Assembly (NCBI GenBank): GCA_963662275.1 | Contig: OY759316.1 | Span: forward strand, 1,792,001-1,856,000 | Direction of reading: 5' to 3' | Length of the DNA stretch: 64,000 bases | Source: Candidatus Cloacimonadales bacterium | Lineage (GTDB): Bacteria > Cloacimonadota > Cloacimonadia > Cloacimonadales > DAONDQ01 | Part shown: piece by piece, positions 1 through 64,000 of the stretch | Numbering within the stretch: the stretch's first letter is position 1 | Layout of the letters: each line of letters begins with the position of its first letter | The notes under the pieces: generated by a model | What the model saw: only the letters and a program-made list of their open reading frames with translations | What the model was told of the DNA's origin: nothing | Database searches by the model: none | Made by a program: the position numbers and the translations under genes

Positions 1-2
1 GT

Positions 3-188
3 GACCGCAAACGGGTGCATAACCTGAAGTATTTCACTTGGGTGGAACAGCAGGGCAAGACCTTTGAAGAGATCAATGAGCAGTGGGATCCTGAATATTG
101 GCGTGCTCTTCTCGAAGATGAAGTGGCGTACTTCGACACTCTGATCAATGAATTCAATCAGATTGTCTCAGAAATTAAGAATAGATGA
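3..188 (+). CDS. 3' end of a probable PLP-dependent enzyme (beta family) of Mo-hydroxylase accessory clusters; runs off the window
   Basis: Frame 3 reads DRKRVHNLKYFTWVEQQGKT...KNR*; the motif is recalled from this family; MocA- and XdhC-like neighbours fit. Confidence 0.55.
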   Translation, partial: DRKRVHNLKYFTWVEQQGKTFEEINEQWDPEYWRALLEDEVAYFDTLINEFNQIVSEIKNR

Positions 189-193
189 GAATA

Positions 194-817
194 CCGGTAG
201 TGGTATCCTTCAGGTTACCGGTAAATAAGCGTAAGCTAAAGACAGCGCCTACCGACCGGTAGTGGTATCCTTCAGGTTACCGATAAACAAGCGTAAGCTA
301 AAGACAGCGCCCACCGACCGGTAGTGGTATCCTTCAGGTTACCGGTAAATAAGCGTAAGCTGAAGACAGCGCCTACCGACCGGTAGTGTTATCCTTCAGG
401 TTACCGATAAAACAAGCGCAAGCTGAAGACAGCGCCCACCGACCGGTAGTGGTATCCTTCAGGTTACCGATAAACAAGCGCAAGCTGAAGACAGCGCCCA
501 CCGACCGGTAGTGGTATCCTTCAGGTTACCGATAAAACAAGCGTAAGCTAAAGACAGCGCCTACCGACCGGTAGTGTTATCCTTCAGGTTACCGATAAAA
601 CAAGCGCAAGCTGAAGACAGCGCCCACCGACCGGTAGTGGTATCCTTCAGGTTACCGGTAAATAAGCGTAAGCTGAAGACAGCGCCTACCGACCGGTAGT
701 GTTATCCTTCAGGTTACCGATAAAACAAGCGCAAGCTGAAGACAGCGCCCACCGACCGGTAGTGGTATCCTTCAGGTTACCGATAAACAAGCGTAAGCTA
801 AAGACAGCGCCTACCGA
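194..817. repeat. Tandem array of 10 copies of a 62-63 bp GTAG-REP-like unit
   Basis: Unit ccggtagtggtatccttcaggttacc...aagct(a/g)aagacagcgcc(t/c)accga starts at 194, 256, 318, 380, 443, 505, 568, 631, 693, 756. Confidence 0.97.
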
Positions 818-837
818 AACAACAATAAAGGAACAAA

Positions 838-1413
838 ATGAAAAAGCTAAACGTTCTTATCCTCGCTGCAGGCGAAGGCACACGCATTGGAACACCCAAA
901 TGGCGTCTGAAATGGGAGGGTGAACGTTTCATAGATATTCTGTTCAATCACCTGGAAGAAGCGAACCTGGCAGATATCTACACCCTCATGAGTGAAGAGG
1001 AAGCTCCTCAATTCATCAGAAACTATCCCAACAGGAAAGTGCTCATCAATCCCGATCCATCATTGGGCATGATCTCCTCTATCAAGATCGGGGTGGAACA
1101 AACTCCCCCTGCCGATTCCTACTTGATCGTTTTGGTAGATCATCCTTTCGTGAAGACTGCCACGTATGAAACCCTTGTCAATTCCTTCAAAAAATACGCA
1201 GGCTACCTGATCCAACCTGTGGTGAATACCAAGCCCGGACATCCCGTCATCGTTCCTCACCAGGTATTTGACAAAGGCTTCCCGGAAGACCTTGCAAATA
1301 GCAACCTGCATATGATGATCGTAAAGTCGAATATTCCTGTGATGAAGGTGGCGGTGAAGGACGAGGAGATCTTTAGGAACGTTAATGTTCCGGCAGATCT
1401 GAGAAGAGACTAG
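838..1413 (+). CDS. Nucleotidyltransferase family protein (MocA/YgfJ-like Mo cofactor cytidylyltransferase)
   Basis: ILAAGEGTRIG, GMISSI, LVDHPFV, GHPV and terminal NVNVPAD motifs; xdhC-like gene nearby. Confidence 0.8.
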   Translation: MKKLNVLILAAGEGTRIGTPKWRLKWEGERFIDILFNHLEEANLADIYTLMSEEEAPQFIRNYPNRKVLINPDPSLGMISSIKIGVEQTPPADSYLIVLVDHPFVKTATYETLVNSFKKYAGYLIQPVVNTKPGHPVIVPHQVFDKGFPEDLANSNLHMMIVKSNIPVMKVAVKDEEIFRNVNVPADLRRD

Positions 1414-1431
1414 TCTCTTGTCTCTTCTTCC

Positions 1432-2832
1432 CTAGTACAGCCGATAATTCAGATTGATATAAGAACTCAAATTCTCTAGTTGATAAACTGATGAATCTTT
1501 ATTATGAACATGATTTAAAGTACCTGACAATTTACAAGTGAGATCCATCCTGGAGCTAATCTGGTAAGTTGCTCCTAAACTCGTATTAAGATCAAACCTA
1601 GATGCTTCCGAAACAAATCCGTTATTGTACATAGACTTTTTAACTCTAGTCTGAATTTCTTCCATGTTATTAATTTGATATCGAGGTGAAACATTTAATG
1701 CAATTAAGCTACGGCAATCAGGATAACATGAGATTGTACAAGTTGCCTGTAAATCGGTAAACGGCTTCTTATGATCTTGAATAGTATCCACTTCATCATT
1801 ATCAGCAAAGAAATCAAACCAGCCTTGCTTGACACTCATTTCACGGCTAAGCTGGAAAATGTTGTTTAGAGGAAGTTCATCCCTGGCTACTAATTCCATT
1901 CCGCCTTCTGCATGATAGAAGTTATATATATTAGTATCATCCGGTTGATCTACATATTCATAGCGTCGATTATGTTTGTCATTGTAAAATGATAGGAAAG
2001 GTTTAACTTCAAAACGAGTCCCGGTTAAACGAGTTTCATTATTACCTCTTAGCCATAAATCCATCAGGATTGATGTGGCTTTCGTTTCAGAGCTACTGTT
2101 TACGTAATCTTTTGATTTTAAGTCATCTAAGAGCAGTGTTGATTTCCTGACAAAGATTGCTCGAGGATCTATCATGTGAATTGATCTGAGTTGATACAGC
2201 ACTAAAGCCAGTTCATCTATATCCTGGTCAGTGAATTGCCTGCTTAAACAGCCATTTTTTCCTAATTCATTGAAAAAGTACCAGGATAAATATGATTCCT
2301 GGCATTCATATAGCCTGCCATAACCGAATGTGCCTGCTATTTGATTTACAAAGTCCCAATCTCTTTGATGAGAATTATGAGAATTAATGGAATAATAACT
2401 TTCTTGATCGCTATCGTTTTTATTCATCTCACAAGTATTAGTAAATTCAAATCCTGCAAATAAATCATTTTTGTATGATTTGTATTCAATCTTATTATTA
2501 GAGGACAGTTGCTCATTCCATCCCCGATTACTATGATATGAAGAAGAGTGTGGGTAGTCGTTCCTCGAAGTATTATACGATGCTGCCTCGTAAGAGTTTA
2601 TTAATAAATCAAATTTCGGTTTGCTGATATTCAATGACCCATCGATAGAAATCCTGTTATTAAAACTAAAATTATCACGAGAACTCAAAAAATTCTGATA
2701 AGATGTGTTATTATTTAAACGAGGAGTAAGATAATAATCTACCAAGTCTGTGTGTTTAAAATTACCAATATTGTAACCGCATAAAGCTGTATTTAATGCA
2801 CACATGATGATAAGAAACGGGATGTTCTTCAT
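1432..2832 (-). CDS. Hypothetical exported protein, possibly an outer-membrane beta-barrel
   Basis: ATG 2832 with AAGGAG RBS, hydrophobic N-terminus, amphipathic beta-like segments, C-terminal YRLY. Confidence 0.55.
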   Translation of the reverse strand: MKNIPFLIIMCALNTALCGYNIGNFKHTDLVDYYLTPRLNNNTSYQNFLSSRDNFSFNNRISIDGSLNISKPKFDLLINSYEAASYNTSRNDYPHSSSYHSNRGWNEQLSSNNKIEYKSYKNDLFAGFEFTNTCEMNKNDSDQESYYSINSHNSHQRDWDFVNQIAGTFGYGRLYECQESYLSWYFFNELGKNGCLSRQFTDQDIDELALVLYQLRSIHMIDPRAIFVRKSTLLLDDLKSKDYVNSSSETKATSILMDLWLRGNNETRLTGTRFEVKPFLSFYNDKHNRRYEYVDQPDDTNIYNFYHAEGGMELVARDELPLNNIFQLSREMSVKQGWFDFFADNDEVDTIQDHKKPFTDLQATCTISCYPDCRSLIALNVSPRYQINNMEEIQTRVKKSMYNNGFVSEASRFDLNTSLGATYQISSRMDLTCKLSGTLNHVHNKDSSVYQLENLSSYINLNYRLY

Positions 2833-3283
2833 GAATTTCTCCTTAGCATTCAATACTTGGAACTTGTACTATAGATTAACAGATGTACATTAGCAAATTA
2901 ATACATAAGTGTCATCGTTATTCTTATAGTTATTTAAATTGATAATATTTTTTTTCAGACTGTCATTAGTGTCAAGAAAATACAATATGGAATTTGATCC
3001 AGGACAGCAAAGTTTTATCAGTAGCATTACGTGTGTAAATCAGAGAGAATATAATATCAGCTAGTTACTAGAAAAAAATAGACAAATTATACAGGTGTGT
3101 AAAACTACAGTCAGTTTGTCTGATGATGTATAATCTATATGTCGAAGTTTGAAAGAAAGACTTCGCTATGTAGCACCCGTTTCAGAAGAATGGAAAATCC
3201 TGTGTGTTTATCTTCTGTTCTGCAGTCCATCGGACATTACTCTGATAGCCCAGGAATATATTCTTGGTTATGTTGAAAGATAT

Positions 3284-4718
3284 CCGGTAGTGGTATCCTT
3301 CAGGTTACCTTACAAGCGCAAGCTAAAGACAGCGTCCACCGGTAGTGGTATCCTTCAGGTTACCTTACAAGCGCAAGCTAAAGACAGCGTCCACCGGTAG
3401 TGGTATCCTTCAGGTTACCTTACAAGCGCAAGCTAAAGACAGCGCCTACCGGTAGTGGTATCCTTCAGGTTACCTTACAAGCGCAATCTAAAGACAGCGC
3501 CCACCGGTAGTGGTATCCTTCAGGTTACCTTACAAGCGCAAGCTAAAGACAGCGTCCACCGGTAGTGGTATCCTTCAGGTTACCGTACAAGCGCAATCTA
3601 AAGACAGCGCCCACCGGTAGTGGTATCCTTCAGGTTACCTTACAAGCGCAAGCTAAAGACAGCGTCCACCGGTAGTGGTATCCTTCAGGTTACCGTACAA
3701 GCGCAAGCTAAAGACAGCGCCCACCGGTAGTGATATCCTTCAGGTTACCTTACAAGCGCAAGCTAAAGACAGCGCCCACCGGTAGTGGTATCCTTCAGGT
3801 TACCGTACAAGCGCAAGCTAAAGACAGCGTCCACCGGTAGTGGTATCCTTCAGGTTACCTTACAAGCGCAATCTAAAGACAGCGCCCACCGGTAGTGGTA
3901 TCCTTCAGGTTACCTTACAAGCGCAAGCTAAAGACAGCGCCTACCGGTAGTGGTATCCTTCAGGTTACCTTACAAGCGCAAGCTAAAGACAGCGCCTACC
4001 GGTAGTGGTATCCTTCAGGTTACCTTACAAGCGCAAGCTAAAGACAGCGCTTACCGGTAGTGGTATCCTTTAGGTTACCTTACAAGCGCAAGCTAAAGAC
4101 AGCGCCCACCGGTAGTGGTATCCTTCAGGTTACCTTACAAGCGCAAGCTAAAGACAGCGCCCACCGGTAGTGGTATCCTTCAGGTTACCTTACAAGCGCA
4201 AGCTAAAGACAGCGCCTACCGGTAGTGGTATCCTTCAGGTTACCTTACAAGCGCAAGCTAAAGACAGCGCCCACCGGTAGTGGTATCCTTCAGGTTACCT
4301 TACAAGCGCAAGCTAAAGACAGCGCCTACCGGTAGTGGTATCCTTCAGGTTACCTTACAAGCGCAAGCTAAAGACAGCGCTTACCGGTAGTGGTATCCTT
4401 TAGGTTACCGTACAAGCGCAAGCTAAAGACAGCGCCCACCGGTAGTGGTATCCTTCAGGTTACCTTACAAGCGCAAGCTAAAGACAGCGCCTACCGGTAG
4501 TGGTATCCTTCAGGTTACCGTACAAGCGCAAGCTAAAGACAGCGCTTACCGGTAGTGGTATCCTTTAGGTTACCGTACAAGCGCAAGCTAAAGACAGCGC
4601 CCACCGGTAGTGGTATCCTTCAGGTTACCTTACAAGCGCAAGCTAAAGACAGCGCCCACCGGTAGTGGTATCCTTTAGGTTACCGTTAAACATGCGCAAG
4701 CTAAAGACAGCGCCTACC
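3284..4718. repeat. Tandem array of 26 copies of a 55-bp GTAG-REP-like unit (same family as 194-817)
   Basis: ccggtagtggtatccttcaggttaccttacaagcgcaagctaaagacagcg(t/c)(c/t)(c/t)a with exact 55-bp period from 3284 to the last unit at 4659. Confidence 0.97.
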
Positions 4719-4731
4719 AACGGAGTTAATC

Positions 4732-5505
4732 ATGAACATCGCCTTCATCAACGAAATGAAAAAAGTCATAGAAGCCAACACCCCTGCCTGGCTGCTCACC
4801 GTCACAGCTTCTGAAGGCTCCACACCCGGCAAACCGGGTATTAAGATGATCTTAAGAGCTGATGGCACATTCATCGGCACCATCGGTGGCGGTAATATCG
4901 AAAAGATAGCCATGCAGCGTGTTTTGGAAGAAAAGCCGACTTTCCCCCAGAAATGGAATTACGACCTCTCTGGAGAGGAGCTTCTGCTTCCTACAGGCAT
5001 GATTTGTGGCGGTTCACAGGAGATATTTGTGGAACCTCTCTTTGCAGCACAATCCCTCTATATCCTCGGCGGTGGACATTGCGGTATCGCCCTTTCCGAA
5101 CTGGCTGCGAAATGCGGATTCCATGTCACGGTCATCGACGATAGGGAAGAGTGGGCTGCCAAAGAAAAGCATCCCTACGCTGCCAGTGTCGTCTGTATCG
5201 ATTACGAGAGGGCAGGAGATATGGTGCAGGATGGAAGCTATGTCGTCATCATGACTCATGGGCATAAGCACGACGGCATGGTCTTACGCCAATTCCTAAG
5301 GCGTGAAATGAAGTATGTCGGCATGATCGGCAGCAAAACAAAGGTTGCAGCCACCTATGCGAAGATCATGGAAGAATGCTACACCGAAGCTGAACTTGCC
5401 AAAGTCTATGCACCAATAGGCTATCCAATAGGATCTCAAACTCCAGAGGAAATAGCAGTATCTGTTATGGCACAGTTGATAGCAGTCAAATACGGAAAAT
5501 TATAA
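4732..5505 (+). CDS. xdhC: XdhC/CoxI family xanthine dehydrogenase accessory protein
   Basis: GSTPGKPG..GTIGGG, GMICGG, LYILGGGH, VIMTHGH, YVGMIGS, APIGYPIGSQTPEEIAVS motifs. Confidence 0.88.
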   Translation: MNIAFINEMKKVIEANTPAWLLTVTASEGSTPGKPGIKMILRADGTFIGTIGGGNIEKIAMQRVLEEKPTFPQKWNYDLSGEELLLPTGMICGGSQEIFVEPLFAAQSLYILGGGHCGIALSELAAKCGFHVTVIDDREEWAAKEKHPYAASVVCIDYERAGDMVQDGSYVVIMTHGHKHDGMVLRQFLRREMKYVGMIGSKTKVAATYAKIMEECYTEAELAKVYAPIGYPIGSQTPEEIAVSVMAQLIAVKYGKL

Positions 5506-5547
5506 CCACGAAACAGTCGAAAAACACGAAAGCAGAAATATTACAAC

Positions 5548-5641
5548 GTAGGGGTTTGCGGAAGTAAACCCATTCCATAACCAAGATAGTTCCATAACCA
5601 AGATAGACTAAGTAGATGGGTTTACTGCCGCAAACCCCTAC
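5548..5641. repeat. Inverted GTAG-REP pair (REPIN-like) downstream of xdhC
   Basis: gtaggggtttgcggaagtaaacccat ... atgggtttactgccgcaaacccctac; the spacer holds 2x ttccataaccaagatag. Confidence 0.85.
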
Positions 5642-5676
5642 TCTTCAATCTTAAATTCCGACTCTTCTTCTATTCC

Positions 5677-5718
5677 CTGTACGCTGTACGCTGTACGCTG
5701 TACGCTGTTACCTGTAAG
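5677..5718. repeat. Heptamer tandem repeat (ctgtacg)n
   Basis: 4 perfect and 2 degenerate copies; the reverse complement (cgtacag)4 is at 7339-7366. Confidence 0.85.
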
Positions 5719-5999
5719 CTTCTGCAAGATCTTGGAATTCCTAAATGATGAAACTTCCAACCCCATTGAGCTATTGCTTCCGGTAACTCATGATCTTGTC
5801 TGGTATTCTTCATCTTCCTACTCTTCTCTTTTCTGAACTATTCTCTAGTCTCTAGCCTCTTCTGCTAGTTCTTCTCTGCAATCTTACATTATCCTACTCC
5901 ACACAAAGCAAACATAGGATCGGAATGAAATGTCATGAAGATAGTTTTCTTGACATGCAAAAATGGCAATTTATTTTGAAAAAATACATTGGAGGTTTT

Positions 6000-6590
6000 A
6001 TGAAAGCAATGCCATTGGAAAATAAAAGGATGCTGTTATTATACATTCAAATCTATGATATTGAGCCTCCAATCTATCGTAGACTATTGATTCGGAATAG
6101 CGTAACATTCATGAAGTTGCATAATATGATTCAATTGTCATTCGGATGGAAGGATTATCATTTTTTCGCGTTTGATCTGAATGGAATTGAAATCATAATC
6201 CCTGACCCAGATGTTTCTAAACAAAGACAGATAGGTCTTGATCCTCGTACAGTAAGACTCGGAGACTATCTCCAGGAAGTGAATGAAGAATTTACATATA
6301 CCTATGATTTTGGAGATGATTGGATTCATTCCATTAAAGTAGAGCAAATCCTCCCCTTCAATCCGAATCTTAAAGCTCCTATATGCCTGGAAGGGAAAAG
6401 GGCTGCTCCCCCGGAAGATTCGCATGGACCACATTACTATCCTGAAATCCTGAATGCAGTGAAAAAGAAGAAAGGCGAATTGTATGAGTGGATCAAAGAG
6501 ACGAATCAAGGTAGGGACTTCGATCCTGAGGATTTCAGAATTGAGACTGTAAATGGATTAATGAGCACTTCACCATATTCGGACAAATAG
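6000..6590 (+). CDS. Plasmid pRiA4b ORF-3 family protein
   Basis: PPIYRR...LHNMIQLSFGWKDYHFFAF, YTYDFGDDW.H, G.RAAPPED motifs; GGAGG RBS before ATG 6000. Confidence 0.85.
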   Translation: MKAMPLENKRMLLLYIQIYDIEPPIYRRLLIRNSVTFMKLHNMIQLSFGWKDYHFFAFDLNGIEIIIPDPDVSKQRQIGLDPRTVRLGDYLQEVNEEFTYTYDFGDDWIHSIKVEQILPFNPNLKAPICLEGKRAAPPEDSHGPHYYPEILNAVKKKKGELYEWIKETNQGRDFDPEDFRIETVNGLMSTSPYSDK

Positions 6591-6964
6591 CAGAAGGTGA
6601 CAGCGTACAACCGTAGCATAATTTGGTAAATTGTTGTATTCGATAATGGTATTGTCGAATTCCGCATAGATCGTGGATTGCCAATCCCCTCGAACAACTG
6701 AGTACCACATTATGTTACACGGGTAAGAGCAAACCGGACTTCACTGCTTAGTAGCTGATATCGAATAATAGTGAAACCCTTTAATGGGTTCGAAGAGTGG
6801 ACGAGTAAAACATGCTGAAGAGACCAGAGCCCTAGCAAATAAATAACTATACATTAATTTAACCTATCTTATACTGACAAAAGACATAGAAGAACTAAAA
6901 ACTAATAAATAATAACTAAAAGTTGCAGACAGAAAAGACCAACGCTACACACAAGGAGGAAGTA

Positions 6965-7330
6965 ATGAAACACGTACTGATTCTACTGGCTATGATGATC
7001 GTTTTATGGGGTTGTGCCCAGAAACCTGTTGATGAAAGCAAATTCCCTGGAACTGCAGAATACATCCAGGCATATGCAAACGAGAATATTAGCCCCGATT
7101 GGTTTGGTAAAAACAAGCCTACGGGCAAAATCGAAGTGACAGAGGTTCAGGTTCTTAAAATATTACCTTCGAAAGATAACGAAAATTCTGCACTCGTGAC
7201 AGTTACGCTGAAAGGGGACGCTACAAACGCAGAAGACGGGACGAGTAAGAAATTCAGTCTCAGGAAAGATTTCAACGTTACACAGAATGCAAACGGGTAT
7301 TCCGTGAGATCACTGAGCGCTGTGAATTGA
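6965..7330 (+). CDS. Lipoprotein, paralog of 24565-24951
   Basis: GGAGGA RBS; lipobox LWGC; alignable with the second copy. Confidence 0.8.
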   Translation: MKHVLILLAMMIVLWGCAQKPVDESKFPGTAEYIQAYANENISPDWFGKNKPTGKIEVTEVQVLKILPSKDNENSALVTVTLKGDATNAEDGTSKKFSLRKDFNVTQNANGYSVRSLSAVN

Positions 7331-7571
7331 GGCAGAAGCGTACAGCGTACAGCGTACAGCGTACAGGGCAGAGGTTGCAGAATTTAAGATTGAAGATAGA
7401 AAATTGAAGATTGTGCAGAGAGCAGAGGAGCGCTTCACCCCGTGTGTTTAAATGTTCATTCTTATGAACCGCCAATGAACGAAAAATCTGAATCCAGCCT
7501 CAAAAACACACGGATCACGATGCCACAATCATATGCCAAAATCCACTATGAAACCGCCTATATACTACTAA

Positions 7572-7645
7572 TTTCAATCCTGTATCAATCCTGTTTCAAT
7601 CCTATATCAATCCTGTTTCATTCCTGTTTCGTGAAACAGGAAAGA
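7572..7645. repeat. 11-mer tandem repeat (t(t/a)tcaatcctg) followed by an inverted arm
   Basis: About five 11-bp units, then gtgaaacaggaa. Confidence 0.7.
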
Positions 7646-7838
7646 GATTGGTATGGAATTAGTTTGATATTGGTTTTGACTTGGATAAATATTGGTATCA
7701 TGTATGCTGTATATGAAGTGACGTTGGAGTATGGATAATTGCGGTTAATGGCGAATTGTGGTTGAAGATATGTTGTCCTGCCACAAGAAAACCCGTTGAA
7801 GTGGGTGCTAGTGATAGCAAGAACGAAGTTCTACTCAG

Positions 7839-7915
7839 CAACCGCGTAAATGCGGAGCTACGGGACAACCGGCTAAACCCGGAGCTACAGGACAACCGCG
7901 TGAATGCGGAGCTAC
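7839..7915 (-). repeat. Three tandem 27-bp GTAG-REP copies
   Basis: caaccg...ggagctac x3; a near-identical copy lies at 35378-35400. Confidence 0.8.
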
Positions 7916-7933
7916 GATTTGTAATATTATATT

Positions 7934-9579
7934 CAGGCATCCCCCCGTAATTTTCTTAACAATTAGTTTAGAAGCGTTTATAGTAACAGTCAAACGTTTT
8001 GCCGACTTTGAAAATCTGTTTAACATCACTGGTTGGTCAAAACTCCTAAACAGAAACTAGTGCAATTTGTAATTTACGGTAAACAGAAGAGTTGTGTTTT
8101 CACGGTAAAAGCAAAAAGCAGGTATTTTAATAAAACTTATAAAATTATGTGAGAAAATAAGATAACTATATAGAATGTCCATAATAAAACTGTACAAAAA
8201 AAGTGTCTCCGATCTTTTGTTCAAGCACTAAACCAAACCTAAGAAGGAGACACCCATGATTAATAAGAAGCAAATCAAAACCAGAGAAACCTTGCAAGTA
8301 AAATTGTTACAATTTCTGAATAATTTTAGAGAAACGCAATCTCTACCTGTGTATAAGTTCATACAGGATATCTGCTTAGGGATACTGAAAAGTAAATCTG
8401 TAATTATGCTCCAAATAGCGAAACAGCTAAATGAACCAATCACGGTTAAAAAGCTCTGCGAACGTTTCACCCGACATTTGAATAAGAAGCCCTTAGGAGA
8501 TAAGCTGCAAGCGGAAATAATTAGGCATCAGTGCCAGGGTTTTGATGATGAGACAGGCATCATAGTTGATGAAAGTGATATCGTAAAAACCAAAGCCAAA
8601 AAGATGGAGGGATTGCAGAAGGTGCGTGATGGCAGCACCGGCAGTCATGATCAGCAGGGCTATGCATTGCTGAATATAATTGCCTATCAGGCAGGCAGTA
8701 CAGGCTATGAGATAAAACCCATCAGTTCAGACCTGATAGCCCGAAACATGGAACTGGATAGCGTCTCTCAGATCATGGAAGACCGGCTAGTGGGGATTAT
8801 TCTTGCAAGTGGTAACCGTGGAGTAACTATTTTCGACCGTGGCTTTGACAACCGAAATCTATTCAGCTTTCTGCATGAACATGGACTAAGCTATATCATC
8901 AGATCAACAGGTGAAAGAAGTCTTATCATGGATGGCTGCGAACAGAACTTCATGGCAGTGGCAAAGACAGTGAAACTCGATCATACATTCAATCTGCAAG
9001 AATCAGGACAACAGATAAAATGTGGTTTAACGCGGGTGAAGCTGCGTTTGAATCCTTACCCTGTAAAATACCCTGATACTACAGATGCCTGGCTTATTGT
9101 TGCACAGTTCAGTCCCGATGCTAGTGGCAGACAGGGATATTTCTATTTCATCTGCGACTTTCCGACACAACCTTATCTGACGGAAAATGCTATCATGGAG
9201 AAGGTTTTGCGGATGTATCGCATACGCTGGAAAATCGAAGAGGTCCATCGCCATATCAAGCAGGAATATGGTTGGGAAAAGATACAACTGAAATCATATA
9301 CCCGTCTGAAAAACATGAACCAGCTGCTTCTGCTAGCTATGTGCTACCTGTATTCTCTGAAAAAGTATGCTGGCGTATTTTTAGATGCCTTCCCAAATCT
9401 TATGAAATACTCAAATAAACAGTGGAAGCAGATATATGACTTTGTGTATTATCGTCTGTCAATGCTGATAGAGATGTGTTTTGCCACCGTGACAAGGTAC
9501 AGGCTCAATCCTTTTGCAGGAAAATGGCTGGATAATCAGCAGCTAAAAATACCTGGTTTGAAAAACGGGGGGATGTGAG
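7934..9579 (+). mobile_element. IS4-family insertion sequence, 1646 bp
   Basis: Inverted ends caggcatccccccgt / acggggggatgtgag; 13-bp direct repeat gtaatattatatt at 7921-7933 and 9580-9592. Confidence 0.9.
8256..9578 (+). CDS. IS4-family DDE transposase
   Basis: VDESD, FDRGFD and Y-R-I-R-W-K-I-E-E-V-H-R-H-I-K (YREK) motifs. Confidence 0.88.
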   Translation: MINKKQIKTRETLQVKLLQFLNNFRETQSLPVYKFIQDICLGILKSKSVIMLQIAKQLNEPITVKKLCERFTRHLNKKPLGDKLQAEIIRHQCQGFDDETGIIVDESDIVKTKAKKMEGLQKVRDGSTGSHDQQGYALLNIIAYQAGSTGYEIKPISSDLIARNMELDSVSQIMEDRLVGIILASGNRGVTIFDRGFDNRNLFSFLHEHGLSYIIRSTGERSLIMDGCEQNFMAVAKTVKLDHTFNLQESGQQIKCGLTRVKLRLNPYPVKYPDTTDAWLIVAQFSPDASGRQGYFYFICDFPTQPYLTENAIMEKVLRMYRIRWKIEEVHRHIKQEYGWEKIQLKSYTRLKNMNQLLLLAMCYLYSLKKYAGVFLDAFPNLMKYSNKQWKQIYDFVYYRLSMLIEMCFATVTRYRLNPFAGKWLDNQQLKIPGLKNGGM

Positions 9580-9655
9580 GTAATATTATATTAGATTGAC
9601 AAATTTAGGAACATATAAATTAATCTGCGAATAGTTTAGTGTTTAAGGAGCATCT

Positions 9656-10783
9656 ATGTCTAAGCAGCGTTATCCTTTTATGGGGATTATGGGTCAGGAA
9701 GAACTAAGCCTGGCACTGATCCTGAACCTCGTGAATCCACAAATTGGAGGTGTACTGATTCGTGGTACGAAAGGCACTGGAAAAAGCACAGCCGTTTATG
9801 GATTGCCCCAAATCACACCTGCGATACAAGTAAATCAATCGTGTCAGTACAATTGTTCACCGGATGAGCCTGAGAATTGGTGCGCCTGGTGCAAAGAGCA
9901 GCAAACTCATACTGCGATTCAGAAAGAGATTGAAGTGGTGAATCTACCGATGAATGTATCGGAAGAGAATCTATTTGGTAAGATCGATATCGAAAAGCTT
10001 CTGAAGACAGCAGAGAAAGCTTTTGTGCCGGGTCTCATCGCTAAAGCGCATAGACAGATCCTGTATATCGATGAAGTGAACCTAATCCCTGATCATATCA
10101 CGGACAGCTTGCTGGATGTGGTCGCTTCGGGTGTGAATATTGTTGAACGGGAAGGTTTTTCAGTTATCCATCCCGCCAAGTTCCTTCTCATTGGAACAAT
10201 GAATAGCGAAGAAGGTGAACTTAGACCGCAGATTCTTGATCGTTTTCCGCTTTCTGTCACCATTCTCACGGCAAGTAATATGGAGGACAGGGAAGAGATC
10301 ATTCGGCGTAATTTTGCCTATGAAGAAAATCCGGACAGTTTTGCTGAAAGCTTCAAAAATGTGAATGAACTGATGAAAAATACAATCCTGGGAGCCAGGA
10401 AATTATTCCCTCAGACTTCAATTTCCCAGGAATTAGTGCAAAAGATACTTCAATTCTGTATCCAGTTTGCGATCGATGGACATAGGTCGGAAATCGTCAT
10501 CGTGAAGACAGCCAGGACATATGCTGCGTTGGAAATGAAACAGAAGGTCGAGATCAAGCATATTAAGATGGCAATGAAGCTGACGCTTCTCCATCGTACC
10601 CGGGAAGGCGGGCTCAAGAAAGCGGTTACTTGGGACGATATTGATAAATGGTTTGCAGAAGTGAAAGAGGAAAGTGAAACCAATCCTGCGTTCTCACTGG
10701 AGTACACACCCGAGAATATTTCCTTGTTGAAGGGAGGCTTTGTTTCCCCATCAAAAAAATCAGAGAAAGCCTCAACAATCTAA
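9656..10783 (+). CDS. ChlI/BchI-like AAA+ chelatase subunit (0-frame product)
   Basis: YPF..I.GQE, GGVLIRGTKGTGKST (Walker A), ILYIDEVN (Walker B), GTMNSEEGELRPQILDRF. Confidence 0.9.
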   Translation: MSKQRYPFMGIMGQEELSLALILNLVNPQIGGVLIRGTKGTGKSTAVYGLPQITPAIQVNQSCQYNCSPDEPENWCAWCKEQQTHTAIQKEIEVVNLPMNVSEENLFGKIDIEKLLKTAEKAFVPGLIAKAHRQILYIDEVNLIPDHITDSLLDVVASGVNIVEREGFSVIHPAKFLLIGTMNSEEGELRPQILDRFPLSVTILTASNMEDREEIIRRNFAYEENPDSFAESFKNVNELMKNTILGARKLFPQTSISQELVQKILQFCIQFAIDGHRSEIVIVKTARTYAALEMKQKVEIKHIKMAMKLTLLHRTREGGLKKAVTWDDIDKWFAEVKEESETNPAFSLEYTPENISLLKGGFVSPSKKSEKASTI

Positions 10784-10805
10784 GATTATTCTTAGGTGAC
10801 GAGGC
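10732..10805 (+). promoter_or_regulatory. Candidate programmed -1 ribosomal frameshift signal
   Basis: GGGAGG 10732-37; in-frame A_AAA_AAA 10753-59; hairpin gcctc..ctaaga-ttat-tcttag..gaggc 10769-10805. Confidence 0.7.
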
Positions 10806-12090
10806 AAGCGAAGGTTATGTCGAAAGGCGAAATCTGTTCATTATTATTCTGAAGCAGGTCCAGGAAAAAGAACTGACTGAAGTTGAGAAAAGACTTCTCA
10901 AGGAGTTCGATGCAATATGGCAGAACTATGAGAACGATCCTGTGACTATCATGACCTTGACCAGCATATATGCTCTCCTTTCTCATCCTGATTTAAAGAA
11001 TATAAGATTCGATCAAGATTTATTTAGTGAGGCTCTATCTCCTTTCAATCAAATATTCATGGAGCCAAAAAGCCTGAGTGAAGTTGTCAGTTTCATAAAG
11101 AAATTAGTGAAGAACAGGCACATTGAAGAAAACATGAAAACGATTACTAAAGGAGTTTCGAAGCACAGGAAGGATGAAAATTCTACGTTTAATGTGGATT
11201 TGAAAGATAATGAGTTGAAAAAGGTCGCCTTCAAAAGAAAGAAGATCACTTCTCTCAAAAACAGGGATACCGATTGTGCGACCGGATTGCCAATCATTAC
11301 CTGGACATCCATTAAAGCTGCTAATGAGAAACCGCATATCTACCAGACAGTCAAAGCAGCCGCGCTGGATGGGTCTTTTGTTTGTAATCCGTATCATATT
11401 CAAATCAGTAATCGGCACTTCCGTTATCCGGTCTTCCAACAGAAACAGAACTTCAATATGATGCTGGTACTGGATATCAGCAATTCTGTAAAATGGGTTC
11501 TGAAGTTCATGGCGAAGATCATCTCCATGCTGACGTCTGATGCAAGAGCTGCCGAAGATAAACTTGGGTTGATCATCTTCAATGATGACCGAGCGCAGGT
11601 CATGCATTATCCCACTACCAATATCAGGCATGTGATCGGTACTATCAACACCCTGGCTCCCAGTGGTAAAACACCTTTAGCTGATGGTCTGAAACTAGCC
11701 ATGCAGACCCTGGAGCATAGCCGGTTCCAGGTTACAGGGATGTCCAATGCCATTGTGCTGCTTTCCGATTGCTTTCCGGAACCTATAACCAATGAACATG
11801 AAGACCCCATGGATGAACCTGTATGCCAACAGATTCTGCATGTTTGCGATAAAATAAGAGACAACAAGTTTAAATTACTCGTTCTTAATCCGAGTTTGAG
11901 TGATCTTCCGCATTATGATCAGCAACTGGGTTTCAAATTAGGGAAAAAGGCTGCTGAACGTGCAGATGGTAACTTCCTTAACCTGGTAGGACATCCAAGC
12001 GGATCTTTTTTTGCCAAGGATGATGACTTTGTCTTACCGGATCAGATGCTGAAAGAGTTGATGAAGGAAGTGGGGGAGTTCAGGAATTAA
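10759..12090 (+). CDS. vWA-domain (ChlD-like) region, probably the -1 frame extension of the AAA+ ORF (about 811 aa fusion)
   Basis: Frame is open from 10678 with no ATG/GTG/TTG until 10942; MIDAS LDISNS, GKTPL, LLSD. Confidence 0.75.
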   Translation: MRESLNNLRLFLGDEASEGYVERRNLFIIILKQVQEKELTEVEKRLLKEFDAIWQNYENDPVTIMTLTSIYALLSHPDLKNIRFDQDLFSEALSPFNQIFMEPKSLSEVVSFIKKLVKNRHIEENMKTITKGVSKHRKDENSTFNVDLKDNELKKVAFKRKKITSLKNRDTDCATGLPIITWTSIKAANEKPHIYQTVKAAALDGSFVCNPYHIQISNRHFRYPVFQQKQNFNMMLVLDISNSVKWVLKFMAKIISMLTSDARAAEDKLGLIIFNDDRAQVMHYPTTNIRHVIGTINTLAPSGKTPLADGLKLAMQTLEHSRFQVTGMSNAIVLLSDCFPEPITNEHEDPMDEPVCQQILHVCDKIRDNKFKLLVLNPSLSDLPHYDQQLGFKLGKKAAERADGNFLNLVGHPSGSFFAKDDDFVLPDQMLKELMKEVGEFRN

Positions 12091-12468
12091 AAATTAAAAG
12101 TTAAAAATTAAAAATTGCAGAGAAGACCGGACATCGAATTCCGGTCATTGAGCGAAGTCGAAATGTCAGTTGTTGTTGCATTCTAATCAAAAAAAACCAA
12201 AATACTTTATAGGTTGATTAGCACCTGGACAGTATATTATTCGAGTGCTATTCAAGAGCTGATAACGAGTGAAATAAGTCTACAATATATCCGTTTATAG
12301 ATAGTAGTACATTTAATTATGATGTTTATCAATAATTAATAGATGTGGCTTTTGATATTACTAACAAATAATCTTGACTGAATATTATTCAATCTTCTTA
12401 TTGCCTGTTACTTCACATTTGAAAATGAAATTACGCATCCAGTAGGCAGAAAAAGGAGAATAGGGTCA

Positions 12469-15396
12469 ATGAAAAGGACTATCGTTTTATTTTCAGTTCT
12501 TATAGCAATCTGCAGTTTGTTCGCAGGATCACTAAATGAAGGCTTTGGCTCTGTAGTTCCACCGCCTGCATGGCAAGTGATTAACGGTGGTGACTCTAAT
12601 ACCTGGATCAAGTATTCCGGTGTTCTGGCGAGAACAGGTGGCACATGTGCCTATATCTATTATTCTGAAACAGCTCATGATGATTGGTTAATAACTCCCC
12701 AGCTCTTACCATCGATTGGTGATGCAACCTTTAGCTTCTGGGCTTTTAACGGACCGGGTTACACGGATCGTTTTAACGTGAAGCTTTCTACTGCGTCAAA
12801 TAATGTAGCTGACTTCACGGTTTCACTGGCAACGAATGTCGGACCACCCAATACATGGACACTATACACATATGATCTTTCTGCCTATGTTTGGCAAACG
12901 GTGTTTATTGCTTTCCAGGCAATCTCGACGAATCAGAGTTTTTTAATGATAGATGACGTTTCCGGGCCTCTCATGCCTTTTGTCGATGGCTTTGAGACCA
13001 ATAATTTCAATTACTTCCAATGGAACAATAGTTCTGCCAGCCCTTGGACTGTTCAAAACGTAGAGCATTACTATGGCAGCTATTCAGCCAAATCCGGTAC
13101 TATAGATGCCGATTCCAGCACAAGCCTGATCCTGTCTCAAGTGATCAGTGCCCCCGGGAATATATACTTCTCAGCTAAGGTCAGCTCTCTATCAGGCTCT
13201 GATTTCCTGAAATTCTATGTTGATGATGTGCTGAAAGGTTCCTGGTCCGGGGAAACTGGCTGGTTTGAACAAGGTTACCTTGTTACAGCCGGCTCACACG
13301 TATTCAGGTGGACTTATAGTAAGAATGTTGCAGGTGTTGTCGGCAGTGATTGTGCATTGTTGGATAATATAGTACTGCCGCCAATCAGTTATGCAACAGA
13401 AGCAAATCCCGTTCAAATCACTACCCCCGCTCAACTGAACAACATACGCAATTACCTGGGTAGTCAGCATGCAAACAAGTTTTTTAAACTGATGAATAAT
13501 ATAGATTTAACAACTTATCTTGCCAGCGGTGGTGAAGGCTATACTACCTGGGGAACAGCCGGATGGTTACCGATAGGAACAAATGCAGCTCGTTTTTACG
13601 GTCATTTCAATGGAAATAGTAAATCTATTTCGGGGCTAAAGATTGACCGTCCTGCAAATACAGATATCGGCTTTTTTGGAAATGTGGCTGTAGGTGCTGT
13701 TATAGAAAATACAAGAGTGGCAACTGCTGCCGGAAGCTATGTAAAAGGCTGGCAGACAACCGGAATGCTGGTTGGCTATAATGACGGAACTATTACCAAT
13801 TGCTCTGCTGTAGGTAGTGTTTATGGACAGTCAGATGGGTGTGGCGTCTTAGTCGGTGCTGTAGGTGGTTCCGGCACAATCAACCGCTGCTTTTCCAAAG
13901 GGACTGCGATCGGTGCTGCCTATAGAGTTGGCGGTTTGGCTGGACAGAACTATGGAACGATCAGTAACTGCTATTCCAGAGCCACCGTTACTGGTCAACA
14001 TTACCTCGGCGGACTGGTGGGATACCAGGGTTCAGGTACCATAAATAATTCTTTTGCAACTGGTCTGATAACCGGAGGCAGCAATGGCGGATTGCTGGGT
14101 AATCTGATCGGAGGTACTATCGTCAATTCATACTGGGATGTCCAGACCACGGGACTTTCCTATTCTCAAGGTTCAGCCTCCTCTTATGGTAAGACCACTG
14201 CTCAAATGAAGATGCAATCCACATACCCCGGCTGGGACTTTTATGGAGAAACTGCGAATGGAACCAATGATTACTGGGGTATCTTCCCAACGGATTTTGA
14301 GGGTTATCCCTGTTTGATCTGGGACTGTCCCAATTATACTATGGCACCTCTTCAAAACTACCCTAACGATGGAAGTTTGATAAGAAAAACCCTAGCTTAC
14401 GTGGGTTGGGATGCCAATACCTTGGGTCAGGTCCCTTTTAGTTATATGATTTATATGATTCCCACTAATCCGGCACATTTGACAGAGACTGGTTATCCTC
14501 GTCAAATAACCTACTCCGCCCCTCATGGTTACTACGGCAACCCCTACAATCTTAATGAACATCCTGAGAATATTGTAAACTATGGTGAAACATGGTATTG
14601 GAAGGTGGTTGCCTACGATGCTTCCGGTGTAGCGTATTCCTCTCCGATACGCAGCTTCACTATAGAAAATGATCCCTTTGGAACAGAGAGCTTTGAATAT
14701 AGCTACTCTGACGGCTCCACAACCATACCCAACTGGGAACAGGGCTGGTGGGACGGACCTCTTGAATCAGCAACGTTATGGAAAGCCAATTCTACCCACA
14801 CTGACTTTAACCGTGCTCCCCGTACCGGTGCATTCAATTTAACCCTTTTTAATGCCGGTTTTCCCCTTGTCAGTACTGTTCTTGCCCGTATTTACCCCCT
14901 GGTAGCAGGCAGGACGTATGAGATTGAAGTCTATGCACGGCAGGACACTCCAAATCCTGCGGATGCCGGCATCAGATTCTACACTTTAAATTCACCAATG
15001 ACAGAGCTTAGTCCAATGTACGGTCTAACAAATGGTAGTTACCAGCGTTTTACCTGCACTTTTACTGCCGCGCAAACACACGAGAATGTTCTATATTATG
15101 TAGTGGAAATGAACGACAATGCAAACTATGTTAGTATCGATGATATCACTGTTCGGGAAGTGCTGACACTGGAGACACCGCAGCTTACGATCTCTAAATC
15201 AGGCACGGATGTAACGCTAACTTGGGATGATATTACCTATGCCTCTGAATATCGCGTCTATACTTCAGATAATCCAGCCACCTGGACTTCCTTCATAACA
15301 GTCGCATCACCCACGCATACCTATACTTTCGATTCTGTAGGTGTAGGAAAGAAGTTCTACAGGGTGGTTGCTTCAACAATTGTAAGAAGAGATTGA
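12469..15396 (+). CDS. Large secreted protein with cleaved-adhesin (choice-of-anchor J-like) and GLUG-motif domains
   Basis: Signal peptide; HDDWLITPQL; repeated GGLVG.N.GTI.NCYS units. Confidence 0.8.
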   Translation: MKRTIVLFSVLIAICSLFAGSLNEGFGSVVPPPAWQVINGGDSNTWIKYSGVLARTGGTCAYIYYSETAHDDWLITPQLLPSIGDATFSFWAFNGPGYTDRFNVKLSTASNNVADFTVSLATNVGPPNTWTLYTYDLSAYVWQTVFIAFQAISTNQSFLMIDDVSGPLMPFVDGFETNNFNYFQWNNSSASPWTVQNVEHYYGSYSAKSGTIDADSSTSLILSQVISAPGNIYFSAKVSSLSGSDFLKFYVDDVLKGSWSGETGWFEQGYLVTAGSHVFRWTYSKNVAGVVGSDCALLDNIVLPPISYATEANPVQITTPAQLNNIRNYLGSQHANKFFKLMNNIDLTTYLASGGEGYTTWGTAGWLPIGTNAARFYGHFNGNSKSISGLKIDRPANTDIGFFGNVAVGAVIENTRVATAAGSYVKGWQTTGMLVGYNDGTITNCSAVGSVYGQSDGCGVLVGAVGGSGTINRCFSKGTAIGAAYRVGGLAGQNYGTISNCYSRATVTGQHYLGGLVGYQGSGTINNSFATGLITGGSNGGLLGNLIGGTIVNSYWDVQTTGLSYSQGSASSYGKTTAQMKMQSTYPGWDFYGETANGTNDYWGIFPTDFEGYPCLIWDCPNYTMAPLQNYPNDGSLIRKTLAYVGWDANTLGQVPFSYMIYMIPTNPAHLTETGYPRQITYSAPHGYYGNPYNLNEHPENIVNYGETWYWKVVAYDASGVAYSSPIRSFTIENDPFGTESFEYSYSDGSTTIPNWEQGWWDGPLESATLWKANSTHTDFNRAPRTGAFNLTLFNAGFPLVSTVLARIYPLVAGRTYEIEVYARQDTPNPADAGIRFYTLNSPMTELSPMYGLTNGSYQRFTCTFTAAQTHENVLYYVVEMNDNANYVSIDDITVREVLTLETPQLTISKSGTDVTLTWDDITYASEYRVYTSDNPATWTSFITVASPTHTYTFDSVGVGKKFYRVVASTIVRRD

Positions 15397-15507
15397 ACAA
15401 GGATAATGGAAGAACCAGTAACTAGCAAACCAAACAATCCTTTTACCACCATATTGCAGAACAAGTAAGGATAGAATGATATCATAAACTGATACACAAG
15501 GATTTTC

Positions 15508-15536
15508 GTAGAGACGCTCAACCTGAGCGTCTCTAT
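15508..15536. repeat. GTAG-initiated palindromic hairpin (REP-like, possible terminator)
   Basis: gtagagacgctca-acc-tgagcgtctcta followed by a T run. Confidence 0.65.
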
Positions 15537-15549
15537 TTTTATATGGTAT

Positions 15550-15663
15550 TGTCTTCAGCTTGCTCTTATACGGTAACCTGAAGGATACCACTACCGGTGG
15601 ACGCTGTCTTCAGCTTGCTCTTATACGGTAACCTGAAGGATACCACTACCGGTGGACGCTGTC
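15550..15663 (-). repeat. About two reverse-orientation copies of the 55-bp array unit
   Basis: ggtaacctgaaggataccactaccggtggacgctgtc repeated at 55-bp period. Confidence 0.9.
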
Positions 15664-15859
15664 GGTAAGAGCGGTGTTCTACTCTACTAAGCAAGTTAAA
15701 AATACATAATAGACAAAAGTCAATTATTGAGATTATTCAATTCAATACAATTTAACTTGACCTATATTTGATACTTCACACTAATTGCTGTTAATTTAGC
15801 AATTCATGAAATTTAATACAATATGATAAATATGTAGGCAGAAAAGGAGAATTGGTTCT

Positions 15860-18800
15860 ATGAAGAAGACTATCTTTTTACTTGTACTTCTAATGGCAAT
15901 GGGCGTTTTATTCGCTACAACCCTCAATGAGAGTTTTGAATCTCCAACTTTCCCACCTCCCGGTTGGGGAATCGTTAATGGTGGAGATGGTAGAACATGG
16001 CAAAGGACATATATGGAAAACACCGGCCATACAGGATATGGGTGTGCGACCATTGAAACAAGCAATATTTATGTGCATGATGACTGGTTAATAACTCCGC
16101 AGCTTACACCAATGTCAGGTTCTTCTACTTTCAGTTTCTGGGCAAGAACTCTCTTCATTAATAGTTATTACCCTGCCGAGCAATTCAATGTGAAATTATC
16201 CATTTCAACGAACGACATTTCTGCCATGACTTATGTCCTTGCCTCAAACGTGACTACCAGTACGTCATATGCGCAATACTCCTATGATCTATCTCCTTAT
16301 ATCGGGCAAAATGTACATGTGGCAATTCAAGCTTTATATGCAGACAGGTCAACTCTAATGGTGGATGACATAATAGGTCCTCAGATGATGGGTTTCGAGG
16401 GATTTGAAACAGGTAATTTCAACTCTTTTGCGTGGAATAATGCTTCAGCAAGCCCATGGACATTGCAGAATATTAACAGGTATTCGGGCATATATGCAGC
16501 GAAATCAGGTGTTATCAGTGATGGCGCGAGTACAAGTCTCAGTATTACACAGTATATCAGTGAAATAGGACATATCTACTTTTTACAGATGGTCAGTTCG
16601 GAAAGCGGTTCTGATTTCCTGAAGTTTTATATTGATGATGTGGAACAAGGTTCCTGGTCAGGAGAAGGACTTTGGCAGGCACAAAGCTATCTTGTCTATA
16701 TGGGAACACATACTTTCAGATGGACATATTCCAAGAATGGTTCAGGTTCAAGCGGAAGTGATTGTGCCTGGATCGATCATATCGTTTTTCCTCCATCTCT
16801 TGTCGGGACTGCTGCGGATCCGTATCAAATTACGACTGCAGCAGAATTGAACAACATCCGCAATTACCTTGGCAGTTCCTTTTCAAATAAACGTTTTAAA
16901 TTAATGAATGATATTGATCTCACTGCTTATCTTGCTCCCGGCGGTGCAGGCTATTCTGCCTGGGGAACAAACGGATGGCTGTCGATTGGTAATGGATCCA
17001 GTCTTTTCTACGGGAGCTTTGACGGGAATAATCATACTATCTCCAACCTTAGTACTCATTATTATGGTACATGTCATGGTCTATTCGGTGCTAACGCTGT
17101 TGGAAGTACGATTCAAAATCTTACGATGAGCAATACATGCTATATTCTCGGTGATGGTGAAACAGGTTCCATTATAGGGCGTAACAACGGAGTTGTCCTA
17201 AACTGCAGATCGGCTGCAACGATCAATATTGGCAATGCTGATAAGGGCGGTGGGATCGTTGGTAACAATTATGGTGTGATTGGCAACTGCGGTTTTTCTG
17301 GAACCATAACCAGGTCAGGAAGCGGAGTTTCATGCAATAAGATCGGCGGCATTGCCGGTAACAGTGAAACTGGCGCAATTATTAATAACAGCTATTCTAC
17401 CGGAAGCATCTCAGGTAATACCTACACTGCCGGTTTGGTTGGTTGGAATAACGGAACAATCAATAACTGCTATACGACAGGTACCGTAACGGGTGCTGCC
17501 AACGCTGATGGGGGACTGGTGGGTCAAAACCAGGGTGTCATCAATAATTCATATTCAAGGGCAACAGTCTCCGGTGCCAGCTATGTTGGCGGCTTGGTCG
17601 GATATAATTCTGGCAGTACGATCACAAATTGCTTTTCAACAGGTGCCGTTACCGGTAGTATCAAGGGTGGACTTTGCGGACAAACCGGAGCCACGATCAA
17701 TAGTTCTTACTGGGATACACAGACCAGCGGTTTGGCTACATCCTATGGGGGGACGGGCAAGACGACAGCAGAGATGAAAACTCAATCCAATTTTTCAGGC
17801 TGGGATTTTGCAGGGGAAACAGCCAATGGAACGAATGATTACTGGTATATGACATCCACAGATAATGCAGGCTATCCCTTCTTGTGCTGGGAAAAGGCAA
17901 GCGAAGTCAGAGCTCCACTTCTTGTATATCCAGGCGATGCTGCTTCAGGTATATCACAGAATGGATTTAATTTCTCCTGGACACCTTTCCCGGGAGGACA
18001 GACTCCTGACCACTACAATCTTTACTTCATAAAAGGAAATCCTTCTCATATCTTTGAGGCTGGTTACACTGACCAGCATTCCTATCTCAATTTACACGCA
18101 ATCAGCTACAATCCTGTAAGCAGTGGAGTCATTAGCCTTCATTATGGAGAGGTTTGGTATTGGACTGTGATTGCCTATACGTCAAATGGGGAAGCATTTC
18201 CGACACCGACGACACGTTCATTTACCATCGAAAACGAAGTTGTTTTCACCGATGGTTTTGAAACGGGTAATACCCAGGGAAGCACCACGATAAGCAACTG
18301 GACTCAAGCATTGGGTTCAGGTACAAACTACTGGACGGTTAATTCCACAAACACAGATTTTAATAGAACCCCTAAAACAGGTTCATTTAATGTGACATTG
18401 TTCTTCCCCGGAAATGCCTGGATGTTTCGATCCGTTGTCTTGAAAGGAGGAGTGCCTTATCGTGTTGAACTATATGCCAGGCAGGATGGAACGGTTTCGT
18501 CCAATGCCAGTGTCGGAATCTCATACGGAACGGCAGCCACGATAGCTGGAATGACAAATGTGTTAGTGACCCAGACCGGGTTGGTGAATGGAAGTTATCA
18601 GCTTATCACGGCAACATTCGTACCACAATCAAACGGAACTTATTATATTGGTATCAATGGTATCATTGCTACTCCTTCCAACTATATCAGCATGGATGAT
18701 ATCACCCTGAAGCATACACCTCTGATCGCTCCTGTTGCAGTGACTCAGAACTTACCTGCTGATATGGCTATAAACCAGATCCTGCTTCCTACTATAAACT

Positions 18801-20581
18801 GGACATTCGCAGTTAGCGGAGGATTCCCATCCAGCTATAAAATTTATTGCCAGGCAAGTAATAGACCAATTACACCTACTGCTTTGGTTGCAACGGTAAC
18901 TTCACCTACATTTACTTTTACTACTTCATTGGAATACAACTCAACCTATTATTGGATGGTCATCGCTTCCAATGCATATGGAGATGCAACGGGCAATATG
19001 GTTCACTCTTTCACAACGATTCAAAATCCTGAACTACCTCAACCTCAGCCCAATGACCTTTCTGCAAGATCAATCAGCGGAACTGACTATGGAATTATCG
19101 GAACACCAATTGCACATACTATAACAGTCACTAATTACGGGTCAAGTTCACAGGACAGCTACACTGTACGTATTAAAAGTGTATCACCAGCCATGACGCT
19201 TGCCACCCTCAATGTCACGATACCTCTGGCTTCTGGGGAGACAACCTCCCATAGTATAACCTGGACTCCAACGAATGCAAGTCTTCATGTCAGTAAAATA
19301 TACGGGGAAGTGGTTTTGAATAGTGATAGCTTACTCGCTAATAATATTACTTCCAATATTCCGTTTGGCATCATTTCAGGGTCAGGAACAGATACAGATC
19401 CATATGGCATAAGTACGCCGGAAGCACTGAATGCAGTCCGGTATTTCCTGGGGGTTGCATATGCAGGTAAACATTTCAAATTGCTGAATGACATCGATTT
19501 GGCAGCATATCTCATCACTGGGAATGGTTTTGCAGCCTGGGGTTCCTCGGGATGGCTGCCGATTGGGTCGGGTGCAGAACGTTTCTATGGCAGTTTTGAT
19601 GGAAACAACAGAACCATCTCAGGATTTGTGTTAGATCGTGCTTGGACTGACAATTGCGGATTGTTCGGTTATACTGAATTTGGTTCAAGAATTGAAAGCA
19701 CAAAACTTGTAGGCCACCCGGACAGATGGTGTAACGCGGCTAATTCGTTTGGAATGCTTGTAGGTGGAAATAACGGAACAATTAGTAATTGTTCTGCTCA
19801 ATTCAGCAGAATTGTTTCTCAATCCTGGAGCGGGGGATTGGTAGGTACTAACAATGGTACTATTAGTAAATGCTTCACTTCCGGCAATGTAGAGTCATAT
19901 TGGGAATTATGGGCATCTTCCATTGGCGGATTGGTAGGAATAAATTATGGAAATATCGGTAATTGTTATTCCAGGGCGAGTGTGAAAGCATACATGTATA
20001 TGGGTGGATTGGTCGGAATTCAGTCTGGAACAATCACGAATTGTTATGCCACAGGTGCCATAGACCATATTCTTGGCGATAATTCAAGAGGCGGTATCCT
20101 CGGCGCAGCAGGTGGTACTGTTGTTAATTCTTACTGGGATAAACAAACAACTGGTATACTAACGTCCTTTGGTTCGGATAGTAGTTTTGGAAAGTCAACA
20201 GCCATGATGAAGATGCAGGGAACTTATGCAGGTTGGGATTTCACAAATACCTGGTTTATTGATCCATCTGTGAATGATGGCTATCCGCAGCTTGCCTGGG
20301 CAGCAACATCCGCTCTTATGAGTATTCCAACGAATATCACGATTCAGAAGGATACTGTCCTCGGAGTCGTGACAATTACCTGGGATGACATGCATGCAGC
20401 CTGGTATGGTGTATACGCAGGCTCTTCTCCTTCAAACCTGACATATCTTGGCTGGACAGGCACGAATAGTATTACTGTTAATGCTGATAACCATGGATTC
20501 TTCAAGATCACATCCGGCTCTGGAACACCGACAGCACCAGCGCTGCTGCGTGGGAATTATGAATTAAGAATTAAGAATTAA
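15860..20581 (+). CDS. Large secreted adhesin-like protein with two GLUG regions and FN3/CARDB-like modules; paralog of 12469-15396
   Basis: Signal peptide, shared HDDWLITPQL and GLUG blocks, same upstream taggcagaaaa(a)ggaga leader. Confidence 0.8.
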   Translation: MKKTIFLLVLLMAMGVLFATTLNESFESPTFPPPGWGIVNGGDGRTWQRTYMENTGHTGYGCATIETSNIYVHDDWLITPQLTPMSGSSTFSFWARTLFINSYYPAEQFNVKLSISTNDISAMTYVLASNVTTSTSYAQYSYDLSPYIGQNVHVAIQALYADRSTLMVDDIIGPQMMGFEGFETGNFNSFAWNNASASPWTLQNINRYSGIYAAKSGVISDGASTSLSITQYISEIGHIYFLQMVSSESGSDFLKFYIDDVEQGSWSGEGLWQAQSYLVYMGTHTFRWTYSKNGSGSSGSDCAWIDHIVFPPSLVGTAADPYQITTAAELNNIRNYLGSSFSNKRFKLMNDIDLTAYLAPGGAGYSAWGTNGWLSIGNGSSLFYGSFDGNNHTISNLSTHYYGTCHGLFGANAVGSTIQNLTMSNTCYILGDGETGSIIGRNNGVVLNCRSAATINIGNADKGGGIVGNNYGVIGNCGFSGTITRSGSGVSCNKIGGIAGNSETGAIINNSYSTGSISGNTYTAGLVGWNNGTINNCYTTGTVTGAANADGGLVGQNQGVINNSYSRATVSGASYVGGLVGYNSGSTITNCFSTGAVTGSIKGGLCGQTGATINSSYWDTQTSGLATSYGGTGKTTAEMKTQSNFSGWDFAGETANGTNDYWYMTSTDNAGYPFLCWEKASEVRAPLLVYPGDAASGISQNGFNFSWTPFPGGQTPDHYNLYFIKGNPSHIFEAGYTDQHSYLNLHAISYNPVSSGVISLHYGEVWYWTVIAYTSNGEAFPTPTTRSFTIENEVVFTDGFETGNTQGSTTISNWTQALGSGTNYWTVNSTNTDFNRTPKTGSFNVTLFFPGNAWMFRSVVLKGGVPYRVELYARQDGTVSSNASVGISYGTAATIAGMTNVLVTQTGLVNGSYQLITATFVPQSNGTYYIGINGIIATPSNYISMDDITLKHTPLIAPVAVTQNLPADMAINQILLPTINWTFAVSGGFPSSYKIYCQASNRPITPTALVATVTSPTFTFTTSLEYNSTYYWMVIASNAYGDATGNMVHSFTTIQNPELPQPQPNDLSARSISGTDYGIIGTPIAHTITVTNYGSSSQDSYTVRIKSVSPAMTLATLNVTIPLASGETTSHSITWTPTNASLHVSKIYGEVVLNSDSLLANNITSNIPFGIISGSGTDTDPYGISTPEALNAVRYFLGVAYAGKHFKLLNDIDLAAYLITGNGFAAWGSSGWLPIGSGAERFYGSFDGNNRTISGFVLDRAWTDNCGLFGYTEFGSRIESTKLVGHPDRWCNAANSFGMLVGGNNGTISNCSAQFSRIVSQSWSGGLVGTNNGTISKCFTSGNVESYWELWASSIGGLVGINYGNIGNCYSRASVKAYMYMGGLVGIQSGTITNCYATGAIDHILGDNSRGGILGAAGGTVVNSYWDKQTTGILTSFGSDSSFGKSTAMMKMQGTYAGWDFTNTWFIDPSVNDGYPQLAWAATSALMSIPTNITIQKDTVLGVVTITWDDMHAAWYGVYAGSSPSNLTYLGWTGTNSITVNADNHGFFKITSGSGTPTAPALLRGNYELRIKN

Positions 20582-20889
20582 GAATTGCAGAGAATATCTA
20601 CCCCTTCCTTCTGATAAGGGTGTCTACGGAGTTAGTTCTGCTCTTCCTTGAAACAGGCTATAACATATGTCTTTCAAAAATAGTCAAAATATAGTCGGAT
20701 TGCTGCCCATTATGAGTCTGAACAACAATGGGTCAACTTCACTTAAAATAACTGGGGTATCCCAGGATTAAGTGAAAAGGAATTGACAATAAATCTGAAT
20801 TGCTAAATCTTAAAAATAATTAATTCATATTCTTAATAGGAATACTTGTATTAGATTAAGTGCAACTTACGTTTGAAAAGGAAGGACAG

Positions 20890-22497
20890 ATGAAGACATG
20901 TATCTTGGTAATTTTATTATCAGGCTTATTAACTGGATTATATGCACAATCACCTGCATGGTTATGGGCAACAGGTGCACAAGGTAGTTCACTTTCTGCG
21001 TCTTCTATAACGGTAGATAATAATGGGAATCAAATCGTTATAGGAAAATTTTCAGATACAGCATGGTTTGGAACAATTCAATTATCAACTATCCAAGAAT
21101 ATGATGTTTTCGTGGCAAAAATAGATACGAATGGAATTTGGCAGTGGGCAGTGAAATGTGGGGGTATTAATATTGATTATGGCTATGATGTTGCTATTGA
21201 TAACAATGGCTTTATTTACATAACCGGAGCCATGGGTGACGATGCTGCTTTCGGTACAATAAATCTGACAAATGGTGGCAATAATGGCTCTGATTGTTTT
21301 GTTGCTAAACTTGATACAAATGGAGCATGGATCTGGGCTGTAAACTCAGGTGGAACTGGTTCTGAAGAAAGCCATTCAATAGTAGTTAATGATAGCGGTA
21401 TATATATTACAGGATATTATGATTTAGATACTTCGATTGGAAGTATAGCCCTTTCTAATAGCGGGTTTGAAGATATCTTTGTGGCTAAACTTGATATCAA
21501 TGGTAATTGGCTTTGGGCAGTAAAAGCTGGTGGAACTTTAGCTGATGAAGGATACTCAATTGCTATCGATAATAATGACAATGTATTCGTGACAGGAGAT
21601 ATTTATGATACTGCTATTTTTGGGACAATTACAGTTACGGGTAACGGTCAAGGTATTTTTGTCGCCAAATTAGATTCCAATGGTAATTGGCTTTGGGCTG
21701 TAAGAACAGGTAATGGTGTGGGATCGTCAAATGTAGTAGATAGTATCGGAAATGTATATATAGCTGGGATATATGCCAACCAATCTGATAATCTTCTTTA
21801 TGTTGCCGGTTTAAATTCAAATGGAGATATAATTTGGGAAAGACAGGTAGGTAATTTTGGTCGTGTGCTTGGACGTTCAATCACCTGTGATAATGATAAC
21901 AAATTATATATTACAGGACGTTTTGAAAGTACAACTAGCTTCGGGTCTATTAGTATAACATCTGCAGGTTCAAATGATATTTTTACAGCAAAAATTGATT
22001 CAAACGGTAATTGGCTTTGGGTAAAAAGTGCTGGTGGAATTGGTTATGAGGAAGGTGCTTCAATGGCAGTTGATAATAATAGATTCTTGTATCTAACTGG
22101 AATTTATACTAGCCCTGCAAGCTTTGGTTCGATAACCTTGGCTTCTGAGGCACGTGGTAGATTATTTGTCGCAAAGTTAGGCAATGTAGTTCCAAATGAA
22201 GACCCAACTTCTTCTACTTCAAACCCAAAATTCCTTAGTAGCTATCCAAATCCTTTTAATCAGAGTACTGTAATTAGCTTCAATCTCAAAGCAGCAAATC
22301 AAACCTTTGTTGATATTTATAACATCAAAGGACAATTAGTCCGAACCCTGGTGAATGAGATGAAAGCAACAGGTTCTCAACAAGTAGTCTGGAATAGCGA
22401 GGATAATCAGGGAAAGCAGGTAAACTCTGGAATATATTTGTGTACGATAAATTCAGGACAATATCATTCATCAAAGAAGTTGATTCTTACGAAGTAG
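20890..22497 (+). CDS. Beta-propeller (SBBP-like) repeat protein with FlgD-Ig/T9SS-like C-terminal domain
   Basis: Repeated D.FVAKLD.NG.W.WAV units; YPNPFN...IYNIKGQLV. Confidence 0.82.
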   Translation: MKTCILVILLSGLLTGLYAQSPAWLWATGAQGSSLSASSITVDNNGNQIVIGKFSDTAWFGTIQLSTIQEYDVFVAKIDTNGIWQWAVKCGGINIDYGYDVAIDNNGFIYITGAMGDDAAFGTINLTNGGNNGSDCFVAKLDTNGAWIWAVNSGGTGSEESHSIVVNDSGIYITGYYDLDTSIGSIALSNSGFEDIFVAKLDINGNWLWAVKAGGTLADEGYSIAIDNNDNVFVTGDIYDTAIFGTITVTGNGQGIFVAKLDSNGNWLWAVRTGNGVGSSNVVDSIGNVYIAGIYANQSDNLLYVAGLNSNGDIIWERQVGNFGRVLGRSITCDNDNKLYITGRFESTTSFGSISITSAGSNDIFTAKIDSNGNWLWVKSAGGIGYEEGASMAVDNNRFLYLTGIYTSPASFGSITLASEARGRLFVAKLGNVVPNEDPTSSTSNPKFLSSYPNPFNQSTVISFNLKAANQTFVDIYNIKGQLVRTLVNEMKATGSQQVVWNSEDNQGKQVNSGIYLCTINSGQYHSSKKLILTK

Positions 22498-22539
22498 CTC
22501 TATAATATGCTAATTATTCAGACTTCCATAGAGAACTTT

Positions 22540-24400
22540 GAGACTGTTCATGAAGTTATTCATAATATTCAATAAGTTAGAAAGTAGCAAGTTGAAAAAA
22601 GTGGTCGAAACGGTCATAATTTAACATACCTTCCAGAATTGACAGATAAGCTCTGCTAAGGACACCAAATCACAAGTTAAGCTTTTTGACTAAAATTGAA
22701 AAACACGCGATTATAAGTAATGTTTCGAAGCCGTTTCTGACTAAATGTGTAGTTAAAATCATATAAAATAGTTCTTTACAAGTTTTTTGCTATAGCTTCA
22801 ATGGCATTTGTTACCTGGTAACAAAAGGGAGGATATTATGACAAAAAAACACTCCAATTCAAGAAGCGGTAAGTGTTAGTCATGAAAGTAACCAATACCA
22901 TGTAAGTATTAACGTACCATTTTCATTCACTTTGCCTGAGACAACATCAAACCACAAGTTCTTAATAGCGTTTCTACGCTTATTAGTAGGAATAGGCGGA
23001 GACAACCTCCTTACACTTCAGCAAATAGCTGATCTGTTTAACTACGCAGACCGCAGGAATGTACATAATTTCTGGCAAGAGTTTGAGCAGCATGGTCATG
23101 ATATCCTGGCATATTTAAGCCGGAAAGTTGACCTGCTGGAGTGTATTCCTCAGATCGAGAATTTTGTTATCAATAACCTGCTTTTACCTTTAAATGTCAT
23201 GTATCAGGAGTTCATCAGCCATCATGATTTTAAAATGTCCTATACCACTTTCTGCAAATATGCTTCTCAGGTCAATTCTCTGTCTGTAGTTAAGCAAGCT
23301 CAGAAGCTTCTTCTGAAAAAGACAGTAGGCGGTGATGCTGTACATCTGCTGAAACTGCTTGCCGGTCAGCAGAATACACCTGTTATCTGTGACAGACTCC
23401 TGGAACAAATGAAGACTGCTAAAGGCAATACATCCCATAGAACCGCCGATGCAAAGCCGTTCCATAGTCTGGAACGCAAGAACCTGTGTCTGCTGGTACA
23501 TTACCTGGTTGGAAGCGGTATGAACTTCGAGACGATAGCTTTGCTGCTCAACACCTGTAAAGCTACAGTCTCAAATCTCTGGCATGAAATCGCTGACCTG
23601 CAGAGCCTGATTCTGAACTCAATCGGTAAGTGGAGCGGAAAGATCAGCATTGATGAGAAATATGTGAAGATCAAAGGTATTCCGTACTATGTCATCAGTA
23701 TTGTTGATTTTGTGACTCACATCCCTCTGTTTTGTGAGTTGTATCCTGACACAAAGAAAGAATCATTCGAAGCATGTTTCAGAACCTTCAGACAGCTCTA
23801 CAGGAAAGATCCAACCCTGATTGTCAGTGATGGCAGTAAATCGTTAGCAGTTGCAAGAAAAACAGTGTTTCCAAAAGTCCATTACCAACTCTGTAAGTTC
23901 CATAAGATACGAAATCTCTTCAAAAGAATCAGTCAATGTCATCTCCCTGAAGACAGGGACAAGTTCTTTAAGAAGAGGATTATGAAAGCTTTCCGAAGAG
24001 AAACGGCGGGCGGAAGGAAAAAGGGTATCGCAAGCCTGACAGCTATTACTCCCCCAACCGCCGCCGAATACATCAAAAGCAATATCATTAGTGATTGGAG
24101 ACACCTCAGCAAAGGTTTGACTTCCAATGTCTCTGAACGCTGGAACCGCAAAATCAAGAAGGTGACATCCGGTAGATTTGGACTAAAATCTGAAGAAACC
24201 ACCCGCAACCTTGTGTTTTCGCTTTGGTTCAAAGAACTGGTCGATAAAGGTCAACCAATCATGCGTCAGGAATCACTTTTAGCAAGTTTAAATATCTCCC
24301 GCATATGTCAAGAAAATGTGGATTGGTCGCACTTAGACCACTTTTTCTCTGTCACTACCAATAAGGCTGCGTAAAATGGAGGTTAATTTTGAACAGTCTC
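22540..24400 (+). mobile_element. IS256/Mutator-like insertion sequence, 1861 bp
   Basis: Inverted ends gagactgttca / tgaacagtctc; 8-bp direct repeat agaacttt at 22532-39 and 24401-08. Confidence 0.85.
22838..24374 (+). CDS. DDE transposase with CxxH motif; probable start 22838 needs a +1 shift in an A7 run
   Basis: IDEKY, VSDGS, QLCKFHKIRN, SNVSER; strong RBS and ATG at 22838; main frame open from 22842. Confidence 0.75.
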
Positions 24401-24564
24401 AGAACTTTTAAAAAAGCGTTCTATTTTTTTACCTTGACATGATAATAGTTTTTTATCGTAGTCTAAATACAATAGAATAGATATTCAATCTTAGCGATGA
24501 TTTAGACTTATACGAAAAAATAACGCTCTATCTTTTAGATAATTATGTTAAATAGGATGGACTT

Positions 24565-24951
24565 ATGGGTAAATTCATTATTTTAGCGTTCTTGGTTATA
24601 ATTACAGTTGGCTGTTCTAAAACAAGCGGTGATGTGAGTAAATATGCAGATGCTACAGAAGCTATCCAAGAGTATGCGCAAAAGCATATGACAGCCGATT
24701 GGTTTTCCGTTTTGGAGCCAGTTGGTCAGTTTGAAGTTACTGGTGTGGAAATAAAAAAAGCTAAGGTTTTAGAGGATGATGATCATTCTGCTGAATTGAC
24801 TGTTATTTTACAAGGTTATTATACTCCTATGGCAAGTACGGATAAAGATGAAACAAAGCAGTTCACACTCAAGAAGAAGTTTAATGTTACCCGTGTGACC
24901 TACGGCAAGGAAGCGAAATATAGTGTGAAGCTTATGCGAAATAATAATTAA
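24565..24951 (+). CDS. Lipoprotein, paralog of 6965-7330
   Basis: Lipobox TVGC; shared DWF...EVT.V...SA..TV.L.G...K.FNVT pattern. Confidence 0.8.
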   Translation: MGKFIILAFLVIITVGCSKTSGDVSKYADATEAIQEYAQKHMTADWFSVLEPVGQFEVTGVEIKKAKVLEDDDHSAELTVILQGYYTPMASTDKDETKQFTLKKKFNVTRVTYGKEAKYSVKLMRNNN

Positions 24952-25043
24952 GAATGAAGCAAACCCAAAAAAATAAAGAAGTAAAAGTCTTGACTGATAA
25001 TCGCATTGATACTTTTGGCTAGCTTAGGAGTTTAAAAGACAAT

Positions 25044-25982
25044 ATGGATAATTTGAATATCAAAAAGAACAGAATTACCGGTAATTACAATATTTCGGCT
25101 GCTCCCGGCTATTTTTGGGGAATTGCTGCATTATTGATTATACTGAGCTGTTGTTTGATATTTAGTCTGATATATATAGGTATTCAGAAAGAACGTAACA
25201 TTAACTTACGAAAGTTACAGGCTGAGAACATCAAATTAAGACGGAAACTTGATCTTTATGCTGTACAAGTAGATTCTATCATGACAATATTAGATAAAAT
25301 TCAGAAGAAAAATGAAAAGAATCAGTCAAGAAGCAAGGAGCAGGCTTTTCTTTATTCTCATCCTGACCTGGATGCAGATACAGTGACTGAAAGTGATTTT
25401 AGTTATGATTCCTATTTGTATGCTCAGAATCATTATGTGAATCAGCGTTTAACCAATGTCCTAGCATATTTACCGCAATTGATGAAACAAAATATGATGG
25501 AAAAGCCTGTCGCTGTAACAGTAGAAGATAAACTCGCTGAGATGCCATCCATTTATCCTGCATTCGGCAGAATGTCAGATTTATGGGGTAGTCGTATTCA
25601 TCCTATTTATCATGAAATGATCTTTCATTATGGATTAGATATCGCTAATAAAATAGGTACACCCATATATGCCACAGGAGCGGGTATCATTGTTTTTAAC
25701 GGTTATGATCAGTATTATGGCAGAATTATTAAGATTGAACATGGGAAAGATTATGAAACACGCTATGCTCATCTTTATCGCAGTACTGTTTTAACAGGTG
25801 ATACCGTGAAGAAAGGTCAGATCATAGGATACATGGGAGATTCAGGTTTATCGACAGGTCCACATCTTCACTATGAGATAATAGCTCACGGAGCGAAGGT
25901 CAATCCATCAGCTTATCTGAACAAATTTACGAATAGTCTGCTAACCAGGCATACTAGTGCGGAAAGTAAGATTATTCGATGA
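25044..25982 (+). CDS. M23 family metallopeptidase
   Basis: N-terminal TM and coiled coil; HYGLDI, YAHL, STGPHLHYE. Confidence 0.9.
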   Translation: MDNLNIKKNRITGNYNISAAPGYFWGIAALLIILSCCLIFSLIYIGIQKERNINLRKLQAENIKLRRKLDLYAVQVDSIMTILDKIQKKNEKNQSRSKEQAFLYSHPDLDADTVTESDFSYDSYLYAQNHYVNQRLTNVLAYLPQLMKQNMMEKPVAVTVEDKLAEMPSIYPAFGRMSDLWGSRIHPIYHEMIFHYGLDIANKIGTPIYATGAGIIVFNGYDQYYGRIIKIEHGKDYETRYAHLYRSTVLTGDTVKKGQIIGYMGDSGLSTGPHLHYEIIAHGAKVNPSAYLNKFTNSLLTRHTSAESKIIR

Positions 25983-26617
25983 AATCCAAAATCGCATATC
26001 TTTTTACACATCCTGCCCCTAACACCATTTATTCAGATTACCGTAAAATTCCTGAAAATGCAACTATCATCGGTGTGGATGGTGGAACAAATATCCTGGA
26101 GAGTTTACAACTTTACCCCGATTTAATTATTGGAGACATGGATTCGATATTACCTGGTGTAATGGCTAAGTATGAATCGAAAGTGAGAATGATTACATAT
26201 CCGATTGCCAAGGATGAAACAGATAGCGAATTAGCTGTCCGCTGGTGTATCGAGAATAAATATGAGGAAATTATCCTGGTTAATACTCTTGACGGTAGAT
26301 TTGACCATGTTATGGGTTTACTTCAAAACATGTATTATGCAAAGAAACATCATATCAAAGTTCGTATTGAATCCCAGTCACAGCAGCTATTCTTCCTGGA
26401 AAAAGATGAAGTAATTTCTACCAAACCTGGGAGGAATATTTCACTATTATCCTATTCTCCGATTGTGACAATGGTGAGAACTAAGGGTTTGGAATACCCT
26501 CTTGATAACGAAAATCTCTACCAATTTGAATCTCGCGGGATCAGTAACATCTGCCAAGAGGAAACAGTTGAAATTCATTACGGTGAAGGTGATTTACTGG
26601 CAATTCTGACTCTCTGA
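25979..26617 (+). CDS. thiN: Thiamine diphosphokinase
   Basis: GVDGG, IGDMDS, KDETDSELA, GRFDH, GLEYPL, RGISN. Confidence 0.9.
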   Translation: MKSKIAYLFTHPAPNTIYSDYRKIPENATIIGVDGGTNILESLQLYPDLIIGDMDSILPGVMAKYESKVRMITYPIAKDETDSELAVRWCIENKYEEIILVNTLDGRFDHVMGLLQNMYYAKKHHIKVRIESQSQQLFFLEKDEVISTKPGRNISLLSYSPIVTMVRTKGLEYPLDNENLYQFESRGISNICQEETVEIHYGEGDLLAILTL

Positions 26618-26684
26618 AGGATCAGTATTTTGATATGGAACTGAACTGAAAATGAATAAAAATTCAATAAATGTGATTTCGGTG

Positions 26685-26712
26685 TTGACAAATTGGAAAT
26701 CATTCCTATAAT
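26685..26712 (+). promoter_or_regulatory. Consensus sigma70 promoter for the xseB-ispA-dut operon
   Basis: TTGACA (26685-90) N16 TATAAT (26707-12). Confidence 0.7.
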
Positions 26713-26809
26713 ACATACAGATGACAAAACATTGCAGTTTGGAAAGAGCCATTTTTCGGTAACATTATCGATTTAATGGTAAAACTTCATAACCTGAACA
26801 AGGAAATTT

Positions 26810-27046
26810 ATGAAAAACGAAGTTGAAAAGAACTTAAAATTTGAAGAAGCCCTTCATAGATTGGAAGAAATAGTGAATCAATTGGAAGATGGTGTGGACG
26901 AATTAGATAAAATTGTAACATTATTTGAAGAGGGCACACAGATGGTTGAATATTGTCAGAAGAAGCTAATTCAAGTGGAAACAAAAATTGAGATATTGAG
27001 TCAAAAACTGAGCCAGGAACCGAAAGATGAGGTAAAGAATGATTAA
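26810..27046 (+). CDS. xseB: Exodeoxyribonuclease VII small subunit
   Basis: FEEALHRLEEIVNQLE...FEEG...CQKKL; precedes ispA. Confidence 0.92.
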   Translation: MKNEVEKNLKFEEALHRLEEIVNQLEDGVDELDKIVTLFEEGTQMVEYCQKKLIQVETKIEILSQKLSQEPKDEVKND

Positions 27047-27929
27047 CAAGATGACACTCAAAAAAGACCTTAAAGAAAAAAGAGAATTAGTCAACATCAC
27101 ACTAGATAGGTTTTTACCTCGTAAGGATGAATATCCCAAGGAAGTTCATAAAGCGATTCGACATAGCCTGTTTGCCGGTGGTAAGAGATTGCGTCCATTC
27201 CTCTGTATCAGAGCCTATTCCCTGTTCAGTGAGAACATTGAAAGAGTACGAAATGTAGCTGCTGCAATCGAGTTATTACATACATATACTTTGATACATG
27301 ATGATTTACCGGAGATTGATGATGATGATTTTCGCCGTGGCAGAAAAGCTTGTCATATTATGTATGGGACTGATATTGCACTCCTGGCTGGTGATGCACT
27401 TCTGGTTTCTGCCTTTGAATTGTTGAGTCATGCACCTCTTGAAGATGAACTGAAACAGCAGATGATTAGGGAAATGGCGATTGAATGTGGTGATCGTGGA
27501 CTTATTGCCGGTCAAATGATGGATATATTGTGTGAGAACAAAGATGTGAATGAAAAGATGCTCAGTTTTATTCATAAGAATAAAACAGGTAAGTTGATCA
27601 ATATGGCTATCCGTTTTGGATGTTTGGCTTCTGGAGCGACAAAATCCGATATTAAACGAATGAATGAGTATGGTACTCGCTTAGGTTTAGCATTTCAAAT
27701 TGTGGATGATCTCCTGGATATTGAAGGTGATGAAGCAACATTGGGAAAAACGATTGGTAAAGATGTAAAAGTTAAAAAAGCTACATATCCTTCAATTTAT
27801 GGAATCGATAAATCCCATGAGATGGCAAAAAAACTCATTGATGAAGCAACGATCCTTCTCAATCATTATGGCGAAAGAGCAGAAGTTCTATTAATGTTAA
27901 CGGATTATATGCTAACACGTCAATTCTGA
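27039..27929 (+). CDS. ispA: Polyprenyl (farnesyl) diphosphate synthase
   Basis: GGKRLRP, LIHDDLP.IDDDDFRRG, FQIVDDLLD. Confidence 0.9.
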   Translation: MINKMTLKKDLKEKRELVNITLDRFLPRKDEYPKEVHKAIRHSLFAGGKRLRPFLCIRAYSLFSENIERVRNVAAAIELLHTYTLIHDDLPEIDDDDFRRGRKACHIMYGTDIALLAGDALLVSAFELLSHAPLEDELKQQMIREMAIECGDRGLIAGQMMDILCENKDVNEKMLSFIHKNKTGKLINMAIRFGCLASGATKSDIKRMNEYGTRLGLAFQIVDDLLDIEGDEATLGKTIGKDVKVKKATYPSIYGIDKSHEMAKKLIDEATILLNHYGERAEVLLMLTDYMLTRQF

Positions 27930-27930
27930 T

Positions 27931-28368
27931 ATGTTGACGATAGATATTCAAAAACTGACTCCTACAGCTCAATTACCCAAGCGAATGACACCTCATTCAG
28001 CAGGATATGATCTATTCGCTGATTCGAGCGAAGAGATTATCATTTCTCCGCATCAAGTTATATTGATCAACACAGGAATTGCTATTAGCCTTCCTGAAGG
28101 TTATGAGGCTCAAATACGTCCCCGCAGCGGATTAGCAATAAATAGCAAAATTGGGATCTTAAATTCACCGGGTACGATAGATGCGGATTACCGTGGTGAA
28201 ATCAAGGTTATCATGTACAACTTTGGAGATACGGATTTCTCCGTCAAACCTTTGATGCGAATAGCACAAATGGTCATTTCAAAGCATGAAATTCTTGAAT
28301 TTCATGTGACAGATGAGCTTGATCATACTGATCGTGGTGCAGGTGGATTTGGACATTCATCATCATAG
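27931..28368 (+). CDS. dut: dUTP diphosphatase
   Basis: AGYDL, RPRSGLA, GTIDADYRGE, RIAQ, RGAGGFGHS. Confidence 0.95.
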   Translation: MLTIDIQKLTPTAQLPKRMTPHSAGYDLFADSSEEIIISPHQVILINTGIAISLPEGYEAQIRPRSGLAINSKIGILNSPGTIDADYRGEIKVIMYNFGDTDFSVKPLMRIAQMVISKHEILEFHVTDELDHTDRGAGGFGHSSS

Positions 28369-28379
28369 AATTAGAAATT

Positions 28380-29033
28380 ATGAATTCTGAACACCTGGTT
28401 CCGATAACTTTACCCGGTTATCCTTTCCGAATCTATCAGACAAAAGCAGGACAAACAGTTACCCAGGACACGCAATTCTTACTTGATACGGTATTAACTC
28501 ATTTTTCAAACCAACCCATCAAAGTACTGGAATTAGGTTCTGGTACTGGTGTTCTTTCAATATTGATGAAATTACAGTGTCCTGATTGGAATATTACGGG
28601 AATTGAAATACAATCTCACTTGGTTGAGCTTTCACTGCTAAATGCAGCATTATGCAATATACATATTAATTTCAGGGAAGGAGATATACGTCAGATTAGT
28701 GCAGATATTCCTATGGAACATTATGATCTGATAGTCAGTAATCCTCCTTATTTTCGAATTGGAGAGTTCAGGCTGAGTTCAAATCAAGAGAAGTCGATTT
28801 CGCGTCATGAACTGCTTTGCACAATGGATGATGTAGTTGAAGCGGTAAGAAAAATGATGAAACGAGATGGTAGGGCATATCTGATCTACCCATTCAATCG
28901 GGTTGAAGAATTGAAGAAGAAAATAAAAAATATTGACCTCCAATTCATCACTGATTTTTCGTTATCAACAATGAACAATAAATATACAGATAAGTCTGTC
29001 ATTGTGGAGTTAGCTCATGCTGATCATCGATAA
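28380..29033 (+). CDS. SAM methyltransferase, tRNA1(Val) A37 N6-methyltransferase-like
   Basis: LELGSGTG, SNPPYF, SRHE motifs. Confidence 0.8.
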   Translation: MNSEHLVPITLPGYPFRIYQTKAGQTVTQDTQFLLDTVLTHFSNQPIKVLELGSGTGVLSILMKLQCPDWNITGIEIQSHLVELSLLNAALCNIHINFREGDIRQISADIPMEHYDLIVSNPPYFRIGEFRLSSNQEKSISRHELLCTMDDVVEAVRKMMKRDGRAYLIYPFNRVEELKKKIKNIDLQFITDFSLSTMNNKYTDKSVIVELAHADHR

Positions 29034-29631
29034 TTATCATTTACGTGCCGGGGAGGATACAATTCTTCATGTATCCTCGATTCATATACAATCAGGGGAA
29101 AAAGCTCTCTTACGGGCAGATAACAGTAAAGGCAAATCATTGCTTCTGAAAGCGATTAAAGAGCACGATCATGACTTTAATGGTGCAATTCAATTACGAG
29201 AACCTCAGGGCAGTAAGCATAAAAACAATACATGTATCCTTTTAGAACTGGCACCTCATCTACTTAAAGAGAATACTGTATGGCAAAACCTGGTCTTACC
29301 TTTTAAAAAGATCTCTGATTTGCAGGAACAGAAACTAATTCATTTTCTAAAGCTTGCAGGAATCGAACAAATTAAAGAAAAGAAAGTTAATACTTGCTCT
29401 TTTGCCCAAATGAAAATGGTAGAATTCGTGAGAGCGATGATCATTGAACCATATCTTTTATTGATTGATGATCTCGATAAATTCTTTGATTTAGCGCATT
29501 ACGAAATTGCTTTAAAGATGATTGAGCATATCAATGCTTCTGGCTGTTCCGTATTTGCTACTTCAGTTCAAGAGATACCCGGATTTTCCACTTGTTACAT
29601 AATCCAGGACAGGGAGCTTGTATCATGCTGA
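29017..29631 (+). CDS. Degenerate ABC ATP-binding protein (FtsE-like)
   Basis: ADNSKGKS, TVWQNL, LLLIDD; signature motif degenerate. Confidence 0.6.
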   Translation: MLIIDNYHLRAGEDTILHVSSIHIQSGEKALLRADNSKGKSLLLKAIKEHDHDFNGAIQLREPQGSKHKNNTCILLELAPHLLKENTVWQNLVLPFKKISDLQEQKLIHFLKLAGIEQIKEKKVNTCSFAQMKMVEFVRAMIIEPYLLLIDDLDKFFDLAHYEIALKMIEHINASGCSVFATSVQEIPGFSTCYIIQDRELVSC

Positions 29632-30404
29632 AAAGCAAAATGATTATATTATTACTCACAACCCTCGTCCTGTTATCAGGATGGGGATTTCTTGAGTATC
29701 TAATTGATTTTCAGGTAAGGAATGTCTACCAGGCTATTTCAAGTTATCCAGTCATACTGTATTCTTATGATATAGGCCTATTGCAGAAAATGCAGCAACA
29801 ACTGGGAAGTCAGAAATATGTCAAGCAGACCCAATTGCAGGTTAGTGATTCAATAGCAGTCGATCTCATCAAAAAATACAATCTTGGTGAAGCTATTGAT
29901 ATTATTGAAAATAACACTCTTCCTAATGTTCTTTTGGTTTATATCCAGGGCAACCGTTTTTCCAATGTGGATAAAAATCTATTGAAAATACAACTCACTC
30001 CCTATAAAGATAGCTTGATGGTTGATTACCAGGAGAGTGTTTGGAATGAATCTCTTTCCCGTTCCCAGAGCTTAAGGCAAATTCATTTACTGGGAAGTAT
30101 CTTATTTGGACTTCTAATGTTCCTGGTCTTTCTGTTAATGCGTTTACACTATGAGAAAGATATGTCAGATTATTGGAAAATATATGCCCATGCCGGTGGT
30201 GATATTCGTTATCAGCATACCCATTTCTGGCAAAATACTCTCGTGATTTGCCTGATACCAACATTCATCAATACTATCGTTTATTATATTTTATCTACAG
30301 GTCATTTGATAAATGCAGTCATTCCGTGGGATTTTTTCCTCTTACAATTGATCATAATCAGCCTCTCTTCCGTGATTGCTAAAGCGATGAAACCAAAAAT
30401 ATGA
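29625..30404 (+). CDS. Membrane protein with FtsX-like topology
   Basis: One N-terminal TM, extracytoplasmic domain (NTLPNVL), three C-terminal TMs. Confidence 0.5.
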   Translation: MLKSKMIILLLTTLVLLSGWGFLEYLIDFQVRNVYQAISSYPVILYSYDIGLLQKMQQQLGSQKYVKQTQLQVSDSIAVDLIKKYNLGEAIDIIENNTLPNVLLVYIQGNRFSNVDKNLLKIQLTPYKDSLMVDYQESVWNESLSRSQSLRQIHLLGSILFGLLMFLVFLLMRLHYEKDMSDYWKIYAHAGGDIRYQHTHFWQNTLVICLIPTFINTIVYYILSTGHLINAVIPWDFFLLQLIIISLSSVIAKAMKPKI

Positions 30405-30982
30405 AAATCAAGAAACATCTTCCCAATCTGATCACGCTATTTCGTATAGTACTGGTACCTGTTTTCGGATACCTGATATTTAATACGAATGTGATTAATG
30501 GTGCTTGGTGGGCTTTAATCGTCTTTATCGTTGCCAGTATCTCAGATTACTTTGATGGAAGTTTGGCACGGAAGTATGGATTAGAATCCAACTTTGGGAA
30601 GATTATGGATCCACTGGCAGATAAACTCCTGGTCCTTGTCGCCGTCATTGCTCTGACAATCGAGCCAATAGCCTGGTTGAATCCAGCTATTTTAATCATT
30701 ATTGCTTGCAGAGAAATCTCAGTTACAATATTACGTGAGTATTATATGAGGAAGAAGATCGTGATTCCTGCCAATATCTGGGGGAAACTAAAGACAGTCT
30801 CGCAGATGATAGGTATCATTATTGCATTACTATATTATGCTCTTGTAGAAGCTCATCCTGACGATAGAATCTTGTTAGGCATCCAGCTTTATTTCTGGTT
30901 AGTAGCTTTTATTACTCTATTATCCGGGATGAATTATTTTATTATTAAACATGAATCTTCAGAGAGAAAGAATGAAAAGTAA
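30401..30982 (+). CDS. pgsA: CDP-diacylglycerol--glycerol-3-phosphate 3-phosphatidyltransferase
   Basis: LPNLITLFRI, DYFDGSLAR...FGKIMDPLADK, GKLKT. Confidence 0.93.
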   Translation: MKIKKHLPNLITLFRIVLVPVFGYLIFNTNVINGAWWALIVFIVASISDYFDGSLARKYGLESNFGKIMDPLADKLLVLVAVIALTIEPIAWLNPAILIIIACREISVTILREYYMRKKIVIPANIWGKLKTVSQMIGIIIALLYYALVEAHPDDRILLGIQLYFWLVAFITLLSGMNYFIIKHESSERKNEK

Positions 30983-32030
30983 ACTCATCCTTTTTTTACT
31001 CCTTGTTTTAGTCTTTCTCGGTTGCAATAAAGGAATAGAAAAGTATTCGAAATTTGATGATCTGATCGATAATCGAAAACCCATATCCTGGGGGCAGGAT
31101 AGAGTTATTTATGTTTTTGCTGATGAACAAATTTGGAAATATGCGGAAGCACCGTTACGTGAATCTCTCGAAAGATTCAGGTTCACAAACGTAAATGAAT
31201 CCTATTTTGAAGTGAAAAGAGCTGATTATAAAAATATCGAGCAATTCTATCGCTTCAGGAATCTGATAATTTTAGGCAATACTTCTTCAGACTCGCAGGT
31301 ATCTGCTTGGCTTAAAAAGACGTTGCCTGAAAAGAAATTAGAAGAAGTGACCAAAAATCACTACGGTCTATTTAAAAATGAAAATGTCTGGGCTAACGAT
31401 CAGCAGGTATTATTCATTGCAGCAGATAACTTGCATGATTTGGTAAGCCTCACAATCTTACAGAAGGAGAAGACATTCCAGATTTTTCTCCAGAGATTGA
31501 TGAAACGTACAGCATATAGAATTTATCAGATGCCTGTACTGAGTAATTCATTTTTTATTGACTTTCCGTATACGCTGCAAATACCTGTTCAATATCAGGT
31601 CTATAAAAAAGATATTCCTGGTCGGTTTCTATGCTTTTTATATAGAAATTTACATGAGTCTGATGAGACACCGGACAAGTACATTTCTGTTTATTATGAA
31701 AAGATGGATTCAAACCAAGTGAACCAGGAATGGCTGATTAAGAAACGAACTGAATTTGCGAAGAAATATTATGAAGGTGATGAGTTTAAAAAAGAAGACT
31801 TCAATATTTCCAAGATTCAATTCAATAATGCTGATGGGTGGGAAATATTCGGTAGATGGCAAAACCAGAAGTATAAGATTGGTGGAGCATTCCAAAGTAT
31901 TGCCTATTGGGATGCAACTAAGAAAATGGCTTTTATTATTGATAGTTCCGTCTTTTATCCGGCAGGTGAAAAATTAGGTTACCTGCTGGAACTGGAAACT
32001 ATCGGTAATTCATTTAAAACGAAACCCTAG
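30972..32030 (+). CDS. Lipoprotein (DUF4837-like)
   Basis: Lipobox FLGC; NVWANDQQV and GRW...IGGAF segments. Confidence 0.6.
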   Translation: MKSKLILFLLLVLVFLGCNKGIEKYSKFDDLIDNRKPISWGQDRVIYVFADEQIWKYAEAPLRESLERFRFTNVNESYFEVKRADYKNIEQFYRFRNLIILGNTSSDSQVSAWLKKTLPEKKLEEVTKNHYGLFKNENVWANDQQVLFIAADNLHDLVSLTILQKEKTFQIFLQRLMKRTAYRIYQMPVLSNSFFIDFPYTLQIPVQYQVYKKDIPGRFLCFLYRNLHESDETPDKYISVYYEKMDSNQVNQEWLIKKRTEFAKKYYEGDEFKKEDFNISKIQFNNADGWEIFGRWQNQKYKIGGAFQSIAYWDATKKMAFIIDSSVFYPAGEKLGYLLELETIGNSFKTKP

Positions 32031-32065
32031 TAGGGAGAAAGTAATGCAATACATGAAGTTGGCTT

Positions 32066-33982
32066 ATGTTAAATAGAATTAGATTGATAAGCATCCTGTT
32101 ATTAGTGTTTGGATCAGTCCTGGTCGGTTGTTCCAATAATGCTTGTAAGCAGATTAACTTACCTGTGATGAGTAAGCTGCCTAATAATCCTTCCCTGGAA
32201 TCTGTTGTGTATTATGGATTGGGTGATGCAGCGCTGCAGAACCAGGACTTCCAAAATGCTCTACCACTTCTTCAATTAGCGGAAAAGTTTGATCCAAACT
32301 CAATATTGATTAAACAGGACATGGTTGAAACTTATTGGAGTATAGCAAGAAGTCAGAACTCGGCTCCTACTGATATGCTCAAATATGGCGAAGACATCAT
32401 TTCCAAGGGTCAATACAATGAACAAATCCTGGGAATAATGGCAGATGCTTATGTCCTTCAGAAAGAGCCAAGAAAAGCTATAGATGTAATCGCCTATTTA
32501 GTGAAGCATAAACCCTCAGGAATGAACTATTTCCGTTTATTTATCCTCAATGCGAAGTATCTGAATAAGATAAAAAAGGATTTATTAGACGGAGCTTTAC
32601 AAAGAGCCGGGGATAATGAATACTTATTATTAGCCATCGGAGATGTTTATTCTCAACTGGATCCGATGCGAGCGGAAGCAGTATTTAATAAAGCATACAT
32701 TACATTTAAGGATGATTTGTCTTTTAAGGCATTATCGAATTATTATATCAGGCAGAATCAGAAAACCAAGCTTATCAATACCCTGAGAAAAAACATCAAA
32801 AGCTTAAATGAAAATCAATTACAGATGTATATCGAATTACTTTACCAGACGAATCAATGGAAAGAAATCATTGCGAATAAAGATCACCTCTTGGCTGAAG
32901 GCAACAGCATGGTCTTACGATACTTGTTTGCAGCTTCTCAACAAGAAAAAGATATAGACCTGATGATCTTGGCATTTGATAAAATTAAGATAGAAGCTGA
33001 TATCACAGCCGATGATAAAGGATCATTAGCGTTGACGATAGGGGATGCCTATCTCCAGAAAAACGATTCGATTCTTGCTGCTCAATATTTTGCACAAGTA
33101 TCTAACTATAGGATTTTATTAGGATATGTAGCTAATAAGATATTGATAGGAAATTCACTAGATAGTAAAAGTAGTCTTTTAACAACTTTGGAGTTGTTAA
33201 ATTCATATGGATATTCTAAAGAATTACAAGCTTTTATGATTGCAAATACTCAATATTTACTGGATGATTCAAATGCAGCTATTAATTCAATTCAGACAAT
33301 TCCTGATTCCTATTTTTCTGAAAATAATATGATACCTGAGGCTGCGCAGATATATTTAGCAGCAGGTAATGATTCCCTTAAAGCTCTCCAGTTGCTTGAC
33401 TTAAGAAAGGAGAAAACCCCTTCTACGAATACTCTAATGGGGCAGTTCTACATGTTTGCACAGAAGGATTCTATCGCTGAAAGATATTTTGATAAAGAGT
33501 ATGTTTCGAATCCCACTCCCGATTCCTTATTTTTTAGATATGCAGCTACACTTGCAGATCGGCATAAGCGATTGAATGAAGAAGAAGAACTTCTAGATAA
33601 AGCGATTACACTGTATCCAAACAATACTGAATTTCTCAATTGGTACGGTTATTTTCTAGTGATGCAGAATAAGGAACTTGAAAAAGCTGAGAAATTGATT
33701 CGTAAAGCCGTAGAAATTGATTCGACCAATGGATTTTTCTGGGACAGTCTTGCCTGGTTACTCTATATGAAAGGTTCGTATCAGGAAGCGATGGAAGCTA
33801 TGAAAATACCCATCCAGTCAAGAACAAAAAACAGTGTTATTTCATATCATCTAGGTGAGATAACATACAAGTTGAATCAGTTGAAGGATGCAAAAGCCCA
33901 TTTCAAACAAGCGATTACAGTTAATGATGATCAACAGGCTGTAAAAAATTCACAAAAGGCACTTGCGAATTATACATGGTAG
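32066..33982 (+). CDS. TPR-repeat lipoprotein
   Basis: Lipobox LVGC; LNWYGYFL...WDSLAW...YHLG TPR tail. Confidence 0.8.
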   Translation: MLNRIRLISILLLVFGSVLVGCSNNACKQINLPVMSKLPNNPSLESVVYYGLGDAALQNQDFQNALPLLQLAEKFDPNSILIKQDMVETYWSIARSQNSAPTDMLKYGEDIISKGQYNEQILGIMADAYVLQKEPRKAIDVIAYLVKHKPSGMNYFRLFILNAKYLNKIKKDLLDGALQRAGDNEYLLLAIGDVYSQLDPMRAEAVFNKAYITFKDDLSFKALSNYYIRQNQKTKLINTLRKNIKSLNENQLQMYIELLYQTNQWKEIIANKDHLLAEGNSMVLRYLFAASQQEKDIDLMILAFDKIKIEADITADDKGSLALTIGDAYLQKNDSILAAQYFAQVSNYRILLGYVANKILIGNSLDSKSSLLTTLELLNSYGYSKELQAFMIANTQYLLDDSNAAINSIQTIPDSYFSENNMIPEAAQIYLAAGNDSLKALQLLDLRKEKTPSTNTLMGQFYMFAQKDSIAERYFDKEYVSNPTPDSLFFRYAATLADRHKRLNEEEELLDKAITLYPNNTEFLNWYGYFLVMQNKELEKAEKLIRKAVEIDSTNGFFWDSLAWLLYMKGSYQEAMEAMKIPIQSRTKNSVISYHLGEITYKLNQLKDAKAHFKQAITVNDDQQAVKNSQKALANYTW

Positions 33983-34025
33983 ACTAAAATCTGGTATTTG
34001 AATATATAATTTTGATGGAGGATTT

Positions 34026-34220
34026 ATGGCAAAAGAAGTAAAAAGATTTTACTGGAACATTTTAAACACAATTCTGATGATTATCGCGCTTGTCATGATA
34101 ACTGCGGGATACATCATCATGCGGAATAATGACATCTCTCTTTCCCCTGTATTACTCTTAATTGCCTATGTCGTTTTGATTCCTGCTGCACTCATGATAA
34201 AAGGAAAGAAATCTGATTAA
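34026..34220 (+). CDS. Small two-TM membrane protein
   Basis: GGAGG RBS; two hydrophobic helices. Confidence 0.65.
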   Translation: MAKEVKRFYWNILNTILMIIALVMITAGYIIMRNNDISLSPVLLLIAYVVLIPAALMIKGKKSD

Positions 34221-34270
34221 TCAAACTGGATTCTCAATTACGGTTCGCCTGAATCCCAGGATCAATTAAC

Positions 34271-35158
34271 ATGGATAAGGATCTGTTATTAAATGAACCC
34301 TTAACTGCAAAATTAGATCGCTTTCACTTGCGAACCAGGATGATTGTGGAAGGTTTTATGGTTGGGTTGCATAAGTCTCCCTATCATGGATTCAGCGTTG
34401 AGTTTGCAGATCATCGGCAATACATACCAGGGGATGCTATCCGTAATGTGGATTGGAAAGTATACGCTAAAACTAATCGTTGGTATGTAAAACGCTATGA
34501 AGAAGAAACAAATGTACGTACGTTCATTATTCTTGATCATAGCAAATCCATGCAGTATGGTTCAGGAAACATCACAAAACTTGAATATGCTAAGCAATTA
34601 GCCTCAGCTTTGGCTTATCTGGTTATTCAACAGCAGGATGCTGCAGGTCTGATAACTTATACCGATAAAATCACCAACTATTTCCCACCTAAGGCATATC
34701 GAACTTATGTCAGTATTTTGCTGGAAAAGATGTATCATCTTGAACCTCAGGAACAAACCCATACACTTACTGTTTTACACAATCTGGCGGAACAGATTCG
34801 AAAACGAAGCCTGATCATTCTCATCTCTGATATGATTGATGATCCTGATGCAATACTATCCGGTTTGAATCATTTCCGTTATTCTCATCATGAAGTCATC
34901 CTTTTTCATATCCAAGATCCACAGGAAATTCAATTCCAATTCAAAGGTGAAACTGAATTTATCGACCATGAGACAGGTAGTAAGGTGACAGTCATGCCCT
35001 GGCAAATTCGAAATGATTATAAACAGGCATATGATGCTTTTTCCAAATATATGAAAGTGAAATGTCATCAATCTAAAATTGAATATAACGAACTCACTAC
35101 TTCAACACCTATCGAAGACAGCCTTTTACAATACCTGATCAAACGCAGCCGTATCTAA
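34271..35158 (+). CDS. DUF58 domain protein
   Basis: GLHKSPYHGFSVEFADHRQY.PGD...DWKVYA...YEEETN. Confidence 0.9.
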   Translation: MDKDLLLNEPLTAKLDRFHLRTRMIVEGFMVGLHKSPYHGFSVEFADHRQYIPGDAIRNVDWKVYAKTNRWYVKRYEEETNVRTFIILDHSKSMQYGSGNITKLEYAKQLASALAYLVIQQQDAAGLITYTDKITNYFPPKAYRTYVSILLEKMYHLEPQEQTHTLTVLHNLAEQIRKRSLIILISDMIDDPDAILSGLNHFRYSHHEVILFHIQDPQEIQFQFKGETEFIDHETGSKVTVMPWQIRNDYKQAYDAFSKYMKVKCHQSKIEYNELTTSTPIEDSLLQYLIKRSRI

Positions 35159-35162
35159 GTTC

Positions 35163-35320
35163 GTAGCACTGCCTTCAGGTGGTTACTCCGTAGCACTGCC
35201 TTCAGGCGGTTCCTCCGTAGCGCTGCCTTCAGGCGGTAATTCAGTAGCGCTGCCTTCAGGCGGTAATTCCGTAGCGCTGCCTTCAGGCGGTAATTCAGTA
35301 GCGCTGCCTTCAGGCGGTTA
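35163..35320 (+). repeat. Six tandem 27-bp GTAG-REP units between convergent genes
   Basis: gtagc(a/g)ctgccttcagg(c/t)ggt at 35163, 35190, 35217, 35244, 35271, 35298. Confidence 0.92.
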
Positions 35321-35396
35321 CCCGACCTTACATCTCCGGAGCTACATTCAATAAGATCGGAATCTTATTCCACAACACAACCGGTTAAACCCGGAG

Positions 35397-37421
35397 CTAC
35401 TCTGTTACTTGACTGTGAAACACCAACTGCATTTCAGCAATTCTATCCCGTAATTCCGCAGCCTTCTCAAATTCAAGATTACCTGCAGCTTTCTTCATCT
35501 CTTTTGTTAATAATTGTATCACCTGGTCTACATTGTCCAACTCAATATACTGCATGAAATCCGCTTTATCGGGTTTTGCCTTCTTGTCCTTCTGTTTACC
35601 GAACTGAGCATAACCTTCTGCCACAGCAGTGGATTGCATGATCTGTTCAACAGATTTGTAGATTGTCTTGGGCGTAATATTATTCTCACGGTTGTATTCC
35701 AGTTGTTTCTTACGACGGTGTTCAGTGATATCTATTGTTTCCCGTATTGCATCTGTTATTACATCTGCATAGAATATTACTTTCCCGTCCACATTACGGG
35801 CTGCACGACCGGCTGTCTGTATCAAGGAACGTGTGGAACGCAGGAAGCCTGTCTTATCTGCATCCAGGATGGCTACCAGCGATACTTCAGGCAGATCCAG
35901 TCCTTCCCTGAGAAGATTCACACCCACCAGCACATCGAATTCACCGAGACGCAGGTCACGGATTATCTTTGATCTTTCAATCGTATCCACTTCACTATGA
36001 AGATAGCGAACCTTAATGCCGGCATTACCCAGGTAAGTAGCTAAATCTTCAGACATACGCTTTGTAAGCGTTGTAACTAATATCTTCTGATTCTTCTGAA
36101 CCCGCTGACGTACCTGTTCCATCAGATCATCCACCTGGTTTCCCACAGGTCTGACTTCAATGTCCGGATCAACAAGTCCGGTTGGTCTTATCACCTGTTC
36201 TACGATCACACCTTTAGTAAGGCTGAGTTCATACTTGCTGGGAGTAGCCGAAACATAGATCACCTGGTTCTGATGTTTCACAAATTCTTCAAATTGCAGA
36301 GGTCTGTTATCATAAGCTGAAGGTAAACGGAATCCATAATCGATCAGGTTCTTCTTTCGTGAATAATCACCTGCATACATGGCATGCAGTTGAGGTATGG
36401 AAGCATGGGATTCATCGATGACCATTAAATAATCCTCAGGGAAATAATCCAAGAGGCAAAATGGCGGTTCACCAGGTTTAGCACCTGTCAAATGACGTGA
36501 ATAATTCTCTATACCCGAGCAGGCACCAATTTCCTTTAGCATTTCTATATCAAATTTTGTACGCTGTTGGATACGCTGCGCTTCAACAAGCAGATTGTTA
36601 TCATTAAAATAGCGCAAACGTTCTTCGAGTTCTTGTTCAATAGATATCACGGCAGTGCGCAAGCGATCTTCACTCATTACGAAATGATTTGCCGGATAAA
36701 TCGGATATTGCTCCACTTTCTCCATCACTTTATTGGTAATTGGATGCAGCTTCTGGAGAGAGACAATCTCGTCTCCAAAGAACTCGACCCGGATGCAATG
36801 TTCCATGTAAGCGGGATAAATATCAACGGTATCGCCCTTCACTCTGAATGCCCCGCGTTCAAAGGCTATGTCATTTCTTCCATAATGTGCGTTTACAAGC
36901 TTTTTGAGCAATTCATCACGTTCATATATGTCTCCCACTTTTAAACGCACCAAGGCTTCCCGATAATCTTCAGGAACACCTAAACCATAGATACAGGATA
37001 CGCTGGCAACAATGATCACATCACTTCGTTCCATGAGAGACATGGTTGCTCGTAAGCGAAGTTTTTCAATTTGCTCATTGATATCAGAGTCTTTTTCAAT
37101 ATAGATGTCTTTACCGGGAATGTAGGCTTCCGGTTGATAGTAATCATAGTAGGATATGAAATATTCAACTGCATTACCAGGGAATAACTGTTTTAACTCA
37201 CCATAGAGTTGAGCTGCGAGAGTTTTATTATGAGAAAGGACGAGTGTCGGTTTACCATGCCTGGCAATGACATTGGCAATAGTATAAGTCTTTCCTGAAC
37301 CGGTGACACCCAGCAAGACCTGGTGCTTTTTCCCTTTTTCTAAATTAGCATATAATTCCTCAATGGCTTGAGGTTGATCACCTGTAGGCTGATAATCAGA
37401 TTCTAATTTAAATTCACTCAT
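35397..37421 (-). CDS. uvrB: Excinuclease ABC subunit B
   Basis: [23 protein letters not shown]-terminal [12 protein letters not shown]. Confidence 0.97.
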
Positions 37422-37861
37422 TTATTTACCTGTTTGCGTTTTGAATACTCATTCCAACTACCGAAAGGGATGGAAATCTGAAGATATTCATTTCGCATCG
37501 CTACATCTTTAAAGTTCACTGACATTTTAGCGTATCTTCCGAAAGTCATGAGTGTAATATCCCCGGAGAAATTAGCGATGCAGTAATTATATGTACTACG
37601 GGAAAATGAACCATCCTCCAAAAGGAAAAAGCGCAATAAACCGCTTTTATTCGTGTATCTCTTAATTTTATAACTCAACTCAAAATCTGATGAATAAGAA
37701 GAAATACATTGATAATTACCGGGCAAAGGCTGAGTCATCCGATCTGCTACGATTTCATGATAAGTAAAATTCGAACTAGTATTATCTGCTGTCTTTGCAT
37801 ATACCAATGACAACGGAATACTTGCCAAGTATGCGATCATCATCAGTATCACTATCTTCAT
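37418..37861 (-). CDS. Hypothetical exported protein
   Basis: AAGGAG RBS, signal-like N-terminus, 4-nt overlap with uvrB. Confidence 0.6.
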
Positions 37862-37951
37862 CTATGTTCTCCTTCTCGAATATTGATTCAGGATTATCAA
37901 TTGCATAATGCCTGTTTTTATGTCAAGATTTTGACGTGTCCTCTTTCCATT

Positions 37952-38870
37952 CCTCTCTTTAGATAAAGAGAGGTGGCACTTTAGGGTCGGAGAGTTTGAT
38001 TCTTCTCTGATCTGCAATTCGTCATTCGTAATTCGTACTTATTCTGCCTTCTCCTTCTGCAATTCGTCATTAGTAATTAAATTTATTTTTGCATTTGCAA
38101 AAATAAATCACAATCCTCCCTCCTATATGGCAGAAGGTGACAGCTAACAGGTAACAGCTGACAGGTTCAGAGCATAGAAGAAAATGCCTCAGAAAGCAAC
38201 TTCGAACTTCGCACTTCGAACTTCGCACTTCGTACTTCGAACTTCCAGATAAGTCTCATTGAATATAAAAAAAGAAGAAAATAGCTGCCATAATAGCATC
38301 TTCCTAAGAAAATCTAAAAAAGTCTAGATGATCCCTAGATGATCCCTAGATAATCCCTAGATAAAACCCAGCTCATATTTTCAGCAGAAAATATGAGAAT
38401 TAAAAATTAAAAGTGAAAAATTAAAAATTACAGATGAAAGAGTCGAGAATCGCGGAAGTAAATCCGTCTGTTCTTCATCCCCCATTGAGAAGGGGGGTAG
38501 GGGGGTCTATTTTGTGAACTGTTTCCTGTTCGCTTTTCGCTGTTAGCTTCTGCTCGAATATCCGGTAAGGACTGTTGTGGAAGCGATGCAGAATGGATTG
38601 TTGTTTGAGATAGAAGAGGCGGGTATGCTAGTACATGAGATGTAGTAATTGTAGGGATAGACCTGTGTGTTTATCCTCCTTTTCTTCTTTGACAATCTTA
38701 CATCTGAAATCCTGCAAGGATGAAATCCAAGAGCCTAACGTGTGAACGTCAGGAATGAATCCCCCAAACCCATACAGAATCTCGTAGAGATGATAGATAA
38801 TAACCCATAGCGTGAGCTATGGGAAAATAAACACCACTAACTTTTAGACCCCGGCAGAGGTGACACAATA
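37952..38870. repeat. Mosaic of short repeats (palindromes, heptamers, 11-mers, REPs) at the left edge of the defence island
   Basis: cctctctttagataaagagagg; (aacttcg/cacttcg)n 38198-38246; (gatccctagat)n; gtagggatagacctgtgtgtttatcct 38651. Confidence 0.7.
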
Positions 38871-39031
38871 CATAACCTCCCAAAGAAGTCTCTACTTAGG
38901 AAAAGCTCCAAATAACAATAACTCAATAAAAATTTATTGCACTTGACAAAACATTAGCACTTTTCGTTAATTTACGTTGAAGGGTCATCGGGTCTTCTAT
39001 CAGGAATGATGAAGAACGGGAGTATATATTT

Positions 39032-42000
39032 ATGAGCTATCCTGGTATCAGAGATAATTATACAAATGGTTCTGTGGGTGATTTTCTCAAAGAAGTAATT
39101 ACTTCCAGTTCTGATATTTCTATTGTATCAGCGTACTTCACTATTTATGCCTATAATCAATTAAAAGACAATTTGAATGGAATTGATCATTTACGTTTTC
39201 TCTTCGGTGAACCTACATTTATTAAGTCCATGGATCCTGATAAAGTAAATGCCAAAGACTTTAAAATAGAAGATGATAAATTAGTTATTCCAATTGAAAG
39301 TAAGCTCACACAAAAGAATATAGCAAGAGAATGTTACGATTGGATGCAGGAAAAGACAGAAATCCGTTCTATGGTAAAACCGAATTTCCTTCATGGGAAA
39401 TTGTATCATGTAAAACAGGAAAGCGGCATTGAGAAAGCCATTGCAGGGAGTTCAAATTTTACAGTGAACGGTCTTGGTTTGGGAAACAGCAAGAATATTG
39501 AATTGAATCTGATCATAGATAGTGATAGAGAAAGACAGGAATTGAAAGAATGGTTTGATTCCATATGGAATGATGATACAGGTCTGGTTGAAGATGTGAA
39601 GGAACAAGTCCTTAAATACCTAGAACAACTTTACATTGAGAATGATCCAGAGTTTATCTACTTCAAAACACTCTTCCATATCTTTGAAGATTATTTGAAT
39701 GAACAGAAACAAGGTGGCTTACTTAACGAAAAGACTGGCTTCTACGATAGTGAAATATGGAATATGCTCTATGATTTCCAGAAAGACGGAGTCAAAGGCG
39801 CAATCAATAAGATATTGAAACATAATGGCTGTATCATTGCTGATAGTGTAGGTTTGGGTAAGACTTTTGAAGCTTTGGCAGTCATCAAGTATTTTGAGAT
39901 ATTGAATGCCAGGGTACTGGTATTATGTCCCAAAAAGCTGACAGGGAACTGGACGATCTATCAGGCACGTCAAAATCATCTGTTAAATCCATTCAAGAAA
40001 GACAGATTTGATTACACAGTTTTATATCATACAGATATGGGACGTGTTTCAGGTAAATCAGATGCGAATGGTATTGAACTCCAGAATTTCAATTGGAGTG
40101 CTTATGATCTCGTCGTCATAGATGAGTCACATAATTTCCGTGGTAATCCAATGGAAAAATTGAAAGATGATGGCAATATCAAAATGAACAGGGCTAAGTG
40201 GCTGATGGAAATGGTTTTGAAATCCGGTTCAAAGACTAAAGTGCTCATGCTTTCTGCCACACCTGTTAATAATACACTACGTGACTTAAGAAATCAAGTC
40301 GCATTCATAACTGAAGGGAAAGACGATGCTCTGTTTGAGAACTGTAAGATTAAAAGCATTGATCTTACCTTGAAAAATGCTCAGAGAAACTTCACTTTAT
40401 GGGCAGAACAAAAAGGCAAACCCAAAGGCATGAAAGAACTTCTAGAAAGGTTAGATTCATCATTTTTCAAACTACTTGATGAACTCACAATTGCTCGTTC
40501 ACGGAAACATATTGTAAGCTATTACAAAACAGAAGCAATTGGTAAATTTCCTTTCAGAGAGAAACCGCATTCAGTTTACCCGGATATTGATTTGGATAAA
40601 CGATTCCCCTCTTACGATACTATCAATAAACAGATAGATCAGTATACACTCTCTGTGTTCAATCCTTCTGAATATGTAAAGCCATTTATGAGGAAAAAAT
40701 ATGAAGATATGGTAAGAGGTCAGGTTCTTAATTTTACACAAAAAGCTCGTGAACGGTTCCTCATTGGTATGATGAGGATTAATTATTTGAAACGTCTGGA
40801 AAGTTCAATTGAATCATTTGAGATATCACTCGATAGAACTATAATCAAGATAGAAACTCTTATTGATAAAATTGATAGATTCCAAAAGAGTACACTCAAA
40901 AATCAGGAAGAGACCTTGGAAGACTTAATACCTACCGATGATGAATTGGGAGAGGATATTGAAGAAATGGAAGAATGGCAGGTTGGTAAAAAATTAAGGT
41001 TTGATCTTGCCGATTTGAATCTGGATGGATGGCTTGTAGATCTCAAAAAAGACAAAGAAGCTTTAGTTAGTTTATTGAATAATGCCAAGGCTGTAACTCC
41101 TACTCGAGACGCCAAACTTAAAGAACTAAGAGAATTAATCCTTCAAAAAGTAAATCATCCCATTAATGATAATAATAAGAAGGTAATCGTATTTACTGCT
41201 TTCGCTGATACAGCAAAATATCTATATGATAACCTGAAAGAATGGATTAGAACAGACTTACATCTTAATTCTGCATTGATTTGTGGTGACTATACTCAGA
41301 CTACTCTCGGTAGAAACGACTATGATAATATATTGGTGAATTTCTCCCCAATATCAAAGAATAGAGCCAAGTTGAATATTGCAAATCAAACTGGCGAAAT
41401 TGATATACTTATTGCCACAGATTGTATCAGTGAAGGACAGAACCTACAGGATTGTGATTATCTAATCAATTACGATATACATTGGAATCCTGTTCGTATA
41501 ATACAGCGTTTTGGACGTATTGACAGGTTGGGTAGTAAGAACCAAACGATACAACTGGTTAACTTCTGGCCTACAAAAGACCTGGATCTCTATATCAATT
41601 TAAAAGAACGTGTAGAAGCTCGTATGGCTCTTGCAGATATGACTGCGACTGGTGAAGATAATATCCTGAATACAGAACAAATAGAAGAACTCATTTCAGA
41701 AGATTTGAAGTATCGTAATCAGCAATTAAAGAAACTGAAAGACGTTGTTCTCGATCTTGAAGATACAGATGTAACAATATCTCTTACTGACTTTACACTT
41801 GATGATTTCCGAATTGAGCTAACTAATTTTCTTGAGAATAACAGAAAAAGGCTGAATGATTCTCCAATGGGTCTGTATGCTATTGTTCCCGCTCCGGGTG
41901 GAGATTACTCTAGTTTAGATGCGGGGCAGTATTATACATCAATTGAAAAAGACATTATCAAACCGGGTGTTATCTATTGTTTAGCACAGAAAGGTGAATG

Positions 42001-42367
42001 TGATGGTAATGAAGAAGTAAATCCATTGAATCCATATTTCCTTATTTATATTCGAGATGACGGAACAGTGCGTTATAACTATACCAATGCCAAGCAGATT
42101 CTTGAAATATACCGTTTATTATGCCAGGGACGAAAGACCTATTATGAAAAGCTCTGCCAGTTGTTCAATGATGAGACAAATCATGGTGAGAAGATGGATA
42201 AGTATTCAGAATTGTTACAAAAAGCTGTTAATGCCATTGTCCAGATCTTCAAGAAAAAAGGCAGCGAAAAGCTTACTACTGATAGAAGTGCTGTATTAAT
42301 TCCCAAGACTAAGCAAGTAAATGAAATGAAAGATTTTGAACTGATAACTTGGTTAGTTGTAAAGTAA
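39032..42367 (+). CDS. PLD-nuclease-domain SNF2-like helicase (restriction/defence-associated)
   Basis: LHGKLY...GSSNFT (PLD), ADSVGLGKT, DESH, SATP, SEGQNLQ, QRFGRIDR. Confidence 0.85.
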   Translation: MSYPGIRDNYTNGSVGDFLKEVITSSSDISIVSAYFTIYAYNQLKDNLNGIDHLRFLFGEPTFIKSMDPDKVNAKDFKIEDDKLVIPIESKLTQKNIARECYDWMQEKTEIRSMVKPNFLHGKLYHVKQESGIEKAIAGSSNFTVNGLGLGNSKNIELNLIIDSDRERQELKEWFDSIWNDDTGLVEDVKEQVLKYLEQLYIENDPEFIYFKTLFHIFEDYLNEQKQGGLLNEKTGFYDSEIWNMLYDFQKDGVKGAINKILKHNGCIIADSVGLGKTFEALAVIKYFEILNARVLVLCPKKLTGNWTIYQARQNHLLNPFKKDRFDYTVLYHTDMGRVSGKSDANGIELQNFNWSAYDLVVIDESHNFRGNPMEKLKDDGNIKMNRAKWLMEMVLKSGSKTKVLMLSATPVNNTLRDLRNQVAFITEGKDDALFENCKIKSIDLTLKNAQRNFTLWAEQKGKPKGMKELLERLDSSFFKLLDELTIARSRKHIVSYYKTEAIGKFPFREKPHSVYPDIDLDKRFPSYDTINKQIDQYTLSVFNPSEYVKPFMRKKYEDMVRGQVLNFTQKARERFLIGMMRINYLKRLESSIESFEISLDRTIIKIETLIDKIDRFQKSTLKNQEETLEDLIPTDDELGEDIEEMEEWQVGKKLRFDLADLNLDGWLVDLKKDKEALVSLLNNAKAVTPTRDAKLKELRELILQKVNHPINDNNKKVIVFTAFADTAKYLYDNLKEWIRTDLHLNSALICGDYTQTTLGRNDYDNILVNFSPISKNRAKLNIANQTGEIDILIATDCISEGQNLQDCDYLINYDIHWNPVRIIQRFGRIDRLGSKNQTIQLVNFWPTKDLDLYINLKERVEARMALADMTATGEDNILNTEQIEELISEDLKYRNQQLKKLKDVVLDLEDTDVTISLTDFTLDDFRIELTNFLENNRKRLNDSPMGLYAIVPAPGGDYSSLDAGQYYTSIEKDIIKPGVIYCLAQKGECDGNEEVNPLNPYFLIYIRDDGTVRYNYTNAKQILEIYRLLCQGRKTYYEKLCQLFNDETNHGEKMDKYSELLQKAVNAIVQIFKKKGSEKLTTDRSAVLIPKTKQVNEMKDFELITWLVVK

Positions 42368-42596
42368 GACGTCGTTCTACTGTCTTATCTCCCTCCCATT
42401 TGTAAAGGGAGGGGCTAGGGGAGAGCTAGTTCTGATGCGTAACATAAGATTGTATCTTGTTTTCCCCGACGGTTTGTAACTTCGGGGTCTTTTAAGAGTT
42501 GTCGAGTAACAAACCCAACAACAAAACAGCTTACAAAGCTATGTTACAAATCTTTATAAATGCTAAAAAGGTAAAAGTAAAAATTGAGGTAACCTA

Positions 42597-45500
42597 ATGT
42601 CAGACACAGATTCAAAAAAAGATATCCAATCTGCAATAACTGCATTCTCTACGGGGAGTCTGTTCGATAACACCATGGCACTATTTCATACATTAGGTTA
42701 CAATACAAATAGACAAAATCCATTATCCCAAAATACCTATACCTGTTTCAAAGATACATTTATTCCATCAGATTGTCGCTTTAATGAAGATAAGGCATTA
42801 GCAAATACGGATTGGAAAAGCATAGATTTACAATTTCAACTGACAACAGAAGAATTATCGGATGATTTATTTCAATTTACGAACAAGAAAGTAAATAATA
42901 GAGACATTCAATCCTATCTGTTCATTGCCGTTGAACTCTTGAAATCTGAATACGCGCGTACAGCATTGGCACAAATCACACGTGAAATCAATAAAGTTTT
43001 ACCATGCCAGTGATGGTATTATTCAAATACGATGATAATCTCACATTATCAGTTATCAACCGCAGGCAGCATAAGAAAGATGCCCAGAAGGATGTGCTGG
43101 AAAAAGTCACTTTAATTCAAGGTATTTCAATCTCCCACCCACATCGTGCCCATGTTGAGATCCTATTTGATCTTTCACTGGATGAACTCAGGAGAGTCTA
43201 CAAGTGTTCCAATTTTGTCGAGTTGGATAATGCCTGGCAGAAAACACTTGATATAAAAGAATTGAATAAAAGATTTTATGAGGAATTATCGAATTGGTAT
43301 TTCTGGGCAATTAAGGAAGTTACTTTCCCTGGATTAGAGATAGAAAGTGACAAGGATTCAGCATTTTTGCAAGAGGATGCAATTCATGATCATAACGCGA
43401 AAAATCTAATTCGCTTATTAACACGACTTCTATTTGTTTGGTTTTTTAAAGAGAAGCATCTGATACCTGAAGAGATTTTTGATGAAAAGTATATAGATAA
43501 ACAACTAATATATGGCTTTGAAGCTTGTCATTTATCTGAGAGTAAGCCTGAAATGCAAAAGGATAGATATTATCGTGCAATTTTGCAGAATTTATTTTTT
43601 GCTACCTTGAATCAATATGTTGGTAAACGTTCTTTCCGATTAGATAGTCAACAAATGAATATCACAAATCTTATGCGTTACAAGAGTTATTTTAGAAACC
43701 CTCTTGAATTCATAATTATGCTTGATAACATGGTTCCTTTTATTAACGGAGGTCTGTTCGAAAGTTTGGATCATCCTGATTCATCAATTAAAGGGAAACT
43801 TGGAGGTGATTTTATAATTTATCAAGATGGATTTTCAGATCGAAAAGACAATATCTTGAATGTACCTGATTTCCTATTTTTTGCTAAAGAAGTTCATGTA
43901 GATCTTTCAGGAGAATTGCGAGACAAGAAAAAGAAGGATGTAGAAGTGAGTGGAATTATCTGCATCCTTAAAAAATATAAATTTACTGTAACCGAGAATA
44001 CACCAATTGAAGAGGATGTAGCTCTCGACCCTGAATTATTAGGAAGAGTCTTTGAAAGTCTACTTGCCAGTTACAATCCTGAGACAAAAGTCACTGCTAG
44101 AAAACAAACTGGAAGTTTCTATACCCCAAGAGAAATCGTTGATTATATGGTTGATGAATCACTGAAATCATATTTAAAACAAAAACTAATCACATTTACA
44201 AAAATGAATTCGGAAGATGCTGATATTGGTTTAGAATTCCTATTAGGTTATTATGAAAAGGAACATCTTTTTAACCTTGAAGAAACCAAAGTACTTATAG
44301 AAGCAATTGATGAATGCAAAATACTTGATCCCGCCTGTGGCTCAGGTGCATTCCCGATGGGTATATTACATAAATTTGTTCATATTTTGCATAAACTTGA
44401 TCCTTTTAATAAACTATGGAAAGAAAGGCAGATAACTAAAGCTCTGAAAATTGATGATCCTCAAATTAGGGATAATGCTGTTGAAGAGATCGAGCTTGCA
44501 TTTAATAGTATTGAGCTGGATTATGGACGTAAACTATTTCTGATTGAAAACTGTATTTATGGTGTAGATATACAACCAATTGCTATACAAATAAGCAAAT
44601 TACGTTTCTTAATTTCACTAATCGTAGACCAGAGACCTGAAAAGGGTAAAAGTAACTTTGGTATTCGTCCCTTGCCTAACTTGGAAACTAATTTTGTAGC
44701 AGCAAATACTTTAATAAGAATTGAAAAGCAAACGGAAAAACAAGATCTATTTGCTAATGATGAAATTAGAGAATATGAGAAACAACTTGAAGATATTAGG
44801 CATAATATCTTTTCTGCTAAGACACCTTCTGATAAAAGAGATTTCAAGGAACAAGATAAGTCAATAAGAGTTAAAATGTCTCTAAAGCTTGAAGAATTGA
44901 TGAATGATGAATGTATAAGTTTTGTATCTAAAAGTAAAGAGTCTCTTAAAATAGAATATTACAAGGATATGATTCATAAACACGGGGAAACCCCGGAGTA
45001 TTTAAAAGAAATAAAAAAACTCAAGGATAAATTGAGCAAATCAACAGATGTTTTGCAAGAAGTCAATAGAGAAAATGCACATAAGTTAGCATCCTGGGAT
45101 CCATATAATCAAAATAAAAGCGGTCAGTTTTTCGACCCAGAATGGATGTATGGCATAACTGAAGGGTTTGATGTGATGATTGGCAATCCCCCGTATATTA
45201 GTGCATTAGATTTCTCAAAAATATATAGTAAAAAACTCAGAGAAATTTATAATAATCAATTTCACTCAGCGAAGGGATCATATGATTATTATGTCCTATT
45301 TTTTGAACAAGGACTATCATTATGTAAAAAAGAAGCTATTTTATGCTTTATAACACCAAACAAATACCTTGCAGCAAAGTATGCAGAAGCGCTTCGTGCT
45401 TGGATTCTACAAAATGCGTCATTAGTTAAGATACTAGATGTATCAAAAATACCTGTTTTTGAAGAAGTTTCTGTTTACCCAATTATCTCAGTTTTAAAGA

Positions 45501-46537
45501 AATGTAATGAGCAAAAGAGTATCGTAGAATCGGTTTTACCCAAGCCAATACAATCAGATATATTAGACCTCGATGACTACGAAAAATACATGATACCTCA
45601 TGAATTACTTTCAAAATTACCAGAAAACATTTGGGGGTTTTTGTTATCTAGAAATTTCGATATGTTAAATCCGATTATGCGACATACAAAACCATTAGAT
45701 GAATTTGGTGAAGTTAATGCAACTACTACAGCCTCAGAAGCAGATGAATATGGTAAAATGTTAACTAATAATGAGACAATAAACTCAAAAAAAGTAATAA
45801 ACACTGGAACAATAGAACCATATGTTTCTCAATGGGGGATTAGTAGTATGACTGATTCTGGGCAATCTTTCCTAACACCGTACTTGACTTTGGACGATAC
45901 TTTAATTAATCAAAGGCGTATTGATATGTATTGTTCTCCTAAAGTAATCTATGCAAAGATTGCTAAATCATGTGAAGCTGTTGTTGATATAAACTCTGAA
46001 TATGCCTCACTTAACACAAATTGCTTTTATAATCCCAAAAAGGATATTACAATTGAATATGTAGGAGCAATAAGCAATTCAAAACTCTTTATGTTCATAT
46101 ATGATTTATTCTTCGGTGCATTAAGAATGAGCGGTGGATATTATCAATTTCAAGCTCCACAATTACGAGTTATCCCAATCGCTGATAATAGTTCAAAACC
46201 TTCTGCACTTTTCGATCAAATTGTAAGAATAATGATGTTGTGTATCCATCATAAAATTGCGATAAAAATAATGTTCTTCTCTGATCTAATCAACGCTATG
46301 GTTTACGAACTCTATTTCCCGGAAGAGATCAAATCAGCAGATGCAGAAGTGTTGAAGCATTTAACAAATCTGCCTGAGTTGAAAGACGAATGGAGTGATC
46401 AGCAGAAGATGGAAGTTATAGAGAAGGTTTACCAGGAACTCTCTGATCCAAAGCATCCTGTATCAATTGCCATGGCGAAACAGAAGACGGTGCCGGAAGT
46501 GAGGATAATAGAGGGGCTGGAACGCCTCACCCCGTGA
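42597..46537 (+). pseudogene. Eco57I/type IIG-like N6-adenine DNA methyltransferase split by a 1-nt frameshift near 43000
   Basis: ILDPACGSGAF and IGNPPY motifs; one extra T at 42997-43000 joins both ORFs as REINKVFTMPVMVLFK (1313 aa). Confidence 0.75.
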
Positions 46538-46780
46538 GGTGGCACAGTGCACCCCGTGCGCTGTGAAGCCTTATGAACACTCGCAGTTTAGAATTAAGAA
46601 AAGACTTGAAAATAAATAGAAGCAAATCTAATTGTCATTGTTGTTTATCAGTTGAATGACTTGTAGCACATACTTCAGGATATAAGTCATTAGTGGCAAT
46701 TGCAAAATTAAGCTGAGTGATTTGCAGAAGATTTGAAACGCACGGGGTGCGTTTTGCCACCTGACGGGGTCAGGCGTTCC
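46519..46780. repeat. 42-bp inverted repeat pair (REPIN/MITE-like)
   Basis: ggaacgcctcaccccgtgaggtggcac...cgtgcg 46519-60 versus inverted copy 46739-80; another copy near 50654. Confidence 0.85.
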
Positions 46781-46917
46781 GATGAAGCATCCTGTATCTA
46801 TTGCCATGGGGAATCAGAAGATTGTACCGGAGGTGATGAGAATAGAGGGGTTGGAAGAGACAATTAAAAGTAAAAATCAAAAATTGCAGAAGTGTGCAGT
46901 CAAATTATGGAGGTTGT

Positions 46918-47892
46918 ATGATAAATAACTGGTACGATCCCAATAAAAGAATGTATGGCAACCCGGAAATTTATAGACTGATAAGTGACTATCTGGAAAA
47001 GAGATATGATGGGATTGAACAAATCCATAAAACATGGAAAAAACAGATCGGGACTCTCCTTTTAAGTCTATCTGCATTTAAACTCTCTACAAATGAAATA
47101 AATAGCTCCATCATTAAGAACAGCAGGATGTCTATCAATGTTCCTATAGAAATTGTGCGGTTGGGAATAAATGATATAATGAAAGTTCTGGGAATGAACG
47201 ATGTGGTAGAATTATGGAAAGCGATTATAGTTCCCAAAATTAAATCAGCAGGAACAGGAATTAGATTACTGGAAGATTATTGGGATCTGTTTGCTGGGGA
47301 ATTAGATTCTGCTGACTTTGATATTAGAAAAGGTCATGTATCTTCACTATATAAACTTATTCAGTCATTAAGAAGCATCAATACAGAAGAAATGCTCAAC
47401 CATTTATTGAAAGAAGAAGATATTGCCGGACAAGTCAGAGACTTTCTCGGTGTCTATTTTCATAGAGATTCAAGTCAGAGAATCGAACTATATGCTGAAA
47501 AAATAATAATCTCCGCTGAATTACTTGGAGTTGGGGTTGAAGCCCTTACTTTCGTCGTCTTAGTCCACGAAATGACACATGCATATACAATATCGGGTTT
47601 TGATTTAAATGGTGACCAAGGTCAAATAAAAGGAAAATGCTGCGACAAAAATATTGTAGAAGGGGTGGCGCAATTCTATACTGATGCTATTTGTAGACAA
47701 ATGGAGGATAGAATTCCTGGAGTATATAGCGCTTTTTCTAAACTTATGAATTTTCAACCCTCACCTTATACAAGACATCGACAATGGTTCATTCCATTTG
47801 CTTATAATCACGAAAAGGTTAGAAAAGCTTTTCTACTTTACAGGAATAACCCCGATTTGCATTCGCTTGACTTTGAGAAGGCTCTTCATTAG
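46918..47892 (+). CDS. Hypothetical protein with HExxH zinc-metallopeptidase motif
   Basis: GGAGG RBS; VLVHEMTHAY with downstream VEGVAQFY. Confidence 0.6.
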   Translation: MINNWYDPNKRMYGNPEIYRLISDYLEKRYDGIEQIHKTWKKQIGTLLLSLSAFKLSTNEINSSIIKNSRMSINVPIEIVRLGINDIMKVLGMNDVVELWKAIIVPKIKSAGTGIRLLEDYWDLFAGELDSADFDIRKGHVSSLYKLIQSLRSINTEEMLNHLLKEEDIAGQVRDFLGVYFHRDSSQRIELYAEKIIISAELLGVGVEALTFVVLVHEMTHAYTISGFDLNGDQGQIKGKCCDKNIVEGVAQFYTDAICRQMEDRIPGVYSAFSKLMNFQPSPYTRHRQWFIPFAYNHEKVRKAFLLYRNNPDLHSLDFEKALH

Positions 47893-48056
47893 TTGATTAA
47901 CTTTATAAAATCAAGTAGGATACAAACAAAATGTACAGAAGATAATAAATTTGAATTGAAATTCAGTCAGAGAATAAAAAAATATGTGTTTTTAATTAGC
48001 AGGAGGGAAGATGTCGGTTAAATTATTGCTTGACGAGTTTACCCATAGGTTAACTT

Positions 48057-48482
48057 ATGGGGCGTAGTTACACAGAAATTCCGTTGGATGGATTTCGAAA
48101 GGAATTCAATATTGCAGATAAAAGAGTAACATTGTATGTTGATGATTTGAATTCTGAAGAGATCTTTGAAGTCTTGGCAACTTATATTAAGCATTTTAAT
48201 GTTGTTTTGTTTTGGTTATTGAAAGGAGTTAACACCTATAATGATGATCATTATGGAGATGAAAGCATATCTGCTGAAACCAAGGGAATTAAGGCAATGA
48301 AGTTCAAAACAGGGAAAGGTCAGAACTATCGTATCTATTGCCGCGAGTTTTTTAATTCGGATAAAACAAAAAAGAAAGTAATTATGTCATATGCCTTTCA
48401 TAAGAAATCGGAAGGCATGGATAAAAAGTTGATAAATCTACTCAAAGCAATTGGGGAGTATGATTATGAAATCACATGGTAA
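48057..48482 (+). CDS. RelE/HigB-like toxin
   Basis: Small basic protein; IKAMKF...NYRIYC...AFHKKS pattern; directly upstream of an HTH gene. Confidence 0.65.
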   Translation: MGRSYTEIPLDGFRKEFNIADKRVTLYVDDLNSEEIFEVLATYIKHFNVVLFWLLKGVNTYNDDHYGDESISAETKGIKAMKFKTGKGQNYRIYCREFFNSDKTKKKVIMSYAFHKKSEGMDKKLINLLKAIGEYDYEITW

Positions 48483-48912
48483 AAAAATAGATCTGCAGGA
48501 TAAACTTTCAAAACTTCTTGAACCAACTGATATCAACGATCAAATCAAAGTCAAAGAAATGATCATCAATTCAGTCATCATGGAACAAATTGACTTTTAC
48601 TTGAAAGACAAGGGTCTAAACAGATCAGATCTGGCTAAAATACTTGGTGTTTCCAAGTCCTATGTGAGCCAGCTATTCAGTTGTAATAAAACAATCAACC
48701 TTAACATGATCGCTGCCATTGAAAAGCATCTTGATCTGAGTTTTTTTATCAAGATCACTCCACCACTTTATTCAACATTCTGTGAAACAGAGCCTTTGAA
48801 TGAAGGGTTTTGGAAACAGGTGGATGTGGTTCGTGACATTGTAGAGCCGAGTGACCAAGATCAATTCAAAAAATTGCCGAAACGAGCAATTAATTTTAAT
48901 GGGGAGAGTTAA
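48466..48912 (+). CDS. HigA-like XRE HTH antitoxin with C-terminal extension
   Basis: GLNRSDLAKILGVSKSYVSQLFS...NLNMIAAI; about 50-aa tail; GGGGAG RBS before ATG 48466. Confidence 0.8.
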   Translation: MKSHGKKIDLQDKLSKLLEPTDINDQIKVKEMIINSVIMEQIDFYLKDKGLNRSDLAKILGVSKSYVSQLFSCNKTINLNMIAAIEKHLDLSFFIKITPPLYSTFCETEPLNEGFWKQVDVVRDIVEPSDQDQFKKLPKRAINFNGES

Positions 48913-48915
48913 TTC

Positions 48916-49365
48916 ATGGATATACTACGTTCAGAATTAGACTTAAAGGATTTTGTAGTACTAAAGTGCAACTTTGAGTCGATCTTTCCTGAAAAAGAAG
49001 CAGTAGAAGCTTCAAAAGCTTTAAAAGATTTGCCCGTGGATATTGATTTCAATCTCTTTCAAAATGAGAAATCAAATGAATTTCGAATCGTTATTGATGT
49101 TAAGATCAACTGCAATGAAGAGAAGTTGCCAGGTTATACAATAGTAGCGAAAGCAGCTTCAAGATTTGATTTAAATATTATTGAAGAGAATCCGGAAGAT
49201 AAGAAGAACGGATTGATTAACTCAGCAGTTCAAATTACAATAAACTCTGTACGAGGATATCTGTGGAGTGGGACTTCATTCGGAATCTATGGCAGATATA
49301 CATTGCCAACAATCAATCTACCAGCATTGATGAAGGCTAAAGTCGATCAGAAAGAGAAGAAATAG
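48916..49365 (+). CDS. SecB-like chaperone
   Basis: 149 aa, beta-rich N-half, NSAVQI...VRGYL..GTS...YTLPTINL C-terminus typical of the SecB fold. Confidence 0.7.
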   Translation: MDILRSELDLKDFVVLKCNFESIFPEKEAVEASKALKDLPVDIDFNLFQNEKSNEFRIVIDVKINCNEEKLPGYTIVAKAASRFDLNIIEENPEDKKNGLINSAVQITINSVRGYLWSGTSFGIYGRYTLPTINLPALMKAKVDQKEKK

Positions 49366-49677
49366 CAGAAAGATGGAAGATATAAGATTGGCAGAGTTTG
49401 CAGGATTTGAGATAGAAATTTCCTCTTGACTCATTCACTAAAGAAGGAAACAATACTTAATATACAGCATGGGAAGATACATAGCACATCCGGGGGTAAA
49501 GAAATGGCAAAGAATCAAATAAAAGAACCCTCCATTCAATACAAGCATAGTTGTACACTTTGAAATTGGAAATTGAAAACCTCTATTCTGAATTACAAGA
49601 AAATGAGAAGTTATCTGATGAATGGGCAAAATACAAATTTACGTTACAAAGTATAATAATAAAGCACTGCGAATAAC

Positions 49678-49827
49678 GCTCAATTTAGCACGAATCAGAT
49701 ACTGAAAGTATGCCAGGATAAGCTTGAAATTGAATTCAAGAGAACCAAAGAGTATAATGGCTGGTATGTATTGGATGAGAAACGTATTTGCCCTATTACC
49801 ATCCCGAAAGGCAGAAAAGCAGACTAG
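49678..49827 (+). pseudogene. Start-less fragment resembling a HicA-like toxin
   Basis: AQFSTNQILKVCQDKLEIEFKRTKEYNGWYVLDEKRICPITIPKGRKAD*; ends at a repeat element. Confidence 0.35.
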
Positions 49828-50446
49828 ATCAAACTCATCCGTCACTTCGTGCCACCTTCTCTTTATCCAAAGAGAAGGAGAAATTTAGATTATTTTCATT
49901 TTTTTAAAAATAAATCGAAATGCTCCCTCGATTTGGGCAAAATGCTCCCTCCTATATATATATGAGAGGACTTTTTCAAAAGTGCGAAGTTCGAAGTGCG
50001 AAGTTCGAAGGAGCAGAGCAGAAAGTTCGAAGTTCGTCAGATGAAGGACTCCCGAAATAAATTAAAAGAGGAAATGAAAATGAAACCCAAATTCAATCAC
50101 ATACAGCCAGATAGTGCGAAGTACGAAATTCGAAGTACGAAGTTGAAGAAAAGAAAAAATGAAGTACAGACAAAGTCAAAGAGATTGGTTTCATTTAGCT
50201 GTTTTTTTAGAAGCTACTATAATGGATGTAATTTCGTTCATTTCGTTGTACAATTGAGTTAATTGAGGTTCATCAGAACATCCTAATTCTTTCAATAATT
50301 CCAACCAATACAAATTGGTAATTCTTACTTCACACTTCGCACTTCGCACTTCATTAATGTGTTATTTAACTTCCATCATTCATCTGCATAATGACTATAT
50401 TGAAATGGATGGGCATAAAGAAATGGAGATAATAATAAAGCATTGA

Positions 50447-50547
50447 AGAGCATAGCCGTTTGAAAACAGCGTTCCATTGTTGAAGAGCATAGCCGTTTGA
50501 AAACAGCGTTCCATTGTTGCAGAGAATAGCCGTTTGAAAACAGCGTT
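50447..50547. repeat. Three tandem 37-bp units
   Basis: agagcatagccgtttgaaaacagcgttcc at 50447, 50484, 50521; inverted copy at 61441-61466. Confidence 0.85.
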
Positions 50548-51066
50548 ACGTTATAATGCCACCCCTAAAAGGGTTTGGGAATTGGGATGTGCCGCATGTT
50601 TCCTGAGGTTCCACTTCGTTCCACCACAGGCTATCGGATTTAGAACAGCAGTCGGAACGCCTCACCCCGTGAGGTGGCAAAACGCACCCCGTGCGTTTAT
50701 AACTCCCCTCTAATGTGATTTCATCATCCAGGATTGCAAATCAGAGGATAAACACATAGGTTTATCCCTACATGCTGCATTGCAAGAATGACATTGACAA
50801 AAAAGTTAAACTAACCACATATGACACCAGATATGTATTTATCTATAAATTACAAGGAGTTAGTGACATGATGATTAACAATTAAAGTTCAGCTGCTTTC
50901 CTTTCATTTATTATAAACCAAGAAAAATAATACTTTCTTTGAATATAAATTGGCATGGAAGTCGGCTGATAACGAGTTGATACCATGCTATTGTTTTATC
51001 CAGATGGATAACAGACTTGGGATCAGCTCTCAAGTCCGTTTTTTATTTGCATAAAAAGGAGATTTT

Positions 51067-52401
51067 ATGAACCACATACACGACCCGAACTTTTTTGAGA
51101 AAGAATTTGATCCCGCAACTGATACATTAGACCTTAATCGTGTGCTCCTGACCGGCATATGCCTGGATAAGGATAATTTCGATGAATCCCTGGCATCTTT
51201 GGATGAGTTGGAGAGACTAGTTGATACAGCAGGATTGGTATCTGCCGGTAAAATGCTGCAGCGTAGGAAGAAGCCTGACCAGACCACTTATGTGGGGAAG
51301 GGTTATGCTGAATTACTGAAAGCTGAAATGCTGGAAAAAAGGGCAAGCATGCTTGTCTTTGATAATGAATTAGCTCCCAAGCAATCGCAGAACCTGGAAA
51401 AGATGCTGGATGTGAAAGTGATAGACCGTACAGAAATCATCCTGCAGATCTTTCATCAGCATGCTCGGACAGGAGAAGCTAAGTTACAGGTGAAATTAGC
51501 GGAACTGAAGTATCAGTTACCCCGTTTAAAGCAGTTATGGGGTCATTTTGACAGGGAGGCAGGTTCAGCCAGATCCGGTGGTGGTGGCAGTGCTACCAGA
51601 GGTATGGGTGAAAAGCAGCTTGAAATTGATAAGAGGCGTATTCGTAATGATATTTATAAGATCGAAAGATCATTAAACCAGATCATTTCTCAGAACGAAA
51701 CACAACGCAAACTGCGTCAATCCATGAAGAAGATATGTATCGTCGGTTATACCAATGCAGGGAAGTCAACACTATTTAATTATTTGACCCATGCAGGTGT
51801 ACTGATGGAAGATAAGCTTTTTGCAACTCTTGATTCAACAACACGTACGCTGAAAATCGAGAAGGGGGAAGAGGTTGCATTGTCAGATACCGTTGGCTTC
51901 ATTTCACGTCTTCCGCATCATCTTGTAGCTTCATTCAGGGCAACTTTGAAAGAAGTTGTGGATGCTGATTTACTGTTGCATATTGTAGATATTTCTGATT
52001 CCCGTCATCGAGTCTATATCCAGGAAGTCGATAAAGTCCTGGAACAGCTTAAAGCGGATCAGCTTCCCCAAATAATGATTGCGAACAAGATGGATAAACT
52101 GAGTATGGAACAATTGAAATTCCTGAAACATGCCAATAAGGAAGCTTGTTTCATTTCTTCAGTAACCGGTGATGGGATTCCTGAATTACTCAAATCTATC
52201 GATGAGCTGATGCATACCACTATCACTAAAGTCCTGTTAATTCCTTATACCGAACAGCGTATGGTACCGATACTTCATCAAAAGGCGAAGATCATATCCC
52301 AGGAATGTGAAGAGACAGGAACCAGGTTTATTGTGGAATTACACGCTGATGATGTGCAGAGGTTCGAGCAGTTTGAATTGAAAATTAAGAAGAAAAAATA
52401 G
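51067..52401 (+). CDS. hflX: GTPase HflX
   Basis: DRTEIILQIF, EAKLQV, GYTNAGKST, LFATLD, DTVGF, NKMD. Confidence 0.95.
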   Translation: MNHIHDPNFFEKEFDPATDTLDLNRVLLTGICLDKDNFDESLASLDELERLVDTAGLVSAGKMLQRRKKPDQTTYVGKGYAELLKAEMLEKRASMLVFDNELAPKQSQNLEKMLDVKVIDRTEIILQIFHQHARTGEAKLQVKLAELKYQLPRLKQLWGHFDREAGSARSGGGGSATRGMGEKQLEIDKRRIRNDIYKIERSLNQIISQNETQRKLRQSMKKICIVGYTNAGKSTLFNYLTHAGVLMEDKLFATLDSTTRTLKIEKGEEVALSDTVGFISRLPHHLVASFRATLKEVVDADLLLHIVDISDSRHRVYIQEVDKVLEQLKADQLPQIMIANKMDKLSMEQLKFLKHANKEACFISSVTGDGIPELLKSIDELMHTTITKVLLIPYTEQRMVPILHQKAKIISQECEETGTRFIVELHADDVQRFEQFELKIKKKK

Positions 52402-53635
52402 ATTGGAATAAAAGCATGAATGATAAACTAATCAAGATGATGATCGTAGCCCAGCCAATTATGTTCTGGATTGGTTTATTCACATACTTACCCATAATTT
52501 CCTTATTATTGACTAACAAGATCATGCACACGAGCACAATCGGCAGCAGAATACCATTAATGATCTGTGACCATAAACTGATTTTGACCAATGGAGCATT
52601 GGGAAGCATGATAATGGATGCTCCAATCACAATAATCCCGGTATAAAGCCAATAAAATTGAGGAGCTTCTTTCCATTTTTTATCAATACCCGCTTCAAAT
52701 CCGAAAGCTTCACAAACATAAAAAGCGGTAGCTACTGGTAAGATTGTGGCAGAGAATATAGAAGCGGAGAATAACCCGAAAGCAAATAATAGAGATGACA
52801 TTTCACCTGCCAGGGGTTTCAGGGCTAAGGCTGCATCTTTTGCTTCATGGATCGTTATGCCTTGAAGATGAAGTGTAGAAGCGCAGGCAACAATAATAAA
52901 GAATGCAACTACTACAGTCAGGATTGAACCAACAATCACGTCCATGACGGTATATTTATAATCCTCGATCTGCAATCTTTTTTCGATGACTGCTGATTGC
53001 ATGTAGAATTGCATCCAGGGAGCAATAGTAGTACCAATAATGCCGATAACGACTGATATTGATTGGAAATCCATATTCATCTGAGGTTTCACCAAAGAAG
53101 TTCCTATTTCCTGCCAATTCGGCTTTCCCAGGAGGGCAGAAACTACATAGGATAGCAATAGCGCACTTAATACAAGGAAGATACGTTCAGCTGATTTATA
53201 TGTACCTTTTACAACCATAATCCAGACAACAAAAGCGACAATAGGTATCCCAATATATTTGCTGATCCCAAATACCTGCATACTTCCTGCAACTCCGGCA
53301 AACTCAGTAGTAGTATTAAAAATATTCGATAACAGGATTGGTAAAAAGACAAAAAATGTAAGCTTAACACCAGCATGTTCACGGATTAGGTCAGCAAGAC
53401 CTTTTCCCGTTACAATACCCATCCTGGCATTCATTTCCTGGATTATGACTAATACAAAAAAAGCTGGGATCAGAGTCCAGAGCAGTTGGTATCCATAAAC
53501 CGCACCTGCAACACTATAAGTTGTAATTCCACCTGCATCATTATCAACACTACCTGTCACAATACCCGGTCCAAGGACAGCCAGGAAGATACCGACTTTC
53601 ATCCAGAAATTACGTTTCATAGGCTTTGATGTCAT
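52385..53635 (-). CDS. NRAMP-family divalent metal (probably Mg2+) transporter
   Basis: LGPGIVTGSVDNDAGGITTYS, GTTIAPW; multi-TM. Confidence 0.88.
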   Translation of the reverse strand: MTSKPMKRNFWMKVGIFLAVLGPGIVTGSVDNDAGGITTYSVAGAVYGYQLLWTLIPAFFVLVIIQEMNARMGIVTGKGLADLIREHAGVKLTFFVFLPILLSNIFNTTTEFAGVAGSMQVFGISKYIGIPIVAFVVWIMVVKGTYKSAERIFLVLSALLLSYVVSALLGKPNWQEIGTSLVKPQMNMDFQSISVVIGIIGTTIAPWMQFYMQSAVIEKRLQIEDYKYTVMDVIVGSILTVVVAFFIIVACASTLHLQGITIHEAKDAALALKPLAGEMSSLLFAFGLFSASIFSATILPVATAFYVCEAFGFEAGIDKKWKEAPQFYWLYTGIIVIGASIIMLPNAPLVKISLWSQIINGILLPIVLVCMILLVNNKEIMGKYVNKPIQNIIGWATIIILISLSFMLLFQSIFSS

Positions 53636-53648
53636 ATACTTCTCAAGT

Positions 53649-54887
53649 TTATCGTTTACGTAAACGGGTTAATAGATTATATGCAACATCATCGATGATC
53701 ACCATTCCAACCATTTTATGTTCATGGTCAACTACCGGTATACAAGACAGATTATATTTGGAGATTACTTCTGAAAGGTCATCTATCATTTCATCATCAT
53801 AAACATAGATGACTTGTTTATTCATGATTTCACTGAGATGCGTATTAACGTCGGAGATGATTAAATCTCTTAAAGAAAAGCTGGCAATCAAGTGTTCATC
53901 CTGGTCCAGGATATACATGGAATAAATTGTATTCGCTTCCGGTTTGAGACGACGTAGCTCAGCAATTGTATTAGCAACAGAAGTTGATTCATGGAATGCC
54001 ATGAATTCGGTACTCATGAGACTGCCAACCTGGTTCTCCGGATATTCCAGTAATTCCCTGATTTCATCAGATGCCTCAGTTTCCATTTCACTGAGTAATT
54101 CCTCTGCTTTATCATCTTCCATATCGTCCAGGATATCTGCTGCTTCATCAGCAGGCATCTTTTCCAGAACATCAGCAGCTTTTTCCACTGATAGTTTAGA
54201 AATCACATCCTGTTGTACTTCCGGTTCCATTTCTTCCAAAACATCAGCAGCTTTTTCTTCATCGAGGGATAAAAACACATCTAACAAAGATTTGCTGTCT
54301 AACTCTTCAAGGATATCAGCAAGGTCAGAGGGATGGAGCTTGCTCAATTTATCATAAGGTTGTGATAGCTGTATCCCATATCCTTTGTAATTGATGGCTT
54401 CCACTTCCTTCCAAAGAATAAATTCGCTAGGAATATTACCTTTGAAAGGCTTAAGTACCATCTCTAATGGACGATTGACACCTAAGCGTCTTAGCAGACC
54501 TTCCCAGCCCACATCCACTGCCAAGAGAAAAGTACCGGAAGGGATATTTATCAATCGCAGATCATTGACACGAACCACTTTGCGATCTGAAACATCAACC
54601 ACTTGCTTATCTAATAGATGCTTAACCATAAACAAAGCTTGTATAGATGAGATATCAAACTCTTCAATTTGAGGACAGGCTAATACTATTTTACCTTGGC
54701 TGCTGCTGATAGTGTGATTTTTGAGACTTATATATTTGATTTTCTTACCGGATAGGACTTTTGCAGCAACAATATTAGAACGATCAATACTGGCATCAAT
54801 AACTAAATCCAACAATTTGCCGATGACTTGATCGGAACTACCGATAATATCTCTATTGAGTATCTGACTGATGTAAAAAGTTTTCAT
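53649..54887 (-). CDS. Soluble MgtE N-terminal/CBS domain protein with PRC-like N-terminus
   Basis: LHPSDLADILEEL, repeated AADVLE, VGSLMSTEF, CBS pair; no TM domain. Confidence 0.88.
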   Translation of the reverse strand: MKTFYISQILNRDIIGSSDQVIGKLLDLVIDASIDRSNIVAAKVLSGKKIKYISLKNHTISSSQGKIVLACPQIEEFDISSIQALFMVKHLLDKQVVDVSDRKVVRVNDLRLINIPSGTFLLAVDVGWEGLLRRLGVNRPLEMVLKPFKGNIPSEFILWKEVEAINYKGYGIQLSQPYDKLSKLHPSDLADILEELDSKSLLDVFLSLDEEKAADVLEEMEPEVQQDVISKLSVEKAADVLEKMPADEAADILDDMEDDKAEELLSEMETEASDEIRELLEYPENQVGSLMSTEFMAFHESTSVANTIAELRRLKPEANTIYSMYILDQDEHLIASFSLRDLIISDVNTHLSEIMNKQVIYVYDDEMIDDLSEVISKYNLSCIPVVDHEHKMVGMVIIDDVAYNLLTRLRKR

Positions 54888-54888
54888 A

Positions 54889-54962
54889 GCTAATCCTTCC
54901 TCTGGCAGGTATATAGGAAGGACTAACCCTTATGTTAAATCTTCCCTGATATCCCTTCCTGG
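54889..54962 (-). promoter_or_regulatory. RBS-sequestering hairpin with an alternative anti-sequester pairing
   Basis: mRNA GUUAGUCCUUCCU pairs with AGGAAGGAUUAGC (contains the SD); competing AGGAAGGG lies in the leader ORF. Confidence 0.65.
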
Positions 54963-55000
54963 AGATTGTTCAATCGACTAGGGCCAGGTTCTGATTCCAT
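54935..55000 (-). CDS. Putative MgtL-like leader peptide MESEPGPSRLNNLQEGISGKI
   Basis: AAGAGGA RBS at 55006-12, ATG 55000, TAA 54935-37; Pro at codons 5 and 7. Confidence 0.6.
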   Translation of the reverse strand: MESEPGPSRLNNLQEGISGKI

Positions 55001-55120
55001 TTAAATCCTCTTACTAGATTTTTATTAAATTCTCAATCTCATTTTCCATGGTTTATGTCAAGTTAAAGAATAACCAGGAAGTTGGATTTCTATCACTAAT
55101 GAGAAAATAATAATCTCATT

Positions 55121-55156
55121 AAAAAAAGCCAACTGCAATATAGCAATTGGCTTTTT
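55121..55156 (-). terminator. Intrinsic terminator after the 55172 ORF
   Basis: aaaaaaagccaa-ctgcaatatagca-attggcttttt. Confidence 0.7.
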
Positions 55157-55171
55157 AGTGATACTCGGATG

Positions 55172-58100
55172 TTATTTCAGCATCAGCATCTTATGCGTAA
55201 AACACTTACCTCCTGCCTCCAGGCGATAGAAATACACACCTGTCGCTACTGGTTTGCCAAATGAATTTTTGCCTTCCCATAGAACTTTATGTATGCCTTT
55301 TTCACAGACACCATTTGCCAAAGTCTTTACAACTTGCCCTCTAATATTATAGATTGTCAGCTTGACTTTCTGCTGTTTAGGCAGGGAGAACTCAATCGTA
55401 GTATTTGGATTGAACGGATTCGGATAGTTTTGTCTTAGAGTGACTGCCTGCGGAATTGGAACTTCCTCAACGTTCTTGTTCAATAGAGCCATCAGTTGTT
55501 GCATATGCGCTCTATGATTAACCTTGTAAGTTTTATGGTCAGGATAGCGATATTGAGCGAAATTAGTAGTCACAGGTTTCTTTGATTGTCCCAGGGAAGC
55601 AAGCAGGTAACATATTTCCAGGTCTAATACGGCATTCAATGAATCTACTTCCGATTCCGGATCCTCTAATACCAGTTCAATGAGATCTGCCGCACTTTGA
55701 TAATCCTCAAGTTCAATAAATGTTTTCGCCTGGTAATCACGAACCAGCAGTTTCAGATCAGACAGACTGTCAGGAGTCTGGGTAATTTGCGCATCATAAT
55801 AACTGATCAGGTCATATAAATCCATTTCACCCCAGACAGCATTCTTGAACGATCTATCCACACAACTGCCCCATTGAGAATATTCTTCATCTAAGCGATC
55901 AGATAAGATATCTCGAAATGCATAAGAAGCATTCTCATATGAACAGGAATCTTCAAGCACTCCTGCATTATCATATCGATCCGGATAATATGCAGGTAAA
56001 ACATAATTAAGAGGAGCAGTATCCATATAGTTAGCAATTACCGGATGATTTCCGGAAGTTGTATGCGTATTGATTTCATTATCACCCCAGTAATTTCCGT
56101 CAGCATTGATAAAAGTATAAATTCCAGATGGTTCTTCCGAATTTTGACGTTGTGTATAATAACCGAAATCATAACCTCCTGGACCATTATAGAATTGGTT
56201 GTGTCCCCACCTTAACTGTATGTCATCCCCGTTACTTGTTAAGGCAATACTGGCGAAATTGCTATCAAAATAGTTTCTCGCATTGCTGCCAAGATTCATG
56301 AAGGAAGAACTTACATTGCCAATACCCTGTTCATTTGCTTCGAAATTACTGGTGCATATTCGGGATGATGATTCACGACATAATATACCAACTGACATAT
56401 TATAGAAAGAACATCCGTTGATGTCTCCAATTCTGCTGGTATGCATATTTCCAATAAGATACTCAAGAGATATTCCGTAAGCAGAAGTTAAAGAAAATGA
56501 GTTTTCACCCCCTAAAAAAGTGCAGTTATCTATATTAGGCTGATAACCACTGGTTTCTATCCCGATATAATTAGTTAAAAAAAAAGACAATGTGCTATAG
56601 AACTCAATCCATGAGCACCTTCAATCGCTATTCCGAAAAAACAGCTATTAAAAGTAGAATTACTGATTGCATCTGCATGAGCAACACTGGCTAAGTATTC
56701 TATTCCCTGGTAAAGATTACGGAAAACAGTATGATCAACTACTAGATGATTGGAAGATTGGCTGTAATCAATACCCATTTCTTCTCTATTCCCGGTTCCT
56801 AATGAATATATCAAAGTGGAATCAGATACACTGCCGGTTATGTGAATTGATCTGTTTGAATTGTTCCCGGTGATTTTAATACCTGTTCCATTATGTGGCA
56901 CTAAAATGCTGCCGGATTCAAAAACCAAGGAACTATTGTTTAGTTCCAATGCGATATCAGCATCACTAAACTCACTACCGTTTGTAATCTCTACGACGCA
57001 ATTGGAACATATAATTCCTTTCCAAGTATTTGGAGCATCCATCTCTATCATGGTTGAACTGCTAATCATGATACCGGAACTGTCAGCCGCTATTCCAGCT
57101 CCCAAACCCCACTGGCAGACTGCATTTGAAAGATCAAGCGTGCTCCCGGATTCTACGATGATCTGTGTTGAATCACTTGCATTTAAATTACCGTGTATTC
57201 TCAATACTGAACCATTTGTAACATAAATTTTCTTGTTTTGGGTGAGATACAACGTTGTTCCAGAGAGTATTCGGACAACACCTCCACAATCTATATTGAC
57301 ATCATCAATGGCATAGAAGTCGCGATTTATTGATAATGAATCAGTGACAACTGTCGGTAACACAGCAATGATTTTCCTTAAGCTGGCTTCACCAGGCTCA
57401 AGAGTAATTTGAGCTTTTCCGTCCTGGAAAAACTGGATATCTTTTGTATAAGGGTCATAAAGACCTGGATTTGGTCCATACTCTGATATCATACTTCCAC
57501 CATCCAGAATTGCTAATTCCACGGTTTGGGAAGGCATAGCAACGTATGCATCCTTATAAGCTGACACTGGTGTAAAATACGGATCTGTATATAATGAGGT
57601 TCCTGCAAATGCTGCAGTCCTCCGATTTACCAGCATATAGTAATTATCGATATCACTATGAAAAAAGCCACATTGCACATAACCGTGATATGGTTCTGAA
57701 TCAAATGGACCAGCCATACTGATACTTGTAAAATGTTCTGCCCCACCTGAAAAATCCTGTGAAAGACCTGTTTCACTTTCTATACATTCGGATCCCTTCC
57801 AACTGGCGGTTTTTACGATGGGACCATAGACGAGAATTTTCTCGTTAGCGGATTTGATAGCATGGTAATTGGAAGTCAGTGATAAATCAGGATTGATGAG
57901 AACTGGTTCAGCAAGGCTGTTATTATAAACAGCATAATTGATAATACCTGAAGGTCCATAGCATAAAGGCAGATACTGCAGACATTTTTGTGATGTTGAA
58001 TCCGGATACATGCCCCCCCACCATTTTGGAGGGTTGTCATTTGGATGCCAATCCCCATAGGTTTGAGTAACCGGATAAAAAGACATATTTGTTTCTTTTG

Positions 58101-59532
58101 TTGCTTTGTATTCATCAAGCATTTTCTGAAAATTTCTTTGAATAAATGTGCTGCTTGCAGGATTATTAAAATCTGTATCGAAGCGTATTGGATACAAATG
58201 GAGACATTGAAGATCAGGATGTGCATAACTATTAAAACACTTGGAAACAGAAAAGCTCTCAGAAGAACTTTTTCTTCTATCCATCAGTAAATGATGATTG
58301 GTTGATAGAGGACGAGCAGCAGATGAAGTAGAGTTCACGAGATGATCGTTCACAAGATCACAGGAATCAAAGTTACCGGGATAAGGTTCATTAACACCCA
58401 TATAGGAGATGATGTTATTATGGGGCAGAGTATTGTAATATGATAATCTATCTGCAATCCAAGTATCCAGGGATGAAGGGGTTAGCCGCATCTCCCTGTG
58501 AATATCATCCTCGTACTCAATATAATCCAGATACACCGTTCGATTCTGCTTCCATGATATTATCGGAACTACATAATACAAAGCATAATGGTCTCCCAAA
58601 AACGGTTGGGTACATGATGTGGGTATCACATCTAACTGTGCTAAATCGATGGAATATGTAAATACGCGAAAACCACTATTAGGATGCAATGGATCAACGT
58701 TCAAGTTACTGCTAATATCAGAGACTTTTAGAATTTTCTCATAATTGCCTTCGGGTTGAAAATCCAGACCTTCATAGATTTCATTATTTAACGTAATCCC
58801 AAGAAAATCGACTTTAATCAAGTTATCATCATTACTATTCGTATCATCCCATTTGAGAGCGACACTGATGTATAGTTTGTTATTATGAAGATAAGAATAT
58901 CCTGCACTTGGATTACTATAATTCCAATAGTGGGCAAATTTGAACATGTAAGTCAGGCATTCATCCACTACAGTATCAGGTGCATAGAACCAACGCCAAT
59001 ACATAGGACCTGATATAACTTTCCAGGTACTATCATTCACAGGATTATATGGGCAATACCAATAGGCATTATTTGATACGTTCTGAATATCATGAATAGG
59101 AGATCCGACATTAGGAGTTTTCTCAAACCGATAGAAAAACTTATCATTATCCAGATCACCTGTATTTACTTCTGTATTGAGAGCACCATACTCTTCTTCA
59201 AACCGGAAGTAATTACTAGTGGAAAGAAATTCAATACTCCTATCTGCGCCAACGCCAGTATAATAGGAATACTTATCATTAACGTTGGAATCCATTTCTC
59301 TTTGATCAAGATTGTTCAACAATCCTGTAATAGATTGGTAGGAAGGATTTAACCAATTAACCGTTTCCACGCTATTATAATGAGCTTCTTGGATTAACTG
59401 AAGAACCTGATCATTAGTTGCTGTTAAATTGCTGATGCCGTTAGCACCAAGCAGAAAGTAATCAGAATAATGAGCATGGACCAAACAGGAAAGAAAAAGT
59501 AAAATGCTAAGAATGAAGATAGATTTTTTCAT
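55172..59532 (-). CDS. Large secreted protein (beta-helix-like region, FlgD-Ig/T9SS-like CTD) split at a T9 tract into 985-aa and 472-aa ORFs
   Basis: Signal peptide only in ORF1, CTD only in ORF2; A9 at 56577-85 on +; -1 shift gives about 1453 aa. Confidence 0.75.
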
Positions 59533-59588
59533 GAGTCCCCCTTGAAAAAAGTTATTACTATCCAGAGGATAGACACATGGGTCTATCC

Positions 59589-61253
59589 CTACCTTACTAT
59601 CGTTATTTTTCCTTTATGTTGTGCTTCACCGCTGGTGAAAACACACACATAAACCCCTGATGAAAGATCATTTAAATTGTAAGTCACAGAACCGGATTTG
59701 GCTTGTTCTGCATTCATAGTAAACGACTTGACTTTCTGTCCCCTAATATTAAAGATTTCGAAAGTTGATGTAATCTCCCCTCTTTTGCGTGCAAGAGAGG
59801 GGTCGGGGGTGAGTCGGGGGTCAACAGTGAATCTGATGTTAAGTTCAGAATTCCAAGACTGCAGCGGATTCGGGTACAACTGCAGTTTGGAGATTGCTGG
59901 AGTATTTGCATTATCCGAGATTGGGGTTGGATCATCCAGTTGCGTGTTTCCGGCATAGACAAATACTTTTCCCGGATAAGGAGATCCTGAATAATTAAAC
60001 GGAGCTGATATGGCAGCATCACAACAGCCGTCACCATTGTAATCGCCCATGGTCAGGCAAAAACCATACATTTCATTGTTTTCATTCAGAGACGGTATCA
60101 GATGAAGATCAGGATTTCCATTCATAGGAACACCACCCATCCACAGATACGCATCTCCGTAGCCATCTGCCTGACTGACATTCGTTCCCATCAGATCGTC
60201 TGTGCCATTGCCGTTTACATCACCATGTCCGAAACCTTCACCTGAAGAATTTCCATTGTAAGGTGGTGCAAAACTCACGTATTGAGTACCGTTAAAACCA
60301 GGTCCTCCATAGTATAATCTAGCATCCGAAATAGTAAATGCGCTTACAAAATCAGCATATCCATCCCAATTAAGATCACCGGCAGGATAGGCATAAGGAT
60401 TTCTAAAATTCAACCCGTCACTAATCACAAGGCTATCATTATATACTCCTAATGAATTACCGAAATATAAAATCACTCTGGAAAACCATTCATTATTAAT
60501 CACATATTTGTATCCTATGCAGAAATCAGAAATACCATCGGCATTGACATCTCCTAGTCCATGCATATCAACAACATCTGTCGGAGAGCCTGCTTCCTGG
60601 AAAACATTGTTAGTAAAGCTTCCCCCATATATAATTCCATATGTATTTGATCCTACAAAACCCGGTCTTGCCATAATATATCCAATATCCTCAAAACCAT
60701 CATGATTAATATCTCCTAAACTTCGAACATCGCATTTTTCATTTTCCCATTCCTCTCTCGGGAAAGTGAGCACATAATCGGGAATGGTATCGGGAGTCGC
60801 TCCACCGTAAAACACACAGAGCTGCAGGTCATAATGCTGGTCATTGTTGTCTTCATACATGGTTGCCCGGAATAGTGCCAGGTCATCAATGCTGTCTCCA
60901 TTCATGTCACCCGCATTGCAGAGAGATGTGATGTTTCCATATTCGATTTCGTGTGTTCCGGGCATTTCTATTTCAGGTTCATTATCAAAATTCGGACCTC
61001 CAAAATAGATGTAATATTTACCACATGGAAATGGAGGTGGAGTAGGTGTAAATCCTCCTGTGTTCCAATTCGGTGCAAGGACAACAAGATCATCATAACC
61101 ATCTCCATTCCAATCCAGTGTGGTCATTTGTGCTCCTAAAAGAGAATATTCCTGTTCACCTGTCATTGTAGCAATGATATCCATGTGGTTCAAGGCGGGG
61201 AGAATGCTGGTGAAAAGAAGAACAGCTAAAACAGCTAAAATACCTTTATCCAT
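59589..61253 (-). CDS. FG-GAP repeat secreted protein with CTD (copy 1)
   Basis: Repeated GDxNGDGxDD motifs; YPNP...IFNIRGQKV. Confidence 0.85.
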   Translation of the reverse strand: MDKGILAVLAVLLFTSILPALNHMDIIATMTGEQEYSLLGAQMTTLDWNGDGYDDLVVLAPNWNTGGFTPTPPPFPCGKYYIYFGGPNFDNEPEIEMPGTHEIEYGNITSLCNAGDMNGDSIDDLALFRATMYEDNNDQHYDLQLCVFYGGATPDTIPDYVLTFPREEWENEKCDVRSLGDINHDGFEDIGYIMARPGFVGSNTYGIIYGGSFTNNVFQEAGSPTDVVDMHGLGDVNADGISDFCIGYKYVINNEWFSRVILYFGNSLGVYNDSLVISDGLNFRNPYAYPAGDLNWDGYADFVSAFTISDARLYYGGPGFNGTQYVSFAPPYNGNSSGEGFGHGDVNGNGTDDLMGTNVSQADGYGDAYLWMGGVPMNGNPDLHLIPSLNENNEMYGFCLTMGDYNGDGCCDAAISAPFNYSGSPYPGKVFVYAGNTQLDDPTPISDNANTPAISKLQLYPNPLQSWNSELNIRFTVDPRLTPDPSLARKRGEITSTFEIFNIRGQKVKSFTMNAEQAKSGSVTYNLNDLSSGVYVCVFTSGEAQHKGKITIVR

Positions 61254-61472
61254 TGGAACTCCTTATTTCTACAACCCACAGAATATAAAATATAATATTC
61301 ACATGTAATTTTCATTCCATAGCAAGTTTTATCCAGTATCTTGCCGGATAATATCCATTTTCACTTTAATTTATCACGTTTCTGTTTACATCGGTAGTTA
61401 TTTCTTCAGGAATGGTGGCAGCATGGTTCACCTTGCTTTCGGAACGCTGTTTTCAAACGGCTATGCAGTTTG

Positions 61473-61591
61473 GTATCACAGACAGTCGTGTCTGTTCTGC
61501 GATGGGGAAGTCCCGTCCCCAGAGCTTTCGAAGAATATGTTTCGAGGTCGGGACGACACTCTCATACAACAGACAAGACTGTCTGTGCTAC
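61473..61591. repeat. Inverted REP pair between the FG-GAP paralogs
   Basis: gtatcacagacagtcgtgtctgt ... acagacaagactgtctgtgctac. Confidence 0.7.
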
Positions 61592-61602
61592 GACTTAGCC
61601 AG

Positions 61603-63267
61603 CTACCGAATCACCGTAATCTTCTGTTTCTGCTGTGCTTCACCGCTTGTGAAAACACACACATAAACCCCTGATGAAAGATCATTTAAATTGTAAGTCA
61701 CAGAACCGGATTTGGCTTGTTCTGCATTCATAGTAAACGACTTGACTTTCTGTCCCCGGATATTATAGATTTCGAAAGTTGCGGTAATCTCCCCTCTTTT
61801 GCGTGCAAGAGAGGGGTAGGGGGTGAGTCGGGGGGCAACAGTGAATCTGACATTAAGTTCAGAATTACAAGACTGCAGCGGATTCGGATACAACTGCAGT
61901 TTGGAGATAGCGGGAGTATTTGTTTCATCAGCATTGGATGTTGGGTCATCCAGTTGCGGGTTTCCGGCATAAACAAATACTTTACCCGGATAAGGAGAAC
62001 CGGAATAATCAAACGGAGCGGATATGGCAGAATCGCAGCAGCCGTCTCCATTGTAATCGCCCATGGTCAGGCAGAAACCATACATCTTATTGTTATCGTT
62101 CAGAGTTGGTGTCAAATGCAGATCGGGACCTCCGTTCATGGGAATGCCTCCTATCCACAGGCAGGCATCTCCATAGCCATCAGCCTGCGTGACATTTGTG
62201 CCCATCAGATCATCTGTGCCATTACCATTCACATCGCCGTGATCAAAGCCATTTTCCCAATTGCCTCCATTATAGGGAGGAGCAATGTTTACACAATTGG
62301 TTCCGTTAAAACCAGGTCCTCCGAAATATATTTTAGCTTCTGTCATAGTAAATGAGCTGACAAAGTCTGAATAACCATCGCCATTTATATCACCTGCGGG
62401 ATAAGCGAAAGGAATTCTGAAATTTGAACCATCACAAATCACAAGACTGTCACTATAAACGTCAGATGGATTCCCATAATATAGAATTACTTTGGAATAT
62501 CTTACATTGTTTATTTTATATTTATAACCCAGGCAAAAATCATCAACACCATCTGTATTGACATCACCCACTCCGCAAATATCAGCCCAATCCAGTGTTG
62601 TACCAGCTTCTATAAAAGCAGTACCAGTCATACTATCACCGTTTACGATTCCAAATGTGTAAGAAGCAATAGGATAATTTTTACCTATAATGTATCCAAT
62701 ATCATTATAACCATCGTGATTGAGATCACCTAAACCACGAACGTAACCAAAGGTATTATCCCATTCCTCCCTCGGGAAAGTGAGCACATAATCGGGGATA
62801 GTATCGGGATTCGCACCGCCGTAAAAGACGCAGAGCTGCAAGTCATAGTACTGATCTATATTCTCTTCATACATCGTCGCCCGAAACAATGCCAGGTCAT
62901 CTATCCCATCACCATTCATATCGCCCGCATTGCACATGGAGGTAATATGACCATATTCGATCTCATGATGACCGGGGATTTCCATTTCCGGAACATTATC
63001 GAAATTCGGACCACCGAAATAAATATAGAGTTTACCATATGGGAATGGAGGAGGTGTTGGAGTAAATCCATTTGGACTCCATTGATTCTCAACTGCAACG
63101 AGATCATCAAAACCATCACCATTCCAGTCGAGCGTGGTCATAATCCAGCCCATTTCTGCAAAATCAAATTCCCCTGTCATGGTGGTCATAATATCCATGT
63201 GGTTTTGGGCAGAGAGAATTCCTGTGAAAAGAAGAACAGCTAAAACAACTAAAATACCTTTATACAT
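61603..63267 (-). CDS. FG-GAP repeat secreted protein with CTD (copy 2)
   Basis: 554 aa, co-linear with copy 1; upstream region also duplicated. Confidence 0.85.
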   Translation of the reverse strand: MYKGILVVLAVLLFTGILSAQNHMDIMTTMTGEFDFAEMGWIMTTLDWNGDGFDDLVAVENQWSPNGFTPTPPPFPYGKLYIYFGGPNFDNVPEMEIPGHHEIEYGHITSMCNAGDMNGDGIDDLALFRATMYEENIDQYYDLQLCVFYGGANPDTIPDYVLTFPREEWDNTFGYVRGLGDLNHDGYNDIGYIIGKNYPIASYTFGIVNGDSMTGTAFIEAGTTLDWADICGVGDVNTDGVDDFCLGYKYKINNVRYSKVILYYGNPSDVYSDSLVICDGSNFRIPFAYPAGDINGDGYSDFVSSFTMTEAKIYFGGPGFNGTNCVNIAPPYNGGNWENGFDHGDVNGNGTDDLMGTNVTQADGYGDACLWIGGIPMNGGPDLHLTPTLNDNNKMYGFCLTMGDYNGDGCCDSAISAPFDYSGSPYPGKVFVYAGNPQLDDPTSNADETNTPAISKLQLYPNPLQSCNSELNVRFTVAPRLTPYPSLARKRGEITATFEIYNIRGQKVKSFTMNAEQAKSGSVTYNLNDLSSGVYVCVFTSGEAQQKQKITVIR

Positions 63268-63651
63268 TGGTACTCCTTATTTTTAACAACCCACAGAACA
63301 TAAAATATAATATTCATATGTAATTTTCATTCCATAGCAAGTTTTATCAAGTATCTTGCCGGATAATATCCATTTTCTCTTTAGCCTATCACGTTTTTGT
63401 TAATTTCACAGTTGTTACTGGGGCGCCATCTATCTGATGGTGCTACGTGCTCTTTTAGAGGACGTATTCTCTTCACCGGCATTTCGATGGGGAAACACCG
63501 GATGTCAGATAATGTTAAAACATTATAACGGCTGAAGCAGTTGATCCAACGACTGAAGATCATGTTAAAACATAATAACTGCTAAAGCAGTTGATCCAAC
63601 GACTGAAGTTGTTGCTACGGTGTTGCTACTGAATACCCGTTGAAGTGGATG

Positions 63652-63999
63652 CTATTTAACTAACATAATTTTTCTAGTCATTATTTTATTGTCGAAGATC
63701 ATCCTGATGAGATAGATACCTGATGGACTTGCATTATTAGTACTATCAGTTCCATTCCAGGTAAGGGAATAAATACCGGCTTGATTATATTCATTCTTCA
63801 TTTCTTTCATCAATTGACCTTTAATATTGAATATGGCAATATTCACATGACCGGAATTCTTCAAGCTATACTTGAAAGTCGTTTCCGGATTAAACGGATT
63901 AGGGTAATTCGGGTGTAACGCAGTTACTAAAGGAATTATGAATTGATCGTCATTATCTGTTGGAACAGTGACTGTCCAAATTTGGGTTAGTGTTGTCAG
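63652..63999 (-). CDS. C-terminal part of a secreted protein with FlgD-Ig/T9SS-like CTD; runs off the window
   Basis: ...LHPNYPNPFNPETTFKYSL...IFNIKGQLMK...SGIYLIRM. Confidence 0.85.
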   Translation of the reverse strand: MTTLTQIWTVTVPTDNDDQFIIPLVTALHPNYPNPFNPETTFKYSLKNSGHVNIAIFNIKGQLMKEMKNEYNQAGIYSLTWNGTDSTNNASPSGIYLIRMIFDNKIMTRKIMLVK

Positions 64000-64000
64000 G

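Follow-up and report, generated by a model that had tools for sequence, protein, structure and literature searches.

A conserved candidate -1 frameshift cassette in a chelatase-like gene of Cloacimonadota

Introduction

Frameshifting by -1 in magnesium chelatase genes has been measured in E. coli reporters, where, in the part of the account used here, runs of A11, A9 and A7 gave 63%, 40% and 10%, respectively, the tested genes being those of other genera (Antonov et al., 2013 NAR, PMC3711429). Genes of this kind (fs-chlD) are described, again in the part of the paper used here, from all major phyla and in some genomes without cobN or chlH (Kuznetsov et al., 2022, PMC9227772). An earlier note on the DNA analysed here had stated that frameshifted chlD-like genes give both small and medium chelatase subunits, and the sections of these two papers covered here bear this out; the same sections hold no mention of Cloacimonadota. 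A literature search likewise returned no relevant work on Cloacimonadota chelatase frameshifting, cobN or cobalamin biosynthesis, the last of these as far as titles and abstract openings tell. Frameshifting of chelatase-like genes is already known in other phyla, and the Cloacimonadota gene described here adds to a known class. A paper by Antonov that appeared in MBE in 2020 is said to treat fs-chlD genes as well.

The Cloacimonadota gene resembles the fs-chlD class in its ChlI-like AAA+ ORF with a linker and a vWA domain behind it in the -1 frame, in an A-rich slippery overlap with RNA structure downstream, and in a signal that is conserved among orthologues. As in that class, the short product would be the small subunit and the trans-frame product the medium subunit, the downstream frame holds a ChlD-type C-terminal vWA with no AAA+ of its own and is coding without its own start codon, and fused homologues exist elsewhere. 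It is unlike the tested members, so far as the cited account of them extends, in combining a fixed A7 heptamer with GGAGG and a hairpin, where those have longer A9–A11 runs, and unlike fs-chlD genes elsewhere in having its own conserved linker of ~230 aa that belongs to no Pfam family.

Two further systems bear on the locus. In E. coli dnaX (tau/gamma), as here, an SD-like box precedes an A_AAA_AAR heptamer read by tRNA-Lys with a stem-loop downstream, and the frame taken at the slippery site determines how much is made of each of two proteins that have the same N-terminus and join a single AAA+ complex; in dnaX it is the shorter protein that arises by shifting, here it would be the longer, and the protein families are unrelated beyond AAA+. 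The pairs formed by a MoxR ATPase and a vWA protein (RavA–ViaA, CoxD–CoxE, NorQ–NorD), which usually mature metal cofactors or insert them into a client, likewise join an AAA+ ATPase to a vWA/MIDAS partner, but in the present case the AAA+ is ChlI-type and the vWA would be joined by recoding rather than encoded as a separate gene.

The sequence analysed, called the window below, is a stretch of 64,000 nt from a Candidatus Cloacimonadales bacterium (Cloacimonadota), positions 1,792,001–1,856,000 of the forward strand of contig OY759316.1 in assembly GCA_963662275.1. For comparison we used 15 Cloacimonadota orthologous loci from separate assemblies, which together with the window make 16 sequences.

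Results and Discussion

Layout of the locus and its predicted products

The chelatase-like gene spans 9656..12090 of the window on the + strand, a ChlI-like AAA+ ORF coming first and a vWA part following in the -1 frame:

9645..9650, + strand: Shine-Dalgarno AAGGAG of the AAA+ gene, 5 nt ahead of its ATG, read directly
9656..10783, + strand: 0-frame ORF for the ChlI-like AAA+ ATPase (short product), from ATG 9656 to TAA 10783, 375 aa
10759..12090, + strand: continuation in the -1 frame, 443 codons, a linker of ~230 aa and then the vWA domain
10942..10944, + strand: GTG, earliest canonical start codon in the -1 frame, used by gene callers for a 382-aa 'VWA protein' (P0002)
11455..11889, + strand: vWA (integrin I-like) domain, residues 233–377 of the -1 frame part (Pfam VWA_2 9.1e-12, VWA 3.4e-7)

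The -1 frame stays open over 10678–12090 and offers no ATG, GTG or TTG before the GTG at 10942, so that the layout given in the earlier note, with a frame open yet startless over its first part, is reproduced at every coordinate. The predicted long product joins residues 1–368 to the 443 codons of the -1 frame, giving 811 aa and agreeing with the sizes of 375 and ~811 aa proposed before; its predicted trans-frame junction reads ...SPSKK and then, across the shift, IRESLNN, and the predicted junction peptide of the long product, ...SPSKKIRESLNN, matches the one put forward in that note. The note had also spoken of a 'ChlD-like AAA+-vWA' subunit, a description that suits the trans-frame fusion and not the downstream frame alone, which is without an AAA+ domain. 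As predicted, the long product, with its AAA+ module, linker and vWA/MIDAS, is of ChlD architecture.

The AAA+ module

Pfam assigns AAA_5 (4.6e-11), Mg_chelatase (9.2e-10) and AAA_lid_2 (1.1e-9) to the first ORF, which carries an invariant Walker A (GTKGTGKST), Walker B (ILYIDE) and a Cys4 motif at residues 63, 67, 76 and 79, also invariant, and which matches the ChlI structure 6l8d at E 2.3e-80. These matches make the AAA+ part clearly homologous to ChlI, and since its best family and structure matches are to ChlI we group it there and not with MoxR, a family absent from the Pfam and NCBIfam matches of the window protein.

The module resembles those of ChlI/ChlD (BchI/BchD) and of the small and medium cobaltochelatase subunits, and the vWA is BchD-type with DxSxS, T and D residues, but the scores lie under the curated cut-offs of these families. 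Against TIGR02030 (ChlI) the AAA+ ORF reaches 351.8 bits (cut-off 466.95), against the ChlD family TIGR02031 the two pieces score 221 and 39 bits (cut-off 499.55), and against TIGR02442 (putative cobaltochelatase) the pieces, scanned separately, score 411.3 bits (AAA+, positions 1–318) and 71.4 bits (-1 frame, 429–615) where the cut-off is 779.45; neither piece attains the NCBIfam cut-off for ChlI, ChlD or 'putative cobaltochelatase'. Other differences from ChlI/ChlD are that the predicted long form shares the AAA+ of the short form rather than carrying a diverged copy, that neither the window nor the flanks of the 15 orthologous loci yielded a ChlH/CobN, and that the Cys4 motif present here is absent from Synechocystis ChlI.

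A coding signature in the -1 frame from the heptamer onward

Across the 16 Cloacimonadota sequences, conservation of the -1 frame peptide, IRESLAELSLLLG..., sets in at the codon directly following the heptamer. Over the next 52 codons of the 16 loci this frame contains 0 stops where the other two contain 48 and 78, and its identity at codon positions 1/2/3 (0.72/0.79/0.51) is close to that of the downstream vWA part (0.72/0.81/0.47). The first ATG, GTG or TTG lies 28–78 codons downstream of the heptamer in 9/16 sequences, at differing positions, while 7/16 have a TTG 7–10 codons past it; in three of the orthologues (L008, L009 and L014) this TTG overlaps the TGA stop (TTGA), so reinitiation could add some free vWA protein there. 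Conservation of the -1 frame starts exactly at the heptamer, the TTG-bearing loci included, and by this signature the frame is coding from there on although startless. Because 61 conserved codons precede it, the GTG at 10942 is doubtful as a main N-terminus, and probably is not that of the vWA product.

The vWA part keeps the DxSxS, T and D residues and matches the BchD vWA in 2x31 at E 1.4e-6. Upstream of it the linker of ~230 aa is conserved and matches no Pfam family. The AlphaFold2 model of the 443-aa -1 frame part (15 sequences) has a mean pLDDT of 51.8, with the linker below 50, too poor for a fold search. In the ESM Atlas, linker residues 1–225 score best (0.91, 159 shared features) against clusters carrying PF27098 'Rv0959_3rd' and reach 0.82 to PF26791 'AAPxQ', both values lying below the tool's reliability marks and serving as leads only.

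A candidate three-part signal at the junction

The overlap of the two frames carries the following elements, three of which (box, heptamer and hairpin) had been proposed in the earlier note and are present exactly where it placed them:

10732..10737, + strand: internal SD-like GGGAGG, candidate upstream frameshift stimulator, core GGAGG at 10733–37, 15 nt before the heptamer
10753..10759, + strand: slippery heptamer A_AAA_AAA in phase tcA AAA AAA (Ser366, Lys367, Lys368)
10769..10805, + strand: two-part stem-loop, outer stem GCCUC/GAGGC, inner stem UCUAAGA/UCUUAGG, 9 nt past the heptamer
10781..10783, + strand: 0-frame stop TAA, 7 codons past Lys368, within the stem-loop

At the junction, every one of the 16 sequences has its vWA frame at -1 to the AAA+ frame, the conserved break for which the earlier note proposed to align homologues. 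The heptamer keeps its position and phase, as A_AAA_AAA in 14/16 sequences, A_AAA_AAG in one (L002) and C_AAA_AAA in one (L012), so that a canonical X_XXY_YYZ heptamer in 0-frame phase is found in 15/16. The C_AAA_AAA of L012 is a weakened form. The 0-frame stop follows exactly 7 codons after the heptamer in 16/16 (TAA in 8, TGA in 8), and a -1 frame stop lies two codons ahead of the heptamer in 5/16, which pins the shift site. Identity over the 30-nt segment 10751–10780 is 0.82, against 0.56–0.71 in the surrounding, poorly conserved linker and a gene mean of 0.69. Runs of A7 are no rarity in themselves, there being 28 on both strands of the window against 43.5 +/- 8.5 expected from shuffles; the A7 run alone is not unusual, and it is its phase, position and conservation across the 15 orthologous loci that, as aligned, exceed chance. 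The 10% obtained with A7 in the E. coli reporter (PMC3711429, as given in the part used here) is an observation that counts against the slip proposed for this locus.

The AAGGAG preceding the ATG of the AAA+ gene suggests that SD/anti-SD pairing operates in this organism, a prerequisite for any internal SD-like stimulator. The internal box is GGAGG in 15/16 sequences and GGGGG in 1/16; it encodes a conserved Lys-Gly-Gly, in which the first Gly codon is GGA in 15/16 against a GGA background of 26% (88/339 Gly codons of these ORFs), and the Gly codon after it shows free variation at its third base. In dnaX the corresponding spacing to the heptamer is 10 nt, and the box here, at 15 nt, lies further away. 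The reading of the whole as a dnaX-type SD, heptamer and hairpin signal is borne out for the phase of the heptamer and for the hairpin at 9 nt, but its SD component, though conserved, departs from the model in distance.

The hairpin is stable for its composition: a 106-nt segment gives z -2.6, and a 42-nt segment folds at -17.7 kcal/mol with z -6.1 (300 shuffles). The orthologous hairpins are stable in 16/16 sequences, from -12.4 to -23.4 kcal/mol with z -3.5 to -6.3. In the alignment 83.5% of cells pair, against 33.5–50.9% when the partners are slid; the paired percentage was attained by 7/500 shuffles and the covariation score by 35/500. Of the structure RNAalifold retains just the outer stem of 6 bp, without any double compensatory change, and with the inner stem included double changes occur in 4/14 pairs, a count matched by 148/500 shuffles. 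The covariation read from this alignment is modest, and as both arms lie in coding sequence, constraint on the protein may account for some of their conservation. A search of 10500–11000 against Rfam at E<=1 found no family.

Distant relatives and fused homologues

Distant split loci from Ignavibacteria, Bdellovibrionales, Zixibacteria, Eisenbacteria and one uncultured lineage show the same arrangement: in 8/8 examined the vWA frame is at -1 and an A7–A10 run lies in the overlap. Taken over all these sequences, the -1 junction is a family trait. In-frame AAA+-vWA proteins of 660–888 aa match the AAA+ part at 42–49% identity, and one such fused homologue, P0181 (810 aa), also aligns with the profile of the -1 frame (E 1e-41). 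Intact fusions among close homologues, which would have spoken for a single uninterrupted ORF, were looked for among 1.84 billion representatives and none was found, the 27 matches at E<=1e-30 all being of 197–442 aa. The databases carry the vWA ORFs as separate proteins of 357–445 aa. When longer, fused relatives of the vWA part were sought with a word index, 0 of 6092 candidates matched, a figure that reflects a limit of the index, as the fused relatives surfaced instead through the AAA+ query and profile comparison.

Proposed mechanism and competing explanations

We consider it likely that this is an fs-chlD-type gene in which dnaX-style -1 programmed frameshifting yields a small subunit of 375 aa and a ChlD-like one of 811 aa. 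The earlier note already took the locus for a single chlD-like gene carrying a -1 frameshift cassette, a view supported by the -1 relation, heptamer, stop and hairpin of all 16 sequences and by the startless coding frame. From this anatomy we infer a slip, and some efficiency of slipping, along the following lines. Translation would begin at ATG 9656 and produce the ChlI-like AAA+ ATPase; on tcA AAA AAA (10753–59) the two tRNA-Lys would re-pair one base back, a slip probably promoted by the stem-loop and possibly assisted by the internal GGAGG. Ribosomes that do not slip would end at TAA 10781–83 and release the small subunit, and those that slip would continue in the -1 frame to 12090, adding the linker and vWA/MIDAS to the AAA+ module. 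Judging from the analogous ChlI/ChlD and CobS/CobT pairs, the two products, with their common AAA+ module, should assemble into one ring motor, whose vWA domain would engage the client.

The same two proteins would arise if RNA polymerase added one A on the A7 run, the recoding then residing in the RNA. One extra A yields exactly the -1 frame, and poly-A runs are known realignment sites, those described in the part of PMC3711429 used here being longer than 7 A's; the distant relatives, with junction runs of A9–A10, reach a length at which such slippage is plausible. Here, however, the run has only 7 A's, shrinking to 6 in L002 (AAAAAAG) and L012 (CAAAAAA), the former of which retains in A_AAA_AAG a classic ribosomal heptamer, and the hairpin at 9 nt and the synonymously fixed GGAGG would act as ribosomal stimulators and be useless to a polymerase. 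We hold transcriptional slippage to be quite unlikely.

It is very unlikely, in our judgement, that the locus consists of two ordinary adjacent genes, in which the vWA protein is initiated at GTG 10942, at ATG 10951 or through reinitiation close to the AAA+ stop, and a trans-frame protein is never made. Gene callers do annotate it in this way, in keeping with the separate vWA entries in databases, but 61 codons with a full coding signature precede the first start codon in the window, and no SD-like box was seen on reading the window sequence before 10942 or 10951. The nearby TTG codons of 7/16 loci, with the TTGA overlaps among them, would suit reinitiation, and reporter work also found downstream-gene initiation in some constructs (PMC3711429, in the part used here); yet conservation begins at the heptamer even in those loci, the stretch of 28–78 codons is startless in the other nine, and the positions of -1 frame start codons lack conservation. 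In-frame fused homologues of equal total length exist besides. An artefact or decay, whether a homopolymer error hiding a true A8 and a single ORF or a recently broken pseudogene, is scarcely credible: homopolymer runs are error-prone, but the error would have to be repeated in 15 independent assemblies to give the identical -1 break at the heptamer in 16/16. Signs of disturbance do exist, an IS4-type transposase lying 78 nt upstream of the window gene and L003 having an additional frame break within its vWA part; against decay, the 0-frame stop is kept 7 codons downstream, both halves are under purifying selection, and no close in-frame version occurs among the representatives searched.

Neighbourhood and possible clients

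As the earlier note had reported, no CobN/ChlH large subunit appears in the window: the domain was found in none of 37 of its 47 ORFs of at least 120 aa, the other ten being the two ORFs of the gene itself, seven antisense shadow ORFs and 24565–24951 (128 aa). Pfam found none either in 87 flanking ORFs of related loci (19 large and 68 other). All-against-all ORF clustering of 27 loci and the window gave no conserved partner gene. Recurring neighbours are limited to a small divergent Phage_lysozyme-family ORF upstream (L006, L008, L009, L011), an ABC transporter downstream (L006, L007, L008) and a radical-SAM/SPASM gene that joins the latter in L006 and L008. MobA and XdhC lie upstream in the window, and xanthine-dehydrogenase-type subunits downstream in L009; we did not adopt a molybdenum-cofactor link, which would concern 2/16 loci only, with a transposase between the pair and those genes in each.

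No CobN/ChlH was found nearby, in the window or in the locus flanks, and the client may be a cobaltochelatase encoded elsewhere or, as the earlier note suggested, a non-canonical one. Tentatively, and we think it rather unlikely, the Cloacimonadota fs-chlD could be an orphan ChlI/ChlD-type motor without CobN, not a tetrapyrrole chelatase, its three-part signal setting the ratio of short to long form and its client a different one, for example in the maturation of another metalloenzyme. If this were true, the frequent adjacency of mobile elements would be the sign of a module that is self-contained and transferable. The marks of such a motor would be the clade-specific conserved linker of ~230 aa and the invariant Cys4 in the AAA+ module.

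Implications

Knowledge of the mechanism is unchanged by the Cloacimonadota finding. To a family with measured frameshifting the clade adds a clean, compact cassette of SD-like box, A_AAA_AAA and hairpin, as well as cases of an I/D-type motor without a large subunit nearby. In current annotation of Cloacimonadota the gene is split in two, a 'magnesium chelatase' and a 'VWA domain protein' that is truncated at its N-terminus and whose start is placed inconsistently; once the recoding is recognised, the gene model would be corrected throughout an entire phylum of uncultured bacteria of anaerobic digesters.

Anatomy of the two reading frames

The anatomy proposed in the earlier note, in which two overlapping frames are linked by a GGGAGG box, an in-phase heptamer and a hairpin, is borne out position by position in the window:

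AAGGAG box, 5 nt upstream of the ORF1 ATG (9656), + strand, from sequence reading
9656 (ATG) to 10783 (TAA), + strand: ORF1, the 0-frame AAA+ ORF, 375 aa
9842-9895, + strand: Cys4 motif C-x3-C-x8-C-x2-C (AAA+ residues 63, 67, 76, 79), between Walker A and Walker B
10678-12090, + strand: open -1 frame, its first ATG/GTG/TTG being the GTG at 10942
10732-37, + strand: GGGAGG, SD-like box, from sequence reading
10753-59, + strand: heptamer A_AAA_AAA, phase tcA AAA AAA
10769-10805, + strand: two-part stem-loop after a 9-nt spacer, enclosing the 0-frame stop (10781-83)
Residues 233-377 of the -1 frame product, + strand: vWA domain (Pfam)

ORF1 matches the Pfam families AAA_5, Mg_chelatase and AAA_lid_2, and its top NCBIfam matches, both below cut-off, are TIGR02442 ‘putative cobaltochelatase’ (positions 1-318 of 641, 411 bits) and TIGR02030 ChlI (352 bits); its nearest solved structure is Synechocystis ChlI (6l8d, E 2.3e-80). 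The Cys4 motif is invariant in all 15 aligned AAA+ proteins, including distant relatives and an ordinary chlI (locus L026), and is retained in the in-frame fused homologue P0181, while Cys is absent from the corresponding positions of Synechocystis ChlI; the motif may form a metal-binding knuckle.

Translated from the last A of the heptamer, the -1 frame yields 443 residues. The first ~230 match no Pfam family; the structural model of the -1 frame part is poor (mean pLDDT 51.8), and Atlas search matches of this linker to PF27098 and PF26791 are leads only. The vWA part matches the BchD vWA in structure 2x31 (E 1.4e-6) and positions 429-615 of TIGR02442 (NCBIfam). Because the downstream frame has no AAA+ domain of its own, only the trans-frame protein (368 + 443 = 811 aa) has the ChlD-like AAA+-linker-vWA architecture; the earlier label ‘ChlD-like AAA+-vWA’ therefore suits that protein but not the downstream frame.

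Conservation of the putative frameshift signal

The A7 run by itself means little; the window holds 28 A7 matches against 43.5 expected. A genome scan (one genome per GTDB species) recovered 27 related loci, 15 of them Cloacimonadota orthologues. At the junction, the vWA frame is offset by -1 from the AAA+ frame in all 16 sequences (these and the window). Fourteen of the 16 have A_AAA_AAA as the heptamer, L002 has A_AAA_AAG and L012 has C_AAA_AAA, and the 0-frame stop (TAA in eight, TGA in eight) invariably lies exactly seven codons past the second Lys codon. In five sequences (L003, L004, L010, L011, L015) a -1 frame stop two codons upstream of the heptamer confines the frame change to ~37 nt that include it. 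Mean pairwise identity at 10751-10780 is 0.82, the 10th highest among all 30-nt windows, compared with 0.56-0.71 in the linker and a gene mean of 0.69.

In 15 of 16 sequences the GGAGG box has GGA as its first Gly codon (GGG in the other), whereas GGA accounts for 26% (88/339) of all Gly codons in these ORFs and the next Gly codon shows free variation at its third base; this is a constraint at a synonymous site and agrees with an SD-like role. The distance between box and heptamer is 15 nt, longer than the 10 nt of dnaX.

The hairpin segment (42 nt) folds at -17.7 kcal/mol (z -6.1) in the window, and the downstream segment of every one of the 16 sequences folds stably as a hairpin (-12.4 to -23.4 kcal/mol; z -3.5 to -6.3). 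In the 14-pair structure 83.5% of cells are paired versus 33.5-50.9% with the 3′ partners slid, a paired percentage reached by 7 of 500 shuffles; the covariation score is reached by 35/500, and 148/500 reach the observed count of four pairs with both-sided changes. RNAalifold alone retains only the 6-bp outer stem, in which all changes are one-sided (C to U, A to G) and both give G-U pairs. On these results the structure is conserved but has modest covariation support, both arms being coding. An Rfam search of the signal region matched no family.

A coding frame without a conserved start

Conservation of the -1 frame peptide starts at codon 1 (IRESLAELSLLLG), with R2, S4, L5, L8 and L10 invariant. 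Over the 52 codons past the 0-frame stop, the 16 loci contain no -1 frame stop, whereas the other two frames hold 48 and 78. Identity at codon positions 1/2/3 (15 sequences, L003 omitted) is 0.72/0.79/0.51 from the heptamer to the first start codon, matching the 0.72/0.81/0.47 of the remaining vWA part. The first canonical start falls at codon 28-78 in nine sequences and codon 7-10 in seven, at differing positions, so that there is no conserved way to initiate this conserved coding stretch.

A -1 frame TTG overlaps the AAA+ TGA stop (TTGA) in L008 (~1997), L009 (~1862) and L014 (~6091), where termination-reinitiation could yield a free vWA protein besides the frameshift product. L003 has a second frame change in the linker (6094-6400), ~300 nt past a normal heptamer junction, at which the -1 frame stops and +1 continues; either the copy is decaying or the assembly has introduced an indel.

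Split relatives and fused homologues

Relatives that the word index found for the vWA part each carry a protein annotation of their own (28 of 30 matches at least 50% identical, 359-445 aa), the named ones being from Cloacimonadota. All eight distant split loci with an examined junction likewise place the vWA frame at -1 and carry an A7-A10 run where the frames overlap: L016 and L019 (Ignavibacteria), L017 and L018 (Bdellovibrionales), L020 and L024 (Zixibacteria), L021 (uncultured) and L023 (Eisenbacteria). L022 and L025 have no upstream part, and L026 carries an ordinary chlI and full chlD with a 4-nt overlap. In L027 (3539-6498) two AAA+ modules, resembling a ChlI-ChlD fusion, share one 822-aa ORF, which overlaps a -1 vWA ORF by ~200 nt. 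The overlap contains no poly-A run, and the arrangement could reflect a different kind of break or an error.

When 1.84 billion representatives were searched exhaustively with a profile, 345 matched at E<=1e-3; the 27 at E<=1e-30 are all 197-442 aa, and proteins of fused length do not show up before E 7e-29, aligned at the vWA domain only. The AAA+ part, used as query, matched 3553 longer proteins at E<=0.001, of which the 120 listed measure 660-888 aa, share 42-49% identity and combine AAA+ with vWA domains. One of these, P0181 (810 aa), also gives a 290-column alignment to the -1 frame profile (E 1e-41). Given these fused homologues on the one hand and close matches of at most 442 aa on the other, the 811-aa architecture is a natural protein elsewhere, with no close single-frame relative among the 1.84 billion representatives. 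The alignment of homologues thus upholds the conserved break, with a -1 junction in 16/16 and no close in-frame fusion found.

Probable frameshifting and its alternatives

We judge that the window gene uses -1 programmed ribosomal frameshifting at A_AAA_AAA. Ribosomes terminating at 10783 would make a 375-aa ChlI-like small subunit, and those that slip an 811-aa ChlD-like subunit. The sequences themselves establish the arrangement of the locus, its conservation, the coding character of the start-less frame and the occurrence of fused homologues; we infer the slip, with its efficiency, and the co-assembly of both products via their shared AAA+ module. The earlier proposal of a short and a long product is supported by conservation across the 16 sequences and by the start-less coding frame. 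The main rival, transcriptional slippage at the A run, is disfavoured by the shortness of that run, which two orthologues have at six A's, as well as by the conservation of ribosomal stimulators. Production of the vWA protein by independent initiation alone and a sequencing error at the A run both fit the comparative data poorly.

Genomic neighbourhood

No CobN/ChlH (chelatase large subunit) domain occurs in 37 window ORFs or in 87 flanking ORFs of related loci, and no neighbour gene is conserved across these loci. These searches covered the window and flanks, and the motor may serve either a cobaltochelatase encoded elsewhere or another client. MobA-like NTP transferase and XdhC genes lie upstream of ORF1 (838-1413 and 4732-5505, + strand), and in L009 xanthine-dehydrogenase-family FAD/2Fe-2S and molybdopterin-binding subunits (5418-9159) lie downstream of the pair past a transposase; such molybdenum-type neighbours recall CoxD/CoxE/CoxF-type cofactor maturation but are present in only 2 of 16 loci.

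A DDE_Tnp_1 (IS4-type) transposase (8256-9578, + strand) ends 78 nt upstream of ORF1, and mobile-element genes flank the AAA+/vWA pair in L009 (Mutator transposase), L010 (DDE_3), L015 (DDE_5) and L007 (integrase). The sole recurring upstream neighbour is a small divergent Phage_lysozyme-family ORF (Pfam), found in 4 of 15 orthologous loci (- strand; L006 531-953, L008 227-691, L009 133-555, L011 4324-4788). Elsewhere, the window encodes GLUG-motif giant proteins (12469-15396 and 15860-20581), an unrelated second vWA gene of DUF58 type (34271-35158, + strand, E 5.5e-51) and a likely defence island (39032-46537, + strand), comprising a 1111-aa PLD-nuclease/SNF2 helicase protein followed by a 1177-aa Eco57I/MmeI-type methylase with a TaqI-like specificity domain. 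Tandem 554-aa ORFs (59589-61253 and 61603-63267, - strand) are probably recent paralogues, being equal in length with matching FG-GAP and Por_Secre_tail domain coordinates.

Frameshifted chelatase genes in other lineages

A magnesium-chelatase cluster comprising 23 genes that carry a -1 frameshift, in six genera, has been described, with reporter frameshifting in E. coli of 63% at 11 A's, 40% at 9 and 10% at 7 (Antonov et al., 2013; PMC3711429). Frameshifted chlD-type (fs-chlD) genes are present in all major phyla, usually with an AT-rich slippery site and downstream structure, and in Spirochaeta thermophila and Brevefilum fermentans cobN/chlH and both pathways are absent and the function of the complex is unclear (Kuznetsov et al., 2022; PMC9227772). 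The portions of these two papers available to us make no mention of Cloacimonadota, and a literature search on chelatase frameshifting in this phylum returned nothing relevant. The recoding type itself is published and partly tested; what the present gene adds to fs-chlD is a new phylum and a compact cassette.
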